A DNA stretch of 64,000 nt, from assembly GCA_000991405.1 (NCBI GenBank), contig LBRL01000001.1, positions 145,547 to 209,546 of the forward strand. The letters run 5' to 3'. This document shows positions 1-64,000 of this stretch, one piece after another. This stretch comes from Candidatus Nomurabacteria bacterium GW2011_GWD2_36_14. GTDB taxonomy: Bacteria > Patescibacteriota > Minisyncoccia > Phycocordibacterales > UBA9973. The stretch's first letter is position 1; each line of letters opens with the position of its first letter. Below the pieces are notes generated by a model. That model saw only the letters and a list, made by a program, of their open reading frames with translations, was not told the origin of the DNA and did not search any database. Position numbers and translations under genes: made by a program.

Positions 1-334
1 GTCTTGCCTTCTGGGCTTGTATGAGCAAAGTAGCCCTTGGTAGCCATGTCTTCAGCTTTCATAGTGGCGGCTTTTACCAAGATAGGATTGGTGGTTAGAC
101 TTTGTAATTTCTCTGAATGACGTTCTTCATTTGTAAGGTTTGCTAGTACCGCTGGTAAGACTGCAGCCATGCCACCTGTTCTCTTGATATAAGTAAGAGT
201 TGGTATAAGGAAAGTGAAAATTTCTAGAAATATAATTAGAAAGACGATATTACGAGTATTGTTGCTTCGTAATATATGGGGACGATGATCGTTGCCATTG
301 TGTGGAATGAAGTGATTTTTAATCCAAGATATCA
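1..334 (-). CDS. CAP/YkwD-like secreted protein, 3'-partial (N-terminal part only; start ATG at 334)
   Basis: Manual translation of the minus strand gives MISWIKNH...TM segment...AAVLPAVLANLTNEERHSEKLQSLTTNPILVKAATMKAEDMATKGYFAHTSPEGKT. The GYFxHTSPxG stretch resembles CAP/YkwD-family proteins. The ORF runs off the window edge and is not in the supplied ORF track. Confidence 0.35.
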
Positions 335-353
335 TGTGTACATTATAACATAA

Positions 354-381
354 TAAAGTGCCACCTGTAAAGGTGGCACTT
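354..381 (-). terminator. Hairpin aaagtgccacc-tgtaa-ggtggcacttt downstream of the 390..1106 gene
   Basis: Perfect 11-bp stem directly after the stop codon of the minus-strand gene. Confidence 0.5.
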
Positions 382-389
382 TATGTAGT

Positions 390-1106
390 TTATTTGTTTA
401 GTGTTGCTCGTGTTGCAGGACCTACTAGACCATCACCTTTCAAGCTATTTGCAAGTTGGAATTTAATGACAGCTCCTTTAGTTTTAGGTCCAAAGAAACC
501 ATCGGCTTCTCCACAATTATATCCTGATGCATTCAATAATTTCTGAAGCTCTATGACCTCATTGCCCTTTGAGCCATTCTTCATTGGTTGTGTGAAGTGG
601 AACTTAGTTGCTCCTAGAACTGATCCTGGAGAAGTAATAATTCTTGTATCTCCAGAAAGATTGGAATTTGTAACAGAGAGAATCTGACCATTGTTCAAGG
701 TTACTTCTGCTACTACCTTAGAAGGAATTAGATTTTTACCATATTCACTTTCTCTGGTATTGGTAAAGTATCCATCTGCCGTATAATTAAACGAGCCTAG
801 AACATCAAATGGTGTTATGAATTCTGAACCTTTTATTTTGCCACTGACAGCTCGGTTCGTCTGGAGTAGAGTTGATCCTGAGTATAGTTTGATAACTATA
901 GATGAAGCATCGTCGAATTTAGCATCTTTGATACTAAATCCTACGTCGTATCCCTTCACGTTCCCTTGATTCCAAACTATAAAGTTTTGTGAAGACAAAG
1001 TGGCATTTGTAGCAGAGACTGTTTTAATATTTGCGACAAGACCACCTACGGCTAATACAAAAGTAAACATTAAGATAGAAAAGTTTTTAAAATTTATGTT
1101 TTTCAT
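390..1106 (-). CDS. Secreted protein with C-terminal peptidoglycan-binding (PG_binding_1-like) domain
   Basis: N-terminal signal/TM segment MKNINFKNFSILMFTFVLAVGG. The C-terminus, GNEVIELQKLLNASGYNCGEADGFFGPKTKGAVIKFQLANSLKGDGLVGPATRATL, matches the PG-binding repeat pattern. Confidence 0.6.
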   Translation of the reverse strand: MKNINFKNFSILMFTFVLAVGGLVANIKTVSATNATLSSQNFIVWNQGNVKGYDVGFSIKDAKFDDASSIVIKLYSGSTLLQTNRAVSGKIKGSEFITPFDVLGSFNYTADGYFTNTRESEYGKNLIPSKVVAEVTLNNGQILSVTNSNLSGDTRIITSPGSVLGATKFHFTQPMKNGSKGNEVIELQKLLNASGYNCGEADGFFGPKTKGAVIKFQLANSLKGDGLVGPATRATLNK

Positions 1107-1223
1107 GTTGATAAATATGTAATTAATAAATTAGGTCTTCATAATTATAGCACATATGATTAACCCATACCATATAGTATTACACTAAATACATATTTTG
1201 TCAAGCCTTAATAAAGTCATGTA

Positions 1224-1925
1224 TTATTTATTCAAATAATAAAGCCTTTTCTTTTCAGGAAGTCTTTCAATAGCATACCTGAGCATTGTACGTGGCATTT
1301 TATGGCTGTTAGTATCAAGGTATTTAGTAAGCTTATCTTCTCCTACCCTCTTCCCAACTTCTCGAAGCATCCATCCACAAGCCTTATGGATAAGATCGTG
1401 TTTATCATTCAATAGCATACTTACTATTCTGAAAGTCCACTCACTCTCACCTTTATATATAAATGCAAAGGTAGATATAATAGCGACTCTCCTTTCCCAA
1501 AGATTTTTAGACTTTGCTAGTTTTTCTAAAATATTTCTATTCTTATATATTAAATACTCTCCTACTATATATCCTGCCGACAAGTCTACTAGATCCCAAT
1601 TATTTATATACTTTGTATTTTTCAAATAAAATCTGATGATACTTTTTTTATCTTTTTCTAATTTAGCTTTTTTATATTTATGAACTAAAATTAAAATAGC
1701 AATCAATCTCACTTCATGGTATTTATTCTCTAAAAGTTTCGAGAGATCGCTAAATTCCAATTCATTATATTTTTTGGCAATACTTCTAGATACTGGTACT
1801 GTAATGCCTAGGAATTTATCTCCTTCCCCGTATTGACCTTGACCTGTCTTAAAGAATCTAACAAGTAGCTGTGCCTTCTCCTCATTCTTATGTGAAAGTA
1901 TTTCTTTTAAAATTTTGTTATACAT
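1224..1925 (-). CDS. DNA alkylation repair enzyme (AlkD/AlkC-like HEAT-repeat glycosylase family)
   Basis: All-helical, ~230 aa, with a NNWDLVD motif and the repeat pattern typical of the DNA_alkylation family. Confidence 0.5.
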   Translation of the reverse strand: MYNKILKEILSHKNEEKAQLLVRFFKTGQGQYGEGDKFLGITVPVSRSIAKKYNELEFSDLSKLLENKYHEVRLIAILILVHKYKKAKLEKDKKSIIRFYLKNTKYINNWDLVDLSAGYIVGEYLIYKNRNILEKLAKSKNLWERRVAIISTFAFIYKGESEWTFRIVSMLLNDKHDLIHKACGWMLREVGKRVGEDKLTKYLDTNSHKMPRTMLRYAIERLPEKKRLYYLNK

Positions 1926-1936
1926 ACATCAATTAT

Positions 1937-1967
1937 GGAATATAAGGAAGTCGGACTTCCTTATATT
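1937..1967 (-). terminator. Hairpin with core ggaagtcggacttcc between rarA stop and the next gene
   Basis: AT-extended stem around a 15-nt palindromic core. The same core (1 nt different) recurs at 25645..25659. Confidence 0.45.
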
Positions 1968-1988
1968 ATATTCAATATATTTTGATTT

Positions 1989-3158
1989 TTATGATTTCTT
2001 TTTGTTTATTAAGTATTTTCTGTTTTTTAACTTTTCAGGAAGAAGGTCTTTGCTTGTATATTTCTCATAATTCTTGCCGTATCCTATTTCTTTATTTAGC
2101 TTAGTAGTAGGGTTTCGGATTTCTAGTGGGATAGGTAGATTCCCATACTTGACTACGTCTTCCTTTGACTTCAGATACGCATCATAAGCTCGCCTGTCCT
2201 TTGGCGCCTCTGACAAATAGACGACTCCATGAGCCAAGTTTTCCCCACATTCAGGCATGTCTATAGTAGTAACAGCTTGGAAGACTGCATTTGCCACGAC
2301 TAGAGCTGTAGGTAGAGCGAGCCCTATATCTTCACTGGCAAAGACGACCATACGACGAGCTATGAACTTGGGATCTTCTCCGGCTTCTAGCATTCTGTTC
2401 ATATAGTATAGGGCAGCATCGGGCTGTGAGGCTCGCATACTCTTTATAAATGCACTTATAGTATTGTAGTGTTCATCCCCCTTTTTATCATAACGAAGAT
2501 ACTTGGACTGGAGAGTATTTTTAAAATTCTCTATAGTTATTTCTTTATATAAAGATACGGTATTTTCTATCATGGCTAGAGCTTGGCGGGCATCTCCCTT
2601 TGCCATAGATACGAGCCAGTCAGTCGCATCTTTCTTCATTTTGTGTCCGGTACTTTTAATAATCTTTCGCATGTCTTCATCTGTCAGTTCTTCAAGTACG
2701 AAGACTCGGCAACGTGAAAGAAGCGCAGGAATAACCTCAAAGCTTGGATTCTCTGTCGTAGCCCCGATCAATACAAGCCTTCCACTCTCTACATAAGGCA
2801 GGAGGAAATCTTGCTGAGCTTTATTAAAACGATGTATTTCATCTAAGAATAAAATTCGAGGGCCGAGAAGAGCTCCACTTACTTTACCTTCTACAATCTG
2901 ACGAATGTCATCTTTGCCAGCAGAGACCGCGGAAAGCTCATGATAGTCAGCATTTAAGGCCTTAGCATATATTCTAGCCAGAGTGGTCTTCCCTACTCCC
3001 GGTGGTCCCCAAAGTATAAATGAGAAAATATGCCTCTCTTTGATAGCAATAGAAATCGGCCTCCCCTCTCCTACAAGGTGTTCTTGTCCTATGAATTCCT
3101 TTAAACTTTTTGGTCGTAATTTTGAAGCCAGTGGTTCCATGAGTAGATTATATATCAA
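1989..3158 (-). CDS. rarA: Replication-associated recombination protein A (AAA+ ATPase RarA/MgsA)
   Basis: Walker A LWGPPGVGKTTLARIYA, FLDEIHRFNKAQQD, and a C-terminal MgsA-type domain. Confidence 0.85.
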   Translation of the reverse strand: MIYNLLMEPLASKLRPKSLKEFIGQEHLVGEGRPISIAIKERHIFSFILWGPPGVGKTTLARIYAKALNADYHELSAVSAGKDDIRQIVEGKVSGALLGPRILFLDEIHRFNKAQQDFLLPYVESGRLVLIGATTENPSFEVIPALLSRCRVFVLEELTDEDMRKIIKSTGHKMKKDATDWLVSMAKGDARQALAMIENTVSLYKEITIENFKNTLQSKYLRYDKKGDEHYNTISAFIKSMRASQPDAALYYMNRMLEAGEDPKFIARRMVVFASEDIGLALPTALVVANAVFQAVTTIDMPECGENLAHGVVYLSEAPKDRRAYDAYLKSKEDVVKYGNLPIPLEIRNPTTKLNKEIGYGKNYEKYTSKDLLPEKLKNRKYLINKKKS

Positions 3159-3211
3159 TTTGTGATAACAGTGCTACTATTGACTATCTTGTTTAAAAGT
3201 ATTATAAATAT

Positions 3212-3655
3212 ATGGAAATTCACATAAACAGTAACCAAAAAATTACCATTATGGACTCAATTATTTTTATTCTAGTAGTTATTTGTATTTTATTTGTTGT
3301 ATTTAGTAGTGTTTTAAAAACTGCTAAATTAAAGAAAAAAATATTAGATTTCTTCCTTTCTCTTTTGCCTGAAAAGGTAATTATAAGTGGCGAACTTGTA
3401 AGTGTCTTTATAAAAAATGGATTCTATCCATTTTTTGCTTCAGTAGATAACTTAACAATTTCTTTTGATACTTCAAGAGGTGTACCCATTGACTTTTATT
3501 ATATAAAGATATGGGATCCTCAAAAGGATGAATATCATACAATTGAAGTGGATTTTAATTTGTATGAGTCTATGCAAAAGAGATTAGAAGATTTAGAGTT
3601 AAGTCTTTCTATTTTTTGTAAAAAAAATCCATGGAATGGTGAGCTATACATATAA
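3212..3655 (+). CDS. Hypothetical membrane-anchored protein
   Basis: ORF with an N-terminal hydrophobic segment and no recognisable domain. It is the only + strand ORF in a minus-strand block. Confidence 0.3.
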   Translation: MEIHINSNQKITIMDSIIFILVVICILFVVFSSVLKTAKLKKKILDFFLSLLPEKVIISGELVSVFIKNGFYPFFASVDNLTISFDTSRGVPIDFYYIKIWDPQKDEYHTIEVDFNLYESMQKRLEDLELSLSIFCKKNPWNGELYI

Positions 3656-3710
3656 TGTTTTTGTTTTTAAAATAAAATGCCTATCTTTGTAAAAAAGGTA
3701 GGCATTTAAT

Positions 3711-4157
3711 TTATTTCCTATATTTTTTATTCTTCCACTTATCAGCGATTTTGACACGAGTGAGTGAGCGTTCGAGTTCTGTTTCAAAGTGTTCGAAGTC
3801 TACTATCTCTTTGTTCTCTGCAAGCTTTCTCAACTCTTCTGACTTTGCTTTTGCTTTCTCTATGACTTCATCTGAAAGTTCTGATATGTGCTCTGCGAAG
3901 TCTGCAAGTATAGCCACTTCACTCTGGCCTTCTTCATTATTCTTTACTTCTACGAATCCTCCAACGACAGCGATAGGTATATGCTCCCCAGAAACAAAAG
4001 CTACTATATCACCAGATGAAAGTGGAGCTATAAGAGGTACATGATTTGGCAAGATTGTTATCTCTCCTTCTTTGGTAGGAATTGTAACTTGCTCTACCAA
4101 TTCTTCGAGAATTAGTTTTTCGGGGGTGACTATTTTAAGTTGTAGTAATTTTGACAT
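3711..4157 (-). CDS. atpC: F1 ATP synthase epsilon subunit
   Basis: LQLKIVTPEKLILEELVEQVTIPTKEGEITILPNHVPLIAPL matches the epsilon beta-sandwich, and it is the last gene of the atp operon. Confidence 0.85.
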   Translation of the reverse strand: MSKLLQLKIVTPEKLILEELVEQVTIPTKEGEITILPNHVPLIAPLSSGDIVAFVSGEHIPIAVVGGFVEVKNNEEGQSEVAILADFAEHISELSDEVIEKAKAKSEELRKLAENKEIVDFEHFETELERSLTRVKIADKWKNKKYRK

Positions 4158-4185
4158 ATATTTTGTATTTTTCTCCCCCTGCTAA

Positions 4186-4279
4186 GGGGGAGTGCCCGTA
4201 GGGCGAGGGGGTTTGATTAATTAAAATTTTTCTCTTTGAGGCTTGACCTCGGGCTCTCTTGAGGTCAAGCCTCTTCCCG
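4186..4279. repeat. GC-rich intercistronic hairpin cluster (atpD|atpC spacer): ctccccc-tgctaa-gggggag, 22-mer ggagtgcccgtagggcgagggg, and gaggcttgacctc-gggctctctt-gaggtcaagcctc-ttcccg
   Basis: Perfect palindromes in an otherwise AT-rich spacer. The second hairpin has a covarying homolog at 5706..5748. The 22-mer recurs reverse-complemented at 12428..12449. Confidence 0.7.
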
Positions 4280-4286
4280 AAAAATT

Positions 4287-5669
<1,383 letters not shown>

Positions 5670-5705
5670 TTAATAATATTGATAATAATTTTGTTAGGCT
5701 CCTTT

Positions 5706-5748
5706 AGGCCTTGCCTCTGGGCTCCTTTTGAGGCAAGGCCTCTTCCCG
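5706..5748. repeat. GC-rich intercistronic hairpin aggccttgcctc-tgggctcctttt-gaggcaaggcct-cttcccg (atpG|atpD spacer)
   Basis: Same architecture, loop core (gggctc..ttgagg) and 3' tail (cctcttcccg) as 4238..4279, with compensatory stem changes. Confidence 0.7.
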
Positions 5749-5749
5749 C

Positions 5750-6670
5750 CTAGCTCACTGATGCCATTCCCGCACTAATCTCTGATATCTCTTGGGTAAT
5801 ACTTGCCTGGCGAGCCTTGTTGAATACCAATGTCAGATCGTCTATCATTTCTCCTGCAGCTTCCGAGGCATTCTTCATGGCCATCATTCTACTGGACTGT
5901 TCCGATGCGCTCGACTCGAGTATCATGTGGTATATCTGCATTCGGACTAATTTCTCTGCAAGTGATTCTATAATTTCGTTCATATCCCCCTCAAAGATGT
6001 ATGGAATTGGTTGTTTGTTCGTATCTAGCATTTCCATCTTTTTATTTTCACCTAGTCTTTCAATCAATTTCTTTAACTCTAGTTGTTGAATTGGTAGGAT
6101 TTGTTTTACTCGGGGTTTTTGATTTAGGGCCGACACAAAGTCTGTATAAGCAATATAAACTTTATTGTATTTAGTTGATTTAAATTCATCTATAATCATT
6201 TTCGACATAGGTAGAACATCCGAGAGGTTACTATTGTCGGGAAGATCAAGGAATGAAGCAGTGACATTTTGTCCAGTTCTTCGCATTGCATTGTCCCCCT
6301 TCTTTCCAATTGAAATAATGTCTACGTTAGATGTGTCAATTTCCCTTAAGGAAAGAATGGACTTTTTAATTATTTGAGAATTATATGCTCCACAAAGGCC
6401 ACCATTGGAAGTAATCAGAACAAACAATGTTTTATCTACTTTGTTTTTTGTTTCTTTGTGACCGTTAAAGAATGGCTGATCGATATCTCCCATTCTTTCA
6501 GATAAGGAAGTCAAAAGTTCCCAAGAATAGTTCGCATAAAGACGAGAAGAAAGAGCCTTGGAGATAGCACGCTTCATCTTCGAAGCTGCTACGAGTTCCA
6601 TCGCTTTTGTAATCTTCTTTGTGTTCTTCACACTCTTTATTCTTTGTTTTATTTCTTTTGTACCGGCCAT
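5750..6670 (-). CDS. atpG: F1 ATP synthase gamma subunit
   Basis: 306 aa with N- and C-terminal helices (MAGTKEIKQRIKSVKNTKKITKAMELVAASKMKRA ... ARQASITQEISEI). Confidence 0.9.
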   Translation of the reverse strand: MAGTKEIKQRIKSVKNTKKITKAMELVAASKMKRAISKALSSRLYANYSWELLTSLSERMGDIDQPFFNGHKETKNKVDKTLFVLITSNGGLCGAYNSQIIKKSILSLREIDTSNVDIISIGKKGDNAMRRTGQNVTASFLDLPDNSNLSDVLPMSKMIIDEFKSTKYNKVYIAYTDFVSALNQKPRVKQILPIQQLELKKLIERLGENKKMEMLDTNKQPIPYIFEGDMNEIIESLAEKLVRMQIYHMILESSASEQSSRMMAMKNASEAAGEMIDDLTLVFNKARQASITQEISEISAGMASVS

Positions 6671-6672
6671 AT

Positions 6673-8175
6673 TTATTTATTAAAACTTATTACGAATTCT
6701 TCAATTACTTTTTTAAGTTCAGCTTCACCTGCATCTGTCCACATCTTTGTGTCGGTAACTTCTTTGTAGAAAGTCTTTGCATTCTTTCCGGCGTACTCTG
6801 CGAGGCCTATTTCAAACTCTTTTATCTTTTCTACTTTCACTTCATCCATATATCCATTAATAAGAGCATAAAGAGTTACGACTTGGTCTACAGTTCCTAC
6901 TGGTGCGTACTGAGGTTGTTTCAAGACTTCTACAGCTCTCTTTCCACGTTCTAGTTGCTTCTTTGTGCCTTCATCAAGGTCTGAGCCGAATTGAGCGAAA
7001 GCTTCAAGTTCACGATATTGAGCAAGCTCAAGCTTGATCTTACCTGCTACTTTCTTCATAGCTTTAATCTGAGCTGTTCCTCCTACACGTGACACGGAAA
7101 GTCCAACGTTTACAGCAGGGCGAATACCCTTGTAGAACAAGTCCGTCTCTAGGAATATCTGACCGTCAGTAATAGAAATAACATTTGTTGGAATATAGGC
7201 AGATACATCTCCAGCTTGAGTTTCGATAATTGGCAATGCTGTAATAGATCCACCACCGTATTCTTTGTTTCTTCTACAAGCACGTTCAAGTAAACGTGAG
7301 TGCAAATAGAAGACGTCCCCTGGGTACGCTTCACGTCCTGGTGGACGACGAAGTAGAAGTGATATCTCACGGTAAGCCACAGCGTGCTTGGATAGGTCAT
7401 CGTAAATAATCAGAACATCCTTTCCTTGATCCATGAAGTATTCAGCAATAGATACTCCAGTATAAGGTGCAATGTATGCTAGAGATGCAGGCTCGGAAGC
7501 TCCAGCTGATACCATAATTGTATAGTCCATAGCGCCACCTTCTTCTAGACGAGTTTGTAATTTACGAAGTTTTGAGTCTTTCTGTCCAATAGATACGTAA
7601 ACACAAATCATGTTTTGACCCTTCTGGTTTAGGATTGTATCAATAGCGATAGCAGTCTTACCTGTCTGACGGTCACCAATGATAAGCTCACGCTGTCCAC
7701 GTCCAATAGGAATAAGAGCATCAATAGCCTTGATTCCGGTTTGAACTGGCTGGTCAACTGATAGACGGGTAATAACTCCTGGAGCAACTTTCTCAATAGG
7801 ATTTCTCTTGTCACTTTTGATAGTGCCTTTCCCATCAATAGGCTCACCCAATGCATTTAGAACTCTTCCTATTTGTGTATCTGATACTGGAACTGAAAGA
7901 ATCTGTCCTGTAGCCTTTACTTCTTCACCTTCATGAATTTTTGAAAAGTCACCGAGAATAATAATACCCACAGTATCTTCTTCAAGGTTCAAGGCCACAC
8001 CGCTTGCTCCACTAGCAAATGTCACCATCTCTGATGCTTTCAAGTCTGAGAGTCCAGAGACACGAGCAATACCATCAAATATTTCAACTACGTGTCCTAC
8101 CTTCTCTGACTTTGTGTCTGACTGGAATTTCTCTATTTGCTTTCTTAAATTTTCTACAATGTGATTTTTGCTCAT
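6673..8175 (-). CDS. atpA: F1 ATP synthase alpha subunit
   Basis: [19 protein letters not shown] Walker A, 500 aa. Confidence 0.95.
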
Positions 8176-8176
8176 A

Positions 8177-8584
8177 TTAGTTTGTTATTAAATAAGTTTG
8201 TAATTGATGTATTTTATTGGCTAATGTTGTGTCTATGATGTCGTCTCCTATTTCTATCTTTATTCCTCCGAGAAGTTTTGGATTAATGATACTTTCTAGT
8301 ATTACTTCTTTCGCTTTGTATTTCTTCTTTATGGATTCCTTTACTTCTTGCTCCATCTTTTCGTTCAGTTTTGAGCTAGTGCTGACTTTCGCTTTAACTA
8401 TTCCCTCTTCTTTGTCGATAATATCTTCTAGTGACTTCAATATTTCTTTCTTCTTACTCATCAGACTTTTGTCTCTCATAAATATGACACTTTTGGACAA
8501 TACAGAGTCTAGCTCTGCCCCACCTTTATCTAAAGATGATTCATATATTGCACGAGCTAAGTTTTTAATGGATATACTTGCCAT
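8177..8584 (-). CDS. atpH: F1 ATP synthase delta (OSCP) subunit, short form
   Basis: Sits between atpF and atpA and has an OSCP-like C-terminus ([22 protein letters not shown]). Confidence 0.6.
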
Positions 8585-8590
8585 AATGAT

Positions 8591-9085
8591 TTAACTAATT
8601 TTCTTTATTTCTTCTAAAGCTTTCTTGTCGAAAGATTCATCCTTGTGAGTTTCTAGCAATTTCTCAGTTGCTTTCACTACTAGAGACACTATTTCAGTCT
8701 TGGCTTCCTCTATCATTTTATTCTTTTCCGATTCCAAGACTTTTTTGCCATTTACTATCATGTTTTCTACCTCAAGACTTGCACTGGCAAGCATTTCCTT
8801 CTTCTTCTCTTCGGCTTCCTTTTTGCCATCTTGGAATATAGTATGAGCTTCTTGTCGAGCTTTTGCTATAACTTCATCGTACTCAGCCTTTGTGCTTTTT
8901 AATATTTCAGCATTTTTTACTGCATCATTTAGACCACCTTCTATTCTTTCTGATCTTTCTTTCATTAACTTCTTAAGAGGTTTAAGTGCTAGGTATTGCA
9001 ATATGAAAAGAACAACTACAAAGTTGATAGCTTGGGCTATTATAATTTTCCAATCTATATGAAATGTCTCGATAAATGAATCCAT
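8591..9085 (-). CDS. atpF: Fo ATP synthase subunit b
   Basis: N-terminal TM segment followed by a long charged coiled coil. Position in the operon fits. Confidence 0.75.
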   Translation of the reverse strand: MDSFIETFHIDWKIIIAQAINFVVVLFILQYLALKPLKKLMKERSERIEGGLNDAVKNAEILKSTKAEYDEVIAKARQEAHTIFQDGKKEAEEKKKEMLASASLEVENMIVNGKKVLESEKNKMIEEAKTEIVSLVVKATEKLLETHKDESFDKKALEEIKKIS

Positions 9086-9193
9086 GGGTATTTTAATTAA
9101 AAATTAAGAATTAATAATTGAACAAAAGAAGCTTTGCTCCTTACTCCTAGTCATTTGTGATAGAAACAAACGACCAGATGTAAATAGTAAAAA

Positions 9194-9424
<231 letters not shown>

Positions 9425-9446
9425 CTAATAATGATTGACCTTTAAA

Positions 9447-10340
9447 TTAATGTGCTTCTTTCAGCTCTCCTTTATTACCATGATCCTTAGCCTCGTCATG
9501 CTCCTCATGATCGGTACTAGAGATAGTATAGTAAACGAGAGTTAAAATAGCGAAAATAAATGCCTGTATTACTCCTACCATTACTTCTAAAAGTAAAAAT
9601 GGTGTAGGTAAGAGATAAGCCATAATAGCACCCATAGAAGCTAGAAGTACTTCTCCAGCAAATACGTTACCGAAGAGACGGAACGAGAGCGAAGCTACTT
9701 TAGCAAATTCACCCACTAATTCTAGTATTCCTACCGCAAACATGATAGGAGCTGTCATTAGAATCATTGGGTCCTTTTTAATCTTGGTAAATATACTCCC
9801 AAGCGCACTTAGATTAACATATTTATTGATAGTTTTCCAGAGACCGATAGAAATAATACCGAAAATATTGGCTCCAATGACGGACATAATAGCTAAGGGT
9901 AAGGTTCCATTAATATCAGCTGTTCCTGAGCGTATAAGAGGAATAAACATTTTTCCATGCTCACCCATTTCTACAAGTCCAAATCCACCTAGAGGGAAAA
10001 TTCCTATCCAGTTATTGAATAGAACGATTATGAATACTGTGAAGACTATGGGGAATGCTTTGTTCGTAATGGCTCGGCTGTTTGTAACTTGGTCGCAGAG
10101 AGACTCTGCTCCTTCTATAACTATTTCAAATATATTCTGTATTCCTCTTGGAACTTTTTTAAGTTTAGATTTTATAACAACTGCCAAGGTGATTAAAATG
10201 AAGACCACTATCCAACTAGTAAAGAGAGCGTTGGTGACAGTAAAATCTCCTATATGGAAGATTGGTTCTGCAAAAAGTGTTGATTCGTGAGTTATTTCGT
10301 TATTTGCACTTAATTCGTTTGTTGGAATTTCTGTAGACAT
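9447..10340 (-). CDS. atpB: Fo ATP synthase subunit a
   Basis: Polytopic membrane protein carrying the conserved R in ...SLSFRLFGNVFAGEVLL. Confidence 0.85.
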   Translation of the reverse strand: MSTEIPTNELSANNEITHESTLFAEPIFHIGDFTVTNALFTSWIVVFILITLAVVIKSKLKKVPRGIQNIFEIVIEGAESLCDQVTNSRAITNKAFPIVFTVFIIVLFNNWIGIFPLGGFGLVEMGEHGKMFIPLIRSGTADINGTLPLAIMSVIGANIFGIISIGLWKTINKYVNLSALGSIFTKIKKDPMILMTAPIMFAVGILELVGEFAKVASLSFRLFGNVFAGEVLLASMGAIMAYLLPTPFLLLEVMVGVIQAFIFAILTLVYYTISSTDHEEHDEAKDHGNKGELKEAH

Positions 10341-10341
10341 A

Positions 10342-10602
10342 TTATTTATTATTTAAATTTTCTTCTTTTTCTATTTTCTTTTTATAAATTTTCATTTCTT
10401 TCCATATTAGATAAATTGTCGAAAGGAAAGCTATACCTATTAAAACTAAAAACAGTAAATTGCCAGTATTATATTTTTGATCTAGATATTTTCCAGCAAA
10501 TGAAGCTATTACAACGGGGGCAGCAATATATGCTGAGACTTTTACAAAGATAATCACCCCATCTCTCCACCAAGGTATTTTGTTGTTTTTGTTATTTTCC
10601 AT
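10342..10602 (-). CDS. Small two-TM protein at the head of the atp operon (AtpZ/AtpI-like)
   Basis: 86 aa with two hydrophobic helices, immediately upstream of atpB. Confidence 0.4.
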   Translation of the reverse strand: MENNKNNKIPWWRDGVIIFVKVSAYIAAPVVIASFAGKYLDQKYNTGNLLFLVLIGIAFLSTIYLIWKEMKIYKKKIEKEENLNNK

Positions 10603-10635
10603 ATTAATAACACCAAGAAAAGGCTAAAAGCCTTG

Positions 10636-10707
10636 TGCGTGTGCTTGGAATCGGACCAAGGACCTCTGTCTTATCAGGACAGCGTTCTACCACTGAACTA
10701 CACACGC
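10636..10707 (-). tRNA. tRNA-Ile (anticodon GAU)
   Basis: Reverse complement folds as a cloverleaf: acceptor GCGTGTG/CACACGC, D-arm GTTC-AGTGGTA-GAAC, anticodon stem CTGTC/GACAG with loop CTGATAA, T-arm CTTGG-TTCGATT-CCAAG, discriminator A. No CCA is encoded. Confidence 0.85.
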
Positions 10708-10834
10708 AATAACACTAACAAAATCTATCCTTAAATATCAAAAGAACAGCCACATTGTATCAAAAAATCCTTTGTTTTGCAAACTAAAATCCCCCACTCT
10801 TGCGAGTAAGGGATTTTAGTTCAGGATAATATAA

Positions 10835-11119
10835 TTATCTGCGGAAACCTCCACCATTTTGTGGACGCTCTTCCATAGGACGAGCTTCGTTCACTGTAAG
10901 ATTTCTTCCTCCGAAATCTTTACCATCAAACATTGAGATTGCTGTAGCTGCATCGGCATCGTTTTCCATTTCTACGAAACCGAAACCTTTTGAGCGACCT
11001 GTCATCTTATCCATAATAATGGTTGCTGAAGCGACAGCTCCTGCAGCACTGAAATGAGCACTAAGCTCATCATTTGTTGTTGAGTAAGGTAACCCACCAA
11101 CATACAACTTTTTTGCCAT
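10835..11119 (-). CDS. RNA-binding protein with a single RRM domain and a Gly/Arg-rich tail
   Basis: MAKKLYVGGLPY (RNP2) ... KGFGFVEM (RNP1). The track ORF starts at 11140, and MAKKLYVGG at 11119 is the more likely start. Confidence 0.8.
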   Translation of the reverse strand: MAKKLYVGGLPYSTTNDELSAHFSAAGAVASATIIMDKMTGRSKGFGFVEMENDADAATAISMFDGKDFGGRNLTVNEARPMEERPQNGGGFRR

Positions 11120-11289
11120 ATATGACAATGTGCTTCTCATAGCGATACTTTCATATCCACTACTTGAAGAAAACTAATTTATAAATGTAATCGCGAAGCT
11201 GATTTCATTTACATACCTCAATGTCCAAAAGAATTTAGCACAACGAAGAATGAAACTAATACCAAAACATAAGCTAACTACTGGGCGGA

Positions 11290-11318
11290 ATTATACCAGA
11301 GATAGGAAAATATAGCAA
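11290..11318 (-). promoter_or_regulatory. Candidate sigma70-type promoter for the RRM gene (-35 TTGCTA, 17-nt spacer, -10 TATAAT)
   Basis: Read on the minus strand: TTGCTAtattttcctatctctggTATAAT. This implies a ~160-nt leader. Confidence 0.4.
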
Positions 11319-11324
11319 CACCCC

Positions 11325-11345
11325 GAGCTAGGCAAGACCTAGCTC
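11325..11345 (-). terminator. Hairpin gagctagg-caaga-cctagctc
   Basis: Contains the 15-mer ctaggcaagacctag. This 15-mer is also the core of the cysS terminator in the opposite orientation and, with 1 mismatch, of the trpB terminator. Confidence 0.4.
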
Positions 11346-11353
11346 AAAGATAG

Positions 11354-11433
11354 CGAAGTAGGATTGTTAAAATTTTTATCCGTGTCGGAGCCCTTTAGGG
11401 TAAAGCGGGAAAAATTTTAATAATCCTACGAAG
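11354..11433 (+). repeat. CGAAG-bracketed covarying hairpin element, copy 1 (invariant apex GTCGGAGCCCTTTAGGGTAAAGC at 11384..11406)
   Basis: CGAAG at 11354-11358 and 11429-11433. The ~23-nt AT-rich arms taggattgttaaaatttttatcc and ggaaaaattttaataatccta pair with one G-T. The element begins 4 nt after the prfA stop. Confidence 0.8.
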
Positions 11434-11437
11434 CGAT

Positions 11438-12409
11438 CTAATCTTCTTCCTCTTCCCCTATTACTCCAGCTGAAAGTGCCTCAATAATTTTAGTTATATT
11501 TCCTTCCATGATTCCGGGGATATTGGACCAAGATTGCTTTATACGGTGGTCGGTGACGCGATCTTGAGGAAAGTTGTATGTGCGGATCTTCTCACTTCTG
11601 TCATTTGTACCTATTTGAGCTTTTCTATCCCCTGAATATTTTTTAGCATCTTCCTCATCTTTAATCATTTGAAGCTTAGAAGTAAGCATCATCATAGCCT
11701 TTTCTCTGTTGCCAAGTTGGGTTCTCTCGGTTGTACAACGTACGTCTTCACCTGTTGGCTTATGTATCAGGCGAACAGCTGTCTCTACTTTGTTCACATT
11801 TTGCCCTCCTGCTCCACCAGAGCGTGAATACTCTATCTCTATATCGGCTGGGTTTATGATTATTGTTATCTTCTTTTTCAAAGGAAGCACAGCCACAGAT
11901 GCAGTAGAAGTATGTATTCTGCCATTCTTCTCTGTGGCGGGGATACGTTGAACTCTATGAACTCCAGTCTCATAGCGTAGAAGTTTGTATACATCTTTAC
12001 CTTTTACTTCTATAGAAGCTTCTTTGTAGCCCCCAGCACTACTTAAGGATTCATTGAGGATTTTCCAGTTCCAATTTTTCTCTTCAGAGAATCTTTCGTA
12101 CATATGTGCCAGCTCCCATGCAAAAAGTGAAGCTTCATCCCCTCCTGCTCCAGCTCTAACTTCTAGAATAATTTCATTGGGGAATTCTTCTTCCTCTTTT
12201 TCACTTTTCATTATTTCTTCTAGTTGTCTTTCTATTGCCTCCTTTTGAAATTTAATATTCTGGATTTCTTCTTCTGCTAAGTCGCGTAGACTTTCATCAG
12301 CTCTCACCATTTCATTTACTTTCTCTTCCTCACTCAAAAGGCGCTCATATTCTAGAGCGAAGTAACTAGTCTTGTGATCTTTCTTAAGTTGTTCTAAGTC
12401 TAATTGCAT
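11438..12409 (-). CDS. prfA: Peptide chain release factor 1
   Basis: [20 protein letters not shown] (GGQ), a PAT tripeptide ([17 protein letters not shown]) diagnostic of RF1, and an RF-1 domain. The track ORF begins with GTG at 12430; ATG at 12409 (MQLDLEQL) is preferred. Confidence 0.85.
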
Positions 12410-12412
12410 GAA

Positions 12413-12421
12413 AATATTATA
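12413..12421 (-). promoter_or_regulatory. Extended -10 box (TGcTATAAT) 6 nt upstream of the prfA ATG
   Basis: On the minus strand the sequence reads gtgTGcTATAATattttcATG. The spacing implies a leaderless or near-leaderless prfA mRNA. Confidence 0.4.
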
Positions 12422-12426
12422 GCACA

Positions 12427-12504
12427 CCACCTCGCCCTTCGGGCACTCCTCCTCCTCCGAAAGGAGGAGAGGAATTCAAAGCCCCCTCCTTGTGGAGGAG
12501 GGGG
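12427..12504. repeat. GC-rich triple stem-loop spacer between rpmE and prfA
   Basis: Three hairpins: gccc-ttcg-gggc, cctcctcctcc-gaaa-ggaggagagg and ccccctcc-ttgtgga-ggaggggg. The 22-mer ccacctcgcccttcgggcactcc is the reverse complement of the one at 4189..4210. Confidence 0.7.
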
Positions 12505-12517
12505 TTGGGGGTGGTGG

Positions 12518-12745
12518 TTACTTTTTTGTTTTTGTTGCCTTTGCACCTGCAGCTGCACGCTTCTTGAAGCGGTCTACACGTCCTGCTGTGTCGAGAACCT
12601 TTTCGTTGCCAGTATAGAAAGGGTGGCATTGACTGCATATTTCAACACTGATTTCGTCCATTGTAGAACCTACAGGAAAAGTTGCCCCGCATGCGCAAGT
12701 TACGACTGAAGCACTGTTATATTTTGGGTGTGTATTCTTTTTCAT
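12518..12745 (-). CDS. rpmE: 50S ribosomal protein L31
   Basis: MKKNTHPKY...CxC...[10 protein letters not shown]: the full-length L31 signature with a zinc ribbon. Confidence 0.9.
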
Positions 12746-12772
12746 ATGTTTTGTGATATTATCATGATTTTG

Positions 12773-14149
12773 TTAGTTTTGCAATGGGTCGATCATAGTT
12801 TTCTGGATATTGGCGGCTTTCTTCATAACGCTGTCTCCATAGAAGCTATTGTTGGGCTTTTTGGTATCACATTTACGTCCTGAATAGTATCTACAAGCAG
12901 CATTTCTCTCACTGGTATAACTTTCCCCTTTTGCCCCTAAGTCTGTCAAATATATAGCCGAGGCTATGAATGCGTCCTTTGCATACCAAGGATCTGGGGT
13001 CTTTATCCCTAGCAAGTCTGCAATACGATTCTTCAACAGTACCCAAGTAGAAGGTATGAATTGTGCTGGCCCCATAGCTCCACCATATCCTGATCCACCA
13101 ATTGGACAAGATACAAGAGTTTTATAAGGGTCGCGTCCAACAGATGTAGTTATATCGAAAAATGGTTTTACATCTCGTGTGGGCTTCATAACATTAGCAA
13201 AAACTTTTCCACTTTTGGAGCTCACCCCTTGTCCTGTATCCATATTGGTAACATAGCAAGATCCTTGGTCAGTACCTAGGTTACTTTCCTGAGTCAGTAT
13301 GGCTAGCAAGAAGGCTGGGCGGATTCCTACTTTCTCTTCAGCAACTTTTGCATACTCTAAAGCTTTTCCAAAAGGAATTGCAGAAGCATCACGAAGATTA
13401 AAAAGTACAGCTAGGATTTCCGATCGTCGTCTAGCCTTATCGTCAAGCAATTTCTGATATTCCTTCTCTTTGTTTTTACTTATAGACAGAAGCTGTTGTT
13501 TATCCTTCTCACTTAGTTCAACTTGCTTCTTTGCATTTTCTAATTGAATTTTTGTATCGACTTCTTGATTCTTTTTTTGCTCGAGGATACTTTTCTCTAT
13601 TTCTGTTTCAGACTTTACGCCCCTTATCTCATCAACTGACTTACTAATACTTTTCTTCAGAGAAGAGAATGTATCAATGTCGCCATATGCTTCAGAAATA
13701 GTACTCTTTGATAGGACCAATGCTAGTACCGACTTATTGTCTATTTCTCTGTCTTTACGAATGAGCTGAGCAAGGGATTCCTTTATGTTATCGATTCTTG
13801 TATTTAAAATATTGATGGTTTTACTTTTCTCTACTATTTCTCCTCCCAACTTTTTGATAACCAAGCCCTTAGCTTGGATGTCGAGCTTCGACTTCTTGAT
13901 CTGAGTCGTAAGTATGGCTATGTCTCGTGAAAGTGAAGTAGACTGACCTTTCTGAGAAGAAAGCTCCTTCTGCTTAGCGGCTATTTCGTTCTCTAGATTG
14001 GCAAGCTCCTTCTCTAATCTGGCTCTATCTGCTTGAGCATTTTCAAGCTCTACGCCTGCATATGCGGGCGTCACTTGGTAAACGAAGTTACCAAAGGTTA
14101 AGCTAAATATAAAAATTAAAGAAAAAAAGTATAGAATGTATCGATTCAT
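12773..14149 (-). CDS. Secreted coiled-coil protein with a C-terminal MltB/Slt35-like lytic transglycosylase domain
   Basis: Signal peptide, then ~230 aa of heptad-rich sequence. The C-terminus carries LAILTQESNLG (catalytic Glu-Ser) and GPAQFIPSTW, which resembles the MltB GPMQFMPSTW motif. Confidence 0.65.
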   Translation of the reverse strand: MNRYILYFFSLIFIFSLTFGNFVYQVTPAYAGVELENAQADRARLEKELANLENEIAAKQKELSSQKGQSTSLSRDIAILTTQIKKSKLDIQAKGLVIKKLGGEIVEKSKTINILNTRIDNIKESLAQLIRKDREIDNKSVLALVLSKSTISEAYGDIDTFSSLKKSISKSVDEIRGVKSETEIEKSILEQKKNQEVDTKIQLENAKKQVELSEKDKQQLLSISKNKEKEYQKLLDDKARRRSEILAVLFNLRDASAIPFGKALEYAKVAEEKVGIRPAFLLAILTQESNLGTDQGSCYVTNMDTGQGVSSKSGKVFANVMKPTRDVKPFFDITTSVGRDPYKTLVSCPIGGSGYGGAMGPAQFIPSTWVLLKNRIADLLGIKTPDPWYAKDAFIASAIYLTDLGAKGESYTSERNAACRYYSGRKCDTKKPNNSFYGDSVMKKAANIQKTMIDPLQN

Positions 14150-14214
14150 GTCTTCATTATAGCATAAAACACTCTCTAACCGAAGTTGGAGAGTGTTTTA
14201 TCTTAAGGTTTATA

Positions 14215-14901
14215 TTATTTTGCAGATTCTTCGGGTGCTGATTCCTCTTCTTTCTTGCCCTTCTTCTCTACTTCTATCGCAGATAGATCAACAACTACTT
14301 CCTCTTCCTTTTCTTCTTTAGCTGCTGCTACTAGAGCTACAACTTCACTAGCTTCTGTTATAAGGATTACTCCCTTTGGAAGTTTAATGTCTTTTGCGTG
14401 GATGAAGTCTTCGAGAGTTGAAATAAATGAGACATCTACTTCTATATCATGAGGAAGATCTTTAGGAAGAGCTTCTATTTCTATCTCATGTAAGACTTTT
14501 ACAAGAGTACCTAGTCCATCCTTTTCTGCCTTAGCGTGACCCACAAATCTAAGTGGAACTTTGACTTCAACAGCTTTATTCATATCAACAGCAAGGAAGT
14601 CTACGTGTATTGGAAATCCTTTTACAGGATCAACTTGCACTTCGTGGATAAGAACGTCAACCTTTGTTACTTTTCCTGCCTTTGCATCTGGCAAATCTTT
14701 TTCTGTTGCATCGACGATGTTAAGTACGATTGTACTTGTCTCACCTGCTACTTTTAAAACTTTTATAAAATCGGTACTCAAAACGGAAACTAGTTGGTTT
14801 TCCACTTGAGCGCCATAGACAACAGCTGGGACCATACCGTTAAATCGTATAGTTCTAAGCTTGTCCGCCTTACTTCGCTTTGTTGCGGTTAATGTATTCA
14901 T
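14215..14901 (-). CDS. rplY: 50S ribosomal protein L25 / general stress protein Ctc form
   Basis: LTATKRSKADKLRTIRFNGMVPAVVYG plus a Ctc-type C-terminal extension with an acidic tail. Confidence 0.85.
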   Translation of the reverse strand: MNTLTATKRSKADKLRTIRFNGMVPAVVYGAQVENQLVSVLSTDFIKVLKVAGETSTIVLNIVDATEKDLPDAKAGKVTKVDVLIHEVQVDPVKGFPIHVDFLAVDMNKAVEVKVPLRFVGHAKAEKDGLGTLVKVLHEIEIEALPKDLPHDIEVDVSFISTLEDFIHAKDIKLPKGVILITEASEVVALVAAAKEEKEEEVVVDLSAIEVEKKGKKEEESAPEESAK

Positions 14902-15028
14902 GGGGGCAATATAACACTAAAACCTCAAATTTGCAAGTTTAAACATTTGACAGAAACACAATTTAACTGTATTCTCAAGAAAAATTGAAATTATGTTTTA
15001 AAATATAAACCCTTAAAAATAAACTGCC

Positions 15029-15415
15029 ATGGATGCAAATATCATTTTTGTATTATTAATGTTTTCTATTTTCATTGTTCCCTTTTTGATGATTATTAGA
15101 AAAAATAATTTTTTGAAAAGAAATTTAGAGAAAAAAGATCAGGAGATTATTTTTCTTAAAAAAGAGAACATGATTGTAAAAAAGAAAAACAATAAGTTTT
15201 TCTTTGAAAAAATAGATCGCAGTCGCGGTTTACGAAAGAGAAAAAAAGTGACTTTCCTTCTTAAAATGGAGCGAATTAACCACTCGCGAAATCAACGGAA
15301 GCACAAAAAACTCATCACCTCTCTTCAGGAAAAAATTAAAGATCTGGAAATTACAATTATAAATCATAAAGAAATTTCAGATCACTGGAGGGATAAATGC
15401 ACGCGACTTCACTAG
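15029..15415 (+). CDS. Hypothetical protein: N-terminal TM helix plus a basic coiled coil (FtsB/DivIC-like architecture, unverified)
   Basis: MDANIIFVLLMFSIFIVPFLMII followed by a Lys-rich heptad region. There is no diagnostic motif. Confidence 0.3.
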   Translation: MDANIIFVLLMFSIFIVPFLMIIRKNNFLKRNLEKKDQEIIFLKKENMIVKKKNNKFFFEKIDRSRGLRKRKKVTFLLKMERINHSRNQRKHKKLITSLQEKIKDLEITIINHKEISDHWRDKCTRLH

Positions 15416-15663
15416 AGTTTTTTTAATTTAATTAATTTATGTAAAATAATAATACACTTCGCTCACAAAGCAGGTGTATTTTTATTTATATAAAGATAGT
15501 TATTATTCCTTTCTTCTCCAGTTTATTTCAAAAGAAATAGAATATTTATTTGGGATTTTCCATTTTGAGAATCTAAAACAAAGAAACTGAAATTTATTTT
15601 CATTAATTTTTCCAAAACCAAACCTATTCAAAGTAAGCTCTATATCTATAACCATATATTATT

Positions 15664-16203
15664 TTATTTAAATATTTTAAAAGTTGGACTAATGCTAAAT
15701 AAAAAATAACGTCTATTATTTATATTTAAATAATGTGGATTTGATTTTATTGCTTTTTCTTTAATAAATTTAGTTACTTGTAATTCAACAGTATTAAATA
15801 ATGTATCGCGATAAGTATATTTTACAGAGTTTTCTTTTTCTGGAAATACAAGAATTACTTTTAATTTATTTGTTTTTATATCTAGATACCACAAGACAAG
15901 ACCATATCCATTTTCGTATCTTAAATTATATACATAAACAATATTTTTATACTCAATTGTTTTTTTATGATTAATTAAAATACAATCTTCACTAACTTCA
16001 ATATATTTTAATTTTAAGATAGATTCAAATTCTGAGATAAATAGACAAGAAAAACAAATAAAAAGAAAAATAATAAAAATTAAGTTAAAATTACTATGCG
16101 ACACTATTGCAATAATTAAAAACAAAAAAAATGCTATAGAAAATGGCGTAATAATATAATAAGAATAAGTAAAATATTTTGAACTTTTATACAAAATAGG
16201 CAT
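15664..16203 (-). CDS. Hypothetical polytopic membrane protein (I/F/K/N/Y-rich)
   Basis: 179-aa ORF in the most AT-rich part of the window, with no recognisable domain. Confidence 0.3.
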   Translation of the reverse strand: MPILYKSSKYFTYSYYIITPFSIAFFLFLIIAIVSHSNFNLIFIIFLFICFSCLFISEFESILKLKYIEVSEDCILINHKKTIEYKNIVYVYNLRYENGYGLVLWYLDIKTNKLKVILVFPEKENSVKYTYRDTLFNTVELQVTKFIKEKAIKSNPHYLNINNRRYFLFSISPTFKIFK

Positions 16204-16209
16204 AATTTT

Positions 16210-17124
16210 CTATAAATTATTAAATAATTTTAGGCGATTATAAACTACTTTTTCCATTGCATCTACTCCACCTTTTAAGAATTTATATGGAGCGACTTCG
16301 TTTGGATTTTCTTTTAGGAATTTCTCTAAGGCTTCTTTATAAGCTACACGGATTTCGGTATTTATATGAATTATAGATATTCCTGCTTTTATTGCATTTG
16401 TGAAGTCAACATCTGCAATACCTGAGCCTCCGTGAAGAACTAGAGGTGCTCCACAAGCTTCACTTATCTCTTTTATTCTCTCTATGTCTAGTCTTGGATT
16501 GCCACCTTTTACCATTCCGTGAATATTACCAACAGAAGGGGCAAGTAGATTTATACCAGTTTGCTCTACGAAGTATTTTGCATCTTCAGGTTTTGTCATG
16601 GTCGCTTCACTTACACCTTCTGGAATTGCATCTAGAAGTTTAGAAGACTGACCTATGAATCCTAGCTCGGCTTCTATGAGGATATCTGATTCTGCAGAAT
16701 CATGTCGCGTAGTGTCCTTTGAAACGCGACTTCTTTTTTCGCTTAATTCTTTTGCATAATCCACACACTTTTTAGTAAGTTCTATATTCTCTTGTAGTGG
16801 CAATTTAACCGCATCTATAATTGCAGAGTCATATCCAGCATCCAGTGCTCTCTTTACAGATTCAAAACTATAATGGTGATCTGCATTTAAAAATATTGGA
16901 TAGTTATCTCTTTCTCGAATCATTTTTACCAATACAGCCACTTCATCTCTACCTATAAATTCTTCCTCGCCTTCAGATACACCTATAATAACTGGAACAT
17001 TTAATCTTTTCGCTGCATTGTATATACCATGCAAGGCTTCTATGTTTGAAATATTAAAGTGCCCAATTGCTACCCCCTTTTCTCCTGCTTCTTTTATATA
17101 TTCTCTTAAAGTTTTCATATACAA
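16210..17124 (-). CDS. fba: Fructose-bisphosphate aldolase, class II
   Basis: GVAIGHFNISNIE, NVPVIIGVSEGE, LHGGSG. Confidence 0.9.
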   Translation of the reverse strand: MYMKTLREYIKEAGEKGVAIGHFNISNIEALHGIYNAAKRLNVPVIIGVSEGEEEFIGRDEVAVLVKMIRERDNYPIFLNADHHYSFESVKRALDAGYDSAIIDAVKLPLQENIELTKKCVDYAKELSEKRSRVSKDTTRHDSAESDILIEAELGFIGQSSKLLDAIPEGVSEATMTKPEDAKYFVEQTGINLLAPSVGNIHGMVKGGNPRLDIERIKEISEACGAPLVLHGGSGIADVDFTNAIKAGISIIHINTEIRVAYKEALEKFLKENPNEVAPYKFLKGGVDAMEKVVYNRLKLFNNL

Positions 17125-17156
17125 AATTATACCACAATGTGTTATAATTACGGAAT

Positions 17157-18152
17157 ATGGATAAACAAATAGATTTTCTGGCCATAGGTGATATAGTCAC
17201 GGAGCCATTTATAAAGATTACAGACGCAGAAGCCAATTGTGATCTGCAAGGAGAACATTGCAAGATATGCTTTCGTTTCGGCGAGAAGATTCCCTATGAG
17301 TCTGCAGAAGTTTGCTGTGCTGTAGGCAACAGTCCCAACGTAGCAGTGGGTATAAGCAAGCTTGGCATCAAGTCCTCCCTAGTTTCTTATATTGGAGATG
17401 ATACCATAGGAAAGCAAAATCTTGAGTCCTTAATGAAAGACGGAGTGAATATAGACCACATGAAGATTGTTCCTGGGATGGAGTCCAACTATCACTTTGT
17501 CCTTTGGTACGAGACAGAGCGTACTATCTTGGTGAAGCATACGGAATTCCCTTATTTTTTTACAAATGATATACCAGAGGCTAGGTGGGTGTATCTTTCA
17601 TCTTTAGCTTCAAATTCCCTAGACTATCATAAAGAAATATCTGAATACTTGAAAAAATTTCCAGAGATAAAGCTAGCATTTCAGCCTGGTACTTTCCAAA
17701 TAAAGCTTGGCACAGAAGTTCTAAAAGAAATATATGAAAGGACAGAAATTCTCTTTTGTAACTTTAATGAAGCCAAGAGAATATTACAAACAGAGGAAGA
17801 TGATAAGATCAAGCTTATGGAAATGCTTCGAGCTCTTGGACCAAAGAATGTAGTGATGACAGATGGAGTAAGAGGTGCATACTTGGATGATGGAGCAAAT
17901 GTATGGTTCATGCCTGTCTATAGTACGACTGCTTCTGTAGAGTCCACTGGTGCCGGTGATGCTTTCGCTTCGGCTATGATATCAGCACTCATATTAGATA
18001 AGGATATCAAAGAAGCACTGACTTGGGGGCCCATAAATTCAATGTCCGTAGTGTCTTACGTTGGTCCACAAAAGGGACTCCTCTCAAGAGAAAAGTTGGA
18101 AGAATATTTAGCAAATGCGGGAGAAGATTATAAAGTAAGTCAAATTAAATAA
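17157..18152 (+). CDS. PfkB-family carbohydrate kinase (ribokinase-like fold)
   Basis: C-terminal TGAGDAFASAMISAL anion-hole motif and N-terminal GG-type lid. Confidence 0.75.
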   Translation: MDKQIDFLAIGDIVTEPFIKITDAEANCDLQGEHCKICFRFGEKIPYESAEVCCAVGNSPNVAVGISKLGIKSSLVSYIGDDTIGKQNLESLMKDGVNIDHMKIVPGMESNYHFVLWYETERTILVKHTEFPYFFTNDIPEARWVYLSSLASNSLDYHKEISEYLKKFPEIKLAFQPGTFQIKLGTEVLKEIYERTEILFCNFNEAKRILQTEEDDKIKLMEMLRALGPKNVVMTDGVRGAYLDDGANVWFMPVYSTTASVESTGAGDAFASAMISALILDKDIKEALTWGPINSMSVVSYVGPQKGLLSREKLEEYLANAGEDYKVSQIK

Positions 18153-18153
18153 T

Positions 18154-18435
18154 ATGGAAGAATTTAAATTTATACCCAATGTGAATCTAGAAGAAAAAGA
18201 AGTTTTAAAAAAAGAATTAGAAATTCTTACTAAAAAATTAGAGTTATTAAAAGATTTCTTAAATGGAGTAAGAGATAATTATAATGAGTATGAGGCTAAC
18301 TTTCCTGATGACAAAAAATTTTTGGAGGACTCAAAAGCTTTTGGATTAAAAGTTACAAAAGAAATAGAAAGAATTAATATTGAAATTGTAAAAAAGGTAG
18401 CGAGTGTTTCTACTAATTACGGTGGGGCTAATTAG
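18154..18435 (+). CDS. Hypothetical coiled-coil protein
   Basis: 93-aa charged helical ORF immediately after the pfkB-family gene. It overlaps the 3' end of the convergent transketolase gene by 8 nt. Confidence 0.3.
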   Translation: MEEFKFIPNVNLEEKEVLKKELEILTKKLELLKDFLNGVRDNYNEYEANFPDDKKFLEDSKAFGLKVTKEIERINIEIVKKVASVSTNYGGAN

Positions 18436-19420
18436 ATAATATCTTTCTTACAGCTCTAAATATGGCCTCTTGGTCTATTTCGTAATATTTTGCGAGTTCT
18501 TCAGGATTACCTGATTGACCGAATTTATCTTTTACCCCTATAAACTCTATTCTCGTAGGGTAATTTTGTGAGAGGCATTCAGCAACAGCTCCCCCCATAC
18601 CCCCAGAGATTTGGTGGTCTTCCACTGTTACTATCTTTTTGGTTTCTTTTGCTAAGGCTATAATAGCATCACTGTCTAAAGGTTTAATAGTGGATAGATT
18701 CATAACTTTTACCTTTATTCCTTCACTCTCTAAATTCTTAGCTACTATTAGTGCGTTGTACACTGAAGGTCCTGTAGCGATTATTCCCAATGAAGCGAGT
18801 CCATTTTCCGGCTGGAAGATTATTTGTGCTTTACCTATTTCAAATGGAGTTTCTTCTGTCGTTATTATAGAAGTATCGTTCCGAGCACACCGCAAGTATG
18901 TAGGACTTTTTATTTTAGACATAGCTATAGTTGCCTTCTTAGCCTCTATGGCATCACAAGGAGAAATAACTACAATATTAGGAAGTACACGAGTCAGAGC
19001 TATATCTTCTAGGCATTGGTGACTTCCTCCATCGGGGCCCACAGAAAGACCTGCATGTGTACCGATAATTTTAACAGGTTCTCCGTTAAAACAAATTGTT
19101 GTACGTATTTGCTCCCAGTTACGTCCAGGACTATATATTGCATAAGAGGCAATAAAAGGAATTTTCCCCATAGAAGCCATTCCACTAGCGACAGATGCTA
19201 AGTTTTGTTCAGCAATTCCTAATTCTATAAATCTGTCAGGGAATTTGTCCGCAAATAGATTCATTTTAGTAGATTCTACTAAGTCAGCACAAAGTCCTAC
19301 TATATTTTCATTTTGTGTTCCAGCAATCAGTAATCCTTCGCCAAAGCCAAGGCGGGTGGATTTCTTTTCAACATCAACGTTCCAAACTTTTGTATTCAAT
19401 TTTAATTTTGGATTTAACAT
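18428..19420 (-). CDS. Transketolase, C-terminal subunit (pyrimidine-binding plus C-terminal domains)
   Basis: Split-tkt arrangement: the 330-aa product starts within 7 nt of the N-terminal subunit gene. Confidence 0.85.
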   Translation of the reverse strand: MLNPKLKLNTKVWNVDVEKKSTRLGFGEGLLIAGTQNENIVGLCADLVESTKMNLFADKFPDRFIELGIAEQNLASVASGMASMGKIPFIASYAIYSPGRNWEQIRTTICFNGEPVKIIGTHAGLSVGPDGGSHQCLEDIALTRVLPNIVVISPCDAIEAKKATIAMSKIKSPTYLRCARNDTSIITTEETPFEIGKAQIIFQPENGLASLGIIATGPSVYNALIVAKNLESEGIKVKVMNLSTIKPLDSDAIIALAKETKKIVTVEDHQISGGMGGAVAECLSQNYPTRIEFIGVKDKFGQSGNPEELAKYYEIDQEAIFRAVRKILSN

Positions 19421-20253
19421 ATCTTTTCTAATTCTTTAATTGCCATGTCCCTCTCTTCTTTATTTGGTGCTATTCCATGCCATTTATAATTTCCTTCCCA
19501 TGCTTTCACTCCCTTACTTGGAATTGTCTTTGCAACTATTACATAAGGTCTTTCTTTGTTATTTTTAGCATTGTAAATTGCGTGATTGATTTGAATGAAA
19601 TCGTGTCCATTTATCTGCTCACCATTCCATCCAAACTCTTTAAATTTAGAAAGCATATCTCCCATAGGCATAACTATTTCAGTACTACCATCTATTTGAA
19701 TAAAGTTTCTATCTACTATCACAATTAAATTATTTAATTTTTCTTTACTTGCGAGCATTATTGCTTCCCAGTTCTGTCCCTCGTTTAATTCTCCATCACC
19801 AACAATACAATAAATCTTCCTATCTACTCCTTTCTCCATACGGGATGCAATAGCCATACCTACTGCTTGTGAGAGTCCTTCACCAAGTGGACCAGAAGAG
19901 GTCTCTATCATGGGTAAGAATTCTCTATGTGGATGTCCTTGTAGTCTACTACCAAATTTGCGGAGTGTATTAAGTTCTTCTACTGGGAAGTATCCTGCAT
20001 GAGCCATTGTGGCATAAAGTACTGGACAAATATGACCATTGGACAATACTAATCTGTCCCTATCTGGCCAGAATGGGTTCTCGGGCTGATGTCTCAAAGC
20101 TTCGAAATATAAATAAGTAAATATATCTGTCATACCAAGAGCGCCGGCTGTGTGTCCAGACCTTGCTTCACAAAGCATATTAATAATACTCTTACGGATA
20201 TTATTCGCTATTATTTGTAATTCTAAAATTTTATCTTCATTTAAATGTTCCAT
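19414..20253 (-). CDS. Transketolase, N-terminal (TPP-binding) subunit
   Basis: GHTAGALGMTDIFTYLYF...GDGELNEGQNWEA TPP motif. Confidence 0.85.
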   Translation of the reverse strand: MEHLNEDKILELQIIANNIRKSIINMLCEARSGHTAGALGMTDIFTYLYFEALRHQPENPFWPDRDRLVLSNGHICPVLYATMAHAGYFPVEELNTLRKFGSRLQGHPHREFLPMIETSSGPLGEGLSQAVGMAIASRMEKGVDRKIYCIVGDGELNEGQNWEAIMLASKEKLNNLIVIVDRNFIQIDGSTEIVMPMGDMLSKFKEFGWNGEQINGHDFIQINHAIYNAKNNKERPYVIVAKTIPSKGVKAWEGNYKWHGIAPNKEERDMAIKELEKIC

Positions 20254-20283
20254 ATTTTATTTGTATTTACTAACCACTAGAAA

Positions 20284-20982
20284 CTAATTACTAGAACCTA
20301 ATTCACTTAATTCTTTGATTGTTTCTTTGACATCAAAACTTTTCATAAGTACACTCCCTGCTACAAGTCGGCTGGCTCCTGCTTCTACTAGTAGTGGAGC
20401 AGTTTCTTCATTCACACCCCCGTCTACACTTACAATCAAATCTGGATATTTTTCTTTTAAACTTTTAATCTGTTCTATGACTCTTTCATCAAATGCTTCA
20501 CCTTGGAATCCAACATGCTCTATCCCCATACATTGTACAAAATCTATTGAATTTATGTAAGGGAATAATTCTTCTATCTTAGTTGTAGTGTTTATAGCTA
20601 TGCCTATGTCGAGATTTTCTCTTGTGTAGGGATCTATGGAATCGATAAATTCTTTCAATTCATTCTTGTCTTCTGCTTCTAAGTGAAAGATTATTCGCTT
20701 TGCTCCAAGACGTACAAAGAAGTCGAATTGCTTGATAGCATCCTTAACCATCAGATCAAATTCGAAATCCAAATCTTCCCAATACGGCAATCCTTCTTCC
20801 TCTTCTAGTATAGGTGCGACACTTTGCGCATCATAAGGACTCATGGGCCAGCTTGTAGATTCTACAAATTTGCCATCGCAGATATCTATCTGGACTATAT
20901 TAGTTATGTTTACAACGTTGGCAATCTTTTGCCTTAGGTCATTTATATCTTTAGCTAATACTGCTGGTATAACTTCTATCAT
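20284..20982 (-). CDS. rpe: Ribulose-phosphate 3-epimerase-like TIM-barrel protein
   Basis: N-terminal IPAVLA...IDICDGKFV, C-terminal VDGGVNEETAPLLVEAGASRLVAGS, and pentose-phosphate neighbours. Confidence 0.6.
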   Translation of the reverse strand: MIEVIPAVLAKDINDLRQKIANVVNITNIVQIDICDGKFVESTSWPMSPYDAQSVAPILEEEEGLPYWEDLDFEFDLMVKDAIKQFDFFVRLGAKRIIFHLEAEDKNELKEFIDSIDPYTRENLDIGIAINTTTKIEELFPYINSIDFVQCMGIEHVGFQGEAFDERVIEQIKSLKEKYPDLIVSVDGGVNEETAPLLVEAGASRLVAGSVLMKSFDVKETIKELSELGSSN

Positions 20983-21025
20983 TGTATTTAAAGGTTTTAC
21001 CGAAGCAAGGCTTCGGTGGATTTAA

Positions 21026-21481
21026 TTAATTATTAATTTCTTCATTCTTAATTTCTTCTAATCTTCGAACATGACGTTCATCATTTGTAAAAGGAGTATT
21101 TATAAATATTATAATAGCATTCTTCGCTTCATCTTCCGTTATAAATCTTGCCCCAAGAGACAGTATGTTGGCATTATTGTGTTCCCTGCCCAACTTCACT
21201 ATTTCTAGATTGCCTCCATAGAATTCTATGGCTCGGATGCCGTCTACTTTATTTGCAGATATTTGCTCCCCTTCTCCGCTTCCACCGAGAACGATACCAA
21301 GCGATTCACTATCTTGGGCGACAGCTTCTGCTACTGGAACTATAAAGTCAGGATAATCATCCTCATTATTTAAACTAAAAGCACCTTTGTCTATAATTTC
21401 TATATTAAGACTTTGGATATATGTTTTTAACTTTTCTTTAAGTTCGTATCCAGCGTGATCAGAGCCTATATAAATTTTCAT
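21026..21481 (-). CDS. rpiB: Ribose-5-phosphate isomerase B (RpiB/LacAB family)
   Basis: MKIYIGSDHAGYELKEKL...GGSGEGEQISANK. The track ORF extends to 21526; MKIYIG at 21481 is preferred. Confidence 0.8.
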   Translation of the reverse strand: MKIYIGSDHAGYELKEKLKTYIQSLNIEIIDKGAFSLNNEDDYPDFIVPVAEAVAQDSESLGIVLGGSGEGEQISANKVDGIRAIEFYGGNLEIVKLGREHNNANILSLGARFITEDEAKNAIIIFINTPFTNDERHVRRLEEIKNEEINN

Positions 21482-21502
21482 ATTTATATTATAATACATT
21501 TT

Positions 21503-22315
21503 ATGATAATATTCCATAAATATCACGGTGCTGGGAATGATTTTATTATGATTAATAATCTGGATAAAAGCTTAGTTTTAACACCAGAGCAAATTAAGCA
21601 TTTTTGTGATAGAAACTTTGGAATAGGTGCTGACGGAGTGATTCTTCTCGAGCCATCCGATAAGGCTGACTGTTTTATGAATTATTATAATTCCGACGGA
21701 ACTCTAGCTGAAATGTGTGGCAACGGTGCCCGTTGCACTGCCAAATTCTTCCTAGAACAAACTTCTGCGTTAGGCCTTGCCTTACGCAAGATTGAATTAA
21801 ATATAGAAACTCGTGCTGGTATAAAAAATATAAAAGTAAACGAAGATGATACTTATTCTGTAAATATGGGTGCTCCTATATTTGAAAGTGCAGACTTTCC
21901 TGTGGGTACTTTAAATTTAGAGGGTTTTGATTTTAATTGCGTTTCTATGGGCAACCCTCATGCTGTTGCCTTGGTGGAAGACTTAAATAAAATAGATTTG
22001 AAAACTATTGGCCCAAAGGTAGAAAACAATGGAAACTTTCCACACAAAATAAATGTGGAATTTGTAGAGAAAATGAGTGAAGACTATTACAAAGTAAAGG
22101 TCTGGGAGCGTGGATGTGGAGCCACTCTCGCCTGTGGCACAGGTGCTTGCGCAGTATATTCTATAATAAAAAGTGATTACCCCACAGGCAAGGCCTGTGG
22201 GGTAGAAGAAATAACACTTGAATTCCCTGGTGGAAAGCTCTACCTGTCTAACAACGAACAAGGCCACGTAATTCTACGTGGCGAAGCTACTTTTGTGTTT
22301 AAGGGAGAAATATAA
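21503..22315 (+). CDS. dapF: Diaminopimelate epimerase
   Basis: FHKYHGAGNDFIMINN and MCGNGARCTAKF (catalytic Cys), with a second GTGACAVY motif. The start was chosen at MIIFHKYHG; the track starts at 21455. Confidence 0.8.
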   Translation: MIIFHKYHGAGNDFIMINNLDKSLVLTPEQIKHFCDRNFGIGADGVILLEPSDKADCFMNYYNSDGTLAEMCGNGARCTAKFFLEQTSALGLALRKIELNIETRAGIKNIKVNEDDTYSVNMGAPIFESADFPVGTLNLEGFDFNCVSMGNPHAVALVEDLNKIDLKTIGPKVENNGNFPHKINVEFVEKMSEDYYKVKVWERGCGATLACGTGACAVYSIIKSDYPTGKACGVEEITLEFPGGKLYLSNNEQGHVILRGEATFVFKGEI

Positions 22316-22443
22316 AGTATATCAAAAGGATATTTGTTTTAATTATTATTTACAAATATTATGCCAATAACATAAATATATGCTCACAATTAGACCAACA
22401 ATAATTAATATAATAAATATTAATTTAACATAATTTTTCATAA

Positions 22444-23481
22444 TTATTTGTTTATTGTATTCCCTGTTTTAATAACGTGATCTACTAGTGTATATGTATA
22501 CCCCATTTCGTTGTCATACCAGCCGAGAACTTTCACAAGATTGCCACCAACTACGCGAGTCATTTCTAGGTCTGCGATACAAGGGTGACTTTCTCCTAAT
22601 ATATCTGAAGAGACTAGGTTGTCTGTTGTGACAGTGAAAAGATTGTGCCAACGTGGATCTTCTGAGGCCTTCTTCATGATCTCATTTACTTCTTCTTTGG
22701 TAGTATCTCTCTTTGCTATGAAAGTTACATCTACTATTGAGCCTGCTGGTACTGGCACACGGATGGATATACCATCAAATAGTCCCCTGAGAACTGGGAA
22801 GGCTTCTGTCACAGCGATAGCTGCTCCTGTAGAACTTGGAATGATGTTTTGAGCGGCTGCACGACCTTCACGAAGATCTTTTTTGCTTGGACCGTCTACG
22901 AGTGCTTGAGTGGCTGTATATCCATGGACTGTGTTTAAGATAGCCTTCTCTATTCCCAAAGATTCATGCATTATAGCTATAAGAGGACTAGCTGCATTGG
23001 TAGTACAAGAAGCATTGGAGGTAATATCGCAAGTGCCAAACTTATCTTCGTTGACTCCTAGAAGGATTGTTTCGCCGTGAACTGTACTCTCACCGCCCTT
23101 GGAAGGTGCAGATATCACTACCTTCTTTGCTCCTTGTTCTAAGTGAAATTTTGCTTTATCAAATGAAGTAAAGAGGCCTGTGGATTCTACTACTACATCA
23201 ATATCTAAATCTTTCCAAGGAAGTTTAGTTGTATCTTTTTCTGAAATAAATTTAACTTCCTTTCCATCAATAACCAAGTCAGTACCCACAACTTCTACTT
23301 TATGTCCCCAATTTCTATAAACAGTATCATGACGAAGTAAATACGAAAGACTTTCAAGAGAACCTAAGTCATTCACAGCTACTATTTCTATATCGTTTCT
23401 CTCCCATGCAATTTTCAAAAATGCTCTTCCAATTCTCCCAAAACCATTTATCGCAACTTTTATTTTTTTTGTATTTTCCAT
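22444..23481 (-). CDS. gap: Glyceraldehyde-3-phosphate dehydrogenase
   Basis: KVAINGFGRIGR, SNASCTTN, 345 aa. Confidence 0.95.
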   Translation of the reverse strand: MENTKKIKVAINGFGRIGRAFLKIAWERNDIEIVAVNDLGSLESLSYLLRHDTVYRNWGHKVEVVGTDLVIDGKEVKFISEKDTTKLPWKDLDIDVVVESTGLFTSFDKAKFHLEQGAKKVVISAPSKGGESTVHGETILLGVNEDKFGTCDITSNASCTTNAASPLIAIMHESLGIEKAILNTVHGYTATQALVDGPSKKDLREGRAAAQNIIPSSTGAAIAVTEAFPVLRGLFDGISIRVPVPAGSIVDVTFIAKRDTTKEEVNEIMKKASEDPRWHNLFTVTTDNLVSSDILGESHPCIADLEMTRVVGGNLVKVLGWYDNEMGYTYTLVDHVIKTGNTINK

Positions 23482-23505
23482 ATAAATAAATTATATCATA
23501 GATAA

Positions 23506-23585
23506 CGAAGCAAGAATATGTGAATTATGAGTCGCGTCGGAGCCCTTTAGGGTAAAGCGTGAATAATTCATATATTCTTGCGAAG
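23506..23585 (+). repeat. CGAAG-bracketed covarying hairpin element, copy 2 (apex 23536..23558)
   Basis: CGAAG at 23506-23510 and 23581-23585. Arms caagaatatgtgaattat / ataattcatatattcttg pair with one G-T. The element lies 2 nt after the gatB stop and 27 nt before the gap ATG. Confidence 0.8.
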
Positions 23586-23587
23586 TT

Positions 23588-25048
23588 TTATTTTAATAAT
23601 TCTTTTAATAATTTCTGAACCATTTGTGGGTTTGCACTCCCCTTACTTTCTTTCATAACTTGACCAACTAGGGACATTATAGCATTTTCTTTGCCCCCTT
23701 TATATGTCTCTACGACGGCAGGATTAGCATCTATGACTTTCTGTACTATTTCTTTAAGTGCGCCTTCGTCGTGGTTTTGAATTAAGCCTTTTTCTGTAGC
23801 AATCTTTAGAGGAGATTCATCTTTTAATACAATAAAAGCAAGTATATCCTTGGCTCCACGAGAAGAGACCTTATCTTCGCTTACCATATTTATAAGTTCA
23901 GCGAAATTTTTAACATGTGGAAGTTGGACTTCCGAATTTATCTTTTTAAGACCTAAATAATCAGATGTTATATAGTTTGATGCAGTTTTGATTAGATCTT
24001 TATTTTTTAAAATATTTGCAACTTCTTCAAACCAAGTACCAAGTTTTTCGTCTAGAATATAACTCTCTATGTCTTCGTCTTTAATACCATAATTATTTCT
24101 GTATCTATTCCTTCTTGTTTCTGGTAGTTCAGGAAGTTCGCTACGCATCTTCTCTATATCGAAAATTTTATTCAAGAATAACTTTGGCAAGTCTGGATCT
24201 GGGAAGTAACGGTAATCGTTCGCATTCTCTTTTGAACGCTGAGAGAAGGTGGATTGCTTGTTCTCATCCCATCCACGAGTCTCTTGGACTATTTCATCAC
24301 CACGACCTTCTTCTAGTAATTCAGTCATTCTTTTCGTTTCGTATAGGGCTGCACGCTCCATGGCACGGAATGAGTTAATATTCTTCACTTCAACTTTGGT
24401 ACCGAAAACTTTTGGATCTTCTGATATAGAAATATTTAGCTCAACACGCATTTGTCCCTTTTCCATATTGGCTTCTGATACTCCTAAATATCGCAGTAGT
24501 ATCTGTAATTCACGTCCGAAGTCTCCTGCTTCTTTTGCAGAGTGTATAACTGGCTCAGTCACAAGCTCCATAAGAGGTACTCCAGCACGATTGAAGTCTA
24601 CAAGTGAATAATCACCCCTGTCGTGCTTGCTTGTAGCTGTATCTTCTTCTAAGTGTACACGAGTAATATCTACTCCTTTAAGGGAGCCCCCTTTAACTAT
24701 TGGGTACTTGTATTGTGATATCTGGTACGCTTTCGGTATATCTGGATAGAAGTAATTTTTACGATCAAATTCTGTGAAGTCAGCAATGTTGGCTCCGAGA
24801 GCAAGTCCTACCTTTATAACGCTTTCTACTGCCTTCTTGTTTATAACAGGAAGAGTTCCAGGATGGGCCATACAAACTGGGCAAATATTTACATTTGGTT
24901 TTATTTCATCTGGATCATTCTTGCACCCACAAAACATTTTAGAATTGGTGTTAAGTTCTGCGTGGATCTCTAGGCCTATGGTAGTATAATATTGTTTAGA
25001 CATATAAGGAGTATAGCAAAATTTTAGAAAATTAGAATTGGTATACAT
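23588..25048 (-). CDS. gatB: Asp-tRNA(Asn)/Glu-tRNA(Gln) amidotransferase subunit B
   Basis: YTTIGLEIHAELNTNSKMFCGC ... FDRKNYFYPDIPKAYQISQY. Confidence 0.9.
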   Translation of the reverse strand: MYTNSNFLKFCYTPYMSKQYYTTIGLEIHAELNTNSKMFCGCKNDPDEIKPNVNICPVCMAHPGTLPVINKKAVESVIKVGLALGANIADFTEFDRKNYFYPDIPKAYQISQYKYPIVKGGSLKGVDITRVHLEEDTATSKHDRGDYSLVDFNRAGVPLMELVTEPVIHSAKEAGDFGRELQILLRYLGVSEANMEKGQMRVELNISISEDPKVFGTKVEVKNINSFRAMERAALYETKRMTELLEEGRGDEIVQETRGWDENKQSTFSQRSKENANDYRYFPDPDLPKLFLNKIFDIEKMRSELPELPETRRNRYRNNYGIKDEDIESYILDEKLGTWFEEVANILKNKDLIKTASNYITSDYLGLKKINSEVQLPHVKNFAELINMVSEDKVSSRGAKDILAFIVLKDESPLKIATEKGLIQNHDEGALKEIVQKVIDANPAVVETYKGGKENAIMSLVGQVMKESKGSANPQMVQKLLKELLK

Positions 25049-25079
25049 GTAATCATGTGTTATAATAAGCGTATACCTT

Positions 25080-25562
25080 ATGAATAAGAAAAGAAGATGG
25101 ACCGAAAAACAATTAGAAGAAGCTGTTACCCTTTCTAAAAGTTACAGAAATGTAATTAAACTTTTAGGGTTAAAACCTACGGGAGGTAATTATGATCAAG
25201 TTAAAAAATATATTAAACAGAGTAGATTATCTGCTGATCATTTTACTGGCAAGGTGTGGAATAAAGGATTAAAATTTCCTGATAGAAATTATATAGAATT
25301 AAAAGATATCCTAATTAAAGATAGTTCTTATCAGAGTCATAAGTTGAAAAAAAGACTATTCTCTGCTAGAATAAAAGAACCTAAATGTGAGATTTGTAAA
25401 TGGGCTAAATATTCTATAGACGGAAGACTCCCTTTAGAATTAGACCATATTAATGGGAATAGACATGATAATAGATTAGAAAATCTTAGGGTATTATGTC
25501 CAAATTGCCATAGCTTGCAAGTGACACATAGAGGTAAAAATATAAAAGCCCGGGTGGTGTAA
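25080..25562 (+). CDS. Free-standing HNH endonuclease
   Basis: ELDHINGNRHDNRLENLRVLCPNCHSLQ (H-N-H with zinc-binding Cys pairs). The last 15 nt overlap the 5' end of tRNA-Leu. Confidence 0.8.
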   Translation: MNKKRRWTEKQLEEAVTLSKSYRNVIKLLGLKPTGGNYDQVKKYIKQSRLSADHFTGKVWNKGLKFPDRNYIELKDILIKDSSYQSHKLKKRLFSARIKEPKCEICKWAKYSIDGRLPLELDHINGNRHDNRLENLRVLCPNCHSLQVTHRGKNIKARVV

Positions 25563-25631
25563 TTGGTAGCCACGAGAGACTTAAAATTTCTTGCCATTTA
25601 TGGCGTGTGGGTTCAAGTCCCACCCCGGGCA
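25548..25631 (+). tRNA. tRNA-Leu (anticodon UAA), type II with long variable arm
   Basis: GCCCGGG acceptor stem, anticodon stem AGAGA/TTTCT with loop CTTAAAA, variable hairpin TGCCATTTATGGCGTG, T-arm GTGGG-TTCAAGT-CCCAC, discriminator A. It is near-identical in layout to E. coli tRNA-Leu(UAA). Confidence 0.9.
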
Positions 25632-25636
25632 CAATT

Positions 25637-25667
25637 AAAAAAATGGAAGTCCGACTTCCATTTTTTT
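25637..25667. terminator. Bidirectional hairpin aaaaaaatggaagt-ccg-acttccattttttt
   Basis: Perfect stem with A and T tracts on both sides, between tRNA-Leu (+) and the M23 peptidase gene (-). Confidence 0.7.
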
Positions 25668-26940
25668 ATTTCTTTATCATACTTGCTAGTAATTTAGGTA
25701 AATATAACCCTGGATTTAAATAAGCACTTAGGGCGGAAATAGGCTGAGTAAAGATCTTGCCACCACAACTCTTACTAGGCACTGTGGCAACTTTGACTCC
25801 ATCAGAGGCATATACTGCCACATGTAAGTGTGGGCCTGTAGAAGATCCAGTATTTCCCGAATAAGCTACCACATCTCCTGCTGTCACACTCTGTCCTACA
25901 GACGCAGATATAGATGACAAGTGGCCGTAGGTACTTGAAAGCCCATTGTTGTACTTTATGAATACCCACTTACCAAAGGAAGCTCCCTTGCAAGCTATGT
26001 CTGTATCCCCTGTGCCCATGACTGTACCAGTAGCCATCGACTTCACAGGAGTACCTATAGAAGCTCTGAAGTCTAGTCCATAGTGGAATCTTCCCCATCT
26101 AGAACCGTAATGTGAAGTTACTAAAATACTATCAAGTGGCCAAGAAAGTACCCCCGATCCTTCCTTTGGAATAAGTTTCGGATTTAAAATAAATTGAATC
26201 TGAGCTTCGTAGTCTTCTATGGCTTTTTCAAAAGCATCTTTCCTCTTTTGAGTTTCAGCAAGAAGCTTCTGATAGTTAGATTCTTTGTTCTTAGTTTCTA
26301 TCAAGAGAGTATTCTTCTCTTTCTTATTGGCAGTTATTTCTATCTCCTTGGCCGTTAGACTTGCTTTCAAGGTATTCAAATTCTTCTTCTCATCTTCTTT
26401 TTTGACTTTAGATATAGTTAGATTCTCTTTTTGCGTAGATACACTATTTATATACTTTTTGATTTCTGTATTTAGACTAATTACATTGTTGTATTCACGA
26501 CTCAGATCGCTCATGGTACTTTGAGACAATAATTTCTGGAAGACTGTTTGGTCATCTTGTTGATTGAGGTTTTTAATCAAGCTAGCTAGAGATTCCTTAG
26601 ACTTATCTAGGATACTACTTTTGACATCTATTTCACTATCTAATGTCTTGATGACAAGACTTGCTGTAGTAATCTTCTTCTCTGTCTGCTCTCTTTCCTT
26701 TATGAGTTTATTTCTCTTAAGAGTCAAGTCTTTAATAGCGTTCGACAAGGTCTTCTTCTGTAGCCCAGTCTCTGCAATCTGGTTCGAAAGAGCCTGTATC
26801 TCCTTATTGAGCTTCTCGATCTGGTTATTTGTATTATTTATCTGAGCCTGAAGCTCTTCTATGCTCTGTGCAGACGAGCGCAAAGAAAAAGCGAAAATAG
26901 CTAAAACAACAAAAATTGTACTGAATATAATCTTCCTCAT
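25666..26940 (-). CDS. M23-family metallopeptidase with an N-terminal coiled coil (EnvC-like architecture, catalytic motifs intact)
   Basis: Signal peptide, ~230 aa of coiled coil, then HYGLDFRA (HxxxD) ... GPHLHVAVY (HxH). Confidence 0.8.
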   Translation of the reverse strand: MRKIIFSTIFVVLAIFAFSLRSSAQSIEELQAQINNTNNQIEKLNKEIQALSNQIAETGLQKKTLSNAIKDLTLKRNKLIKEREQTEKKITTASLVIKTLDSEIDVKSSILDKSKESLASLIKNLNQQDDQTVFQKLLSQSTMSDLSREYNNVISLNTEIKKYINSVSTQKENLTISKVKKEDEKKNLNTLKASLTAKEIEITANKKEKNTLLIETKNKESNYQKLLAETQKRKDAFEKAIEDYEAQIQFILNPKLIPKEGSGVLSWPLDSILVTSHYGSRWGRFHYGLDFRASIGTPVKSMATGTVMGTGDTDIACKGASFGKWVFIKYNNGLSSTYGHLSSISASVGQSVTAGDVVAYSGNTGSSTGPHLHVAVYASDGVKVATVPSKSCGGKIFTQPISALSAYLNPGLYLPKLLASMIKK

Positions 26941-26961
26941 TACTCTTTCTATTATACCAGA

Positions 26962-28404
26962 TTATAAACTTAAGATAGAAATTGCTTTGTTTATACGTGT
27001 TATAGTTTCCTTTTTGCCTAAAATATCAGCTAGAATAAATGGATCAGGTGATTTATCGAGTCCAGAGAGAGCAAAACGTATAGGATGAAGCACTTCACCT
27101 CTAGAGTCCATATGATTCGCTATATCCATAAGGAGAGCTTTGATCTTCTCGAAAGTAAAGTCCTCCTCTTCTGTCATTTGAAGACTATCTAATGCTTCTT
27201 CTAAATTACTTTTAATTTTTTGAGAAGAAACATCTTTATATATTAACTTAGATGCTTCATATGCAGGCTCTTTGTAGAAGAAATCAAGTTCACCACTATC
27301 CACCATTGTCTTAATATCGCTAAATTTAGAAATCCGTTCTACTATAAGAGGAATTAATTTTTTAATATGTAATTCTTGTGGAAGCCAAGCAAAAATATTC
27401 TTCTCTAGTTCTTCTTCTGGCAATCTTTTGATGTGCTCCTTGTTTATCCAATCAAGCTTTTCTTCGTTAAAACCACCTCCACTTATATGAATTTGTTTAA
27501 TGTCAAATAGATTTATAAATTCTTCTTTAGTTAAAATTTCCTTTTCTCCACCCGGATTCCATCCTATAAATGCCAAGAAGTTAATCATTGCATCTGGCAA
27601 GTATCCCTCATTCCTATATTCTAAGAAATCTTTTGCTCCATCTCTTTTACCCAATTTCTTCTTACCATCGGCTCCCATAATTGGAGGCAGTGTGACAAAA
27701 GAGGGTCTTTCTAATTCAAGTGCTTCATAAAGTGCAAGAAACTTTGGAGTTGAAGATATAAATTCATCAGCTCTCATTATATGGGTTACTCCCATTTCAA
27801 GGTCATCTATAATATGTGCAAAGTTGTAAGTTGGATAGCCATCACTTTTTATTAAAATAAAATCATCAAGAGCTTCTGGCCCTGCTTTTAACTTTCCTCT
27901 AACTTCATCTACCCATTCATAACTTTTAACGTCTGTGATTTTAAATCGAAGAGGTTTAGTACCATCCCACACAGGAGGATTCTCGGGTCTATGGTCACGA
28001 TATAGAAATGGCCTCTTTTCTTCCTCAGCTTTTTTCCTGAAAGATTCCACCTCTTCTTCTGTGTAAGGATCAGCATAAGCCAAACCTTTCTCAACTAAAA
28101 TTTTGGCATATTTCTGATATGAAGCTAGTCTCTCAGATTGCTTGTATGGAGCATTGGGCCCACTTATATCTGGACCTTCACTCCAATCTATACCAATCCA
28201 CTTAAGTGATTCAATAATATGATCTATAGAACCTCCTACCTCTCGAGCCTTGTCGGTATCCTCAATTCTTAATATAAAAGTGCCATTATTTTTCTTAGCA
28301 TAAGCCCATGCATACAAAGCAGTTCGTATTCCACCAATGTGTAAAAAGCCTGTAGGAGACGGGGCAAAACGAGTAACTACTTTTTGTTGTTTGTTTTCTA
28401 TCAT
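26962..28404 (-). CDS. gltX: Glutamyl-tRNA synthetase
   Basis: VVTRFAPSPTGFLHIGGIRTALYAW (HIGH) and KLGKRDG (KMSKS-like). Confidence 0.9.
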   Translation of the reverse strand: MIENKQQKVVTRFAPSPTGFLHIGGIRTALYAWAYAKKNNGTFILRIEDTDKAREVGGSIDHIIESLKWIGIDWSEGPDISGPNAPYKQSERLASYQKYAKILVEKGLAYADPYTEEEVESFRKKAEEEKRPFLYRDHRPENPPVWDGTKPLRFKITDVKSYEWVDEVRGKLKAGPEALDDFILIKSDGYPTYNFAHIIDDLEMGVTHIMRADEFISSTPKFLALYEALELERPSFVTLPPIMGADGKKKLGKRDGAKDFLEYRNEGYLPDAMINFLAFIGWNPGGEKEILTKEEFINLFDIKQIHISGGGFNEEKLDWINKEHIKRLPEEELEKNIFAWLPQELHIKKLIPLIVERISKFSDIKTMVDSGELDFFYKEPAYEASKLIYKDVSSQKIKSNLEEALDSLQMTEEEDFTFEKIKALLMDIANHMDSRGEVLHPIRFALSGLDKSPDPFILADILGKKETITRINKAISILSL

Positions 28405-28414
28405 AAATATACAG

Positions 28415-29545
28415 TTATTGTTCTTCGTGGCTTAAGGCTATTATAATAGCTTCCTCGGCAATTTTCTCTGCGGCTAGAGGATTTGCAAAGGCTAGAGCTG
28501 ACTCTTTCATTTTGTCCAATTTTTCTTTACTATTCATCATTTTGTCAATTTCTGAAATCAGTAAATGAGGAGTAAGATTCGCTTCATCTATAACTTCACA
28601 AGCACCGGTACGTGCATAATTGTAAGCATTCTTCCTTTGATGGTCACCATTTGACTTCGTAATAGGAATTATAATCGAAGGTATACCCCATGAAGATATC
28701 TCAAATATAGCAGAGCCTGCTCTTGAGATAATGATGTTTGCGATGCCTGCCGCTTTCCTTGTGGCTAGATTATTAAGGTAAGGAAGTGCTACATATCGAG
28801 CTATGTTTGCATTATTCTCCATTACAAGCTTTGACCGTCCTAGCACATCATCAATATTATTTATTCCTGTCTGGTGAATTATTTGATACTTAGAAAGCAA
28901 GTCAGGTAATACTTCTATCATAATGTTGTTAATTATCTCCGCGCCAGATGAACCACCAACAACCAAGATAACTGGGAGCGTTGATTCCAACTTGAAGAAT
29001 TCATAAGCACCCTCACTATCACCGTGTAAAATGTTTTTCCTTATTGGCTGACCTGTGAGAGCTGTCTTCTCTTTGGGTAGATATTCTATAGCTTCAGGCC
29101 AAGAAATGGCTACCTTCTTGGCAAACTTGGCAGTCCATACATTGAGTCTACCAGGGAAAGAGTCTGACTCATGTACAATGACAGGTATGCGTAGCAACTT
29201 AGCAGCAAAAACTGCAGGGAAAGCAGCATATCCACCCTTGGAGATAACTACATCAGGGTAAATAAAGAACATACTGAAGAAGCCTATGAACATACCAGAA
29301 AGTGTTTTGAAAAAGTCTGAAATATTCTTGAGGGAGAAATACAAACGCATTTTGCCAGCTGGCACTTGGACAAAGTTGATACCATTTTCAGTAAGCATAC
29401 GCTTGTCGTAGGGCTTATCGGACATATAATAAAGCTTCAGATCCACTATCTTTTGTTTGTCTGTTTGCTCTATTAATTTCTCTGCTATAGCTATAAGCGG
29501 GTAAAAGTGCCCACCAGTCCCCCCTCCTGTAAGTAATATTTTCAT
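28415..29545 (-). CDS. murG: Undecaprenyldiphospho-muramoylpentapeptide beta-N-acetylglucosaminyltransferase
   Basis: MKILLTGGGTGGHFYPLIAIAEKL, GT28 N- and C-terminal domains. Confidence 0.9.
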   Translation of the reverse strand: MKILLTGGGTGGHFYPLIAIAEKLIEQTDKQKIVDLKLYYMSDKPYDKRMLTENGINFVQVPAGKMRLYFSLKNISDFFKTLSGMFIGFFSMFFIYPDVVISKGGYAAFPAVFAAKLLRIPVIVHESDSFPGRLNVWTAKFAKKVAISWPEAIEYLPKEKTALTGQPIRKNILHGDSEGAYEFFKLESTLPVILVVGGSSGAEIINNIMIEVLPDLLSKYQIIHQTGINNIDDVLGRSKLVMENNANIARYVALPYLNNLATRKAAGIANIIISRAGSAIFEISSWGIPSIIIPITKSNGDHQRKNAYNYARTGACEVIDEANLTPHLLISEIDKMMNSKEKLDKMKESALAFANPLAAEKIAEEAIIIALSHEEQ

Positions 29546-29579
29546 ATTTTGTAATTATAGCGTATTTATGTAATTTTTT

Positions 29580-30689
29580 CTAGGTTGTCTTCTTTTGGAA
29601 CTTTGAAATATTGAGGACTATGCCCATTAGACCTATATCTAGGAGGAGTGCGGTACCACCGTGCGACATGAAGACGAGAGGTACACCAGTCAGTGGAAAG
29701 ACTCCAATGATAGATGCTATGTTCATGAAGGATTGGGCAGTGATGATAGTGATAATTCCAATAACAAAAAGTTTAGAGAATGAGTCTGGGGCATAGTGAG
29801 CAATACGATATCCACGCAAAGCGAAAGCCACATACAAGCAGACAATAATAGCAGAACCAATAAATCCGACTTCTTCCCCAACCACTGCAAAGATAGAGTC
29901 CCCTTGTGGCTCTGGCAAATAGTTAAACTTCTGAATACTCTGCCCCAAGCCTCTACCAGCTATACCTCCTGATCCTACAGCTATGAGTGACTGCTGAATC
30001 TGATAAGAGGAGGTACTTCCATTGGCACTTGGATTTATGAAAGTATTAATTCTACTTCTCAGATAAGGAGTCGTAAGAGCAAGAATTATGAAGGCCATAA
30101 CAGCAACTAAGAATAATCCTAAAATATATTTCCAAGGAGTACCTGATATAAAAAGCATTACAAGTCCTGTGACTGTAATAAGTATTAGACTCTTGGTGTC
30201 CGGTTGTCTAATAAGGACAGCAGAAATAACTCCAAGCAATACGATTAGAGGAAGTAGTGTAAAACGAAAGTCTTGTACTCTGCCTTTGACCCAAGAGAGC
30301 CAAGCAGCAAAATAAATAACGAATCCAATTTTCAAGAATTCAACTGGCTGTAATGATACTCCGAAGAATTCTATCCATCTTCTCGATCCTCCGTGAGCCA
30401 TGCCGAGTCCTGGTACGAAGACCAAGGTTGTAGCTATGATGGAGACAATGAAGAGAGGCAGTGAATACTGTCGCCAGAATTTATATGGAATCTTCAGTCC
30501 AAAATAAAATGCGACAAGCCCACCAATGAGTCCAAAGATTAATTGATTGAAAATGACGGCGTAGAACTTGGATTCATTTTTGTTCAATATTCCAAGCGAT
30601 GCGGAAATAAACATAACCACTCCAATTAAAATAAGTGAGAGAACTATACCAAAAAAAATTCTATCTATTTTATTACTATTAGATGCCAT
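29580..30689 (-). CDS. ftsW: SEDS-family peptidoglycan polymerase (FtsW/RodA), FtsW by context
   Basis: 10-TM SEDS pattern, between mraY and murG. Confidence 0.75.
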   Translation of the reverse strand: MASNSNKIDRIFFGIVLSLILIGVVMFISASLGILNKNESKFYAVIFNQLIFGLIGGLVAFYFGLKIPYKFWRQYSLPLFIVSIIATTLVFVPGLGMAHGGSRRWIEFFGVSLQPVEFLKIGFVIYFAAWLSWVKGRVQDFRFTLLPLIVLLGVISAVLIRQPDTKSLILITVTGLVMLFISGTPWKYILGLFLVAVMAFIILALTTPYLRSRINTFINPSANGSTSSYQIQQSLIAVGSGGIAGRGLGQSIQKFNYLPEPQGDSIFAVVGEEVGFIGSAIIVCLYVAFALRGYRIAHYAPDSFSKLFVIGIITIITAQSFMNIASIIGVFPLTGVPLVFMSHGGTALLLDIGLMGIVLNISKFQKKTT

Positions 30690-30702
30690 ATTGCCCTCTC
30701 TA

Positions 30703-31761
30703 TTAACTTATAATCGAAATGATAACTCCGAGAATAGCTGTGATGATACTTACAATCCAGTAACGCATTGTGACTTTGTATTTAGGCCAGCCGAGAGCTT
30801 CAAAATGGTGGTGAAGTGGTGCAAAAAGGAAAACCTTCTTGCCATTGCGAAGTTTGCGGGAGCCTATCTGGATGACATTTGAAAGAGATGTAATGAAAAG
30901 TGGAAATGCAATTATAGGTAGTAGTAGAACTGTATGCGTTAGGAAAGCAATGACCGAGAGAGTTACAGTGAGCCCTATCATGCCCGTCTCTCCCATATAG
31001 AATCTGGCAGGAGGAATGTTGAACCAGAGGAATGCAAGTGTACCACCAGTAATAACAGCACAGAAGGTGGCTAGTTCAACTTGATTATTGAAAAATGCAA
31101 TAAGTGTATAAGCAGTAAATATAGAAGCTAGAACTCCACCAGAGAGTCCATCTACTCCATCTATAACACTAGATGACCACAAAGATATCATGACAAGAAT
31201 GAAGAATGGAATAAATAAATATCCAAGATTTACAAATCCATACCAAGGAATATAGATACTAGAATATCCAAGCTTCACATAAAACCACATACCGATGATA
31301 ATTCCTAGAGACAGTATAATTCCAATCTTGATGTACCTTAGTACCATGGGATCGGTCGTCCACTTTCCCTTTCCAAATATTTGCAGGAAGTCGTCTCCTA
31401 GTCCTATCAGTGAGGCCACTATTAAAGTGAAGAATGGCAGAAGCGTCTGACTACGACTGATAAAGTACATCTTGTTTGATAATTCACTTACAAATAAATA
31501 ATCCAGAAGACTTACGACCGCCAGCGTCAAGATAACTGAAATCCAGATAATCATACCACCAGTTCGAGGAGTAGAAACTTCAGCATTGTGATCGTGGATT
31601 TTATTGAAAACATTATTTGAATTTTCAGGTAGGTTGTTGTCTCTGGAAATTCTGCGCCACATTCTGTACTTGTAAAAGTAGTGTGTAGCTATAGGAGTCA
31701 GTATTATACCTACAATGAAGCTGATAACAGCCGGCAAGAAAATTTTGATAGCGTTAGTCAT
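30703..31761 (-). CDS. mraY: Phospho-N-acetylmuramoyl-pentapeptide transferase
   Basis: GT4 polytopic protein with the DDxxD-like motif GDDFLQIFGK and a VIDGVDGLSGG signature. Confidence 0.85.
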   Translation of the reverse strand: MTNAIKIFLPAVISFIVGIILTPIATHYFYKYRMWRRISRDNNLPENSNNVFNKIHDHNAEVSTPRTGGMIIWISVILTLAVVSLLDYLFVSELSNKMYFISRSQTLLPFFTLIVASLIGLGDDFLQIFGKGKWTTDPMVLRYIKIGIILSLGIIIGMWFYVKLGYSSIYIPWYGFVNLGYLFIPFFILVMISLWSSSVIDGVDGLSGGVLASIFTAYTLIAFFNNQVELATFCAVITGGTLAFLWFNIPPARFYMGETGMIGLTVTLSVIAFLTHTVLLLPIIAFPLFITSLSNVIQIGSRKLRNGKKVFLFAPLHHHFEALGWPKYKVTMRYWIVSIITAILGVIISIIS

Positions 31762-32302
31762 TGGTATTTTCGTTTTGATTTATAACACCTGATAAGGAAG
31801 CCACTACCTCTCTATAATTTGGAAGTTCTGTAATGGAAGTGACATTCATATAAGAGAGAGTTTCGAATGTAGGACGATAAAGTAATCTTCTACTGTCCTT
31901 ACTATCTACTACCTTCTCTATGAGTCCACGCACAAGTAAATTGCGAAGTATGAAGCTTGAATTCACTCCACGAATATAGTCGATCTCGCTTCGAGATACG
32001 CCATTTTTGTATAGAATGATAGACAGAGTCTCGAGAGTTGCCTTGGAAAGTTCCTTGGTAATTTCTTCTTTGCGGATTGATTCTATCAAGCTTGAAAGCT
32101 CGCCTGTAATACCTAGTACGACTCTATCATCCTTGCGTACAAGTACTAGTCCACGACCAGTCAGAGACTGCTCTAGCTTACCCAAGGCTTCATTTATTTC
32201 TTCTTCGCTCACATTCAGAAGTTCTGCCAACTTCTTGATAGAGACATCTTCCCCTTTATAGAAAAGCAAACCTTCAATTTTTGATTCTAAATTAATTTCC
32301 AT
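31754..32302 (-). CDS. scpB: Segregation and condensation protein B
   Basis: Tandem winged-helix ScpB pattern (EGLLFYKGEDVSIKKLAELL...). Confidence 0.8.
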   Translation of the reverse strand: MEINLESKIEGLLFYKGEDVSIKKLAELLNVSEEEINEALGKLEQSLTGRGLVLVRKDDRVVLGITGELSSLIESIRKEEITKELSKATLETLSIILYKNGVSRSEIDYIRGVNSSFILRNLLVRGLIEKVVDSKDSRRLLYRPTFETLSYMNVTSITELPNYREVVASLSGVINQNENTND

Positions 32303-33053
32303 AATTTTCTTGTTTATTTATATTAATATCACCATAAGTTGCATTCTGTATTACATCTATCAATCCTTCTCTTACCAATTCTAACATAGCGAGAAAAGAA
32401 ACGATAACGTGCACCTTGGCCTCCTCAGCATCTCCTGCCCCATGACTTTTAGAAAATTCTCGGAATGAAAGGTTCATGGCTGTCTGTATGCGACTCGTCA
32501 GACTATTGATAACTTCATCGATATTTATAATCTTCTTCACTTCAACTTCTGGCAACTTGGCCTCTTTCTTGGGAACTTCTGCGAGGACGTCTGCTATGGA
32601 CTTGGCAATGTTGGCTACTGTGATAAGTGGATCTGGAGCAAATATTGGCTCACTCCAGATACGATCAGTAGGTGTAAATATAATCTTTGCTCCGAAATTT
32701 GCCTTAATATCAATTCCAGCATTTTTGATAATCTGGTAAAGTCGTAGTCTTGCCTCAAGATCTACTATCTTTTCATTTTCATCTTCAGTCAAAGCCAGAT
32801 TGGGAAGTAAAGACTTAGACTTGATCAATATCAAAGTTGCCGCTATTAGTACAAAGTATGATACATCATTTATGTTTCTACTTTCTTCACTTAAAGACTT
32901 CACATAAGCTATGTAGTCGTTGGTCACATCTCCCAGTGATATTTCATTCACAAAAAGCTTCCGAGCCTCTATAAGCGAAAGCAATACATCAAGTGGCCCC
33001 TCAAAGGTCCCCGCCCGAACTTTATAGGTAGATGTGATACCTTCCGTCTCCAT
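32292..33053 (-). CDS. scpA: Segregation and condensation protein A
   Basis: Kleisin-like, directly upstream of and overlapping scpB. Confidence 0.7.
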   Translation of the reverse strand: METEGITSTYKVRAGTFEGPLDVLLSLIEARKLFVNEISLGDVTNDYIAYVKSLSEESRNINDVSYFVLIAATLILIKSKSLLPNLALTEDENEKIVDLEARLRLYQIIKNAGIDIKANFGAKIIFTPTDRIWSEPIFAPDPLITVANIAKSIADVLAEVPKKEAKLPEVEVKKIINIDEVINSLTSRIQTAMNLSFREFSKSHGAGDAEEAKVHVIVSFLAMLELVREGLIDVIQNATYGDININKQENYGN

Positions 33054-33054
33054 A

Positions 33055-34470
33055 TTACTTTTTAATTATATTGATACCAAGTTCTTTAAGTTGCTTTTCT
33101 GATACAACAGATGGTGATTCCATCATTAAATCTTTGCCTTCTCCTGTTTTAGGGAAAGCAATAACTTCACGAATATTTGGTTCATTTTCAAGAAGCATTA
33201 TAAGTCTATCGAACCCCCAAGCTATACCACCATGAGGAGGTGTACCTGTTTGGAAAGCATTCAACATATGACCAAAATTCCTATCAATATCTTCATCTTT
33301 ATGACCAATAATATTTAAGACCTTGCGCAAAGTTTCTGCTTCATGAGCTCTTATACTTCCACCGCCGATTTCATAACCATTCAAGGTTATGTCGTACTGA
33401 GTCGTAAGAATATCTCCCAACTTTTCCCCTTCTAAAAGCCACTGTTTGTGATCCTTAATTGGTTCAGAAAATGGATTGTGAGTAAACGTCCATTCTCCTT
33501 CTGTGTTTGGATTATCAGACTTATCAGTTCTTTCAAAAAATGGAAAATCTACAACCCAACAAAAAGCAAGCAAATCTGGATCATTTTTATCATTACGTAT
33601 ATCTGGACGATCATTGCCATACTTTTCTATTGCATCTTTATATGAAATTCTAGGAAAAGGAATTTCTTGAATTTTTTTATGTGGATATAAATTGGAGACT
33701 AACTCAATTAAAAGTTTCTCATTCACAGCCATTACATCTTCTTTCTTTACAAAACTCATTTCCATATCGAGTTGAGTAAATTCAGGCTGTCTGTCACCTC
33801 GAGTATCTTCATCTCTCATACATCTAGCAATTTGGAAATATTTTTCCATTCCTGATGCCATAAGTAATTGCTTGTATTGTTGAGGAGATTGTGGAAGTGC
33901 GTAAAATGTACCCTTATAAAGTCTTGAAGGTACAATATAATCTCTGGCTCCTTCTGGAGTAGACTTGGTTAATATTGGAGTCTCTATTTCTATGAAATTT
34001 TCTTTATCCAAAAAGTCACGAACAAATTTTGCTATTTTGTGACGGTTACGAATATTCTTTTGCATTCTAGGTCTTCTTAGATCTAAGTAACGATAAGTAA
34101 GTCTAGATTCTTCATTAATTTCTTTCCCATCAGAAGTTACATCGAAATTAGGAGTCTTAGCTTTATTTAAGATCTCAATATCTGTTATTTCAAGTTCAAT
34201 ATCACCATTTAGAACTCCTTCTTTTATATTTCTCTCAGGGCGTTTATTCACTATGCCAGTTATAGAAAGTACCCACTCTGTACGCACTTCTTTGACTTGC
34301 TCCATGGCTTCTACATGGTTAGGCAAGACTACGCATTGTACCTTTCCAGTCATATCTCTCATGTCCATGAATACCATCTTCCCTTGATCGCGACGTACAT
34401 CTACCCAGCCAGAAATGGAGACAGTGGAACCGATAAAATCTTTTAAATCTTTAATATAAGTACGTTGCAT
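33055..34470 (-). CDS. aspS: Aspartyl-tRNA synthetase, short (archaeal/non-discriminating-type) form
   Basis: Class II motifs FYALPQSPQQYKQLLM, FQIARCMRDEDTRGDRQPEFTQLDMEMSF, GGGSIRAH. At 471 aa it lacks the bacterial insertion domain. gatB is present in the window. Confidence 0.8.
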   Translation of the reverse strand: MQRTYIKDLKDFIGSTVSISGWVDVRRDQGKMVFMDMRDMTGKVQCVVLPNHVEAMEQVKEVRTEWVLSITGIVNKRPERNIKEGVLNGDIELEITDIEILNKAKTPNFDVTSDGKEINEESRLTYRYLDLRRPRMQKNIRNRHKIAKFVRDFLDKENFIEIETPILTKSTPEGARDYIVPSRLYKGTFYALPQSPQQYKQLLMASGMEKYFQIARCMRDEDTRGDRQPEFTQLDMEMSFVKKEDVMAVNEKLLIELVSNLYPHKKIQEIPFPRISYKDAIEKYGNDRPDIRNDKNDPDLLAFCWVVDFPFFERTDKSDNPNTEGEWTFTHNPFSEPIKDHKQWLLEGEKLGDILTTQYDITLNGYEIGGGSIRAHEAETLRKVLNIIGHKDEDIDRNFGHMLNAFQTGTPPHGGIAWGFDRLIMLLENEPNIREVIAFPKTGEGKDLMMESPSVVSEKQLKELGINIIKK

Positions 34471-34505
34471 ATGTTTAAATAAGTGATAATTTGATAATAA
34501 AATAA

Positions 34506-34721
34506 TTAATGTATATCCCTAGCTATGATGAATTCATACGGCACAGAAATGATGAAAGTGATGGCTACGATAATCCAGTAGAATGGAGTGAATAGATACC
34601 AGATGATTATATCCTTCTTCTTTTCTGCAAAGTACCATTTCTGGACTTTTGTATGGACAATATTCACCGGCCAATAAATAATACCGAACGCTATTGTAAA
34701 TAAAATTCTGATATATTTCAT
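34506..34721 (-). CDS. Small two-TM protein, unknown function
   Basis: 71 aa, overlaps the trpS stop by 4 nt (translational coupling). Confidence 0.4.
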   Translation of the reverse strand: MKYIRILFTIAFGIIYWPVNIVHTKVQKWYFAEKKKDIIIWYLFTPFYWIIVAITFIISVPYEFIIARDIH

Positions 34722-35689
34722 AAATTTACTCCTACATTATTTCTAATAAGTTGCATTTTTGCATTAATATTATTTTTAGCTTTTTCGCCTCCCTCTTTCA
34801 AAATACTTTTAACTTCATCTATATTTTTCTCATAATATTCTCTATTTTCACGCATAGGTTTTATAAAAGAAACAATTTCTTCATAAAGCATATCTTTAGA
34901 TTCTTTGTATCCTAGTCCACCATCTTTATATCTTTTCTTCAAGTTTTCAAGTTCTTCTCCTTTCAAGAAAAGTTTATGAAGAGCGAAGATGTTGCACTCT
35001 TCGGGATTCTTAGGTTCAGATGGACTCTTCGAATCTGTTACTATACTCATGACAGCTTTTCTGATTTGCTCGTCTGTACCGAAAAGTGGAATTATGTTGC
35101 CATAGCTTTTACTCATCTTCCGACCATCTGTCCCTGGTACGATAGCAACTTCTTTCATTATTACAGGTTCTGGAAGTTTAAAAGTCTCTCCATAAATATT
35201 GTTAAACTTTATTGCTGTATCACGAGCATATTCTATGTGTTGCTTTTGATCTGAACCCACAGGTACAACGTCGGCATCTTGTATTAAAATATCGGCAGAC
35301 ATAAGGATAGGATAGTCGAAAAGTCCAACGTTTACTTCTTTGGCTTTCATTCCTGCATCTTTATATGCAGTAGCACGCTCTAGGTATGGCATTGTGGTAA
35401 TGCAATTAAAGTACCAAGCAAGCTCTGCTACTTCAGGAATATCTGATTGTTTGAAAAGGCATACTTTCTTTGGATCAAGTCCGCAAGCCAGGTAATCCAT
35501 AGCCACACTTAATATATTGGACGATAAAGTACTCTTGTTTTGTACTGTCGTGATGGCGTGCAGGTCTGCTATAAAGATAGAGGAATCGTACTGATCTTGA
35601 AAGTCGACAAACTGCTTGATAGCTCCAAAATAGTTACCAATATGTATAGTTCCTGATGGCTGTATGCCAGATAATAAACGTTTTTTCAT
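34718..35689 (-). CDS. trpS: Tryptophanyl-tRNA synthetase
   Basis: LSGIQPSGTIHIGNYFGA (HIGH) and KMSKS. Confidence 0.85.
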   Translation of the reverse strand: MKKRLLSGIQPSGTIHIGNYFGAIKQFVDFQDQYDSSIFIADLHAITTVQNKSTLSSNILSVAMDYLACGLDPKKVCLFKQSDIPEVAELAWYFNCITTMPYLERATAYKDAGMKAKEVNVGLFDYPILMSADILIQDADVVPVGSDQKQHIEYARDTAIKFNNIYGETFKLPEPVIMKEVAIVPGTDGRKMSKSYGNIIPLFGTDEQIRKAVMSIVTDSKSPSEPKNPEECNIFALHKLFLKGEELENLKKRYKDGGLGYKESKDMLYEEIVSFIKPMRENREYYEKNIDEVKSILKEGGEKAKNNINAKMQLIRNNVGVNL

Positions 35690-35794
35690 ATACCCTATAT
35701 AATATCAAAAATATGAAAGTTTTGCACATATTAGTAACACACTTATCCTGAAAAGTAATTTGGTACTATCAATCCGAACTGATACAATGACAAA

Positions 35795-37189
35795 ATGGCA
35801 TCAAACAATAAATCAAACATCCGTATCCCTCCACAAAGTATCGATGGAGAAAAGGCCGTCTTGGGTTCTATAATGCTCCGCCCATCTGCAATACATGAAA
35901 TCAACGATATAGTAAATGAAAGCTCTTTCTACGTCGCCAAGCATGCCAATATTTACAAAATAATGCTGGAGCTTTCTAGTAAAGGCGACCCTATTGACCT
36001 CCTAACAGTCTCCCAGAAATTAAAAGAGAAAGGAATGCTAGACTCTGTAGGTGGCAACAGCTACCTGACTGAGCTTAGCAACTCTGTCCCCGCTTCGACC
36101 AATATTAAATATTATGCAGACATAGTCTCTCAGAAGCATCTATTGAGGAAAATAGTTGATGCTGGTTCTGATATATCTGAAATGGGATTCAAAGAAGAAG
36201 TAGAAAATGTATTTGAAGTTCTAGATCAGGCCGAGAAGAGAATGATGGGTATCAACAACAATATGTCCGGACACGCCTTCGCCTCTTTGAAGGATAGCTT
36301 GCCTGAAGCGTGGGAGCGCTTGGAGAAGCTTCATGAGAGTAAGGGGGAGCTTCGTGGAGTACCGACAGGCTTTCATGATCTTGATCAATACCTTTCTGGA
36401 CTTCAGAAGTCCGACCTTATCATCCTTGCTGCTCGTCCTTCTATGGGTAAAACGACCTTAGCTCTCGACATCGCTCGCCAAGCTGCTATGAATCACGGCA
36501 CACCTACTGTCATCTTCTCGCTTGAAATGAGTACTCAGCAACTCGTCGACAGAATGCTAGCCGCTCAGTCACGCGTTAATGCTTGGAATCTACGTACTGG
36601 TAACCTTACAGCTGAAAGTGAGTTTGCTAAAATCCGCGACTCTCTCGATAGTTTATCGAAGGCTCCTATCTTCGTAGACGACATGGCTGGTAACTCTATT
36701 GTTCGTATGCGTTCCGTCTGTCGTCGTATCAGAGCTGAGCATGGTATAGGACTTATCATAGTCGACTACTTACAGCTGATGTCGACTTCAAAGAATTACG
36801 ACAACATGGTGAACCAAGTTACAGAGATATCTCGTTCGCTCAAATCACTTGCGAAAGAATTTGACGTACCAGTCCTTGCGCTCTCACAGCTTTCTCGTGC
36901 TGTGGAGTCTCGTGGAGGACGTCCTCGCCTTTCTGACCTTCGTGATTCAGGATCCATTGAGCAGGATGCCGACATCGTGATGTTCATACATAGAGAAGAT
37001 AAAGGTAAAGATGAAAGTGAGAAGACAAACATCGCCGAAATACTTATCGAGAAGCACCGTAATGGACCAGTCGGTAAGGTTGACCTTTACTTCGATGAGA
37101 AGACAACAACTTTCGTATCTATTGATAAAACGGGTGGACATCAATTTGCTCCATCTGGTAACACAGGTGGTGGAATGGATCAATTTTAG
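35795..37189 (+). CDS. dnaB: Replicative DNA helicase
   Basis: IILAARPSMGKTTLALDIARQAA Walker A, SLEMS, RecA-like C-domain. Confidence 0.9.
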   Translation: MASNNKSNIRIPPQSIDGEKAVLGSIMLRPSAIHEINDIVNESSFYVAKHANIYKIMLELSSKGDPIDLLTVSQKLKEKGMLDSVGGNSYLTELSNSVPASTNIKYYADIVSQKHLLRKIVDAGSDISEMGFKEEVENVFEVLDQAEKRMMGINNNMSGHAFASLKDSLPEAWERLEKLHESKGELRGVPTGFHDLDQYLSGLQKSDLIILAARPSMGKTTLALDIARQAAMNHGTPTVIFSLEMSTQQLVDRMLAAQSRVNAWNLRTGNLTAESEFAKIRDSLDSLSKAPIFVDDMAGNSIVRMRSVCRRIRAEHGIGLIIVDYLQLMSTSKNYDNMVNQVTEISRSLKSLAKEFDVPVLALSQLSRAVESRGGRPRLSDLRDSGSIEQDADIVMFIHREDKGKDESEKTNIAEILIEKHRNGPVGKVDLYFDEKTTTFVSIDKTGGHQFAPSGNTGGGMDQF

Positions 37190-37280
37190 TCCCGTACGAA
37201 ATTTACGTGATATTAAAATAAATAATAAATATATTAAACAATAATTAATAATAAAATAAAAAGAAAAAATAATTTTTATT

Positions 37281-37904
37281 TTGTACGGGATGAATCCAAT
37301 AGAAAAACTTACAGAATATTTTAAGGAATTCCCAGGGATTGGCGAAAGGCAAGCCAAGCGTTTTGTGTATTTTCTGCTTCACAAGAATCCCACTTATGTG
37401 AAAGAGCTTGGAGACAAAGTTCTTGACTTGAAGAATACTATTCACCAGTGCCCATCATGCTTCCTATTCTTCCAATCCACGCAAGACCAACTTTGCGACG
37501 TATGTAGCAATCCAAAGACTGACAAGTCTTCCCTTCTAATAGTTGAGAAAGATGCAGATTATGAGAATATAAAAAGAAGTAAAAATTATAGTGGTATGTA
37601 CTTTATACTTGGCGGACTTGTACCAATAGTTACAAAGGATACTCCAACTTTCGTCCGCACGAAGGAATTACTTCGAAATATTGAGAAGCAAGCCAAAGAC
37701 CACAGTCTCAAAGAAGTTATCCTTGCCCTCTCTCTCAACCCTCAAGGTGAACACACTGACATGTACTTACGCGAAATACTCGACACACTAGAGAAAACTT
37801 ACAAATTCAAAATAGTCTCCCTCGGCCGTGGCCTTTCCACCGGCACCGAACTCGAATACTCCGACTCCGAAACAATCAAAAATGCATTAAGAAATAGAGC
37901 ATAA
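37281..37904 (+). CDS. recR: Recombination protein RecR
   Basis: HhH FPGIGERQAKRF, C4 zinc finger CPSC...CDVC, Toprim. Confidence 0.9.
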   Translation: MYGMNPIEKLTEYFKEFPGIGERQAKRFVYFLLHKNPTYVKELGDKVLDLKNTIHQCPSCFLFFQSTQDQLCDVCSNPKTDKSSLLIVEKDADYENIKRSKNYSGMYFILGGLVPIVTKDTPTFVRTKELLRNIEKQAKDHSLKEVILALSLNPQGEHTDMYLREILDTLEKTYKFKIVSLGRGLSTGTELEYSDSETIKNALRNRA

Positions 37905-37938
37905 AAAAATCACCGACTTGATGTTTCGGTGATTTTTT
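37905..37938 (+). terminator. Hairpin aaaaatcaccga-cttgatgttt-cggtgatttttt after recR
   Basis: 7-bp GC-containing stem followed by T6. Confidence 0.7.
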
Positions 37939-37958
37939 AGTTAATAAAAAAGGTTCAT

Positions 37959-38546
37959 TTAATAGAAAATTTTAGCGAGTCTACCAGACTTCTTGGCATC
38001 TTCAGTGATCTCTTTTGTAGAAATTTTTAGTTCTGGTGGAATAAGCATTGTATCCAATTCTTCTATTTGCTTTTTTATCTCTTCAATTGAAGAACCAGAT
38101 ATTTTTGATAGCTCCTCCATAAAGACATTTATGTCTCCAATATTCCCAAAAGCACTGATTTCATCTGCATCATCAATAACAGCAATAAGTCTAAGGGATG
38201 TAAATTGTTCCCCTTGTCCGCCATATTCACAAACATCAACTTCTTCTTGAAAAATAAGACGCATAAAATCAGAATAGAAATCAATCCTTTCAAAAGTGTG
38301 AAATGAAAAATGCTCTTCACCTTCCCATGAATAGAAAGTTAAAAGTTTCGTTCCTTTTTCCAGAGAAAGAATTTCTTTTAGATGTAAAGGATCTTTGTAG
38401 TCTAAATACCTTACATCTGTATGATTTTCATAAGGACAACTACACTCATCCCTGTAACCGCCAATACGCCATTCACTACCATCTTTTTCAAATGGCTGAT
38501 GCCAAACCTTGAAGGGTAAACATCTATAAATTCTAAATTTCTTCAT
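37959..38546 (-). CDS. Hypothetical protein (Cys/His/Trp-rich N-terminus, acidic middle)
   Basis: 195-aa ORF with no recognisable domain. Confidence 0.35.
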   Translation of the reverse strand: MKKFRIYRCLPFKVWHQPFEKDGSEWRIGGYRDECSCPYENHTDVRYLDYKDPLHLKEILSLEKGTKLLTFYSWEGEEHFSFHTFERIDFYSDFMRLIFQEEVDVCEYGGQGEQFTSLRLIAVIDDADEISAFGNIGDINVFMEELSKISGSSIEEIKKQIEELDTMLIPPELKISTKEITEDAKKSGRLAKIFY

Positions 38547-38628
38547 AACTTATAACATTTAGTTTTTGATTAAAAAAACAATTTTTTCTTCCACATTACA
38601 ACTTATGGATATATTAGTCAAATACAGA

Positions 38629-38668
38629 ACCAGCCCCGAAGCAAAGCTTCGGGGCTGGTGGTTTTTTA
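38629..38668. terminator. Hairpin accagccccgaag-caaa-gcttcggggctggt followed by T6
   Basis: 13-bp GC-rich stem immediately downstream of rplU (minus). The T-tract lies on the + side. Confidence 0.55.
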
Positions 38669-38675
38669 ACGAGTA

Positions 38676-39038
38676 TTATTTGATTGCGGAGATTTTGACT
38701 TCCATGAATGGTTGGCGGTGACCGTTCTTCTTCAAGTATCGGCTTTTTTGGAGGTATTTAACTACTTTGACTGTTTTGTGTTTACCAAGCTTAACGAAGA
38801 GGGACTCTACTGTAGCTCCTTTAATATAAGGGCTTCCGATAGTGGTATCTACGCCGTTGTCTACTAGAAGGACTTTATCAAAAGTTATTTTGTCTCCAAT
38901 TGCGAATTCTCCATCAAGCTTTTCAACCTTTAGGATGTCCCCAACTGCGACTTTGTACTGCTTGCCACCAGTAAGAATAACTGCAAATTCCTTGCTTTCT
39001 GCCTTCTTTTCTTTGATTGTTTTTTTAACTGTAGCCAT
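38676..39038 (-). CDS. rplU: 50S ribosomal protein L21
   Basis: FAVILTGGKQYKVAVGD...VKYLQKSRYLKKNGHRQPFMEVKI. Confidence 0.85.
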   Translation of the reverse strand: MATVKKTIKEKKAESKEFAVILTGGKQYKVAVGDILKVEKLDGEFAIGDKITFDKVLLVDNGVDTTIGSPYIKGATVESLFVKLGKHKTVKVVKYLQKSRYLKKNGHRQPFMEVKISAIK

Positions 39039-39143
39039 AATATTTATGTGTTATAGAAAGCCTTTAAATACATAGGTTTTCCACAGGACTCATAATACAC
39101 AAAAATTTTGAAAAAAGCAATAGGGGCTGTATACTAGAAGAAT

Positions 39144-39638
39144 ATGATTTCAAAATACAACCATAAAGAGCTCAATTGGATTGATTTGGAATCACCAAGG
39201 GAAGAAGAGATCGAGCACGCCTTTGGAGAGTACCCTATACCAAGTATTATAAAAGATAGAATCACCAGCAGTAGACGAGAGGACTTTGTGGATATCAATT
39301 ACGACTATATTTATATATCAGTTGCGGGCAAGCTAGTCTTCTTTGTAAATGACAACTTTTTCCTTTCTATTCACAACGAACCCATGCAAGCATTCAGCGA
39401 ATTCTCCAACGAAGTTGAGCTTGATGTGGTAGGGGGAGAAAAGATAAATAGCCACAGATTACTCCTAGCTTACTTAATCAAGAACATTCATTTGAATAAT
39501 CACAAAGATTTAATATCGAAGGTAAATGAAGTCCAGAATCTAAAAGAAGCCTTAAATAAAAACAAAAGAAAGATTAAAAGGCAAACAATCATTATCATTT
39601 CATTAATAATACTACTCATTATATTCATATGGCTTTAA
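39144..39638 (+). CDS. CorA N-terminal-domain-like protein with a single C-terminal TM helix (no GMN pore motif)
   Basis: [30 protein letters not shown]...DYIYISV resembles the CorA cytoplasmic funnel domain. The protein ends [18 protein letters not shown] and overlaps the cysS start by 10 nt. Confidence 0.4.
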
Positions 39639-41011
39639 AATTATACAACACACTATCCAGAGAGAAAGAAGAATTCAAGCCAATATCAGGTATGGATGTA
39701 GGCTTGTATACTTGCGGGCCTACGGTCTACAACTATGCCCACATAGGCAATATGCGTACTTATGTATTTGAAGATGTGTTGAAGAGAGTGCTAGCTTACA
39801 ATGACTACAAAGTGAAGCATGTCATGAACATTACCGACGTCGGGCACCTAACTGGTGACCGAGACATGGGCGAAGACAAAATAGAGAAGGAATCCAAAAA
39901 GGAGAACAAGTCAGCTTGGCAGATAGCGGAATTCTATACGGAAGGATTCAAAGAAGATTTGCTAAACTTGAATATCATTTTCCCTGACATATTCTGTAAA
40001 GCAACAGAGAACATAGATGAGCAAATAGAAATGATAGAAGTATTAGAAAAGAAAGGTTTTACTTATAAAACAAGTGATGGAATATATTTTGATACAGGGA
40101 AAGTGAAGGATTATACCAAGCTTTCTCATCAGAAGTTGGAAGACCTAAAAGAAGGCGCACGGGTGGAAGTAAACGACGAGAAGAGGAACGCTACAGATTT
40201 CGCTCTTTGGAAATTCTCACCAAAGGATACCAAAAGGCAAATGGAGTGGGAGAGTCCTTGGGGTGTCGGTTTCCCCGGCTGGCACATAGAATGCTCGGCT
40301 ATGAGTGTGAAGTACTTGGGAGAACATTTCGATATTCATGCAGGAGGAGTAGATCATATAAGTATTCACCATACCAACGAGCTTGCCCAAACAGAAAGTG
40401 CTACTGGCAAGGAGCCTTGGGTCAACTACTGGATTCACGGAGAATTTATGAATATCAAGGATGGCGAGAAAATGGCCAAGAGTACTGGCAATTTCCTCAC
40501 TCTCAAAAGTGAATTCTTAGATAAAGATATTAGTCCTCTTGTGTACCGTTTCGCTACGTTTGGAGTGCACTATAGAAAGCAAATGGAATGGAATAGTGAG
40601 ATAGTAGTGCAAGCAGAAACAAGTTACAACAATCTTTTAAATAAGGTGAAAGCTTTAGGTAAGGATGTAGGTTTTGTAAATATGGAGTTAAAAGAGAGAT
40701 TCCTAGATAGTATCAACGATGACTTGAATATGCCGAAGGCTCTAGCTGTCCTCAATGAAGTATTCAAGTACGGCATTTCCAATGCAGACAAACTTGCCAC
40801 CATCCTCGACTTTGATAAAGTCTTGGGGCTTGGTTTGAGTAATATAAAGGAAGAAGTAATACCAAATGAAGTTAAAAACTTAGCCGAAGAGCGACTCCTC
40901 GCCCGCAATCAGAAAGACTGGCAAAAGAGCGACGAGCTAAGAGACCAAATAAAAAAAATGGGCTATGAAGTAAAAGATGTAGAAGGAGGATATGAAATAA
41001 GTAAAATGTAG
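39629..41011 (+). CDS. cysS: Cysteinyl-tRNA synthetase
   Basis: [13 protein letters not shown] (HIGH), KMAKSTGN (KMSKS), WHIECSAM zinc site. Confidence 0.9.
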
Positions 41012-41023
41012 CATGAATAAATT

Positions 41024-41054
41024 AAAATGCACTAGGTCTTGCCTAGTGCATTTT
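41024..41054 (+). terminator. Hairpin aaaatgcactagg-tcttg-cctagtgcatttt after cysS
   Basis: 13-bp stem plus T4. The core 15-mer ctaggtcttgcctag is the reverse complement of the one at 11328..11342. Confidence 0.7.
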
Positions 41055-41342
41055 AATGGTATTGCAATAAAGATATTTATATTTTATAATCAAAATATGG
41101 TTAAACAAGCAAATTATACCAATATAGCATGGTGGACAGCTCACATAAGTGGGTAATCTTTTGTTGTATTTATAATTTATTTCTAAAATATTAACAAGAA
41201 TATACCCACAAAACGTGGGCTTTTTTTATTTGTAACTTATTAAATTATGGAAAAATTTATTTTTAAACAACATTGTACTGAATTCTGGCGCAAATAACAT
41301 TGTGTTTATTGCTTATAAATTATTATTTTAAACTTAAATTAT

Positions 41343-42548
41343 ATGAAAAACAATATTAAATCATTAAAGAATTTACCAGATGAAAGTGGATATTATGGAA
41401 AATTTGGCGGAAGTTTCATACCTCCACAGCTAGTAGAGCCTCTTAAGGAAATAGAAAGAGAATATATAAAAGCAAAAAATGATCCTGATTTCCAGAAAGA
41501 ATATAGAGACTTACTTACAAATTATGTTGGGCGTCCTTCCCCTCTTTACTTTGCTAAAAATTTATCAACAAAGCTTGGTGGAGCAAAAATATATCTTAAG
41601 CGAGAAGATCTGAATCACACTGGTGCCCATAAAATAAATCATTGTCTTGGAGAAGTATTACTAGCAAAAAGAATGGGTAAGAATAAAGTTTTAGCAGAAA
41701 CTGGAGCAGGTCAGCATGGAGTGGCTCTAGCTACCGCTGCTGCCCTACTTGGTCTTGAGTGCGAAATACATATGGGTTCTATTGATATAGAAAAGGAACA
41801 TCCAAATGTAATCCGTATGAAATTACTAGGTGCTAAAGTTGTAGAAGTTACGTCAGGAGGTAAGTGTCTCAAGGATGCAGTTGATAGCGCTTTTGCAACA
41901 TTTATAAATGAATACAAGACAACATTCTTTGCTATAGGTTCAGTAGTGGGACCTCATCCATATCCTATGATAGTTAGAGATTTTCAATCTATTGTTGGCA
42001 AGGAAGCAAAAGAACAAATATTGAAACAGGAAGATAGATTACCAGATTATGTAATAGGCTGTGTTGGTGGTGGCTCTAATGCTATTGGATTATTTCATGA
42101 ATTTCTTGATGATGAAGTTAAACTTGTAGGTGTTGAACCAGCAGGTATCGGATCAGGAGTTGGTGAACATGCAGCTACTATTACTTATGGAACAGAGGGA
42201 GTCATACATGGTATGAAGACGATTGTATTACAAGATAAAAATGGAGAACCCAACAGTGTTCACTCCATTGCATCTGGATTAGACTATCCAGGAGTTGGCC
42301 CTATTCATGCTTATCTGAAAGATATTGGAAGAGTAGAATATACTAGAGCTTCTGATGATGAGACAATTAAGGCATTCTTAGAATTGTCTAAAGTTGAGGG
42401 AATTATTCCAGCTTTAGAAAGTGCTCATGCCATAGCTTATGTAATGAATCTAGCTCCAACTCTTAGTAAAGACAAAATTATTATCGTGAATCTTTCAGGT
42501 CGTGGAGATAAAGATATTGATTATGTAGCTAAGTTGTTAAAAATTTAA
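41343..42548 (+). CDS. trpB: Tryptophan synthase beta chain (canonical TrpB1 type), orphan
   Basis: Near-collinear with E. coli TrpB: [66 protein letters not shown]. No trpA or other trp genes are nearby. Confidence 0.9.
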
Positions 42549-42552
42549 TCCC

Positions 42553-42591
42553 AAAAATCTTCCCCTAGGCAAGGCCTAGGGGAAGATTTTT
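42553..42591. terminator. Bidirectional hairpin aaaaatcttcccctagg-caagg-cctaggggaagattttt
   Basis: 17-bp stem between convergent trpB and the histidine kinase gene. Confidence 0.75.
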
Positions 42592-42607
42592 AATTTATAA
42601 TTCCTAA

Positions 42608-44248
42608 TTATTTAACCGCTCCAAGTTCCATGAAGAAGGTCGAGCCTTTGCCCATGCCTTCGGACTCAACGTATACACGGCCTCCATGAGCTTCTGAGAT
42701 CTCCTTGGTGAGGTACAAGCCCAAGCCCGTGCCGGAAGTGTTCATACGAGCACCTTCACCACGAGCAAACTTCTGGAACAGTGTAGCCTTGATCTCTGGA
42801 GTCATACCCATACCTGTATCCTTTACGGAGAACAAAACCTTGTCCCCCACTTTTTCGACTTTCACATTTATCTCCCCTGTCTTTGTGTATTTGATGGAGT
42901 TATCGACAAAGTTTATAACAACTTGGCGAATCTTGTCCTTGTCACCATTAACCATACAATCCTTCACACCTTCTGACAAGAAGTTCATTTTGAGACCCTT
43001 GCCTTCTGCAACAATGGAAAGTTCTTTGGTCACAGACTCTGCAACTTCATTCATATCAAATGGAGCCATATCATACTTCATGCCTCCCTGCTCAATCTTA
43101 GACACGTTCAGTAAGTCTTCCACAATTTTAGCCAAGTTCTGACTGGATTCATATATACGAGAGATAGCATCCTTGGCTTCCTTATTCACTTCACCATAGT
43201 CTCCATCCACAACCATGGAAGCATAACCCTTTATGGCTGTCAGTGGGCTTCGTAGCTGATGTGAAGCCAGCGACACGAATTCACTCTTCAATTTATCAAG
43301 TCCTTTCAACTTTTCATTGGCATTTTCTAGGTCGCTATTTGATTGCTCTAATTTCAATCTTAATACTTCTAATCTTTCACGTTGCCTTATTTCTTTTATA
43401 ACACTACGTATTAGATTTATACCAAAAACAAGGAACAAAAAGAATACACACCCTCTAAATATAATCATTAATAATGTTTCGGAAAATATAACTTCAACGA
43501 GTAGAACAACAGAAAGTATAAATACTAAAACTGCCGTTGCTGCAACTTTTATATTAAATAAATGTCGTTTTAAAATAGCCACAGCTGTAAATATTACAAA
43601 AGGAAATGTAAAAAGTGCTCCAAGGGGTATATATCGTGTATTATCAGACATTACAGGTAAAATAAGATTAAATAAAATTATTGATGTAAACATTATTAAT
43701 ACACCTACAACAATTAAATTTATTTGGGAACGTAGTTCATCTTTAGCTAAATTTAATTTTCTTAAAATTACCACAAATCCACTAATAACCAATGAGAGGG
43801 CTACAAAAATAAATATAAATATTCCTGAAGCTGGAACAGGATGTGACACAACATCCCCTGGAACTCTGGTAATTGAAGAAAATACATAAGGGGTTAATGT
43901 TAAAATAGCTGTAGCAAAAGCAATCGGAATGACCCCAATCTTAAACCATTTAGGAAATATTATGACTTCTTGAGGAAATACAAACATTAATGTAAAAAAA
44001 GACAAAGATTGAAGAACTGCAAAAAATATTACAAATCGAATAGTCCACAAAATTAATAAATCATTATTGATATTATAATTTAAATAATTAGTTACACCCC
44101 ATGCCAATGTAACCATCGAAAAAATAAAAAATATTTTATTCGTTAGACTTTTTCTATTACTAAAATAAACAACAAAACCAAGTAAGCCTGTTCCTGCAAC
44201 AGAAACACCTACCGTTAATAAATCTAAATTTATGCCTGATTGAAACAT
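42608..44248 (-). CDS. Sensor histidine kinase with a ~8-TM N-terminal domain (orphan; no response regulator adjacent)
   Basis: H-box ASHQLRSPLTAIKGY, plus N, G1 (DTGMGM) and G2 (GTGLGLYL) boxes. Its start codon abuts the stop of the upstream gene. Confidence 0.85.
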   Translation of the reverse strand: MFQSGINLDLLTVGVSVAGTGLLGFVVYFSNRKSLTNKIFFIFSMVTLAWGVTNYLNYNINNDLLILWTIRFVIFFAVLQSLSFFTLMFVFPQEVIIFPKWFKIGVIPIAFATAILTLTPYVFSSITRVPGDVVSHPVPASGIFIFIFVALSLVISGFVVILRKLNLAKDELRSQINLIVVGVLIMFTSIILFNLILPVMSDNTRYIPLGALFTFPFVIFTAVAILKRHLFNIKVAATAVLVFILSVVLLVEVIFSETLLMIIFRGCVFFLFLVFGINLIRSVIKEIRQRERLEVLRLKLEQSNSDLENANEKLKGLDKLKSEFVSLASHQLRSPLTAIKGYASMVVDGDYGEVNKEAKDAISRIYESSQNLAKIVEDLLNVSKIEQGGMKYDMAPFDMNEVAESVTKELSIVAEGKGLKMNFLSEGVKDCMVNGDKDKIRQVVINFVDNSIKYTKTGEINVKVEKVGDKVLFSVKDTGMGMTPEIKATLFQKFARGEGARMNTSGTGLGLYLTKEISEAHGGRVYVESEGMGKGSTFFMELGAVK

Positions 44249-45280
44249 TTATTTTTTAATTACACTATTAACTAATAATCTTGGACTATGATGTGGGTCT
44301 TTATTATTATAACCTATTCTAAATAAAAATTCTGGATAAAACTCAGTATTTAAGACTTTTTGTAATTCTTTATTCGATTCACTATAAACACTCACTGACC
44401 CCCATGGAGAAGTTTTTATGTCTTGAGATATAGCATTAAGAGCTATATTTTGATACATTCTTCCAATTATTAATTTATCTTTCTTAGTATTATTTTTTGA
44501 AGTTAATACAATAATTTCTGGAGTATACTTTGTGAATAGAGCAGTATTTTGTTTTTCACTAAACTTATCCATATTAAATAACTTAATGAGATTAGGTACT
44601 ATTAAGGATAATATACCAGGAATTTGCATACCAAAAGCAGGAATACCAACATAAGATTCGGTAAAATTATTCTTTACATGAGTTGATAATTCCCTTCTAA
44701 ACAAATAAGAACTCATTAATTGTATAGAAGCATAATTGGCAATCTTACCAATATCAGCAATAGTTTGAGAATCTTGTATAAGTACTACTTTATGATCTGT
44801 GGTTGAAAATTTTTGAATTTTTTCTAGAAATTCATCTGGGAGATTTCTCTGTTCATATTTACCACGATTAACAATACGTCTTTTAATTTGGTGTATTAAG
44901 TGACTAGAATCTATACTTTTCGAGTGGTCTTGTGTAAATTGTAATATTGCACATAGTTCTATTTGTGGATTTTCTTCATAAACAACACTAACTGTATATC
45001 CAAAATAATCAGCCGTAACAACAATATTTTCTACTGTACATCCTATACTCACATATGATAAGTCATCGTTAGGATCACCAACTGGTAGTACTCGTACTTT
45101 TGATTTAAAAACATTTATAGATAATTTCTCCACGTCAATTTGGAATTCCCATGGTTGAGAATTATGACTCGAAGGGGCAAGAATACCAAACCTTAAGAAA
45201 AAAAGGAGTTTATCGTAATCCGATTTCTGTTCTTCAAAATCAGTGACAGAAACTTTCCAAGCATCGTAGTTGTTTGCCAT
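44249..45280 (-). CDS. Two-lobed nitroreductase-superfamily (FMN-binding fold) protein
   Basis: N-terminal APSSHNSQPWEF NTR motif. At 343 aa it is about twice the size of a single NTR, and the C-terminal half is also NTR-like (IGRMYQNIALNA...FRIGY). Confidence 0.55.
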   Translation of the reverse strand: MANNYDAWKVSVTDFEEQKSDYDKLLFFLRFGILAPSSHNSQPWEFQIDVEKLSINVFKSKVRVLPVGDPNDDLSYVSIGCTVENIVVTADYFGYTVSVVYEENPQIELCAILQFTQDHSKSIDSSHLIHQIKRRIVNRGKYEQRNLPDEFLEKIQKFSTTDHKVVLIQDSQTIADIGKIANYASIQLMSSYLFRRELSTHVKNNFTESYVGIPAFGMQIPGILSLIVPNLIKLFNMDKFSEKQNTALFTKYTPEIIVLTSKNNTKKDKLIIGRMYQNIALNAISQDIKTSPWGSVSVYSESNKELQKVLNTEFYPEFLFRIGYNNKDPHHSPRLLVNSVIKK

Positions 45281-45325
45281 ACAGTAGATATTATAGCATA
45301 AAATATAAACACATACGACAAAACA

Positions 45326-46843
45326 TTATTTTACCCATTGTTGCTTTCCGTTACCGCTAAAATATTTATGATGATGGTATGGCCAGCCAATAATTTTAGG
45401 ATAAACTTTTTTCCCCTCTAGAGAATATAGATAGGCATATTCAGAATTTCTCGAACGTAATTCTTCTACAATATAATCGGCAATTTGTTTTTTTAGCATA
45501 GGTGTCATAAAAACATTCTTTTTTAACTCAATATTTATCTCAAGGACTGAATTTAATGATTTATTTTCTTTCTTTAGAATAGTAGCTTTGCCTGTAATAA
45601 ATTTTGATAATTCTTTTCTATCAAGTGCTGTTCTAATTTCTTCTGAATAAATATTTGCTCCACGAAATACAATAACAAAATCACTTCGCGTAAATAGATA
45701 AACTATAGGCAAATTAAATACTTTGTTTGAAATACCAACTTTTTTCGCTTCGGTCAAAATATCTACTCCTACTGTCTTGCATTTTTCTAACAATTCTTTA
45801 AATGATATAACCCCACCTAAATCTGAAAAAGCATAGCGAACAAGGGGAACAGATGAACTATAGCTTGTAACAACAACTTCCCCGTTAACTTCTTCAAAAT
45901 ATGTTATATGTGGATAATATTGAGCTACTGTCGGCATAGAAATTGCATTTGGAAATAATACTTCAAATATTTTTTTATTTTTATTTGAAAGAGATCGAAT
46001 TAGTGCAGTAAGAGCGGTCTCGTGAGCAATAGTACCTTGTTCCACTGTACCATAAATATTTACAATATCAGTATATTTATTTCTAATTCCGGTCTTTTTG
46101 ATTAAATAGTTACGAAAGTTTTCTGAATACCCTTCCGCTGCTGTTAAAATGCGCATATTATATTCCTCCCAATTGATACCATGCTTTGGTCCATTATCAA
46201 TAATATCTTTTATGAATGGAGGGTAACCCATAATAACAGTATTATCATAAAATGGCATGAATTTTTTACATGAAGTTAAAAATAATTCCTTATTGGTACC
46301 AACTGGGATTATTGTTAATTTGTATCCTTTCTGTGAAAGTTTATTTAAATTTTTATAGGTAAAGACACCACCAATCCAAATACCTAAACCAAAACCTAAA
46401 ACACATAAGGTGGATTTATTCTTAGATAGACCAAACTGATTTACAAAAAATAACTCTAACGCATATTCATAATACGAATCATGCACCTCAGAACGAGGAA
46501 AATAAAAAGATTCTCCAGTAGATCCAGATGTCGCAGAAATTGTTGTTGCTTCATTTAAGGCATTCTTTGGAAAAAGTTGTTCATATGGTAGTTTACGTAA
46601 GTAATTATCTCTTCTAATAAGAGGTAAATTTTTAAAATCTTTAATATTATTTATAGGACTTTTTACATTATTCTTAATAAGAAAATGTGCATAAGCTGGT
46701 ACAGATTGTTTAGTAAAACGAAATATATCAAGAGCATTCTTTTCTCCTTGCAATTCAAGCCTTTGGGAATCAACCAACCTTAAATAATCAATTTCTTTCT
46801 TAATATTATCTGTATAGTGAAATGATAGAACCTTTTTCTTCAT
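45326..46843 (-). CDS. PaaK/CapK/F390-synthetase-like adenylate-forming ligase (ANL superfamily)
   Basis: TISATSGSTGESFYFP (Ser/Thr/Gly-rich AMP motif), GFGLGIWIGG, IYGTVEQG, 505 aa. Confidence 0.65.
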   Translation of the reverse strand: MKKKVLSFHYTDNIKKEIDYLRLVDSQRLELQGEKNALDIFRFTKQSVPAYAHFLIKNNVKSPINNIKDFKNLPLIRRDNYLRKLPYEQLFPKNALNEATTISATSGSTGESFYFPRSEVHDSYYEYALELFFVNQFGLSKNKSTLCVLGFGLGIWIGGVFTYKNLNKLSQKGYKLTIIPVGTNKELFLTSCKKFMPFYDNTVIMGYPPFIKDIIDNGPKHGINWEEYNMRILTAAEGYSENFRNYLIKKTGIRNKYTDIVNIYGTVEQGTIAHETALTALIRSLSNKNKKIFEVLFPNAISMPTVAQYYPHITYFEEVNGEVVVTSYSSSVPLVRYAFSDLGGVISFKELLEKCKTVGVDILTEAKKVGISNKVFNLPIVYLFTRSDFVIVFRGANIYSEEIRTALDRKELSKFITGKATILKKENKSLNSVLEINIELKKNVFMTPMLKKQIADYIVEELRSRNSEYAYLYSLEGKKVYPKIIGWPYHHHKYFSGNGKQQWVK

Positions 46844-46857
46844 AAGAATTATAATTA

Positions 46858-47928
46858 CTATTTTTTATTGATAATCTTTTTAGCTAATTTGTCGGCGATT
46901 CTTTCGGGAGATATATTTTCCTTATCACTATTTTTAATTATCTCACTCATTATTTTTTGTATCTTCTTAACGTTATTTTTTATTCGAGTGTTGTTGATAC
47001 TTGAGTTTTTATATTCATCCACAACACTTATAAGTCCACCCGCATTGACTATATAGTCAGGTCCGTAGAATATACCCTTATCATACAATTTATCGGCTAT
47101 ATCTGCACTCTCTAGCTGATTGTTAGCAGAACCAATTATTATTTTACACTTGAAATCTTTAATGCTCTTTTTATTTAAAGTGTAATACAGAGCACATGGC
47201 ATATAGATATCAACTTTTTGTTTATGAATATTATCAACGTCTATGATCTTTACTTTAGGAAAAAGCTTTTTTATATAAGCTAATCTTTCCTTATTTGTAT
47301 CTGAAATATAAATACTTTTAGCCTCTTTGTATACAATCTTTAGAAATTCAGAGCCCACCTTACCAACTCCTTGAATAGCAAAGGTTCTGCCTTTCATATT
47401 CTTGGTTCCAAATATCTTTTGACAAGTTGTCTCAATAGCAAAGAATAGACCAAGGGCTGTGTACTTTTCTGGATTAGAAAAGTAGCCAACTAGATACTTA
47501 GTATCTTTCTTCATTGAATCTAGGTCAGCAACAGTCAAGCCAACATCTGTCCCAGTGATAAACTGCCCCTTAAGATTGTTAAGCAGAGTAGCGTATGACT
47601 TAAACAAAGCCTCTCTAGAGAACTTCCCCTTAGGCTTTATTAGAACTGCCTTTGCTCCCCCATAAGGAAGCCCAGCTAAGGCACTTTTATAAGACATTAG
47701 TTTGGAAAGCTTCAAGGCGTCCTTTAATGCCTCTTTATCTGAAGGATATTTCAACAATCTTGTTGCTCCAAATGAAGGTAGTGAGCCATTCTTTCGATGA
47801 ATGGCAATGTATCCATGTAATTTTGTTGCTGAATTATTCAACTGTAATACCAGAAAATGATTGTCAAATTCTGGTATTTGCTTTAAAGTTTTTTTAGTTA
47901 ACAACTTACTAGATTTAATTTTATTCAT
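46858..47928 (-). CDS. Leucine/phenylalanine-type amino-acid dehydrogenase (Glu/Leu/Phe/Val DH family)
   Basis: Collinear with Bacillus LeuDH: PYGGAKAVL, AIQGVGKVG, MPCALYYTLN, IIGSANNQL, YGPDYIVNAGGLISVVDE. Confidence 0.8.
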   Translation of the reverse strand: MNKIKSSKLLTKKTLKQIPEFDNHFLVLQLNNSATKLHGYIAIHRKNGSLPSFGATRLLKYPSDKEALKDALKLSKLMSYKSALAGLPYGGAKAVLIKPKGKFSREALFKSYATLLNNLKGQFITGTDVGLTVADLDSMKKDTKYLVGYFSNPEKYTALGLFFAIETTCQKIFGTKNMKGRTFAIQGVGKVGSEFLKIVYKEAKSIYISDTNKERLAYIKKLFPKVKIIDVDNIHKQKVDIYMPCALYYTLNKKSIKDFKCKIIIGSANNQLESADIADKLYDKGIFYGPDYIVNAGGLISVVDEYKNSSINNTRIKNNVKKIQKIMSEIIKNSDKENISPERIADKLAKKIINKK

Positions 47929-48989
47929 ACAGAAAGAGTGTAATGTTTAGTTATGTATAACTTTTTATTGTTTTTAAGAATTTCTTTCACTGCGTATGTA
48001 ACGATAACTCCACCCAAAATTGCTGCACTTCCCAACTGAGACCAAGACACCAATTCTTTGTTAATAACTTTTTTAACTGACTTTATCATATTTGGATCAA
48101 CCTTATCTACTCCTCCGACAATATCGTTTACAATGAGACCACCAGCTTCTTCACGTGTTAACTTATTCTTCATAATATTATTCCAATACGATATATCTTT
48201 ATTGAAAATTTTATTATAACCCAAGTCATATCTCTCAATGTGAAGAACTACTCCATCCCCGTTGTCAGTTATCATCAATACAGGAATTTTATATTTTAAA
48301 GCTAATCTTCGAACTTCAATTTTAACTGGGAAATCATCAATCTCTTCAACAATACAATTCAGCTTTTTATTCTTTAATAAAAGTTCTAAATTTTTAGCAT
48401 TTACACCCTTTTTCATTAAAGTAACTTCCGCAAAAGGATTATCTTCATAAATGCGACGAGATGCAATGACGGTTTTATTTAAACCTATTTGATGAACACC
48501 TGCCAGAATTCTGTTTAAATTTGTTGTGTCTAAATTATCGAAATCAGCAATAGTTATAGAGTTCGATATGCCCGCTTGGGTGAGCACAAAGGCAATGTTA
48601 CTACCTACGCTCATGCCGAAGACCCCAATTTTAAAATTTGATAGCTTCTTCTGTTCCTCTTCTGTTATTAAGTCTCTGTTTCTATTGGTTTTAAGGGTTA
48701 AATAATCATTTTTTTTAACTGACTTAATCAGAGTATAATTCCAAGGATAATAAATGTGTATGAAATTATTCATATTTTCTTTTACAAAATCCAAGAAAGC
48801 TTTATCTTTATATACCTTCTTTTTATCTTCTCCTATGAACTTGTGATTCCTGATAAAAAATAATTCCTTCAACTGGTGCGAAAAAGCATCCACGTATGTT
48901 ACCTGTGAATTCTTCTTGAGAAGCTCTTTAACTTTTTTATAATCTTTAATTAATATCGGCTTATCTCCCAGGCTATCGCTTGTTTTCAT
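47925..48989 (-). CDS. E1-like ThiF/MoeB-family adenylyltransferase-fold protein with a ~120-aa N-terminal extension
   Basis: Rossmann GVFGMSVGS and DFDNLDTTNLNRI (compare DxDxVxxSNLNRQ). No C-terminal rhodanese or Cys-rich zinc motif is evident. It overlaps the LeuDH-like gene by 4 nt. Confidence 0.6.
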   Translation of the reverse strand: MKTSDSLGDKPILIKDYKKVKELLKKNSQVTYVDAFSHQLKELFFIRNHKFIGEDKKKVYKDKAFLDFVKENMNNFIHIYYPWNYTLIKSVKKNDYLTLKTNRNRDLITEEEQKKLSNFKIGVFGMSVGSNIAFVLTQAGISNSITIADFDNLDTTNLNRILAGVHQIGLNKTVIASRRIYEDNPFAEVTLMKKGVNAKNLELLLKNKKLNCIVEEIDDFPVKIEVRRLALKYKIPVLMITDNGDGVVLHIERYDLGYNKIFNKDISYWNNIMKNKLTREEAGGLIVNDIVGGVDKVDPNMIKSVKKVINKELVSWSQLGSAAILGGVIVTYAVKEILKNNKKLYITKHYTLSV

Positions 48990-49039
48990 ATATAAATAAA
49001 TTATACCATAAAGAATATTTTGTGTAAAAATATAGCGTA

Positions 49040-50086
49040 TTATGCTTCCTGCATTGTCATGCAGTGAATGGCTCCGCCACCGTAGATAATTTTCGAGCAG
49101 TCTATGCCTATTATCTTATGATTCGGAAATACAGACTGGATGATAGCTTGTGCCTTCTCATCATTCTTGTCATTGAAAACTGACATCAATACGACAGAGT
49201 TACTTATATAGAAATTCGTATAAGATACTGGAGCCTTTACACCATCGTCATAAGTCATGTGAGGCATAGGTAATTTAACAATTTTAAATTTATTACCATC
49301 TTTATCTAGCGCATTTTCTAGTATTTTGAAATTTGTATCAAGTATTGCAAAGTTTGGGTCACTTTCGTCATCTTCATAAGCACAAAGAATTGTATCTTCT
49401 GATACAAAGCGAGCTATTTCATCTATGTGTCCGTCTGTGTGGTCGTTTACCAAGCCCTCCTTCATCCAGACAATATTCTCTATTCCTAGATAATCTTTCA
49501 AATATTCTTCATACTTTTCTTTGCTCATGTCGCCATTTCTATTGGGATTTAGGAGACATTGTTCTGTCGTCATAAGAGTACCACGGCCATTACTTTCTAT
49601 TGCTCCACCTTCTAAGACTACCTCAGGTCGAAAGACTTCAGACTTCGATTTATTTATAATACTGTTGAAGACTTCATTGTCCTTCATAAGATCAGCAAAA
49701 TATGCATCATGACCTTTCCCATACGCAGTATAATTCCACTTCACAAAAGCTTTCTTGCCACTTTCTTTGTTTAATATTATTATCGGAGCGTAGTCTCTAG
49801 TCCAAACATCAGCATAATCCTCTTCAAAGAAAATAATGTTCTCCATATCGCATCCTGAATCTTGAAGTATCTTCTCTATTCTATTCTTCTCTTCACTTCT
49901 AACTATTAAGCTCACTTGCTCACTTCCTTCTAGCGCTTTGATAATTTCACAATAACTTTTCTCCACTTCGGGAATACTGTCTGGAAAGGTAGTATTGTCA
50001 TAAGGCCATGCAAGCCAAATAACTGAATGCTTTTCCCATTCTGCTGGCATACTGTAACCTAATTCTTTAGGAGTTTTTTGCATCAC
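49040..50086 (-). CDS. aguA: Agmatine deiminase (PAD-fold)
   Basis: C-terminal IYGGGAIHCMTMQE catalytic Cys motif and acidic DTDGHID-type segments. Confidence 0.8.
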   Translation of the reverse strand: MMQKTPKELGYSMPAEWEKHSVIWLAWPYDNTTFPDSIPEVEKSYCEIIKALEGSEQVSLIVRSEEKNRIEKILQDSGCDMENIIFFEEDYADVWTRDYAPIIILNKESGKKAFVKWNYTAYGKGHDAYFADLMKDNEVFNSIINKSKSEVFRPEVVLEGGAIESNGRGTLMTTEQCLLNPNRNGDMSKEKYEEYLKDYLGIENIVWMKEGLVNDHTDGHIDEIARFVSEDTILCAYEDDESDPNFAILDTNFKILENALDKDGNKFKIVKLPMPHMTYDDGVKAPVSYTNFYISNSVVLMSVFNDKNDEKAQAIIQSVFPNHKIIGIDCSKIIYGGGAIHCMTMQEA

Positions 50087-50958
50087 TACTTTTTCTTAAT
50101 ATTTTTATCAACTATCAAATTATAAGTATCAGGTCTACGATTGCGCAAGAATCCCCAACTTTCTCCAATATATTCATTCATTGCCAAGTCAAGAGTAGCT
50201 ACCACTGCTTCATCTTTGCCTTTACTTGCTCTTTTGAGTATTTTACCAAATGCATCTGATACAAATGATTGACCCCAGAATAGAGATTGTCCTTCTGTAC
50301 CAGTCCTATTTACAGCTATGACAGGCAAACTGTTTGCAATAGCGTGACCACGCATGATGGTCTCCCAAGCATTGTGCCAGTCACCTTCTATTTGCTCCTC
50401 ACCTTTGATCGTGCCTATAGCGGTAGGATAGAATATCATCTCCGCACCTGATAACTTGGCCATGCGAGCGGCCTCAGGAAACCATTGGTCAAAACATATA
50501 AGTACAGCGAAAGTAATATCCTTGTGTTTGAAAAGTTGATAGCCATTGTCCCCTTCAGCAAAATAATCTTTTTCATAAAAAGATGGGTCGTGAGGAATAT
50601 GCAACTTTCTATAACTTGGTTGCACTTCACCTTTCTCATTCAAGACTACAACAGTATTAAATAATTTACCTGACTTAGATTTCTCATAAATAGGTAGAAT
50701 TATAGAACAGCCATACTTCTTGGAAATAGATCTGAAGGCTTCTGTAGAAATACCTGGAATAGTCTCTAGAAATGTTTCAACTTTTACTCCCTTTTTGTTT
50801 GGGAAGTACGGGGTCTTGTAAAGTTCCTGCAAGCAGATAATCTCTGCGTCCTTCTTGGCCACACTCTCTACCATCTTGAGAGTCTTCTTCAAGTTTAATT
50901 CTAAATTATTTGATACACTACTTTGTACCAAACCTACTTTTACTAATTTCTTTTTCAT
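50086..50958 (-). CDS. aguB: N-carbamoylputrescine amidohydrolase (nitrilase-superfamily C-N hydrolase)
   Basis: VKVGLVQ..., catalytic-Cys region AVLICFDQWFPE, and the adjacent aguA. It overlaps aguA by 1 nt. Confidence 0.75.
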   Translation of the reverse strand: MKKKLVKVGLVQSSVSNNLELNLKKTLKMVESVAKKDAEIICLQELYKTPYFPNKKGVKVETFLETIPGISTEAFRSISKKYGCSIILPIYEKSKSGKLFNTVVVLNEKGEVQPSYRKLHIPHDPSFYEKDYFAEGDNGYQLFKHKDITFAVLICFDQWFPEAARMAKLSGAEMIFYPTAIGTIKGEEQIEGDWHNAWETIMRGHAIANSLPVIAVNRTGTEGQSLFWGQSFVSDAFGKILKRASKGKDEAVVATLDLAMNEYIGESWGFLRNRRPDTYNLIVDKNIKKK

Positions 50959-50969
50959 ACCAATATTTA

Positions 50970-51992
50970 TTAGGCTAAATACTTCTCGATAAGTTCGTTG
51001 GCTTCTATCGGATTGGATTTACATTCTAGAAGTGCAGTAAGCATGAGTGGGGCAACAATAGTAGCATCGGACTCCACGACGAACATTGGAGTATCTTTGG
51101 TAAGCTTGTCCCAAGTAATCTTCTCATTTGGAGTGGCACCTGAGTACGAACCATAAGAAGTAGTAGAGTCTGAGATCTGACAGAAGTAGGCCCAAGGCTT
51201 TACTTCTTTCTGTAAGTCGTACTTTATTGAAGGAACTACGCAAATAGGAAAGTCTCCTGAGATACCTCCTCCAATCTGAAAGAATCCTACCCCTTCACCT
51301 TTCGAAAGTTCCTGATACTGATCGTAGAATGCCACCATATATTCTATACCCGACTTTACTATGTTAGGACTACATTCCTCGCTCTTCACATATGAAGCAA
51401 AAATGTTGCCAAAAGTTGAATCTTCGTGTCCTGGGACAACTATAGGAATGTTGTTCTCAGCAGCCGCTAGGAGCCAGCACTCTTCAGCCTTGCCTTCGTG
51501 CAATTCTTTGTCAATTCCTTTTATCAAATCATAGAAATACTCATGCCAGAATTTACGAGTGCCATTGGCAGTGTATTCCTTCCAGATAGGTACAATCTTC
51601 TTCTCGACAACACGGAAGGCTTCGTCCTCGGGGATACTTGTATCGGTCACACGACGCATACGATCCTGTAGTATCTTGGTATCATCTTCTTTTGTAAAGT
51701 AACGATAGTCAGGGAAATCTTTGTAACTATGGTGAGCAACGAGACGGAAAAGTGATTCCTCCAAGTTGGCCCCTGTCACAGACATACCAGATATAAGTCC
51801 AGCACGAATAGCTGGAGCTAAGGTAATGCCCATTTGAGCCGAAGACATAGCACCTCCGACAGCCCAGAACATTTTGCCTCCTTTCTCAATATGTCGCCAA
51901 TAAGCAATAGTGGCATTCTTGGTAGCACGAGAATTGAAGTTCTTATAATTCTTTAAAATAAATTCTAATGTAGGTAAATTTGTATTTTGCAT
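50970..51992 (-). CDS. Deoxyhypusine-synthase-like protein (bacterial DHS-like homospermidine synthase candidate)
   Basis: DHS fold motifs: AVGGAMSSAQMG, VTGANLEESL, QIGGGISGD, SYSGATPNEKITWDKL (compare human SGARPDEAVSWGKI). Confidence 0.7.
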   Translation of the reverse strand: MQNTNLPTLEFILKNYKNFNSRATKNATIAYWRHIEKGGKMFWAVGGAMSSAQMGITLAPAIRAGLISGMSVTGANLEESLFRLVAHHSYKDFPDYRYFTKEDDTKILQDRMRRVTDTSIPEDEAFRVVEKKIVPIWKEYTANGTRKFWHEYFYDLIKGIDKELHEGKAEECWLLAAAENNIPIVVPGHEDSTFGNIFASYVKSEECSPNIVKSGIEYMVAFYDQYQELSKGEGVGFFQIGGGISGDFPICVVPSIKYDLQKEVKPWAYFCQISDSTTSYGSYSGATPNEKITWDKLTKDTPMFVVESDATIVAPLMLTALLECKSNPIEANELIEKYLA

Positions 51993-52031
51993 ATTTTTAA
52001 TTCTTAATTATTAATTCTTAATTAAATTATA

Positions 52032-53417
52032 CTACCATCCGAAATTTTTCCCAATATCTTCTGGGGATTCATGCTTACGAGCAACTACTATATGCCCATT
52101 TTCAGCTACTATTTTCATAGGGGAAGAAAGCATACAGTGCTGAGCAGCGAGCGAAGTCTGATAAGCTCCAGTATCGTAGACTACTATGTACATAGGCTCT
52201 CCATCGCCATTGTTGGAATTGTAATCTGGAAGTGTAACTGACCCATCAACTCCAGTATATATATCGTCGGAGTCACAAGAAGAACCAGCTAGCCATACAT
52301 CTGTAAGTTCTCCGTCTCTTTTGTTGTTCACAGGAGAAATAGCCCACTTCTGACCTATAGACCAAGTATCAAGCAGATCGTTCATGAAGCTTCCATCGAT
52401 AACATACCACTTCTTTGCGGGACTCTTTTTATTTGAAATTCTCTTCGTGTCAATAACTTTAAATACTGAAATCTGTGCTGGTGCCACTATGTAGCGACCC
52501 CATTCGCAAACCAAGTTTGGATGTGGAAGTTCCCTCTTCTCTGATTCTTTCTTTATAAGTTCAAGAATTTTTTCCATTAATTTATCTACTGGGTAACCTT
52601 TCGTCCTCATATAAGGTATTGGCATACCTCCACCAATATCGAGAGTATCAAGGGATGGATTCTTCTCTTTAAGTTTAAAGAAGACATCAAGAGCATACTT
52701 TATAGGGCCAAGTACATCAGATAATTTTTCAATTTGTGAACCGATGTGATAGTGAAGAATTTTCAAATTCTTAAATGAACCCATTTCCAGAATTTCTTTT
52801 GCAGAAAATCCAAAACGATCTATTGGCTTATTCCAATAAGAGCTTGCTTTGATAGGCATATCTAAACGAATCCCAACATCAAATTTAGAATATTGTAAAA
52901 ATTTAAGTTCATTGGGCCCTTCAATAAGTGGAAAGATTTTAACACCTTTATGTTGAAGATCATCGATAAGATTTATATAATTGTCAGTCTTAGGTCCTGA
53001 GCAAAGAATACGAATGTTTGGATTGAAAGTTTCTTGTTCGAGCATTTTCTTCACAAGCCAAAGTTCGTTATATGAAGAAGTCTCAAGATGTGCACCCTCA
53101 CCAACGATAGACATCACTATCTCCTTACTCTGGTTCACCTTCATAGGATAATGATAGAAGAATTTACCTTTATAACCCACTTTCTTCGAAAGTGCAGCTG
53201 TAAGGTCTAGGAAGTCTTCAAGCCTTTCCTCAATGACAAAAGGCATCAGTATCTCTAATGATGTTCCGAACTTTTCTGCTAAATATTTAACATTGTATAT
53301 ATTGTGGCCTTCCTTTATGATTAAATCTCCTTCTTTATTAAAATCAAAGTATTGAGTGTTGAAATCATTTATACCGAGCTTCCATAACTTTTTGGAAGCA
53401 ATTGAACGTTTTGTCAT
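52032..53417 (-). CDS. PLP-dependent Orn/DAP/Arg decarboxylase (alanine-racemase fold); arginine decarboxylase by context
   Basis: YPMKVNQ (PLP Lys), LDIGGGMPIPY, SSCDSDD (catalytic Cys). It is the first gene of the ADC/AguA/AguB operon. Confidence 0.6.
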   Translation of the reverse strand: MTKRSIASKKLWKLGINDFNTQYFDFNKEGDLIIKEGHNIYNVKYLAEKFGTSLEILMPFVIEERLEDFLDLTAALSKKVGYKGKFFYHYPMKVNQSKEIVMSIVGEGAHLETSSYNELWLVKKMLEQETFNPNIRILCSGPKTDNYINLIDDLQHKGVKIFPLIEGPNELKFLQYSKFDVGIRLDMPIKASSYWNKPIDRFGFSAKEILEMGSFKNLKILHYHIGSQIEKLSDVLGPIKYALDVFFKLKEKNPSLDTLDIGGGMPIPYMRTKGYPVDKLMEKILELIKKESEKRELPHPNLVCEWGRYIVAPAQISVFKVIDTKRISNKKSPAKKWYVIDGSFMNDLLDTWSIGQKWAISPVNNKRDGELTDVWLAGSSCDSDDIYTGVDGSVTLPDYNSNNGDGEPMYIVVYDTGAYQTSLAAQHCMLSSPMKIVAENGHIVVARKHESPEDIGKNFGW

Positions 53418-53525
53418 TTCATTTTACCAAACCATCTGCACCTCAAAACTTCTCTTGGTACTTAGGCCTGTAATAAACATAATAATAGAATATATCATAA
53501 CAAAATGAACGAATTTGTAAAGAAA

Positions 53526-53556
53526 AACCAGATAGGGGTTGAGCCCCTATCTGGTT
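53526..53556 (-). terminator. Hairpin aaccagatagggg-ttgag-cccctatctggtt after dnaJ
   Basis: 13-bp stem. On the minus strand it is followed by uuuuucuuu. Confidence 0.7.
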
Positions 53557-54643
53557 AGATTCCATCTTCTTTTAGTTTTTCAATAGACTCTTTTGCTTTA
53601 CGGGAAAGTTTGGATGGCATAGTGACGTGAATACGGATGATGGTATCGCCTTTACCGTGAGTAGTCGGCACACCTTTGCCTTTGACTCGAAGCATCTCGC
53701 CGTTGTTTATGCCTTCGGGAATTTTGACTTCCATGTTTTTACCATCCAAAGTTTTTAAATCATAATTCATTCCCAGAAGTGCATCCGTGAGCTTTATGTT
53801 CAAATCCATCATCAAGTTCTGCCCTTCACGAGTATACACAGGGTGCGACTTCACATTGAGCTTCACGTACAAATCTCCGGCTTCTCCTCCTTGTATAGCT
53901 TCGCCTCTCCCACGTACACGAAGAGTCTCAGCATTATTTATACCAGATGGAATATTTAGACTTATCTCTTCATCTTTCCTTACTACGCCAGTACCCTTAC
54001 AGTTACTACACTTTTCAGAAGGAACTTTCCCTTTTCCAAAACAAGTCTCGCAAGTTTTCGTAGTTGCAAAGTTGCCAAGTATAGAACGGCGAACCTCTCG
54101 TACTTGTCCTTGCCCATCGCAAGTACTACAAGTATTCATTTTAGTACCAACTTTCGCCCCTGTACCAGTACAAATATTACAGACTGATTGTTTATTTATT
54201 TTTATATTTTTATCTACACCAAAGATAGCTTCTTCGAAAGACAAATTTACTTCTGTTTGTATGTCTCTGCCTTTCTTAACTTTTTGACTACGCCCCATAC
54301 CCCCACCAAAAAAGTCTCCAAAGATGTCTCCCAAGTTACCCATATCAAACTCTACTCCACCATTTTGCCCGGTGAAGTCGAATCCTCCGAAGCCTCCCTG
54401 CCCTCCGAATCCTCCACCACCAAAACCCTGAGGACCGTCGGCGTTGCCAAATTGATCGAAAGAGGCTCTCTTCTTGTCATCCGAAAGGACTTGATACGCT
54501 TCATTTATTTCTTTAAATTTTTTATCATCTCCTTTATTTTTATCTGGATGATGAGCATGAGCCAGCTTATGGAAAGCTTTCTTTATTTCTTCCTTGGAAG
54601 CATTTTTATTTACTCCTAATGTTTTGTAATAATCTTTGGGCAT
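53555..54643 (-). CDS. dnaJ: Chaperone DnaJ
   Basis: J-domain DYYKTLGV...HPDKN, G/F region, four CxxCxGxG zinc repeats. Confidence 0.9.
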   Translation of the reverse strand: MPKDYYKTLGVNKNASKEEIKKAFHKLAHAHHPDKNKGDDKKFKEINEAYQVLSDDKKRASFDQFGNADGPQGFGGGGFGGQGGFGGFDFTGQNGGVEFDMGNLGDIFGDFFGGGMGRSQKVKKGRDIQTEVNLSFEEAIFGVDKNIKINKQSVCNICTGTGAKVGTKMNTCSTCDGQGQVREVRRSILGNFATTKTCETCFGKGKVPSEKCSNCKGTGVVRKDEEISLNIPSGINNAETLRVRGRGEAIQGGEAGDLYVKLNVKSHPVYTREGQNLMMDLNIKLTDALLGMNYDLKTLDGKNMEVKIPEGINNGEMLRVKGKGVPTTHGKGDTIIRIHVTMPSKLSRKAKESIEKLKEDGI

Positions 54644-54823
54644 AGTTTATATATTAGCATAAAATTAAATGAGAACTATTTTTATCCAGCCTAAATGCGA
54701 ATTCTCAAATAGTCTCTGAAAAATGCCTTTCGCAGACCGACGGGGCGAGAAGAGCAAAATCTCAGCAGAGATTTATGTGTGCATTTTGAAGAGAGCTATT
54801 TGAGAAGAAGCATCGGAATAAAA

Positions 54824-56716
54824 TTATTTCTGTTCTGGATTCTCGTTTACCTCTGCGTCCTTTATTTCAGGACCTTGCTCTTCTGGAGGTTTGGCTTCCT
54901 CTTTAGGAGCTTCGTTCGCCTTGCTCATGGCTTCGCCAATTTTCGACATTTCATTTGAAAGTTCTTCTGTTGCTTTCTTTATAGCTTCCATGTCGTTGCC
55001 TTCTTTTGCAGTTTTTAACGCAGTTATTTTATTTTCAATTTCTGTTTTTATCTCTGGAGTAATTTTATCGCCGTACTCTTTGACAGACTTCTCTGCTGTG
55101 AAGATCATCATTTCAGCTGTATTTTTATGATCAGCTAATTCTTTCTTCTTGGCATCTTCTTCGGCGTGAGCTTCGGCTTCATCACGCATCTTCTTGATAT
55201 CTGCTTCTGTAAGTCCTGATGAAGCTTCAATACGAATAGACTGTACTTTGCCCGAAGCTTTATCCATAGCTTTTACATTTAAGATTCCATTGGCATCTAC
55301 ATCGAAAGTAACTTCCACTTGAGGAATACCGCGTGGTGAAGGTGGAATACCATCTAAGATGAATCTACCAAGAGACTTGTTGTCGCTTGCCATAGGACGC
55401 TCACCTTGAGTGATGTGTATTTCTACACTTGTCTGATTGTCGGCAGCAGTTGAGAATATCTGTGACTTTGATGAAGGTATGGTTGTGTTGCGTTCTACAA
55501 GCTTGGTAGCAACCCCTCCAAGAGTTTCAATACCAAGAGATAGCGGAATGACATCAAGGAGAAGTACATCGCGTACGTCGCCTTGTAGGACTCCAGCTTG
55601 GACAGCAGCACCGAGAGCTACAACTTCATCTGGGTTAATAGAACGATTTGGTTCCTTGTTAAATAACTTTTTAACTTCTTCGACAATTTTAGGCATTCTT
55701 GTCTGTCCTCCAACTAAGATGATTTCATTGATCTCATTCATTTTAAATGGAGAAGCTTCTACTGCTCTTTTTGTAATTTCAATAGAGCGAGTGACGTACT
55801 CTTCTGCAAGAGACTCAAGTACTGCACGAGACATCTTCAAAAGTAAATGCTTGGGACCAGAAGCATCTGAAGTGATAAATGGAATATTAATTTCTGAATC
55901 TGTTGTTGTTGAAAGTTCATGTTTTGTCTTCTCAGCAGCCTCCTTTAGACGTTGAAGTGCAAGGACATCCTTAGTAACGTCAATACCTGACTCCTTCTTG
56001 TATTCATCGGCAATCCACTTCACAATCTTCTGGTCGATATCTTCACCTCCCATGTGCGAGTCGCCGTCTGTAGATTTCACTTCGATAACATCATCACCAA
56101 CTTCTAGAACTGACACGTCGAACGTTCCTCCTCCAAAGTCGTAAACAACTATCTTCTCATTCTTCTTTGTATTGAATCCATAAGCAAGAGCGGCCGCAGT
56201 AGGTTCATTGATAATACGCTTTACATCAAGTCCTGCAATGATTCCGGCATCCTTTGTTGCTTTTCTTTGAGCATCGTTGAAATATGCAGGTACTGTAATG
56301 ACTGCTTCGGTAATCTTCTCGCCGAGTTTTGCTTCTACATCTGCCTTAATCTTACTTAAAATCATTGCAGAAATTTCTTCTGGGCGTAGCCAACTATCTC
56401 CAATCTTTGTTTCTACTCCACCTGTACTTCCTTTCTGAATTTTATAAGGAATAGTCTTCTCATCTTTTTGTATTTCTGGATCATCGTACATGTGACCGAT
56501 GAATCTCTTAATACCGTAAACAGTATTTTCGGGATTTGTCACTGCCTGACGCTTCGCTAGAAGACCCACCATACGATCACCATTCTTGGTAATTGCTACT
56601 ACAGAAGGAGTTGTACGTGCACCCTCAATATTCTCAATAATTTTTGGTTGACCACCTTCAATGATAGCTACTGCACTATTTGTTGTACCCAAATCGATAC
56701 CTATAATTTTACTCAT
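54824..56716 (-). CDS. dnaK: Chaperone DnaK (Hsp70)
   Basis: [23 protein letters not shown], 630 aa. Confidence 0.95.
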
Positions 56717-56749
56717 ATGTTTTTTATAATTAATTAATAATAATTTTAA

Positions 56750-56828
56750 CGTAGCAGAGATATTAAAATTTTTATCAGCGTCGGAGCCCTTTAGGGTAAA
56801 GCTGTGAAAATTTTAATATTTCTGCGAA
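56750..56828 (+). repeat. CGAAG-bracketed covarying hairpin element, copy 3 (apex 56780..56802), in the dnaK leader
   Basis: CGtAG at 56750-56754 and CGAAG at 56824-56828. Arms cagagatattaaaatttttatcagc / gctgtgaaaattttaatatttctg pair with one G-T. The element lies 32 nt upstream of the dnaK ATG. Confidence 0.8.
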
Positions 56829-56857
56829 GTTAATTTATACTTTTAAACACTCTTCTT

Positions 56858-56885
56858 ATTATATACTAACTTTAATTTTTGACAA
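56858..56885 (-). promoter_or_regulatory. Candidate dnaK promoter (-35 TTGTCA, 16-nt spacer, -10 TATAAT)
   Basis: Minus strand reads cTTGTCAaaaattaaagttagtaTATAATaag, so the transcript would begin just upstream of hairpin copy 3. Confidence 0.5.
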
Positions 56886-56910
56886 GTATTTAGCGACCGC
56901 TAAATACTTG
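56883..56910. promoter_or_regulatory. Perfect inverted repeat CAAGTATTTAGCG-ac-CGCTAAATACTTG (candidate operator)
   Basis: 13-bp arms with a 2-nt spacer. It overlaps the -35 of the dnaK promoter and abuts the -35 of the divergent regulator-gene promoter. Confidence 0.55.
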
Positions 56911-56939
56911 TTGAATATTATATACACATATGATATACT
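56911..56939 (+). promoter_or_regulatory. Candidate promoter of the PaaX-like regulator gene (-35 TTGAAT, 17-nt spacer, -10 TATACT)
   Basis: TTGAATattatatacacatatgaTATACT, ending 9 nt before the ATG at 56949. Confidence 0.45.
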
Positions 56940-56948
56940 GTCAATACC

Positions 56949-57473
56949 ATGAAAAAGCGTGATTTTTCAAAGAAAATTATAAAAATCCTATCCGAAAGAC
57001 CTGCTGTTTCTGTGCCAGAATTGGAGGAGAGGATTGTATTGAATAAAGATAGTCAATACGCTCTAAATCGCTCCATAAAGGGTCTAAAGGACGCAGGATT
57101 GATAGAAAGTATATACTCAGGTCAAAACCAATATACAAAGCTCACAAAAGAAGGTAAAAAACGAGCAAATAGTTTAAAACTTGAATGTGAGAATACTCTT
57201 ATTAGCAACACCTGGGACGGATTTTGGAGAATAATTCTGCTTGATATGCCTGAGGATAGAAAAAGTGAACGGGAAGCACTTCGCTACTTACTCAAGAAAG
57301 CAGGCTTCGCCTGCTTAAAGAACTCTGTCTGGATATCTATGTACCCTTTCGAACATCTATTCACAAATATAAAAAAGGATTTAAATTTATCTACTGAACT
57401 TATAATTATAGTCACTGACAAAATCGACAAAGAAACAGAAAAAGAATTCTTTAGCTTATGCCAAAAGGTGTGA
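56949..57473 (+). CDS. Short PaaX-like winged-helix transcriptional regulator
   Basis: N-terminal wHTH (KIIKILSERPAVSVPELEERIV). The C-terminus, WDGFWRIILLDMPEDRKSEREALRYLLKKAGFACLKNSVWIS, matches the PaaX_C pattern (W-G-W...LP...R...LR..L...GFG.L...VW.S). Confidence 0.45.
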   Translation: MKKRDFSKKIIKILSERPAVSVPELEERIVLNKDSQYALNRSIKGLKDAGLIESIYSGQNQYTKLTKEGKKRANSLKLECENTLISNTWDGFWRIILLDMPEDRKSEREALRYLLKKAGFACLKNSVWISMYPFEHLFTNIKKDLNLSTELIIIVTDKIDKETEKEFFSLCQKV

Positions 57474-57602
57474 ACCTTAAGGTCTTGCATAAAATAGCTC
57501 TCCTCGAAGGGTCCGCATAATTTCTTGCTAGAAATTTGCTCATTGCTCGGTCCGTCGACCTCCGCCGGCCCCTTCTCAGAGACTATTTTATTACAGACCA
57601 AC

Positions 57603-58289
57603 CTATTTCTTATATTCGTAAATAGTTACTTTCGCTGGGCGGATGACGCGCTCACCAATTTTGTAACCCACTTGTAAGACTTTCTCTACAGTGTGATCTT
57701 TCTTTTCATCATCAGTATTTACAATACTTATAGACTGATGAATACTGGGATCGAAAGGCACTTCTATCTTATCTATCTTTTCAATGCCAGATTTTTCTAA
57801 GCCAGAAAGAAGTTGCTGGTAGATAGAAGTGATGCCATCTTGCCAATCTTTGTCTATTTTCTCCCAATGTTCTTTATTTGAAAATGCCATTTCGAAGCTA
57901 TCAAGAGCCGGAAGCAACTTCTCTACCATTTTTTCTTTAGTTAAAATAGATATATTCGTACGGGCTAGATCAAGCTCTTTCTGCAAGTTCACATAGTCAG
58001 CCTTGGCTCTCTGCCAACCAGTCAAATACTCCTCCTTTTCTTGGCGACAAACTTTCAAATCTTCACGAATTTTCTTAGTCACATCTTTAGATGATAAGTC
58101 TTCTCCATCTTCTGTAGTTTCTACATAAGTCATTTCTGGTTCACCATGTATACCATTGGCTGTGGCAAAGGGTTCATAATGATCTGTTATAGACTTCTCA
58201 TCTGGGACGATAAGAGGCACTTCTTTGGAATTATTAACCTGGTCTTCTATAGGAGCACCTTCACTATATATTATTTCTTCATCTTTCAT
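57603..58289 (-). CDS. grpE: Nucleotide exchange factor GrpE
   Basis: Long N-terminal helix (LQKELDLARTNISILTKEKMVEKLLPALDSFE) and a C-terminal beta domain (DPSIHQSISIV...VLQVGYKIGERVIRPAKVTI). Confidence 0.85.
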   Translation of the reverse strand: MKDEEIIYSEGAPIEDQVNNSKEVPLIVPDEKSITDHYEPFATANGIHGEPEMTYVETTEDGEDLSSKDVTKKIREDLKVCRQEKEEYLTGWQRAKADYVNLQKELDLARTNISILTKEKMVEKLLPALDSFEMAFSNKEHWEKIDKDWQDGITSIYQQLLSGLEKSGIEKIDKIEVPFDPSIHQSISIVNTDDEKKDHTVEKVLQVGYKIGERVIRPAKVTIYEYKK

Positions 58290-58303
58290 GCTCTTATCTT
58301 ATA

Positions 58304-58335
58304 CAAAAATACAAACTTTTTCAAGTTTGTATTTT
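58304..58335 (-). terminator. Hairpin aaaaatacaaact-ttttc-aagtttgtattttt between rpsI and grpE
   Basis: 13-bp AT-rich stem with flanking A/T tracts. Confidence 0.45.
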
Positions 58336-58355
58336 TTAAAAATATCTTTAGTATT

Positions 58356-58781
58356 TTAACGTTTACTCCATTGTGGGGATTTGCGGGCCTTCTTAAGTCC
58401 GAATTTCTTTCTTTCAACAACACGCGGATCACGCTTGAGCATTTTAGCTTTCTTTAGACTAGAACGTAGTTCTGCATCATATAGAACCAATGCACGTGAG
58501 ATACCATGACGAACTGCTTCGGCTTGAGCATGCGAACCTCCACCCTTGGTAGTTGCTACTACTTCAAACTTCTCTGCTGGTGTTGCAGTTTCAAATGCAC
58601 CTGTAACTATCTTCTTTAATTCTGGGGTTGCAAAGTATTCTGTAAAATCTTTACCATTTACTTTATAAGTGGTCTTGGTGGCCTTATATAAACGTACCAC
58701 AGCTACAGCAGTCTTTCTGCGACCTATAGCTCTGAAATATTCTTTACCTTTCTCTTTTGTTGTTATTTTTTTCTCAGCCAT
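58356..58781 (-). CDS. rpsI: 30S ribosomal protein S9
   Basis: GGGSHAQAEAVRHGISRAL...KKFGLKKARKSPQWSKR. Confidence 0.9.
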   Translation of the reverse strand: MAEKKITTKEKGKEYFRAIGRRKTAVAVVRLYKATKTTYKVNGKDFTEYFATPELKKIVTGAFETATPAEKFEVVATTKGGGSHAQAEAVRHGISRALVLYDAELRSSLKKAKMLKRDPRVVERKKFGLKKARKSPQWSKR

Positions 58782-58787
58782 AATATA

Positions 58788-59138
58788 TTATTCAGTTATT
58801 GTTAAACGTTTCATCATTAATGGTCTTAGTTTGTTTGATGGTAGCATTCCGTAGACTGCAAGTTCATAAAGCCCTATCCAACCCTTCTTCTCTATGATCT
58901 TGGCATTGGTCTTCTGCTTGAATCCTCCTGGCTGACCTGAGTAAGTCTCGTGAAGAGTTTCCTTGAGTCTCTTCTCTGTGACTTTCGTCTTGGATGCATT
59001 CTTGATATAAACGCGAACATCTGAAACTTTGTTTGCAACGTAGGAAGGATCTGTCTTGCCCATAAGAGCCTTGGCAGCTGCACTTGCTACGCGTCCCAAT
59101 ACTTTCCCAGTCGCATCTATTGTATGTACTTTAGTCAT
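58788..59138 (-). CDS. rplM: 50S ribosomal protein L13
   Basis: MTKVHTIDATGKVLGRVASAAAKALMGK. The track ORF starts at 59156 and would overlap rplQ; ATG at 59138 is preferred. Confidence 0.8.
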   Translation of the reverse strand: MTKVHTIDATGKVLGRVASAAAKALMGKTDPSYVANKVSDVRVYIKNASKTKVTEKRLKETLHETYSGQPGGFKQKTNAKIIEKKGWIGLYELAVYGMLPSNKLRPLMMKRLTITE

Positions 59139-59142
59139 AATA

Positions 59143-59499
59143 TTATATAAATTCAATTACTGCCATCTTGCTTGCATCCCCACCAGCACGAGCTCCTAGC
59201 TTCGTGATGCGTGTGTAGCCTCCAGTACGACCCTTGTACTTTGGAGCAATGGTGTCAATTAATTTGGTTGCTTCTGCTGTCAATCCATATAAACGTGCAA
59301 TTACAAGTCTACGTGAGGCTAGAGTACCAACGTTGGCTTTCGTAATAAGCTTCTCAATCATAGGGCGAAGTTCCTTGGCTTTAGCTTCACTTGTTTCTAT
59401 ACGTTCATGAGCAATAAGTGCCAACATAAGACCTTTCATTAAGGCATGTCTCTGATTCTTATTTCTCCCAAATTTTCTTACATTATTTCCGTGTCTCAT
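59143..59499 (-). CDS. rplQ: 50S ribosomal protein L17
   Basis: MRHGNNVRKFGRNKNQRHALMKGL... Confidence 0.9.
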   Translation of the reverse strand: MRHGNNVRKFGRNKNQRHALMKGLMLALIAHERIETSEAKAKELRPMIEKLITKANVGTLASRRLVIARLYGLTAEATKLIDTIAPKYKGRTGGYTRITKLGARAGGDASKMAVIEFI

Positions 59500-59534
59500 A
59501 TGTTAATTCTTAATTATTAATTCCTAATTCTTAA

Positions 59535-60509
59535 TTACTTTAGTGTTATACCATATTCTCCAAGAACTTTCTTAATCTCTTGAATACCTTTATCTCCGAT
59601 ACCATCGATCTCTAGCAAGTCCTCCTTCTTCTTCCTAGCTATACCTCCGATAGTGCGAATGTTGGCGTCTGTCAATGCATTGAGTGTTCGAGTTGAAAGT
59701 GTAAGAGTATCAATACGAGTCTTAAGGATGTCTGTAAATTCGTTGCCTTCACCCTTTTCTTCATTTGATTCTTTGACTGACTTTTGTTCTACTTCTTCAA
59801 TTGGTAGAGACTTGTTCATAACTGTAAAGCCAATGATTGCCTGAAGCTGTTCTACCATGATAACGATAGCCTTCTCGAGTGCTTCACGTGGAGTAAGAGT
59901 ACCATCTGTCTCGATAGTCATACGTAGGCGGTTGTGGTTTGTCTTGTCTCCGACACGCATATTCTCAACTTCATAAGCAACACGACGAATAGGTGTGAAA
60001 ATGGCATCGAGAGATATAGTCCCGACGTCGTTCTTCTCCTTCTGGTGAACTTCCTTTGGTACGAATCCAAGACCCTTCTCTACTGTCATTTCTATAGAAA
60101 GATTAGCTTTAGATGTAAGTTCAGCAATATATAAATCTTTATTCAAAACTTCAACTTGACCCCCTGCTTCTATATCAGCTGCCGTAACTAGCTTTGGGCC
60201 TTTTACGGAAAGCTTTACAGTCTGAGGTTCATCTGTAAGTAAACGAAAACGAACTTGCTTTAAATGAAGCAAGATTGTAATAACATCCTCTTTTACTCCG
60301 TCTAAGACAGAGAATTCATGATCTGCTCCCTCAATCTTGAGAGTTGTAATAGCAGAACCTGATAATGATGAAAGGATTATACGGCGTAGAGAATTCCCTA
60401 GGGTGTGTCCATACCCAGGGTAAAGGCCATCTATTTCATAGACACCTTTTGTATCTACTTCTGAAACGATGGATAATTTGGATGGTAATATGATATTTAA
60501 ATCTGACAT
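59535..60509 (-). CDS. rpoA: DNA-directed RNA polymerase alpha subunit
   Basis: N-terminal dimerisation domain and a C-terminal alpha-CTD helix-hairpin-helix (LSTRTLNALTDANIRTIGG). Confidence 0.9.
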   Translation of the reverse strand: MSDLNIILPSKLSIVSEVDTKGVYEIDGLYPGYGHTLGNSLRRIILSSLSGSAITTLKIEGADHEFSVLDGVKEDVITILLHLKQVRFRLLTDEPQTVKLSVKGPKLVTAADIEAGGQVEVLNKDLYIAELTSKANLSIEMTVEKGLGFVPKEVHQKEKNDVGTISLDAIFTPIRRVAYEVENMRVGDKTNHNRLRMTIETDGTLTPREALEKAIVIMVEQLQAIIGFTVMNKSLPIEEVEQKSVKESNEEKGEGNEFTDILKTRIDTLTLSTRTLNALTDANIRTIGGIARKKKEDLLEIDGIGDKGIQEIKKVLGEYGITLK

Positions 60510-60571
60510 ATTTTATTTACGAGTAAACTCGCAATAGATTATTTATTAAAATTAACCATACTTTACTAATA

Positions 60572-61180
60572 TTAACGACTATAAAATTCAAGCACTGTGT
60601 TTAGATCAAGGAAGCCTTCTATATTCTTTGGCTTACCAGCTATTGTTCCAGTCAAAGTTTCTGCATTCATGGTTACCCAATTTGGAAGTGTATATTCCTT
60701 CATCTTCTTGACCATGTCAGCAAAAAGTACGCTCTTCTGACTACCACCACGAACCGCAATGACGTCTCCAACTTTCACACGCAAGGATGGTACTGTCGTC
60801 TTCTTGCCGTTGACTGTAATGTGTCCGTGAGAAGTCATTTGACGAGAAAGTCTGCGAGTATGAGCAAGTCCCATTCTGTAAACTACGTTATCAAGTCTTG
60901 TTTCAAGTAATTCAAAAAGAGTTTCAGTGGCATGTGCACCCTTGGTAGCAACAGCTTCCTTGATATAGTTTGAAAATTGCTTCTCGCTGATACCATACAT
61001 AAAACGAACTTTCTGTTTCTCTACGAATTGAAGAGCATATCCAGAAAGCATTTTAGGCTTCTTATTCTTTGAATTTTTGGCATGACGAGCTTCGGAAGCA
61101 ACGAACTTGGCTGTCTGGCATTTTTCAAATACACCAGCACCCAATCTTCTACCTATTTTGTATTTTTTGACTGTTTTCAT
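60572..61180 (-). CDS. rpsD: 30S ribosomal protein S4
   Basis: KIGRRLGAGVFEKC..., S4 RNA-binding domain. Confidence 0.9.
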   Translation of the reverse strand: MKTVKKYKIGRRLGAGVFEKCQTAKFVASEARHAKNSKNKKPKMLSGYALQFVEKQKVRFMYGISEKQFSNYIKEAVATKGAHATETLFELLETRLDNVVYRMGLAHTRRLSRQMTSHGHITVNGKKTTVPSLRVKVGDVIAVRGGSQKSVLFADMVKKMKEYTLPNWVTMNAETLTGTIAGKPKNIEGFLDLNTVLEFYSR

Positions 61181-61191
61181 AATTAAAAATT

Positions 61192-61641
61192 TTATACTCT
61201 TCTTGGCTTCTTTGGTTTAGGACCGTTGTGAGGAACTGGAGTGACATCTCTGACTTCTGATATTTCTATATCGTAAGCCATAAATGCACGGATAGTAGGC
61301 TCTCGTCCACTACCTACTCCCTTAACTTTTACATCAACTTCTTTGATTCCAAGTGCTTTTGCTTTCTCACCGACGATTGAACCGGCTTTTGAAGCTGCAA
61401 ATGGTGTACCCTTCTTGGCACCCTTAAATCCTAGAGATCCTGCTGAAGTCCAGAATAGTGTGTTGCCTTCTTTGTCAGAAAGAACCACCTTTGTGTTATT
61501 GAAAGTAGCTTCTACATGCAAAGTCCCTGCCACAACCTTCTTCTTTGGAATTTTGACTCCACTTTTAGGTGTTGCTAGGACTGTAGCATCCTCTGGTATT
61601 ACTTTTTCTTCTTCTTTAGTTATAATTTTTACTTTTCCCAT
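61192..61641 (-). CDS. rpsK: 30S ribosomal protein S11
   Basis: LHVEATFNNTKVVLSDKEGNTLFWTSAGSLGFKGAKKGTPFAA. Confidence 0.9.
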   Translation of the reverse strand: MGKVKIITKEEEKVIPEDATVLATPKSGVKIPKKKVVAGTLHVEATFNNTKVVLSDKEGNTLFWTSAGSLGFKGAKKGTPFAASKAGSIVGEKAKALGIKEVDVKVKGVGSGREPTIRAFMAYDIEISEVRDVTPVPHNGPKPKKPRRV

Positions 61642-61652
61642 ATGATTATAGA

Positions 61653-62033
61653 TTATGTTTTACTTTCTTTTCGGCGACCAGATGCCATTGTCTTACGTAC
61701 GTTACCTCGGATAGTTCTAGAATTTGTCTTTGTTCTCTGTCCGTTGACTGGTAAGCGACGCATATGTCTGACTCCTCTGTATGCCTTAATATCTTTTAAT
61801 CTTTTAACATTGGATGCGATTTCTCGTTTAAGTGTTCCTTCAATGGACATTGTCTCTATGACCTTACGGATAGCATTCTCTTCCTCGACAGATAGAGCAT
61901 CTGCTTTCATGTTGGGATCAATGCCAACTTCTTTCAAGATTTTGCGTGCACGAGAAATACCGATTCCAAAGAGAGCAGTAAGTCCGATATCTAAATGTTT
62001 ATTATTAGGGATTGTTATACCAAGAATTCTCAT
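61653..62033 (-). CDS. rpsM: 30S ribosomal protein S13
   Basis: MRILGITIPNNKHLDIGLTALFGIGISRARKIL. Confidence 0.9.
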   Translation of the reverse strand: MRILGITIPNNKHLDIGLTALFGIGISRARKILKEVGIDPNMKADALSVEEENAIRKVIETMSIEGTLKREIASNVKRLKDIKAYRGVRHMRRLPVNGQRTKTNSRTIRGNVRKTMASGRRKESKT

Positions 62034-62039
62034 ATATGA

Positions 62040-62150
62040 TTATTGTTTTTGTTTATGTTTAGGATTAGTACAAATAACACGGAGATGACTTTCCCGTTTT
62101 ACCATCTTACATTTTGCACAAATTTTTTTTACTGCTGATTTGATTTTCAT
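62040..62150 (-). CDS. rpmJ: 50S ribosomal protein L36
   Basis: Manual translation gives [36 protein letters not shown] with the C-x2-C...C...H zinc ribbon. It is below the ORF-track length cutoff. Confidence 0.85.
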
Positions 62151-62251
62151 ATTTTACTTCATAAAACGAAAGAAAAATAAAGGGCAGAAACCCTATATTT
62201 ATAACTTTGGTGTTACCGAATTATACTACACTATTTAAATAAAAAAGCAAG

Positions 62252-62320
62252 CCCCCACACCTATATTTTTATTGCAGATATAATCTGCTGTTTACAACTA
62301 TTAAAATATAGGTGTGGGGG
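62252..62320. mobile_element. MITE-like inverted-repeat element, copy A, flanked by a 4-bp direct repeat CAAG
   Basis: Perfect 18-bp TIRs cccccacacctatatttt / aaaatataggtgtggggg enclose an inner hairpin gcagat-ataat-ctgc. CAAG lies at 62248-62251 and at 62321-62324. The element abuts the infA stop. Confidence 0.65.
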
Positions 62321-62330
62321 CAAGCCCTCT

Positions 62331-62546
62331 TTACCCTCTTTTAATAATTCTACCCTTACCACCATATGGATCAAGCAAAACTTCAACTCTATCGCCTAGC
62401 AAGACCTTGATCCTATGCATCCTCATCTTCCCAGACAAATAACTGATGATGATTTTACCACCACCTACATCTACTCGAAAGAGTGTATTGGGGAGGGCTT
62501 CCGTCACTATACCCATAACTGTATTGTTGTCGTCTCTTTGATTCAT
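62331..62546 (-). CDS. infA: Translation initiation factor IF-1
   Basis: S1/OB fold: GIVTEALPNTLFRVDVGGGKIIISYLSGKMRMHRIKVLLGDRVEVLLDPY. Confidence 0.9.
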   Translation of the reverse strand: MNQRDDNNTVMGIVTEALPNTLFRVDVGGGKIIISYLSGKMRMHRIKVLLGDRVEVLLDPYGGKGRIIKRG

Positions 62547-62590
62547 TTCTAATGTGCTTTAATCATAACAAAAATTCTATTCTCCGTCAA

Positions 62591-62660
62591 CCTCCACACC
62601 CATATTTTTATAGTTTTCAACGCAGATTTTCAATCTGCAATAAAAATATAGGTGTGGGGG
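62591..62660. mobile_element. MITE-like inverted-repeat element, copy B, flanked by a 4-bp direct repeat TCAA
   Basis: TIRs cctccacacccatattttt / aaaaatataggtgtggggg (2 mismatches) with an inner hairpin gcagat-tttcaa-tctgc. TCAA lies at 62587-62590 and 62661-62664. The element is 45 nt upstream of the infA ATG. Confidence 0.65.
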
Positions 62661-62665
62661 TCAAA

Positions 62666-63841
62666 TTATTTAAGAATTATATTTATATTTTTCTTATCTT
62701 CTGGGAGTTTCTTAGACCAAAATGGAATTATCTTCACACTAGCACTAACTATAGCAGGATCAAGCTTGAATATTTCGGCAACATTGTTCTTGTTCTTTGC
62801 GACAAGTTCTCCTTTCAAGGCCTCAATATCTGGCTTCCAATTGAGAGGTAGATTACCTGTAAGTTCAAAGTTAAAATTATTAATATCTTTACCTACTATC
62901 TGCTCTTTATCTGTGAAGTTGAAAGATAAATCTGAGAGGTTGGGCTGTTTTATTTCTTGTCTTTCTTTGTCTCCTATGTTTGGCAGTAATTTACGAATGA
63001 TTGAATCCGACAATTCACTTTCTTTGAATATATAAGCACTGAGCGACCCTTTCATTTCAACTTTTGTATCGGGAGTCTTTGAAGAGATGTTGTCGCCTAT
63101 ATCATAAGTAAAGTTCATAGCATCAGGATAAAGTATGTACCCAACTGGTACTTGAGCGGAAAGTTTACGAACAAGCTTCTCTTTAAAGTCGGCTGTCTTA
63201 AAGTTTAAACTGGACTTTTCTTTGTCATCCATTAGATACACTAGCCCAGCCATACCTCCTTCTATGGGAGTCTTGGCTTTACCATAAATCTTTTTAAATT
63301 TATCTGTTCCCTTGAAAGAATTTATAGTGAATAATTCTTTGTTGCTATTATAAGCCTCCCCAGGAAGAAAGGCCGTGATACCTACTACCACTTGGCCAGG
63401 TATGATCTTCTTTGAAGAATCCAACTTATAAGCTGGTATTGAGACTGTTTTATCTGTTTTGTATGATACGCCTTTGTCGTCAGACACAAATGAGCCAGCT
63501 GTAATCTTTTGAGCCTTGGTACTACTGTATTCATTGTATAAGGTTATTTGTCCCTTAGCTTTGATTGATACTTCCTTGGCATTCGTAAGTACAATATCCC
63601 TATATTCTTTGTCAGAAACAATTACAAGCTCAAATGGAACACTTGTGCTAGGCTTCCCTGCTGTAAATTTCAAATGCTTTAATTCAAAAGTTTGATCCTT
63701 GGCTACTACTGTCACATTGGCTCTTAAGAACACAGTGGAGAGTAAATAAAATGATCCAACTAGAAGAGAAAAGATGAATATATCTAATAAAGTTTTATTA
63801 AGTAGAGGTCTTTCCCTTGGCATGCGAGGATCTCCACTCAT
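62666..63841 (-). CDS. Hypothetical membrane-anchored, Lys-rich protein; frame stays open to the window edge (possibly 5'-partial, true start beyond 64000)
   Basis: One TM helix (LLDIFIFSLLVGSFYLLSTVFL) then ~350 aa with no known motif. By manual translation, the 53 codons upstream of the annotated Met have no in-frame stop. Confidence 0.4.
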   Translation of the reverse strand: MSGDPRMPRERPLLNKTLLDIFIFSLLVGSFYLLSTVFLRANVTVVAKDQTFELKHLKFTAGKPSTSVPFELVIVSDKEYRDIVLTNAKEVSIKAKGQITLYNEYSSTKAQKITAGSFVSDDKGVSYKTDKTVSIPAYKLDSSKKIIPGQVVVGITAFLPGEAYNSNKELFTINSFKGTDKFKKIYGKAKTPIEGGMAGLVYLMDDKEKSSLNFKTADFKEKLVRKLSAQVPVGYILYPDAMNFTYDIGDNISSKTPDTKVEMKGSLSAYIFKESELSDSIIRKLLPNIGDKERQEIKQPNLSDLSFNFTDKEQIVGKDINNFNFELTGNLPLNWKPDIEALKGELVAKNKNNVAEIFKLDPAIVSASVKIIPFWSKKLPEDKKNINIILK

Positions 63842-64000
63842 GCGTTTTATAGAAGATGTATTAATATTATTGTTTTTCTTTTTTAGAAAATCATACTTAG
63901 AAGAATCGTTCTCAAGGACAAAGTTTGACTTGGGTGTAGGGTTGTGGTTGTCTTCATCTTTGACGACAACATTTGGAATAACAACATCATCCTTCTGTGT

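What the first reader, a model, noticed from the sequence alone, without database searches (positions are those of the whole stretch)
11354..11433. Three-copy ~80-nt hairpin family: invariant 23-nt apex, covarying AT-rich stems, CGAAG on both ends
Three copies carry the identical 23-mer GTCGGAGCCCTTTAGGGTAAAGC, all in the same orientation, at 11354..11433, 23506..23585 and 56750..56828.

In each copy the 23-mer sits at the apex of a ~20-25-bp inverted repeat. The arm sequences differ between copies but stay complementary within a copy:
- copy 1: taggattgttaaaatttttatcc / ggaaaaattttaataatccta
- copy 2: caagaatatgtgaattat / ataattcatatattcttg
- copy 3: cagagatattaaaatttttatcagc / gctgtgaaaattttaatatttctg

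This is compensatory covariation: conserved structure with variable sequence. It is the reverse of what a classical MITE shows, where the terminal inverted repeats are conserved and the interior varies.

Every copy is bracketed by the pentamer CGAAG on both sides (copy 3 left is CGtAG), like a 5-bp direct repeat.

The single stem mismatch in each copy is a G-T when read on the + strand, so G·U-compatible there and C·A on the minus strand. That hints the functional RNA, if any, is read from the + strand, antisense to every neighbouring gene.

The apex can fold two mutually exclusive ways: CCC-UUUA-GGG or CUUUA-GGG-UAAAG.

Positions:
- copy 1 starts 4 nt after the prfA stop and precedes a terminator hairpin;
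- copy 2 lies 2 nt after the gatB stop and 27 nt before the gap ATG;
- copy 3 lies 32 nt before the dnaK ATG, inside the predicted dnaK leader.

So the element occupies a 3'UTR, an intercistronic spacer and a 5'UTR of highly expressed genes. Candidate roles are a structured cis-RNA (processing, stability or protein-binding site), a small antisense RNA gene, or a DNA-level repeat carrying a protein-binding apex.
Basis: seen in the sequence. Interest (0 to 1): 0.8.

Follow-up and report, generated by a model that had tools for sequence, protein, structure and literature searches.

The report
Hairpin repeat that lives inside genes
The three hairpins belong to an apparently undescribed family of ~90-base palindromic repeats in tiny-genome CPR/Patescibacteria bacteria that sit between genes and also in-frame inside essential genes (much like the Rickettsia palindromic elements), yet keep a folded structure on the strand opposite to those genes.

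Summary
The 23-mer occurs three times, all on the + strand (0 expected), at the tip of ~85-95-nt hairpins. The interpretation needs revision.

An exact-core scan of 185,579 species genomes found about 108 hairpin copies in about 41 Patescibacteria/CPR genomes and no hairpin copy elsewhere. Stem covariation is very strong: 94% of cells paired, 18 of 24 pairs with double changes, 0/500 shuffles as good. Wobble pairs fall almost only on the element strand (G·U 146 against A·C 27).

Unexpectedly, 34 of about 110 copies lie inside long ORFs (UvrA, UvrC, DprA, RNase HII, Tgt, IleRS, LeuRS and others). All are antisense to the element strand and all use one frame, encoding …RFTLKGSD(A/T)…. Intergenic copies are also mostly antisense to their neighbours (42 against 9).

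"CGAAG…CGAAG" is not a target duplication. It is the two halves of a GNA/GNA internal loop, found in only one subfamily. Only the apex loop segments GU[C/A]GG[A/G]…UAAAGC are really conserved.

Orthologous copies keep the fold over long divergence. I found no Rfam match, no paper, no target duplication and no transposase.

Best reading: an RPE-like palindromic element family recognised in single-stranded form. How it moves, and whether it has any host function, are unknown.

The parts
11349..11438 (+). Copy 1, full hairpin (outer stem GAU.GC/GC.AUC, GAA/GAA loop, ~20-bp AT stem, apex). The core 23-mer is at 11384-11406. It lies in the 3' region of prfA, which is on the - strand.
   Evidence: -38.1 kcal/mol, z -8.1; 96.4 bits
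23504..23587 (+). Copy 2, full hairpin (outer stem AAC/GUU, GAA/GAA loop, main stem, apex). The core is at 23536-23558. It fills the gatB-gap spacer. The -35-like TTCACA of the gap promoter match lies in its arm.
   Evidence: -38.0, z -7.2; 105.4 bits
56746..56833 (+). Copy 3, full hairpin (outer stem UUAAC/GUUAA, GUA/GAA loop, main stem, apex). The core is at 56780-56802. It lies inside the dnaK leader, antisense to it.
   Evidence: -38.0, z -8.8; 95.2 bits; orthologous copy in L074
11438..12430 (-). prfA (RF-1). Its stop codon abuts the base of copy 1.
23588..25048 (-). gatB. Its stop codon abuts the base of copy 2.
22444..23481 (-). gap (GAPDH), downstream of copy 2. An extended -10 (TGATATAAT) lies between the element and the ATG.
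54824..56716 (-). dnaK. Copy 3 lies in its leader. Promoter matches are at 56944-56917 (12/12) and 56885-56858 (11/12) on the - strand.

Best explanation
The three hairpins are members of an interspersed palindromic element family of the Patescibacteria/CPR. It behaves like the Rickettsia palindromic elements (RPEs).

Anatomy. Each copy is a ~85-95-bp sequence that is a hairpin from its first to its last base. It has:
- a short outer stem;
- in some subfamilies, a purine GNA/GNA or GA/GA internal loop;
- a ~20-bp AT-rich stem;
- a small upper helix;
- an asymmetric internal loop, 5'-GU[C/A]GG[A/G] opposite UAAAGC-3';
- a small apical hairpin.

Location. Copies occupy the few free places of these compact genomes (3' ends, spacers, leaders). 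They also sit inside housekeeping genes, always antisense to the element strand and in the one reading frame that lacks stop codons. There they are translated as a ~27-31-residue hydrophilic loop (...SQxYxNSS-RFTLKGSD[A/T]-xxNLxxxAS...).

Shown here: family membership, distribution, in-frame intragenic copies, covariation, strand asymmetry, persistence at orthologous sites, near-identical copies at different loci in one genome, in-frame internal deletions and tandem copies, and the absence of a target duplication.

Inferred: the element is propagated and/or maintained through a single-stranded form of the element strand (ssDNA, or less likely RNA). An unidentified trans-acting factor would recognise its structure and apex loop, not its terminal sequences. 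Orientation and frame are then filtered by selection, because only the stop-free, weaker-in-mRNA orientation is tolerated in transcribed DNA.
For: - Distribution: the exact-core scan gave 103 stretches, of which about 108 copies in about 41 CPR genomes are hairpins. The 2 matches outside the CPR have no hairpin.
- Recent spread: near-identical copies lie at three loci of one genome, fen_1328 (L017, L022, L054).
- Intragenic copies: 34 copies are spanned by ORFs of 0.5-3.7 kb, all on the opposite strand and all in one frame.
- Hosts: RF-unrelated housekeeping proteins, with several sites per family.
- Frame: the standard frame is stop-free in 34/34 intragenic and 38/73 intergenic copies. No other frame exceeds 12/73 among intergenic copies.
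- Covariation: 94.4% of cells are paired, against 71.7% in shuffles and 30-49% with slid partners. 539 cells have double changes against 171 expected, with 0/500 shuffles as good.
- Strand asymmetry: G.U 146 against A.C 27. The asymmetry holds in genes (45:11) and between genes (101:16). It runs against the compositional skew of that strand.
- Stability: the element strand is more stable in 102/106 copies.
- Persistence: orthologous copies keep pairing with diverged arms, in the gatB-gap spacer at 99, 93 and 86% GAPDH identity and in the dnaK leader (window against L074).
- One RNase HII site shows filled, tandem, apex-swapped and 60-nt in-frame-deleted alleles.
- No target-site duplication and no conserved terminal sequence.
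- The element-encoded residues are modelled as a low-confidence loop.
- No Rfam family and no paper.
Against: - No enzyme, no autonomous parent element and no clean empty site were found, so mobility rests on indirect evidence.
- Long-term maintenance of pairing at orthologous loci, with several core variants coexisting in one genome, is not what a decaying selfish insert predicts. It leaves room for a function at each locus.
- The structured strand is antisense to co-directional genes. That is the opposite polarity to what IS200/IS605-type insertion into the lagging-strand template would give (my knowledge of Ton-Hoang et al. 2010).
- Translation of the intragenic copies is inferred from open frames, not shown.
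Confidence: 0.6

Rival explanations
1. A host-beneficial structured single-stranded element. Each copy would act in cis or as a short RNA or ssDNA from the element strand. It might be a binding site for a conserved CPR protein, or a signal that acts on antisense transcripts or on the replication fork. Selection at every locus would maintain it, and its presence inside ORFs would be tolerated because one frame is open.
For: - The hairpin and loop motifs are maintained in situ at orthologous sites over 86-99% GAPDH identity, with arms strongly diverged.
- Wobble pairs fall only on one strand, even in intergenic copies.
- The purine-rich internal loops (GNA/GNA, GUCGGA/AAA) are typical of folded RNA.
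- The apical stem covaries while the loop segments are fixed.
- Different core variants coexist in a genome, so the conservation is not simple homogenisation.
Against: - No promoter is associated with the copies.
- Intragenic copies in UvrA, UvrC, DprA, RNase HII and aminoacyl-tRNA synthetases make a locus-specific regulatory role implausible.
- The T-tract test for an antisense terminator is flat: 22 against 23 of 72.
- Relatives lose the element when the locus is rearranged, without an obvious replacement.
- In-frame deletions and tandem copies at one site look like the dynamics of a parasite.
- The distribution is patchy: about 41 of 185,579 species genomes scanned carry the exact core.
Confidence: 0.2
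2. A DNA-level palindrome kept complementary by template switching, with selection against a stable hairpin in the mRNA. The arms would be re-perfected by intrastrand template-switch mutation, so no structure is selected for. The wobble asymmetry would arise because mismatches that weaken the mRNA hairpin (A.C in the mRNA, which is G.T on the element strand) are favoured in transcribed DNA.
For: - All window copies are in transcribed positions, antisense to the mRNA.
- The mRNA-sense hairpin is about 8 kcal/mol weaker.
- In the central stem, transversion-type mismatches (29) are more common than A.C (12). That is as expected if mismatches that destabilise the mRNA are tolerated or favoured (counts).
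- Template switching is known to create compensatory-looking changes (my knowledge: Monttinen and Loytynoja 2022).
Against: - G.U (50) still exceeds transversion mismatches (29).
- This model does not explain the fixed apex loop, the invariant G.U closing the apical stem, or the conserved purine loops on one strand.
- It does not explain why the family exists at many loci and in many genomes.
Confidence: 0.1
3. A classical MITE or REP-type element, mobilised by a DDE transposase through terminal inverted repeats, or by a RAYT/IS200-type HUH enzyme.
For: - It is small, non-coding on its own, interspersed and palindromic.
- Some copies start with GTAG-like GNAG next to the stem, as REPs do (abstract of PMC3733652).
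- The lack of a target duplication fits HUH enzymes.
Against: - The termini are not conserved; they covary.
- There is no target duplication, which argues against DDE-type MITEs.
- The size is 85-95 nt and a third of copies are intragenic, which argues against REPs.
- N in GNAG is A > G > T > C, so GTAG is not the rule.
- No transposase lies in about 0.75 Mb of flanking DNA next to paired copies.
- The polarity is opposite to the IS608 expectation.
Confidence: 0.07
4. A protein-level module or an intron-like insert. Either the conserved entity is the peptide RFTLKGSD, or the element is spliced out of the mRNA.
For: - FTLKGSD is invariant in the 34 intragenic copies.
- The insert lies between secondary-structure elements of RNase HII.
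Against: - Two thirds of copies are intergenic, and half of those carry stop codons in that frame.
- Peptide invariance follows from selecting copies by the DNA core. Other apex types give other peptides at the same site.
- A spliced insert would not need to be in-frame and stop-free, yet 34/34 are.
- Intergenic copies separate complete, distinct genes.
- There is no bulge-helix-bulge or ribozyme match.
Confidence: 0.03

Closest known systems
Rickettsia palindromic elements (RPE-1 and relatives; Ogata et al. 2000, as summarised in PMC10969869)
   Same: - Both are short hairpin-forming interspersed repeats in a reduced genome.
- Both are found between genes and, unusually often, in-frame inside unrelated housekeeping genes.
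- In both, orientation and frame are fixed, a conserved peptide is encoded, and the peptide appears to be tolerated as a surface segment.
- In both, no transposase and no mobility mechanism are known.
   Different: - A different phylum (Patescibacteria/CPR, not Rickettsia).
- Shorter: about 90 bp, against about 100-150 bp for RPEs.
- No sequence relationship is shown.
- Here the fold is demonstrably constrained on one strand, the strand antisense to the host genes, with a fixed apex internal loop and freely covarying stems.
- Here orthologous copies keep the fold over long divergence.
- I could not test whether RPEs show the same strand asymmetry.
REP/BIME elements and their RAYT (IS200/IS605-like HUH) enzymes
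   Same: - Both are strand-specific imperfect palindromes with a short purine-containing tag next to the stem (GTAG in REPs, GNAG here in one subfamily).
- Neither has a target duplication.
- REPs are recognised as folded single strands, which is what I infer here.
   Different: - REPs are 20-40 nt, extragenic and conserved in sequence within a genome, and they are associated with a RAYT gene.
- This element is 85-95 nt and often intragenic. Its stems vary, the tag is not fixed, and no RAYT was seen.
MITEs (e.g. Correia, ERIC, Nezha)
   Same: Both are small, non-autonomous-looking interspersed repeats that can form hairpins. Some MITEs occasionally create in-frame fusions.
   Different: MITEs are defined by conserved terminal inverted repeats, target-site duplications and a related IS. 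Here the termini covary, there is no duplication and no IS was found.
Integron attC sites
   Same: In both, structure is conserved more than sequence, and one strand is recognised when folded.
   Different: attC sites conserve the base of the hairpin (R/L boxes) and vary at the apex, and they lie in cassette arrays beside an integrase. Here the apex loop is conserved, the base varies, and the copies are dispersed.
Coding palindromes in organelle genes (Nematomorpha mitochondria, PMC6649704; Volvox palindromic repeats, PMC2670323)
   Same: In both, long inverted repeats are embedded in protein-coding sequence and both arms are translated.
   Different: Those are in organelles, lack a conserved apex motif, and do not form a single dispersed family with strand-specific wobble pairs. 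I saw these only as abstracts.

Membership tests
RPE-like intragenic palindromic elements (functional class) | An interspersed repeat able to form a long hairpin, with many copies per genome. | tested here: met
   3 copies in 64 kb of the window. Up to 12 or more exact-core copies in one genome, and about 108 copies in about 41 genomes. The folds are about -38 to -40 kcal/mol.
RPE-like intragenic palindromic elements (functional class) | Inserted in-frame in unrelated protein-coding genes, in a constant orientation and frame, encoding a conserved peptide. | tested here: met
   34 of 34 intragenic copies are on the opposite strand and in a single frame, encoding RFTLKGSD. The hosts include UvrA, UvrC, DprA, RNase HII, Tgt, RluD-like, IleRS, LeuRS, TsaD and TagA-like proteins.
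RPE family proper (Rickettsia RPE-1 to RPE-10) | Sequence homology to RPE consensus sequences, and occurrence in Rickettsia. | not testable with these tools
   No RPE consensus library was available. The hosts here are Patescibacteria. I therefore file it as 'works like', not as a member.
MITE | Conserved terminal inverted repeats shared with a parent IS. | tested here: not met
   The terminal and basal sequences differ between copies and covary. The basal motif is subfamily-specific. No transposase lies next to paired copies.
MITE | A target-site duplication flanking each copy. | tested here: not met
   Direct-repeat matches at seven assumed boundary offsets stay close to the permutation expectation. 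CGAAG...CGAAG is an internal loop of the hairpin.
REP / RAYT system | A 20-40-nt extragenic palindrome with a fixed GTAG or CGTC head. | tested here: not met
   The length is 85-95 nt, and 31% of copies are intragenic. The head is GNAG with N = A 13, G 11, T 5, C 4 on the left side, and it occurs only in 33 of 106 copies.
REP / RAYT system | An associated RAYT (Y1 HUH) gene in the genome. | not tested
   Only about 8-kb loci were available. None of the genes between copies is a transposase. No whole-genome profile was possible.
Known RNA families (Rfam 15) | A covariance-model match at or near the gathering score. | tested here: not met
   Only two tRNAs reach the gathering score in the window. 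At E<=10 the element gives only far-below-threshold miRNA and snoRNA noise.
Intrinsic terminator | A hairpin followed by a T/U tract on the transcribed strand. | tested here: not met
   A T-run of 4 or more follows 22 of 72 intergenic copies on the element strand and 23 of 72 on the gene-sense strand. No terminator call falls on the three copies.
Integron attC | Conserved R/L boxes at the hairpin base, a variable apex, and cassette arrays next to intI. | tested here: not met
   The conservation pattern is the opposite. The copies are dispersed among housekeeping genes.

The most novel reading that the evidence does not exclude
The element is not merely selfish DNA. It would be a CPR-specific structured single-stranded signal (ssDNA or antisense RNA) that a conserved host factor reads through its GU[C/A]GG[A/G]/UAAAGC loop. 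Selection would maintain it at each locus, including inside essential ORFs, where the same DNA must also encode a tolerated peptide. That would be a dual-coding nucleic-acid element with a genome-wide role, for example in fork or transcript handling or in DNA-uptake or repair-linked recognition. About half of the independent intragenic sites are in UvrA, UvrC, DprA and RNase HII.
Probability: 0.2. Interest if true: 0.85.

Novelty: new variant of a known kind. Interest (0 to 1): 0.72.

Why it matters
- **A second case of a rare phenomenon.** RPE-type elements, hairpin repeats translated inside essential genes, have essentially been a Rickettsia curiosity. Finding an analogous and apparently unrelated family across the Patescibacteria suggests the phenomenon recurs in reduced genomes. 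It is also a source of insertions that inflate and diversify CPR housekeeping proteins.
- **A practical warning for annotation.** These ~30-residue inserts, and the gene calls around intergenic copies, will confuse alignments, domain boundaries and phylogenies of CPR marker proteins.
- **An unusually clear evolutionary signal.** The family shows strand-specific compensatory evolution in DNA that is simultaneously coding on the other strand, and the fold is maintained for long periods at orthologous sites. Neither 'dead selfish DNA' nor any known transposition mechanism explains this.
- **It is testable.** Existing groundwater metatranscriptomes and metaproteomes could address it directly.

Tried and rejected
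- **Rfam**, at gathering and permissive thresholds: nothing.
- **CGAAG as a target-site duplication:** rejected.
- **Outer stem copied from the target site:** rejected, because near-identical full-length copies sit at different loci.
- **Peptide searches.** The word-indexed profile search returned 4 short fragments. The exhaustive phmmer search with the 33-aa window peptide had no power, and its best hit was an unrelated repetitive 2998-aa protein.
- **Empty sites.** The short RNase HII alleles turned out to be in-frame internal deletions of a resident copy. gatB-gap spacers without the element all have an extra gene inserted, so there is no clean empty site. All contigs read that carry the window's exact GAPDH had the same neighbourhood.
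- **Autonomous parent or transposase between paired copies:** only housekeeping genes.
- **Viral contigs:** no copy.
- **Antisense-terminator idea:** T-tracts are equal on both strands.
- **Replication versus transcription polarity from base skew:** the skew just follows gene direction, so this is uninformative.
- **My own provisional idea that copy 3 is untranscribed:** wrong, because strong promoter matches lie upstream of it.
- **Failed scripts.** Two loop-walking scripts stalled at internal loops and their outputs were discarded.
- **K-turn, sarcin-ricin or UAA/GAN reading of the apex loop:** considered from memory only. It has no canonical K-turn signature and I could not test it.

Full report
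**1. The observation**

The 23-mer GTCGGAGCCCTTTAGGGTAAAGC occurs three times in the window, all on the + strand (11384, 23536, 56780). No further site appears with up to three mismatches, and none is expected by chance. Each copy is the tip of a long hairpin. The + strand folds at about -38 kcal/mol (z -7 to -9), the complement only at about -25. The arms differ between copies and remain complementary.

The fold also shows that the hairpin does not stop at CGAAG. The C of the left CGAAG pairs with the last G of the right one. A further 3-6 bp pair outside, and the two GAA (GUA in copy 3) triplets face each other as a 3x3 internal loop.

Pfam confirms the neighbouring genes (RF-1, GatB, GAPDH, DnaK), all on the - strand. 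Consensus scans place copy 3 downstream of two strong - strand promoter matches, so it is inside the dnaK leader. Copy 1 lies between the prfA stop and a small hairpin plus a TG-extended promoter. Copy 2 lies between the gatB stop and the gap promoter, whose -35-like hexamer is in the element's arm. No Rfam family matches at the gathering or the permissive threshold.

**2. The family**

I scanned one genome per species (185,579 species) for the core with a free 4-nt loop. This returned 103 stretches. All but two (which are chance matches without a hairpin) come from Patescibacteria/CPR metagenome-assembled genomes. Their record titles name Nomurabacteria, Nealsonbacteria, Vogelbacteria, Minisyncoccales, Paceibacterota, Parcubacteria and 'Saccharibacteria'. 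The last label is on third-party assemblies and may be generic. In total there are about 108 copies in about 41 genomes, with up to 12 or more in one genome. No copy was found in 2.9 million viral contigs.

The window's own genome is an ~0.8-Mb scaffold that recurs in many samples.

In one genome (fen_1328), three copies at different loci are nearly identical over their full length (L017, L022, L054). So the family has spread recently there.

**3. Structure and strand**

An almost ungapped alignment of 106 distinct copies gives a consensus of 24 pairs. Eighteen of these show compensatory double changes, and many show all four Watson-Crick types (for example AU 31, GC 28, UA 20, CG 15 at one pair).

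- 94.4% of cells are paired, against 71.7% after shuffling partners and 30-49% when partners are slid.
- 539 cells have changes on both sides, against 171 expected.
- No shuffle out of 500 reaches the observed score.

Mismatches are strongly asymmetric. In the variable helices there are 146 G·U/U·G but only 27 A·C/C·A, and the closing pair of the apical stem is an invariant G·U. A strand-neutral arm alignment gave the same direction, 191 against 69. The element strand is the more stable strand in 102 of 106 copies, at -39.6 against -31.4 kcal/mol. The asymmetry holds inside genes (45:11) and between genes (101:16).

The window's + strand is C- and T-rich, and that skew simply follows gene direction. 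A compositional bias would therefore predict more A·C on this strand, not fewer. A cruciform, which needs both strands to fold, would not produce such an asymmetry. The constraint therefore acts on a single-stranded form of the element strand, or, as a rival reading, against stability of the complementary mRNA hairpin.

**4. What is and is not conserved**

A covariance model built from the alignment finds only the three copies in the window (95-105 bits; everything else is below 31 bits). In 0.72 Mb of CPR loci it finds nine further copies whose core differs:

- the apical stem lengthens (GCCCAG-UACU-CUGGGU);
- G·U becomes G-C;
- the core becomes GUAGGG...GGGGUAAAGC;
- in one copy, a 20-nt hairpin is nested in the loop.

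The segments GU[C/A]GG[A/G] on the 5' side and UAAAGC on the 3' side persist throughout. The 'invariant 23-mer' is therefore partly an effect of searching with it.

The basal motif is subfamily-specific:

- GNA/GNA in 33 of 106 copies (N = A > G > T > C), with the flanking pair covarying C-G 16 and U-A 13;
- GA/GA in 18 copies;
- in many others the stem is continuous, as in the Tgt copies, where the left CGAAG pairs with a right CTTCG.

No target-site duplication appears at any assumed boundary.

**5. Copies inside genes**

Thirty-four of about 110 copies are spanned by open frames of 0.5-3.7 kb. All of those frames are on the strand opposite the element strand, and all are in the same phase, so the core reads (R)FTLKGSD(A/T).

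The hosts are unrelated housekeeping proteins: UvrA (at least three sites), UvrC (at least two sites, with two copies in one gene in L089), DprA (two sites), RNase HII, Tgt, an RluD-type pseudouridine synthase, IleRS, LeuRS, TsaD and a TagA-like enzyme.

That frame is stop-free in 34 of 34 intragenic copies and in 38 of 73 intergenic copies. No other frame exceeds 12 of 73 among the intergenic copies. Translatability is therefore partly built into the family and is enforced only inside genes, which argues for translation rather than splicing.

Intragenic copies keep the hairpin at least as well as intergenic ones, at 94.1 against 92.9% paired. Intergenic copies are also mostly antisense to both neighbours (42 against 9). 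They separate complete, distinct genes.

An AlphaFold model of the RNase HII from the window's genome has modest overall confidence (pLDDT 61). It leaves the element-encoded residues (about 118-140) as an unstructured, low-confidence loop between core elements. This is compatible with a tolerated surface insertion but does not prove it.

**6. Evolution at fixed sites**

Among 120 close RNase HII homologues, the same position shows:

- 37-40-residue inserts of several apex types (RFTLKGSD, (R/V)FTP(E/K)GPY, RFTQSTGAY);
- quite different apex modules on similar stem-encoded flanks;
- 47-57-residue forms with about 1.5 tandem copies;
- 17-residue forms.

At the DNA level, the short forms retain the outer left arm and the CTTCR repeat of the matching subtype. 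They are therefore 60-nt in-frame internal deletions of a resident element, not virgin sites.

In the gatB-gap spacer:

- a 99%-identical relative has the same copy;
- relatives at 93% and 86% GAPDH identity carry an orthologous element with strongly diverged but fully paired arms, a remodelled apical hairpin (CCCAG-UAAU-CUGGG), the conserved loop segments and a longer outer stem;
- relatives with an extra gene inserted there lack the element, and one has an ordinary terminator instead.

The dnaK-leader copy and its orthologue in a related genome differ by two independent changes in one arm. Both changes produce G·T on the element strand.

Several core variants coexist in single genomes, so the conservation is not genome-wide homogenisation.

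**7. Interpretation**

What is shown is an RPE-like family. It is a hairpin repeat of reduced genomes that lies between genes and in-frame within unrelated essential genes, in a fixed orientation and frame. It has no target duplication, no conserved termini and no associated enzyme in view (compare the RPE summary in PMC10969869).

What I infer is that the element strand is recognised in single-stranded, folded form through its apex loop by an unidentified factor. I also infer that orientation and frame are filtered by selection.

The main difficulty is that long-term maintenance of the fold at orthologous sites, on the strand antisense to genes, is not expected for decaying selfish DNA. It also has the opposite polarity to IS200/IS605-type insertion. 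I therefore keep three rivals open:

- a host-level function for the folded strand (about 0.2);
- a purely mutational maintenance of the palindrome, combined with selection against mRNA structure (about 0.1);
- a classical MITE or REP-type mobilisation mechanism (about 0.07).

A test for an antisense terminator was negative.

**8. Novelty**

Full-text searches linking palindromic elements, MITEs or the peptide to CPR/Patescibacteria/Parcubacteria found nothing relevant. I rate it a new variant of a known kind (RPE-like). Two features go beyond the known kind: the demonstrable strand-specific structural constraint, and the in-situ persistence.

Noticed in passing
window 62251-62321 and 62590-62661: A second, unrelated hairpin family. 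Two copies with conserved stems (CCCCCACACCTATATTTTTAT / ATAAAAATATAGGTGTGGGGG) have an apex that is inverted between them. They flank a ~70-aa - strand ORF that reads like IF-1 (infA) by eye.
   Followed up: partly
loci L007, L024, L027, L041, L051, L072, L076, L085, L089, L092, L099, L101 and the RNase HII group: About 8-10 of roughly 15 independent intragenic insertion sites are in DNA repair or recombination genes (UvrA, UvrC, DprA, RNase HII). This is reminiscent of the bias of inteins and of DNA-uptake sequences towards genome-maintenance genes. I did no statistics beyond counting.
   Followed up: partly
P0025, P0058, P0064, P0085, P0108, P0043, P0073 etc. (RNase HII site); L027 UvrA: Other palindromic-looking insert families share the stem-encoded flanks but have different apex modules (...FARSSDLLAENSFSEDGSSARPSQKAS......NFCPCRPQYSGLSGENLDNSVEQS...). 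They occupy the same RNase HII site. L027 UvrA has a different ~38-aa insert exactly where other UvrAs carry the element.
   Followed up: no
L078 3586-4320; P0008, P0010: About 1.5 element copies lie in tandem within RNase HII (...[33 protein letters not shown]...). This suggests insertion into, or recombination with, a resident copy.
   Followed up: partly
window 23482-23503 and homologous spacers in L109-L114: An extended -10 (TGATATAAT) lies only about 13-22 nt upstream of the gap ATG in all relatives. This implies very short leaders or near-leaderless mRNAs in these genomes.
   Followed up: no
window 56873-56920: A 23-bp-arm inverted repeat overlaps perfect divergent promoter matches (TTGACA...TATAAT). 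It lies between dnaK and a PaaX-like regulator gene (56949-57473) and looks like an operator. The scan also called it terminator-like.
   Followed up: no
window 25080-25562 (+); L104 420-902: A 160-aa ORF with a weak HNH_3 hit lies next to gatB, and may be a free-standing HNH endonuclease. I saw no link to the element.
   Followed up: no
L085 1330-1465: One element copy carries a 20-nt GC-rich hairpin nested in its apical loop, an insertion within the insertion.
   Followed up: no

Follow-up and report, generated by a model that had tools for sequence, protein, structure and literature searches.

Five tightly packed genes were found on the minus strand between 42608 and 48989 of the 64-kb window (i.e., the whole stretch of DNA analysed), together with a promoter-like site at one end and a hairpin at the other. 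In order of transcription, the features were:

49000..49028, minus strand: promoter-like site (consensus match only)
47925..48989, minus strand: ThiF/E1-like adenylating enzyme, 354 aa (ORF and domain calls)
46858..47928, minus strand: NAD(P)-dependent amino-acid dehydrogenase of the Leu/Phe/Trp-type ELFV group, 356 aa (PF02812 and PF00208)
45326..46843, minus strand: distant PaaK-like adenylating ligase of the ANL superfamily, 505 aa (AF2 and Foldseek, PDB profile search)
44249..45280, minus strand: nitroreductase-fold FMN protein (FDO) of the Acg/FDO group, 343 aa (Acg-family model)
42608..44248, minus strand: membrane histidine kinase, 546 aa (HisKA_7TM, HisKA and HATPase_c)
42551..42593, bidirectional: intrinsic-terminator-like hairpin, stem of 18-20 bp

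The five gene calls of an earlier note on this DNA were correct in coordinates and strand. Of the junctions it described, the 4-nt overlap of ThiF and dehydrogenase genes and the 0-nt junction of FDO and kinase were recovered, while the gap between dehydrogenase and ligase was 14 nt rather than 15. Ligase and FDO are separated by 45 nt, a gap absent from that note. The hairpin lies directly 3' of the kinase stop codon and closes the transcription unit.

Upstream on the same strand, and separated from the ThiF gene by a 50-nt gap after AguA, are genes for an arginine decarboxylase-like protein, a deoxyhypusine/homospermidine-synthase-like (DHS-like) protein (score 100.9 bits, cut-off 450), AguB and AguA. 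This physical fusion to polyamine synthesis had been offered as a clue to function. The five genes would then extend the polyamine operon and modify putrescine, homospermidine or agmatine, for instance through N-acylation by the ligase; their position directly downstream, with no terminator between, agrees with this, as does another locus (L001) where AguB and AguA also adjoin the module. However, in a comparison of 47 related loci whose flanks reached 5 kb or more on both sides ('fully flanked'), polyamine genes adjoined the module in only one, and L002 and most other loci had unrelated neighbours. G-C content was also lower in the module (0.29-0.33 for the four enzyme genes, 0.35 for the kinase) than in the polyamine genes (0.37-0.42). 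Furthermore, the AguA/ThiF gap contains a strong promoter-like site (TTTACA, a 17-nt spacer and a TG-extended TATAAT), 11 nt upstream of the ThiF ATG, before which no Shine-Dalgarno sequence was visible. With 11 of 12 positions matching, this was one of the two top-scoring sites between 41 and 55 kb; the other lacks a TG ahead of its second hexamer. The call is a consensus match only, and promoter-like sites overall were not enriched over shuffles. The polyamine link is lineage-local, because it is confined to 1/47 loci and a promoter-like site precedes the module itself; a role in polyamine modification is very unlikely.

The five genes are, by contrast, bound to each other. ThiF was present in 45, FDO in 41 and the kinase in 44 of the 47 loci; the ligase lay within 6 kb of ThiF in 45, mostly directly adjacent, and a homologous kinase was no more than 6 kb from the ligase in 44. 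All five genes occurred in 27 loci. This co-conservation, which the earlier note had set as a check, is far above chance, and it persists while gene order is permuted across lineages (at least three orders). Gene fusions were also observed: ThiF-FDO in five related CPR loci, in the same order as the mycobacterial fusion TrzS and with one scoring 342 bits on the Rv1355c model; FDO-alpha/beta-hydrolase in four loci; ANL-ThiF in L038 and P0250; ThiF-ANL in P0332; ELFV-ANL in P0282; and ELFV-ANL-ThiF in P0310. Natural fusions of this kind tie the enzymes into one pathway; co-conservation, permuted order and fusions together link all four enzymes, and linkage of the kinase is near-constant. An accessory MhpC/BphD/HsaD-like alpha/beta-hydrolase was found in 14/47 loci, and in the high-GC locus L077 an M20 peptidase-family protein is encoded directly upstream of the ligase. 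The M20 family includes N-acyl-amino-acid hydrolases.

The ThiF protein has the E1/ThiF fold and N-terminal extension previously described, but since PF00899 begins at residue 103 the extension is approximately 100 aa long, rather than 120. The protein matched the Rv1355c family model NF005901 over positions 23-325 (219.5 bits, cut-off 476), while ThiF/MoeB models gave 68 bits or less, such that it is not an ordinary MoeB/ThiF. A chance juxtaposition of housekeeping genes (a MoeB/ThiF sulfur-carrier activator, a catabolic LeuDH, PaaK, an Acg-like stress protein and an unrelated kinase) was considered, as every family has housekeeping members. It is contradicted by co-conservation in 47 loci and by the fusions, as well as by these scores; a CxxC zinc site is missing from the ThiF protein and no candidate for ThiS/MoaD was found, making coincidence barely credible.

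In direct comparison, the ThiF half resembled a Rhodococcus protein named by PGAP as Rv1355c-family (E = 9e-44). A tblastn search of plasmids with ThiF returned 15 hits, all actinobacterial; nine were annotated as Rv1355c-family and four as Streptomyces/Kitasatospora ThiF-family, while two were without annotation. In the single Streptomyces neighbourhood inspected, a GNAT gene followed directly downstream of the ThiF-family gene. The adenylation motifs were intact in both the ThiF and ANL proteins. The ATP-site Asp of ThiF, D218, belongs to the set of residues with at least 90% conservation across 69 aligned sequences; in the alignment it falls on the Rhodococcus Asp that corresponds to TrzS D217. 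The ThiF protein is predicted to be an ATP-dependent cyclodehydratase of OxzB/TyzB/TrzS type.

The N-terminal extension had been likened to the peptide-recognition domains of MccB, PaaA and TOMM proteins. This comparison was unsupported: the extension matched the Rv1355c model from residue 16 onward, almost from its own first residues, and the Rv1355c family acts on small molecules; a Pfam search of the extension returned no family, RRE included. The best solved E1-like structures, among them MccB and PaaA, aligned over approximately 200-250 of the 354 residues, and neither of these two aligned better than MoeB. Hence, a RiPP/TOMM-like system, in which the extension would read a precursor peptide and the nitroreductase-fold protein would act as a McbC/SagB-type dehydrogenase, is most improbable. 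As the earlier note had recognised, this is not a canonical TOMM cluster, since YcaO was not found, and the TIGR03603, TIGR03604, TIGR03605 and ocin-ThiF models gave no match. Nor was there a precursor or ThiS-like candidate; the gaps of 50, 14, 45 and 0 nt hold no free small ORF, and no ORF shorter than 160 aa in the 64 kb ends in GG.

The FDO matched the Acg-family model NF047509 along its full length (residues 29-341 against 3-319 of 319; 172.7 bits, cut-off 199), bearing out the two-lobed nitroreductase fold that had been proposed. It also matched the C-terminal half of NF005901 (372-665 of 722; 64.2 bits, E = 7e-18) and of the Rhodococcus Rv1355c-family protein (BLASTP, E = 8e-8), although the Acg/Rv3131 model scored higher. 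Conserved positions comprised the motif A35-P-S37..N40..Q42-P-W44, as well as R135, R139, R321 and R334. Thus, the protein is Acg-like, a possibility raised in the earlier note, but both known and new fusions link it directly to the E1-like enzyme. Because ThiF and FDO fall below their curated cut-offs (219.5 against 476 and 172.7 against 199), they are relatives of their best models rather than equivalogs. FDO is predicted to be a flavin-dependent desaturase.

By homology, ThiF corresponds to the N-terminal half and FDO to the C-terminal half of the Rv1355c/TrzS family, i.e., the ThiF-FDO oxazolone synthetases (OxzB, TyzB plus TyzC, and TrzS), which cyclise N-acyl amino acids using ATP and then desaturate them (PMC10404671, PMC12856293, bioRxiv 10.1101/2020.06.11.147165). 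The first of these enzymes was OxzB (bioRxiv 10.1101/2020.06.11.147165). TrzS is the name given to Rv1355c, for which biochemical work demonstrated cyclisation (with ATP) and desaturation (with O2 and FMN) of N-acyl-Trp (PMC12856293), and TyzB and TyzC are its unfused equivalents (PMC10404671). Where the earlier note recognised no pathway, therefore, the ThiF and nitroreductase pair is a published unit, although the match to a known pathway is partial. In TrzAS of M. tuberculosis and M. smegmatis, which produces N-acyl-tryptazolone, the window proteins align to the N- and C-terminal halves of the TrzS fusion, N-terminal extension included, and the ATP-site Asp is conserved; however, the window enzyme is split into two genes, scores below the equivalog cut-off, and belongs to a CPR bacterium rather than an actinobacterium. 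TyzACB of M. tuberculosis, which produces C12-tyrazolone (PMC10404671), has unfused ThiF and FDO genes in one operon, as does the window, and in both the FDO is of monomer size (~340-370 aa) with two nitroreductase lobes, but in the window two other genes intervene between ThiF and FDO. OxzAB of Pseudoalteromonas rubra shares the two catalytic domains and the proposed logic, in which ATP-dependent cyclisation of an N-acyl amino acid precedes its flavin-dependent oxidation. OxzA draws acyl-CoA from the fatty-acid pool; 56 oxzB homologues were reported, all from Proteobacteria, and the text does not mention a ligase, dehydrogenase, kinase or CPR bacteria with oxzB (bioRxiv 10.1101/2020.06.11.147165). 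The module differs from these pathways in its acyl donor system: it lacks TrzA and TyzA, a ligase and a dehydrogenase or aminotransferase replace OxzA/TyzA/TrzA, and a 7TM kinase is almost always adjacent.

The ligase had no match in Pfam and matched PaaK models weakly (32 bits, cut-offs 646-700). The PaaK-like fold previously assigned was nevertheless borne out by an AF2 model (pLDDT 88), for which Foldseek identified PaaK1 (2y27, E = 4e-22) as well as BT_0428, ClxA, HCL and GH3.11 JAR1, and by a search of PDB with the A1 profile, which identified PaaK2 (49.7 bits). The window ligase shares with PaaK-type enzymes the P-loop, hinge Arg/Asp and C-terminal Lys of the adenylation motifs, and its invariant residues were T105-S-G-S108, E237/E241, Y337/D341, R386/D388 and K500; but it has only 14-17% identity to PaaK and related small ANL enzymes, and is approximately 70 aa longer. 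Its closest solved relatives (PaaK, BT_0428, HCL) are CoA ligases. ClxA, however, makes an amide or ester without CoA, and JAR1 was solved together with JA-Ile, its acyl-amino-acid conjugate product. Neither the 64-kb window nor the 82 CPR-type loci used for comparison (L001-L082) yielded a TrzA-like acyltransferase, and no module span contained an acyltransferase, so that the ligase alone remains to carry out acylation. It is proposed that the ligase makes the N-acyl amino acid that ThiF would cyclise.

The description of the dehydrogenase as Leu/Phe-type was sound. Both PF02812 and PF00208 were present, and the best PDB matches were LeuDH (6acf, 212 bits), TrpDH (5b37, 195 bits) and PheDH (126 bits); the NCBIfam model for the ScyB Trp-DH gave 265 bits (cut-off 600). 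Catalytic residues K81, K93 and D128 (LeuDH K68, K80 and D115) and G126 (LeuDH A113) were invariant in 46 module homologues, while the specificity pocket (F53, G126, L299, V302) matched no characterised enzyme. The dehydrogenase is missing from approximately 40% of loci, being present in 29/47; other lineages have a class I/II aminotransferase instead (8/47), so that one or the other occurs in 37 fully flanked loci. This exchange implies a need for interconversion of amino acid and 2-oxo acid, the reaction that the dehydrogenase catalyses in one direction or the other.

The most likely interpretation, held with moderate confidence, is that this self-contained CPR module produces, and probably also detects, a heterocycle of N-acyl-oxazolone (azlactone) type derived from an amino acid. 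The dehydrogenase, or elsewhere the aminotransferase, would supply substrate by interconverting amino acid and 2-oxo acid. The ligase would adenylate a carboxylic acid, possibly that same 2-oxo acid, and attach it to an amino acid through the amino group of the latter, so taking over the role of the acyl-CoA-dependent OxzA/TyzA/TrzA acyltransferase. ThiF would then adenylate the amino-acid carboxylate, leading to closure of the oxazolone ring, and the FMN-dependent FDO would desaturate the C-alpha/C-beta bond. The oxazolone FDOs known so far use O2, and many CPR bacteria inhabit anoxic settings, which counts against this scheme. The same enzymes might instead make or degrade another amino-acid-derived compound. 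One such scheme, suggested by the nearest solved relatives of the ligase, has this enzyme as a true CoA ligase whose substrate is an aryl-, branched- or 2-oxo acid from the dehydrogenase, with ThiF and FDO acting on a different carboxylate and forming a lactam, dehydro-amino acid, pyrazinone-like or cofactor-like product. Scores under the equivalog cut-offs, the best match of FDO to a family without an assigned reaction, and the hydrolase, which hints at additional steps, all favour such chemistry. Against it, no acyltransferase was found that could use the acyl-CoA, the ANL-ThiF fusions argue that the ligase product is the ThiF substrate, and biochemical work on ThiF-FDO pairs or fusions has characterised no function other than oxazolone formation (PMC10404671, PMC12856293). 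Different chemistry was rated unlikely, though far from negligible.

The kinase was confirmed as a multi-TM protein whose start abuts the FDO stop codon. Hydropathy indicated 8-9 TM helices with short loops (~8 had been counted before), and the domains were PF16927 HisKA_7TM (15-233), PF00512 (321-388) and PF02518 (435-542), with H330 in the HisKA domain and without any extracytoplasmic or PAS/HAMP domain. Three high-GC, non-CPR loci (L052, L077 and L078) are missing the kinase, showing that kinase and enzymes are separable. No receiver domain or response regulator was found in the 64-kb window; in 22/47 loci elsewhere the partner regulator is a stand-alone receiver. LuxM/LuxN and CqsA/CqsS are pairs of autoinducer synthase and membrane receptor-kinase, and in these, as proposed for the window, genes for a lipophilic molecule adjoin a multi-TM histidine kinase that lacks an extracytoplasmic domain. 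This is analogy rather than homology; the window enzymes have no sequence relationship to the LuxM and CqsA synthases, and the regulator of the module, where present, differs in standing alone. The hydrophobic oxazolone-type product would be a candidate ligand of the adjoining 7TM kinase, which may act as its receptor; alternatively, the kinase may gate the pathway. These results agree with the earlier suggestion of a small molecule derived from an amino acid, which the kinase might read out. The module is widespread in the ultra-small CPR/Patescibacteria bacteria and is a conserved unit of them; since it combines an enzyme pair related to those behind the N-acyl-oxazolone lipids of M. tuberculosis with a different upstream enzyme and an almost always adjacent sensor kinase, it may be a small-molecule signalling system.

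The module comprised five consecutive genes on the minus strand, listed here in transcription order and followed by three neighbouring features.

47925–48989, minus strand: ThiF-like (E1-like) gene, 354 aa, first
46858–47928, minus strand: ELFV amino-acid dehydrogenase gene, 356 aa, second
45326–46843, minus strand: PaaK-like ANL ligase gene, 505 aa, third
44249–45280, minus strand: nitroreductase-fold flavoprotein (FDO) gene, 343 aa, fourth
42608–44248, minus strand: histidine kinase (HK) gene, 546 aa, fifth
42551–42593: hairpin where the kinase and TrpB-like genes converge; near-perfect, GC-rich stem of 18–20 bp with A/T runs alongside
41343–42548, plus strand: TrpB-like PLP-dependent protein (PF00291), 401 aa, convergent with the kinase
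50970–51992, minus strand: deoxyhypusine/homospermidine-synthase-like (DHS-like) gene

ThiF and ELFV overlapped by 4 nt, the next two junctions were gaps of 14 and 45 nt, and FDO and the kinase abutted (0 nt); the earlier note had described the five genes accurately, but had one gap size wrong and left the 45-nt gap unmentioned. The strong hairpin after the kinase gene looks like a bidirectional intrinsic terminator. At gathering thresholds, the only known RNAs or riboswitches found in the window by Rfam were two tRNAs, both far from the module. The four enzyme genes had a G-C content of 0.29–0.33, against 0.37–0.42 in the adjacent polyamine genes and 0.366 for the whole window; the kinase gene (0.35 overall) consisted of a membrane half at 0.28 and a catalytic half at 0.43. 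Horizontal acquisition could account for the low G-C of the module, as could the composition of sequence that codes for membrane proteins. The TrpB-like gene was rejected as a member of the module because a homologue occurred nearby in only one of 82 related loci; its closeness is probably a coincidence, even though tryptazolones are linked to tryptophan.

Homologues of ThiF and of the ligase were abundant in metagenomes, where any names they carried were Paceibacteria, Parcubacteria, Magasanikbacteria or Patescibacteria; at E ≤ 1e-30, 439 of 1.84 billion representatives (50%-identity clusters) belonged to the ligase family. When GTDB species genomes were scanned with the ligase alignment, 80 loci came up, nearly all from MAGs of Patescibacteria (CPR), with hosts among the Paceibacteria, Magasanik-, Nealson-, Kaiser-, Adler-, Lipton-, Nomura-, Roizman- and Doudnabacteria and the Saccharimonadia. 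Contigs L001 and L002 carried the identical five genes in identical order; AguB and AguA also lay upstream in L001, while the neighbours in L002 were quite different (Pirin, Nramp). OZ246401.1 (L054) and other MAG records labelled 'uncultured Gammaproteobacteria' combined low G-C content with the CPR-type module architecture, one being a complete 938-kb chromosome; these labels look wrong.

Co-conservation was evaluated in 47 related loci in which the ligase was flanked by at least 5 kb to either side, by labelling ORFs with profiles made from the window proteins and counting those within 6 kb of the ligase. ThiF was present in 45/47 loci, the kinase in 44/47 and FDO in 41/47. The ELFV dehydrogenase occurred in 29/47 and a class I/II aminotransferase in 8/47, one or the other being found in 37/47; a stand-alone receiver was observed in 22/47 and an alpha/beta-hydrolase in 14/47. 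All five genes were found together in 27/47 loci, and the neighbourhood check proposed in the earlier note thereby came out positive. The five genes are almost certainly one conserved functional unit.

Gene order varied by lineage (ThiF-ELFV-ANL-FDO-HK, ELFV-ANL-ThiF-FDO-HK or FDO-ELFV-ANL-ThiF-hydrolase-HK), and in the Saccharimonadia a divergent aminotransferase and receiver were followed by ANL-ThiF-FDO-HK; junctions were tight in every order. The Saccharimonadia-type loci (L024, L031, L037, L042, L057, L062–L065, L073, L075, L081 and L082) were without ELFV; their class I/II aminotransferase (~374 aa) and stand-alone receiver (~121 aa) were divergent and just upstream of the ligase, and their kinase was longer (711–775 aa) and retained HisKA_7TM. 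A frequent sixth gene, missing from the window, encoded an alpha/beta-hydrolase of ~295 aa (Abhydrolase_1, with weak HsaD/BphD/PcaD-like matches), placed between ThiF/FDO and the kinase (L009, L010, L029, L032, L036, L045, L046, L049, L050, L053, L054, L061, L066 and L072); ring opening, deacylation and product turnover are possibilities for its function. Three genuinely high-GC, non-CPR loci had ANL-ThiF-FDO without the kinase: L077 (Hyphomicrobiaceae MAG, G-C 0.62, positions 7357–13450), L078 (Actinomycetota MAG, 0.64) and L052 (Polyangiaceae MAG, 0.62). In L077, genes of the M48 and M20 peptidase families stood before the trio, the M20 gene adjoining the ligase, and an ArsR-type regulator came after it; the M20 family includes N-acyl-amino-acid hydrolases.

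On the same strand, 5' of the module, lay arginine-decarboxylase-like, DHS-like, AguB and AguA genes, with DnaJ and DnaK beyond; a modified polyamine was among the products that the earlier note suggested from this adjacency. A link to polyamine synthesis is not supported: polyamine genes were near the module in only 1/47 loci. The arginine-decarboxylase gene was preceded by a terminator and a promoter-like site; no terminator was found between AguA and ThiF, and read-through co-transcription from the polyamine genes into the module is possible. The 50-nt AguA/ThiF gap (minus strand, within 48989–49039) held a promoter-like TTTACA, 17 nt, TG-n-TATAAT, one of the two top-scoring promoter-like sites in the 14-kb region; of these two, it alone had a TG extension. 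Its -10 element ended 11 nt before the ThiF ATG, no Shine-Dalgarno being visible, and the mRNA from which ThiF is translated may be leaderless or nearly so. Given the promoter-like site, the 3' hairpin, the lower G-C of the enzyme genes and the rarity of the arrangement, the polyamine juxtaposition is local and lies outside the logic of the module. The DHS-like gene reached only 100.9 of the 450 bits required by a 'homospermidine biosynthesis protein' model and scored similarly on deoxyhypusine synthase models; the end-product of its operon is putatively homospermidine or another polyamine.

ThiF and FDO each pointed to the same known protein. The Pfam ThiF domain began at residue 103, leaving an N-terminal extension of ~100 aa, and the top NCBIfam model for the protein was the Rv1355c family (NF005901; 219.5 bits, E = 8e-65), with residues 16–342 matching profile positions 23–325 of 722. 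FDO aligned over the full length of the Acg family FMN-binding oxidoreductase model (172.7 bits; cut-off 199) and also matched NF005901 at positions 372–665 (64.2 bits, E = 7e-18). Because both match one Rv1355c model, the first and fourth genes correspond to halves of a known fusion protein; the equivalog cut-off of 476 bits, which applies to a single ThiF-FDO polypeptide, was reached neither by the split genes nor by the CPR ThiF-FDO fusion in L029 (342.3 bits). Fusions of this kind (743–763 aa) were present in five loci, that in L029 also scoring above the Acg-family cut-off. When compared with a PGAP-named Rv1355c-family protein on a Rhodococcus qingshengii plasmid (L083), ThiF showed 34% identity over residues 79–335 (BLASTP, E = 9e-44) and FDO 21% over residues 35–315 (E = 8e-8). 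D218 of ThiF aligned with the Asp in 'ECDSF' of the Rhodococcus protein; along with the nucleotide-loop glycines, D151, N157-L-N-R160 and K172, it was at least 90% conserved in 69 aligned ThiF sequences. The top structural match of the ThiF model was AclA (9egb). Two features of oxazolone clusters were present, namely a ThiF-like protein that is related to the OxzB/TyzB/TrzS cyclases and keeps the ATP-site Asp (D218), and an FDO-type flavoprotein in the same operon. Judging from sequence, ThiF and FDO are very probably homologues of the two oxazolone-synthetase halves, and a combination of genes that had at first matched no recognised pathway can be related to the published chemistry of Rv1355c/TrzS.

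That chemistry is known from three systems that produce N-acyl-oxazolones; the product type that defines such clusters is a 4-alkylidene/arylidene-oxazol-5-one. Acid and alcohols destroy oxazolones (PMC12856293). The founding oxazolone synthetase was OxzB of Pseudoalteromonas rubra (bioRxiv 10.1101/2020.06.11.147165). The acyltransferase TyzA makes N-acyl-Tyr, which ThiF-like TyzB cyclises with ATP, and the nitroreductase-superfamily member TyzC, a flavin-dependent oxidase, carries out an O2-dependent desaturation to yield C12-tyrazolone (PMC10404671). Rv1355c (TrzS), a ThiF-FDO fusion, performs both steps on N-acyl-Trp made by TrzA; the D217A mutation abolished cyclisation, so that the N-acyl amino acid built up, and R540A impaired desaturation, with a build-up of the saturated oxazolone (PMC12856293).

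Other readings of the E1-like protein and its neighbours were considered and rejected. A MoeB/ThiF sulfur-carrier E1 was discounted because ThiF, MoeB and TcdA models scored at most 67.7 bits (NCBIfam cut-offs 152–650), the protein had one Cys and no CxxC zinc site, and no ORF of less than 160 aa ending in GG, as expected of a ThiS/MoaD-like partner, was found in the 64-kb window. An anti-phage E1/Cap2-type system was dismissed since PADLOC gave generic E1-E2 matches of at most 40 bits and none for the other enzymes. A RiPP peptide substrate was rejected, all small ORFs (at least 20 aa, 42.5–49.1 kb) overlapping large genes; the AguA/ThiF gap (50 nt) and the junctions inside the module (14, 45 and 0 nt) held no free short ORF, and the lack of an ORF ending in GG in the window also told against a peptide. 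Among markers of TOMM/azole RiPP clusters (McbBCD, SagBCD), there was no YcaO, SagB-type (TIGR03605) or ocin-ThiF-type match in NCBIfam or Pfam. The earlier note, having seen no YcaO and hence no canonical TOMM cluster, and neither a ThiS/MoaD-like nor a short precursor ORF, was right on both counts; so too was its view of the second gene as a bona fide Leu/Phe-type dehydrogenase.

This dehydrogenase had both ELFV domains, similarity to solved LeuDH, TrpDH and PheDH (212, 195 and 126 bits) and the catalytic Lys/Lys/Asp, which was invariant in 46 module homologues. Its predicted pocket is distinctive and conserved across these homologues: LeuDH A113 was replaced by Gly (G126; 46/46), L40 by Phe (F53; 37/46) and V291 by Leu (L299; 43/46), with V294 remaining Val (V302; 46/46). 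PheDH too has Gly at the A113 position, which is at most a pointer to a larger side chain.

No Pfam family was assigned to the ligase, and PaaK models (TIGR02155/NF041878) gave 32 bits against cut-offs of 646–700. Its AF2 model (pLDDT 88) matched PaaK1 and PaaK2 (E = 4e-22, 16% identity), as well as BT_0428, ClxA and 2-hydroxyisobutyryl-CoA ligase, with GH3.11/JAR1 at lower rank; the ligase-family profile scored 49.7 bits against PaaK2. What the ligase has in common with PaaK is limited to fold and motifs. The P-loop (T105-S-G-S108), E237, E241, Y337, D341, hinge residues R386 and D388 and the C-terminal K500 were invariant in 30 homologues, which argues that adenylation chemistry is intact. 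The kinase contained HisKA_7TM, HisKA and HATPase_c domains (PF16927, 30.5 bits against a gathering score of 28.6; PF00512, 60.7 against 26.9; PF02518, 94.5 against 26.4), with the phospho-acceptor H330 within SHQLRSP; it had 8–9 hydrophobic helices joined by short loops, and no extracytoplasmic, PAS or HAMP domain. A receiver-domain profile identified no response regulator in the 64-kb window.

Further gene fusions connected the enzymes. FDO was fused at its C-terminus to the hydrolase in four loci (L013, L026, L069 and L073), while the ligase family included ANL-ThiF (P0250, also L038), ThiF-ANL (P0332) and ELFV-ANL (P0282) fusions, and a triple fusion, ELFV-ANL-ThiF (P0310, 1242 aa). Each module enzyme was therefore fused to another somewhere, and the order of the triple fusion, with FDO after ThiF, agreed with the commonest gene order. 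Fusions on metagenomic contigs are occasionally assembly or frameshift artefacts; here there were several independent kinds. Together, the fusions and the matching order are strong evidence for one predicted pathway in which ELFV, ANL, ThiF and FDO act in that order.

The module departs from OxzAB, TyzACB and TrzAS in its acylation system. In all three the partner gene encodes an acyl-CoA-dependent N-acyltransferase, in place of which the module has a PaaK-like ligase and a dehydrogenase. No OxzA/TyzA/TrzA-type amino-acid N-acyltransferase was adjacent, and no acyltransferase domain was found in any module gene or inside any module; a TrzA-like enzyme was found neither in the window nor in the 82 CPR-type loci (L001–L082; phmmer, E ≤ 1), in a search that used one query sequence and that very remote homologues could escape. 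The module would seem to work like an oxazolone cluster minus one defining feature. Lacking that acyltransferase, and scoring below the equivalog cut-offs, it was not placed in TrzAS, TyzACB or OxzAB; it was considered a variant of these clusters, on account of the different acylation system, the added amino acid/2-oxo acid step, the conserved sensor kinase and a new, very large host group. No ligase, amino-acid dehydrogenase, histidine kinase or CPR bacterium is mentioned in an oxazolone context in PMC10404671, PMC12856293 or bioRxiv 10.1101/2020.06.11.147165, and no description of the module was found among the papers retrieved on oxazolones in CPR, on ThiF/nitroreductase/PaaK/kinase sets and on CPR BGC surveys.

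In the proposed mechanism, an amino acid and its 2-oxo acid would be interconverted by the dehydrogenase or, in other lineages, by the aminotransferase. The ligase would then adenylate a carboxylic acid and couple it to the alpha-amine of an amino acid, and this CoA-independent reaction would yield an N-acyl amino acid. Judging by the ELFV-ANL fusions, the likeliest ligase substrate is the 2-oxo acid or an amino acid derived from it. On indirect grounds, the acylation step is ascribed to the ligase: there is no other candidate enzyme, and ANL is fused to ThiF in several lineages. Further indirect support for amide formation comes from the structural neighbour JAR1/GH3.11, solved in complex with the acyl-amino-acid conjugate JA-Ile, from ClxA, the closoxazole (benzoxazole) ligase, which also couples its substrate without CoA, and from the M20-family gene adjoining the ligase in L077; the nearest solved relatives, however, are CoA ligases, and the chance that the ligase forms an amide is put at slightly under even. 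By homology to the characterised enzymes, ThiF would adenylate the carboxylate, the amide oxygen closing an oxazol-5-one ring, and FDO would desaturate C-alpha/C-beta; where present, the hydrolase may open the ring or take off the acyl group. An oxazolone-type heterocycle is, by a modest degree, the favoured product.

Finally, the 7TM kinase could sense a hydrophobic, hydrolytically labile product in the membrane, or, prompted by some other membrane cue, could control the pathway. Oxazolone synthetases were discovered in 2020–2021 and the role of their products is described as unknown; the authors concerned note that oxazolones are labile and resemble signalling molecules (PMC12856293; bioRxiv 10.1101/2020.06.11.147165). 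The near-constant kinase linkage is new circumstantial support for signalling and says nothing on ligand binding; that the kinase senses the product is considered rather doubtful. At its broadest, the module might be a CPR-wide chemical signalling system, in which an oxazolone-type product is made from scavenged amino or 2-oxo acids without acyl-CoA, and the 7TM kinase is its receptor; the product would be labile and membrane-partitioning, the arrangement would be analogous to LuxM/LuxN or CqsA/CqsS, and the kinase would signal to stand-alone receivers. This must be regarded as speculative and on balance unlikely.

The module places the ThiF-FDO unit in a new biosynthetic setting, where an ATP-dependent ligase and an amino-acid dehydrogenase replace an acyl-CoA acyltransferase. 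The natural ELFV-ANL-ThiF and ThiF-FDO fusions are ready-made constructs for biochemistry, and a route to azlactones that needs no CoA would be of interest for biocatalysis. Patescibacteria have genomes of ~1 Mb and very few biosynthetic pathways, so that a conserved 6.4-kb module combining a small molecule with a sensor is unexpected; it could be relevant to communication of these episymbionts with one another or with their hosts. Linkage to a sensor kinase in 44/47 loci offers a concrete, testable hypothesis for the role of oxazolone-type molecules. If the signalling reading were true, Patescibacteria would gain their first assigned autoinducer-like circuit and oxazolones a first defined biological role.

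Follow-up and report, generated by a model that had tools for sequence, protein, structure and literature searches.

The control region between dnaK and its divergent neighbour in the window, i.e., the whole stretch of 64,000 nucleotides that was analysed, probably works as a repressor-operated switch. Judging by the sequence comparisons below, we consider it likely that the 174-aa PaaX-like protein encoded next to dnaK, here called REG, is a negatively autoregulated and dedicated repressor of the dnaK operon, acting via a palindromic operator between the two genes and released by heat or proteotoxic stress. A PaaX-like protein serving as an autoregulated divergent dnaK repressor had been proposed in the first-pass annotation of this DNA, and the proposal is now supported computationally by synteny, the presence of one operator per locus, the fixed distance of the operator from REG, its overlap with the -35 hexamers and its specificity.

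The predicted target dnaK lies on the minus strand at 54824..56716 (Pfam HSP70, E 1e-241) and is followed downstream on the same strand by dnaJ at 53555..54643 (Pfam DnaJ, DnaJ_C and DnaJ_CXXCXGXG), a gene order that recurs in many related loci; the two genes are probably co-transcribed. REG is encoded on the plus strand at 56949..57473 (Pfam PF20803, PaaX_M, E 8.4e-20), convergent with grpE on the minus strand at 57603..58289 (Pfam GrpE). The gene upstream of grpE is rpsI, not hrcA, and its intrinsic terminator, consisting of an A-run, a stem and a T-run, is located on the minus strand at 58296..58345, in agreement with the earlier statement that grpE sits behind a terminator. The rpsI-grpE spacers of orthologues have the same terminator architecture with stems that vary freely and compensate. 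The palindrome at 58296-58345 was also considered as a second operator upstream of grpE and was rejected, being the rpsI terminator, with stems variable among relatives. No operator belonging to grpE itself was detected in the REG clade by the weight-matrix scan, in which a second site occurred in no locus.

The operator in the window is a perfect inverted repeat, CAAGTATTTAGCG-ac-CGCTAAATACTTG, with 13-nt arms and a 2-nt spacer (28 bp, 56883..56910). Imperfect flanks lengthen the palindrome to 56873..56920, and the conserved extended operator, TTTTTGAC...GT.AAA, covers approximately 56876-56915. Sixty sequences simulated from the window under a first-order Markov model contained no perfect inverted repeat with 13-nt or longer arms and a spacer of 4 nt or less, while the window itself contains about seven such repeats, mostly terminator-like, thus the palindrome is non-random, yet not unique as a palindrome. 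It is singled out by its position and cross-species conservation and not by being a palindrome.

REG is the divergent neighbour of dnaK in 75/80 related species-level genomes (60-93% identity). Its neighbours in the window are dnaK, dnaJ, grpE and rpsI, and paa genes are found neither here nor in the 75/80 related loci. Distant REG relatives still face dnaK or grpE-dnaK (L200 at 38% identity, L201, L208, and L217/L218 at 33-35%); in the 33-35% relatives, the operon divergent from REG begins with grpE, and a recognisable operator is kept by relatives at 33-40% identity. The palindrome was expected upstream of dnaK in relatives, which the first-pass annotation had set beforehand as a test of its proposal, and it was found upstream of orthologous dnaK in 78/80 related genomes, one copy per locus. 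Exactly one weight-matrix operator per locus was present in 182/200 sources and two in none, with scores of at least 12 bits vs. a maximum of -7 in shuffled sequence. The consensus, TTTTTGACAAGTATTTCGYG-GT/AC-CRCGAAATACTTGT, always has GGTC/GACC at its centre and carries an information content of 1.6-2 bits vs. about 0-0.6 in the flanks. The operator centre lies approximately 50 nt before the REG start codon in 133/171 loci, whereas anything from 41 to over 600 nt separates it from the dnaK start codon. In several loci (L019, L031, L036 and L110) genes are inserted between the operator and dnaK, and the operator stays with REG; a few loci have over 200 nt between operator and REG, and the 1.45 kb upstream in L020 contain no dnaK.

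The operator is also specific to this locus. A metagenome scan with the operator pattern returned 119 sites, 99 of which are flanked by REG and/or dnaK, while the remaining 20, most of which fall within ORFs of contigs with a higher GC content, look like chance. The fuzzy search of the window, the weight matrix applied to the 200 sources and the metagenome pattern scan yielded no convincing second operator target, and none of these scans placed an operator at groESL, clpB or grpE, so that REG would be a single-operon regulator and not a global heat-shock regulator; genes for groEL, clpB and hrcA were absent from the loci covered.

The protein itself consists of a winged helix and a Cas2-like domain, which match the first two domains of PaaX according to profile searches and the predicted fold. 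PaaX_M (PF20803, Cas2-like) covers residues 87-166 (71 bits vs. a cut-off of 24, E 8.4e-20), and the AF2 model (pLDDT 77.6) has an H-H-H-strand-strand order at residues 7-65, typed as a winged helix. The best Foldseek matches are the PaaX structures 8a39 and 3l09 (172 columns, 14% identical in the structural alignment); the N-terminal half was aligned by Foldseek to MarR/ArsR winged-helix proteins and gave weak HTH_20 and MarR_2 matches in Pfam, and neither Pfam nor Foldseek indicated a MerR-like protein. The PDB sequence search with the REG family profile gave no significant match, so that PaaX was recovered by fold search only, and BLASTP against E. coli PaaX gave 29% identity over 77 aa (E 0.03). 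Of the annotation as a PaaX-like winged-helix regulator with PaaX_C, the winged helix and the PaaX likeness hold, the latter assigned to PaaX_M, but PaaX_C does not: Pfam detected no PaaX_C at E <= 0.1, and the protein ends at residue 174. Likewise, the TIGR02277 PaaX profile reaches 38.5 bits vs. a cut-off of 264.55 and aligns only at profile positions 40-166 of 279. The search for homologues of REG found 2120. Residues Y37, A38, R41, S42 and K44 of the recognition helix are invariant.

From the arrangement of these elements we infer DNA binding by REG, the sign of the regulation, the transcription start sites and the inducing signal. A REG dimer would bind the 28-32-bp operator between and overlapping the -35 hexamers of the back-to-back promoters, and the bound protein would keep RNA polymerase off the dnaK(-dnaJ) promoter and off the promoter of REG itself. 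REG has no counterpart of the C-terminal domain of PaaX, described as the one that binds phenylacetyl-CoA, thus release is probably a response to heat or proteotoxic stress: REG could be thermolabile in itself, or a chaperone serving as co-repressor could be titrated away, mechanisms for which RheA, HspR and HrcA are precedents.

A different inducing signal is the alternative that survives best, and we regard it as unlikely. REG could bind the operator and co-regulate itself and dnaK in response to a small-molecule ligand of the Cas2-like domain, to growth or to the host-attachment state, and not to heat or misfolding. Regulators of the PaaX family are ligand-controlled (PMC9493321), short PaaX_M paralogues occur in the unrelated contexts of proS/ksgA, a response regulator and enolase, and the operator was found at no other stress gene. 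However, the C-terminal domain of PaaX that is described as binding phenylacetyl-CoA (PMC9493321) is missing from REG, and REG remains linked to dnaK or grpE-dnaK at identities as low as 33%, through rearrangements that swap the adjacent chaperone gene. The survival of the linkage through these rearrangements speaks for a function of REG that is tied to the chaperone system itself.

On the minus strand, the dnaK promoter P2 (56858..56885) combines -35 TTGTCA (56885..56880) and -10 TATAAT (56863..56858) at a 16-nt spacing with 11/12 consensus matches; its -35 overlaps the outer CAA of the left operator arm, and transcription would start near 56851. The P2 geometry scores at least 10/12 in 97/128 distinct orthologous sites, where -35 TTGtcA overlaps the left arm and -10 TATAaT is conserved at a fixed distance of 17 nt. 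On the plus strand, the REG promoter (56911..56939) has -35 TTGAAT (56911..56916), which abuts the right arm, and -10 TATACT (56934..56939) after 17 nt. The REG start codon at 56949 follows 9 nt after the -10, and the REG mRNA would therefore be leaderless or nearly so. Both promoters and the perfect repeat overlapping the one -35 and abutting the other had been called in the first-pass annotation, and all of them are found in place. The -35 of REG in relatives is TTGTnA and overlaps the TTG of the right arm, with -10 TAatAT about 7 nt before the start codon; the conserved -35 hexamers are overlapped by the operator on both sides. The layout is that of an autoregulated divergent repressor and its operator: a single conserved palindrome that overlaps both core promoters at a fixed distance from REG.

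A further minus-strand candidate, P1 (56917..56944), is a perfect 12/12 match (TTGACA at 56944..56939, 16 nt, TATAAT at 56922..56917), overlaps the REG promoter and is missing from the earlier annotation. As an alternative or additional promoter, P1 would, judging by its position, give transcripts that begin near 56910, at the palindrome's edge, and cross the operator on the way to dnaK; bound REG would also block P1, if it is used. Promoter-like minus-strand matches occur at the relative position of P1 in most relatives, but in many of them TGTCAA arises from the codons ATG-TCA-A, so that P1 is a tentative promoter. There are further alternative assignments, which pair a -35 TTGACA from one flank with a -10 AATACT from the opposite arm.

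Could REG instead be an activator, bringing RNA polymerase to one of the divergent promoters or to both from a site that lies upstream of their -35 hexamers and overlaps them? The operator centre, at about -45 from the predicted P2 start and about -50 from the predicted REG start, is compatible with positions that activators also use. An activator should nevertheless be unneeded at promoters that are near consensus (P2 11/12, P1 12/12) and conserved as such, and the operator overlaps the -35 hexamers; it would cover the +1 position or the core promoter should transcription start from P1 or the embedded promoters. Among characterised proteins the closest relative is PaaX, a repressor that competes with RNA polymerase for the Px and Pz promoters and at Px represses itself (PMC9493321). 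Activation is hence improbable, and we retain REG as a repressor.

The palindrome matches none of the three known heat-shock operators compared with it. The first-pass annotation had held that it is not a CIRCE, HAIR or CtsR box, and indeed none of these is associated with dnaK across the 1.5 Mb scanned (the window and 199 related loci). The sole match to CIRCE (TTAGCACTC-N9-GAGTGCTAA, at most two mismatches per arm) in the 1.5 Mb falls inside a dnaK coding region. HAIR (CTTGAGT-N7-ACTCAAG) gave seven loose matches in the same 1.5 Mb, with only that of L068 in the dnaK-REG spacer, beside a normal operator, and the CtsR heptad (GGTCAAA-NAN-GGTCAAA) gave scattered one-mismatch matches without a consistent relation to dnaK. 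The annotation had also seen in the inner half-site TTAGCG a reminiscence of CIRCE, which is coincidental: the sequence is a clade-specific variant of the consensus TTTCGYG, and the A/C and T/G positions are degenerate across relatives. Its statement that the window lacks hrcA stands for the ten scanned window ORFs of 323-356 aa and for the position upstream of grpE only, neither of which yielded the gene. Probes for groEL, B. subtilis hrcA, clpB and hspR, serving as approximate queries, had no match in 1.59 Mb.

These results also bear on the idea that the palindrome is bound by another unlinked regulator, e.g., of the HrcA or HspR type and encoded elsewhere, with REG as an unrelated neighbour. 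The operator does adjoin dnaK, the usual target of such regulators, and the search for the genes of such regulators was confined to the window ORFs and the 1.59 Mb probed. Against this stand the lack of any CIRCE, HAIR or CtsR match at the site, the operator distance that is fixed to REG and not to dnaK, with the operator following REG where genes are inserted, the similar GGTC-centred palindromes preceding paralogues away from dnaK, and the resemblance of the half-site to PaaX boxes. An unlinked regulator is thus very improbable. The distant short PaaX_M paralogues in question have their GGTC/GACC-centred palindromes upstream of themselves.

The conservation of the operator is of the protein type rather than the RNA type. 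In each arm, positions 2, 4, 7, 8, 13 and 14 are essentially invariant, and at the variable positions one arm changes independently of the other. A mutual-information comparison of the operator positions with the residues of REG reflected phylogenetic noise only, without a recognition-helix signal. It is hardly credible that the palindrome acts as a nucleic-acid structure, i.e., an intrinsic terminator, an RNA thermometer or a leader hairpin of transcripts from P1. Such a reading could appeal to the consensus scan, in which the plus strand looks terminator-like at this site, and to the 13-bp hairpin with which the dnaK transcript would open if P1 is active. However, the T-run is upstream and the A-run downstream, the reverse of a terminator, with no plus-strand gene ending there; the arms are invariant with variable positions that do not compensate (Watson-Crick pairs 74 observed vs. 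61 expected, +/-3); the stems of the real (rpsI) terminators in these loci vary freely and compensate; and Rfam gave no match at gathering or permissive thresholds.

The dnaK 5' leader does contain a long hairpin on the minus strand at 56746..56833, with 27-nt arms and an RNA fold z of -5, which confirms the leader hairpin noted earlier. The hairpin belongs to a repeated structured element, of which another copy, with the same core, lies at 11348-11439, and it has no Rfam match. The hairpin is found in L001 and L005 and is missing from the shorter leaders of L002-L004; it is outside the conserved control region.

CPR/Patescibacteria are ultra-small bacteria that make up a large share of bacterial diversity and have very few regulators. 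To our knowledge, no experiment has addressed how their stress genes are regulated, and our literature search turned up no publication that connects HrcA or any PaaX-like protein with dnaK in this group. REG occurs in at least 491 species-level genomes, and short proteins with a winged helix and PaaX_M form roughly 2500 clusters. We tentatively suggest, stopping short of calling it probable, that REG represents an unrecognised family of chaperone-operon regulators that is widespread in CPR of the Paceibacteria/Parcubacteria type in place of HrcA, HspR or sigma-32, that the Cas2-like domain could serve as a dimerisation and stress-sensing module, either thermolabile or DnaK-dependent, and that the short winged-helix and PaaX_M proteins could be a large family of autoregulators acting on GGTC-centred palindromes. 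If the repressor role of REG is true, it would constitute the fifth repressor family of bacterial heat-shock operons, after HrcA, HspR, CtsR and RheA, and the DNA-binding and dimerisation core of the PaaX type would be able to work without the ligand-binding domain. The 174-aa protein, the 28-32-bp consensus operator and the two near-consensus promoters offer a testable triad, and the operator motif could be used to annotate dnaK control in hundreds of metagenome-assembled genomes.

Compared with known systems, we rate REG as a new protein family in an already known regulatory role. HrcA, acting on CIRCE, is a negative regulator of the dnaK and groE operons, and hrcA classically adjoins grpE-dnaK; it shares with REG a long palindromic operator that overlaps the promoter and the negative control of dnaK, but it belongs to another protein family. 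HspR of Actinobacteria, Helicobacter and Campylobacter is an autoregulated repressor of the MerR family. Its gene is part of the dnaK operon, and the protein, with DnaK as co-repressor, acts on an inverted repeat to which it binds at the dnaK promoter. It resembles REG in being dedicated and linked to the dnaK operon, and co-repression by DnaK is a plausible model for REG, whereas its MerR family and its place within the operon differ, and the HAIR box does not accompany dnaK here. The layout is close to that of RheA and hsp18 in Streptomyces albus, where the repressor gene is divergent from the heat-shock gene and a shared inverted repeat represses both: the divergent repressor gene, the intergenic inverted repeat and the dedication to one operon are common to the two systems, while RheA comes from an unrelated family, uses another operator and targets a small heat-shock protein and not dnaK. 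PaaX of E. coli and Pseudomonas is a phenylacetyl-CoA-responsive repressor of the paa genes. Like REG, it combines a winged HTH at the N-terminus with the Cas2-like dimerisation domain (PF20803) behind it, but it is 316 aa long vs. 174 aa in REG, which is without the C-terminal domain of PaaX, and it neighbours paa genes instead of chaperone genes. In the E. coli paaZ-paaA spacer, read directly, the PaaX boxes are TGATTCGCG and TGATTCGTG...CACGAAAA. The REG half-site ATTTCGYG resembles the box TGATTCGYG, and the two differ in spacing, which is 2 bp in the REG operator vs. approximately 27 bp between the PaaX half-sites (TGATTC-N27-GAATCA) (PMC9493321).

The 232-bp spacer between the dnaK ORF (54824-56716, minus strand) and the ORF of REG, a 174-aa short wHTH + PaaX_M protein (56949-57473, plus strand), contains every element that the first-pass annotation had placed there, i.e., the perfect palindrome CAAGTATTTAGCG-ac-CGCTAAATACTTG (56883-56910), the dnaK promoter P2 (TTGTCA-16-TATAAT, 56885-56858, minus strand, 11/12 matches) and the REG promoter (TTGAAT-17-TATACT, 56911-56939, plus strand), which ends 9 nt 5' of the ATG. 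A further, putative minus-strand promoter absent from that annotation, P1 (TTGACA-16-TATAAT, 56944-56917), is a perfect 12/12 sigma-70 consensus overlapping the REG promoter on the opposite strand; its transcript toward dnaK would begin at the edge of the palindrome, and its TGTCAA is built from the start codons ATG-TCA-A in many relatives. Perfect inverted repeats with 13-nt arms were found in none of 60 Markov simulations of the window, which itself holds about seven, mostly terminators. The palindrome is thus non-random, but its mere existence is insufficient to make it interesting.

Among the 80 genome loci compared (60-93% identity), 75 have a dnaK homologue on the other strand, upstream of REG, four are cut by contig ends, and in the last, L020, no dnaK lies within 1.45 kb; past REG, the usual order is convergent grpE and then rpsI. 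The best palindrome in the orthologous spacers recurs as ACAAGTATTT[C/A]G[T/C]G-NN-C[A/G]C[G/T]AAATACTTGT. Scanning with a symmetrised weight matrix from 128 distinct sites (match threshold at least 12 bits, shuffled-sequence maximum -7) gave a single match in 182 of 200 sources; no source had two, and the palindrome, proposed earlier as the dnaK control site, is kept in 78 of the 80 genome loci. In 133 of 171 loci, about 50 nt separate the operator centre from the REG start codon downstream; the distance from operator to dnaK start ranges from 41 to >600 nt. Extra genes lie between operator and dnaK in loci L019, L031, L036 and L110, where the operator stays beside REG, and a few loci have REG-side insertions, e.g., a Y1/IS200-like transposase-like ORF in L118 (1157-1867). 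The small genes inserted beside the operator (L118, L019, L031, L033, L036, L110) include small hypothetical or membrane proteins, and genes in this position would come under operator control. In the metagenome collection, the exact pattern AAGTWTTTNGNGNNCNCNRAAWRCTT occurs at no fewer than 119 loci; REG and/or dnaK flank 99 of the 119 matches listed, and the other 20, mostly lying within a long ORF on contigs of 41-56% GC, are read as chance. Judged from sequence, the operator-REG-dnaK module is kept across hundreds of species.

Recognisable operators are retained even by REG relatives of 33-38% identity, e.g., TTTTGACAAGTTTTCTGTGGATACAAAATACTTGTCAAA in locus L217 and TTTTTGACAAGTATTTTGCGAGCGGTAAAACCTTGT in L200. 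The relative in L200 (38-40% identity) is divergent from dnaK-dnaJ, and at 33-35% identity three independent relatives (L201, L208, L217/L218) are transcribed divergently from grpE-dnaK operons. The linkage to chaperone genes ends among distant relatives, those of L202, L204 and L205 (26-37% identity) lying in unrelated gene contexts. The half-site had also been proposed for a search upstream of grpE, where no operator was found in REG's clade; a palindrome at 58296-58345 considered for this role is the rpsI terminator, with stems that vary freely and compensate in relatives. In locus L068 (~4890-4920), a degenerate copy of the normal operator is accompanied in the dnaK-REG spacer by an additional palindrome, itself perfect, TTACTTGGGTGTC-G-GACACCCAAGTAA; this one is loosely HAIR-like, and within it the arm ends ACTTG/CAAGT have swapped places.

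Alignment of the sites on their operator centres gives the consensus ...AtTATATAC...TTTTTgaCAAGTATTTCGTGgtCGCgAAATACTTGT.aAAt...TAatAT...ATG. On the dnaK side, the -35 TTGtcA shares bases with the left arm (its outer CAA), and TATAaT follows 17 nt further, an arrangement scoring at least 10/12 in 97 of 128 sites. The REG side of most relatives mirrors this, with a -35 TTGTnA overlapping the right arm and a -10 TAatAT only ~7 nt before the ATG, which implies that the REG mRNA would be leaderless; in the window and its closest relatives a 3-bp shift makes TTGAAT abut the arm. Further promoter-like layouts exist, namely P1 and a TTGACA in one flank with AATACT in the opposite arm. With start sites predicted from these motifs, every layout would place the operator within the RNA polymerase footprint, and repression is thus predicted whichever promoter serves. 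The dnaK gene has no Shine-Dalgarno sequence (window 56717-56745; leaders of loci L002-L004, L058, L064 and L067), and the same leaders share a conserved AT-rich stretch just 5' of the ATG (minus-strand reading ...ATTATCAAAATTATTAGTTAATTATATAAAA...).

The description of REG as a PaaX-like wHTH protein stood in part: the Pfam search assigned it PaaX_M (E 8.4e-20), which in PaaX is the central, Cas2-like domain, found only weak HTH matches in the N-terminal part and gave no match to the expected PaaX_C. Against the PaaX equivalog in NCBIfam it scores 38.5 bits (cut-off 264.55), aligned only within the first 166 of 279 profile positions, and its BLASTP alignment with E. coli PaaX covers 77 residues at 29% identity. 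Among PDB sequences, a profile search returned no significant match; the top Foldseek matches were PaaX of E. coli W (8a39) and a Jannaschia PaaX-like protein (3l09), aligned over 172 columns at 14% identity. The PaaX_M and fold matches without PaaX_C indicate that REG corresponds to a PaaX-type repressor reduced to its predicted core for DNA binding and dimerisation. Phenylacetyl-CoA binding is ascribed to the C-terminal domain of PaaX (PMC9493321), a domain that REG lacks. The nearest homologues belong to Candidatus Nomurabacteria and Paceibacterota (CPR/Patescibacteria); a word-indexed search listed 2120 homologues, and 491 stretches from GTDB species representatives encode a relative. The 50%-identity library gave 13 clusters at E <= 1e-30, 315 at 1e-10 and 2532 at 1e-3, mostly of 180-200 aa, and by these counts REG proper is a tight orthologous group within a large superfamily of short wHTH + PaaX_M proteins.

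The central dinucleotide is GT in 60 and AC in 54 of 128 operators, giving a GGTC or GACC centre (56895-56898 in the window) that is self-complementary in only 4 of 128; an otherwise symmetric site is thus built around a conserved asymmetric centre, whose orientation relative to REG is random. GGTC/GACC-centred palindromes also lie just upstream of three short wHTH + PaaX_M paralogues away from dnaK, distant from REG at 27-34% identity: ATATTCCGCGGTCGCGGATAAT upstream of 211 in locus L203, AAGAGTGCGGTCGTACTCTT upstream of 4001 in L204 and ATTTCACGACCGTGAAT upstream of 373 in L209. This suggests a superfamily-wide type of autoregulatory site, and since these paralogues are not beside dnaK, the palindrome type goes with the protein family and not with dnaK. 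In the E. coli K-12 paaZ-paaA spacer (locus L213, 2344-2630), direct reading gave TGATTCGCG on the paaZ side and TGATTCGTG-N13-CACGAAAA on the paaA side, in agreement with what we take to be the 15-bp PaaX box, WWTRTGATTCGYGWT. These boxes also agree with the published PaaX site, TGATTC-N27-GAATCA (PMC9493321). The CGYG-containing half-site of the E. coli box is close to the REG half-site ATTTCGYG, whereas the half-site spacing is ~27 bp for PaaX and 2 bp for the REG operator.

We propose that a REG dimer, joined via the Cas2-like domain as in PaaX, would sit on the 28-32-bp operator and occlude the -35 regions of both divergent promoters, that of dnaK and that of REG, resulting in negative autoregulation of REG and repression of dnaK-dnaJ, or of grpE-dnaK(-dnaJ) in deeper-branching relatives. 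The inducing signal could be proteotoxic or heat stress, sensed intrinsically or by chaperone titration. We would give even chances to heat or misfolding, suggested only by analogy with RheA, HspR and HrcA and by the missing PaaX effector domain; a signal other than stress is a less likely rival. REG as an activator is unlikely, and with the operator predicted inside the polymerase footprint, repression is the favoured mode. That REG binds the operator and co-regulates both genes is probable, and a different binding protein is unlikely; the strongest indirect evidence that REG is the binder is that this palindrome type follows the protein family. The palindrome as an RNA structure is the weakest alternative. 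In the 128 distinct operators, positions +/-2, 4, 7, 8, 13 and 14 are essentially invariant, and where a position varies, each arm changes independently of the other: at +/-3 (T/G 41, C/G 39, T/A 35, C/A 13), Watson-Crick pairs number 74 against 61 expected under independence. The flanks (T-run upstream, A-run downstream) are the reverse of a terminator and Rfam gave no match, a pattern characteristic of a site bound by protein.

The dnaK leader in the window contains an 88-nt hairpin (56746-56833, z = -5), a copy of a repeated structured element without an Rfam match; a second copy at 11348-11439 shares the core GCTTTACCCTAAAGGGCTCCGAC, and its outer stems differ yet still pair. The element occurs in the dnaK leaders of loci L001 and L005 and is absent from the shorter ones of L002-L004, so it is probably an insertion outside the conserved control region, resembling a small structured repeat or a MITE-like element. 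Between the convergent REG and grpE 3' ends, a long imperfect hairpin at 57481-57599, whose 17-nt arms are 85 nt apart, may be a bidirectional terminator or a further structured repeat. Directly downstream of dnaJ (49040-53417) lies a polyamine/hypusine-type gene set, i.e., agmatine deiminase-like (PAD_porph), deoxyhypusine synthase-like (DS) and Orn/Arg decarboxylase genes.

The earlier view that the palindrome is not a CIRCE, HAIR or CtsR box held up: across 1.5 Mb of window and loci, patterns for these three operators are not consistently associated with dnaK, and REG is not HrcA, MerR/HspR or CtsR by profile and fold comparison. The CIRCE likeness of the TTAGCG half-site did not survive, these positions being degenerate across relatives and their state in the clade coincidental. 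The description of the window as having no hrcA held for the ORFs scanned: ten with a length like that of hrcA encode ordinary metabolic or housekeeping enzymes, and rpsI occupies the position upstream of grpE where hrcA was looked for. Probes for GroEL, HrcA, ClpB and HspR had no match in 1.59 Mb, and the loci examined contain no groESL or clpB. In our literature searches, neither a PaaX-like protein nor any other regulator came up as controlling dnaK in CPR bacteria. The proposed circuit is of a classical kind, with a chaperone operon under a divergently encoded, autoregulated repressor and a palindromic operator, and a PaaX_M-type family in the role of chaperone repressor appears to be new.
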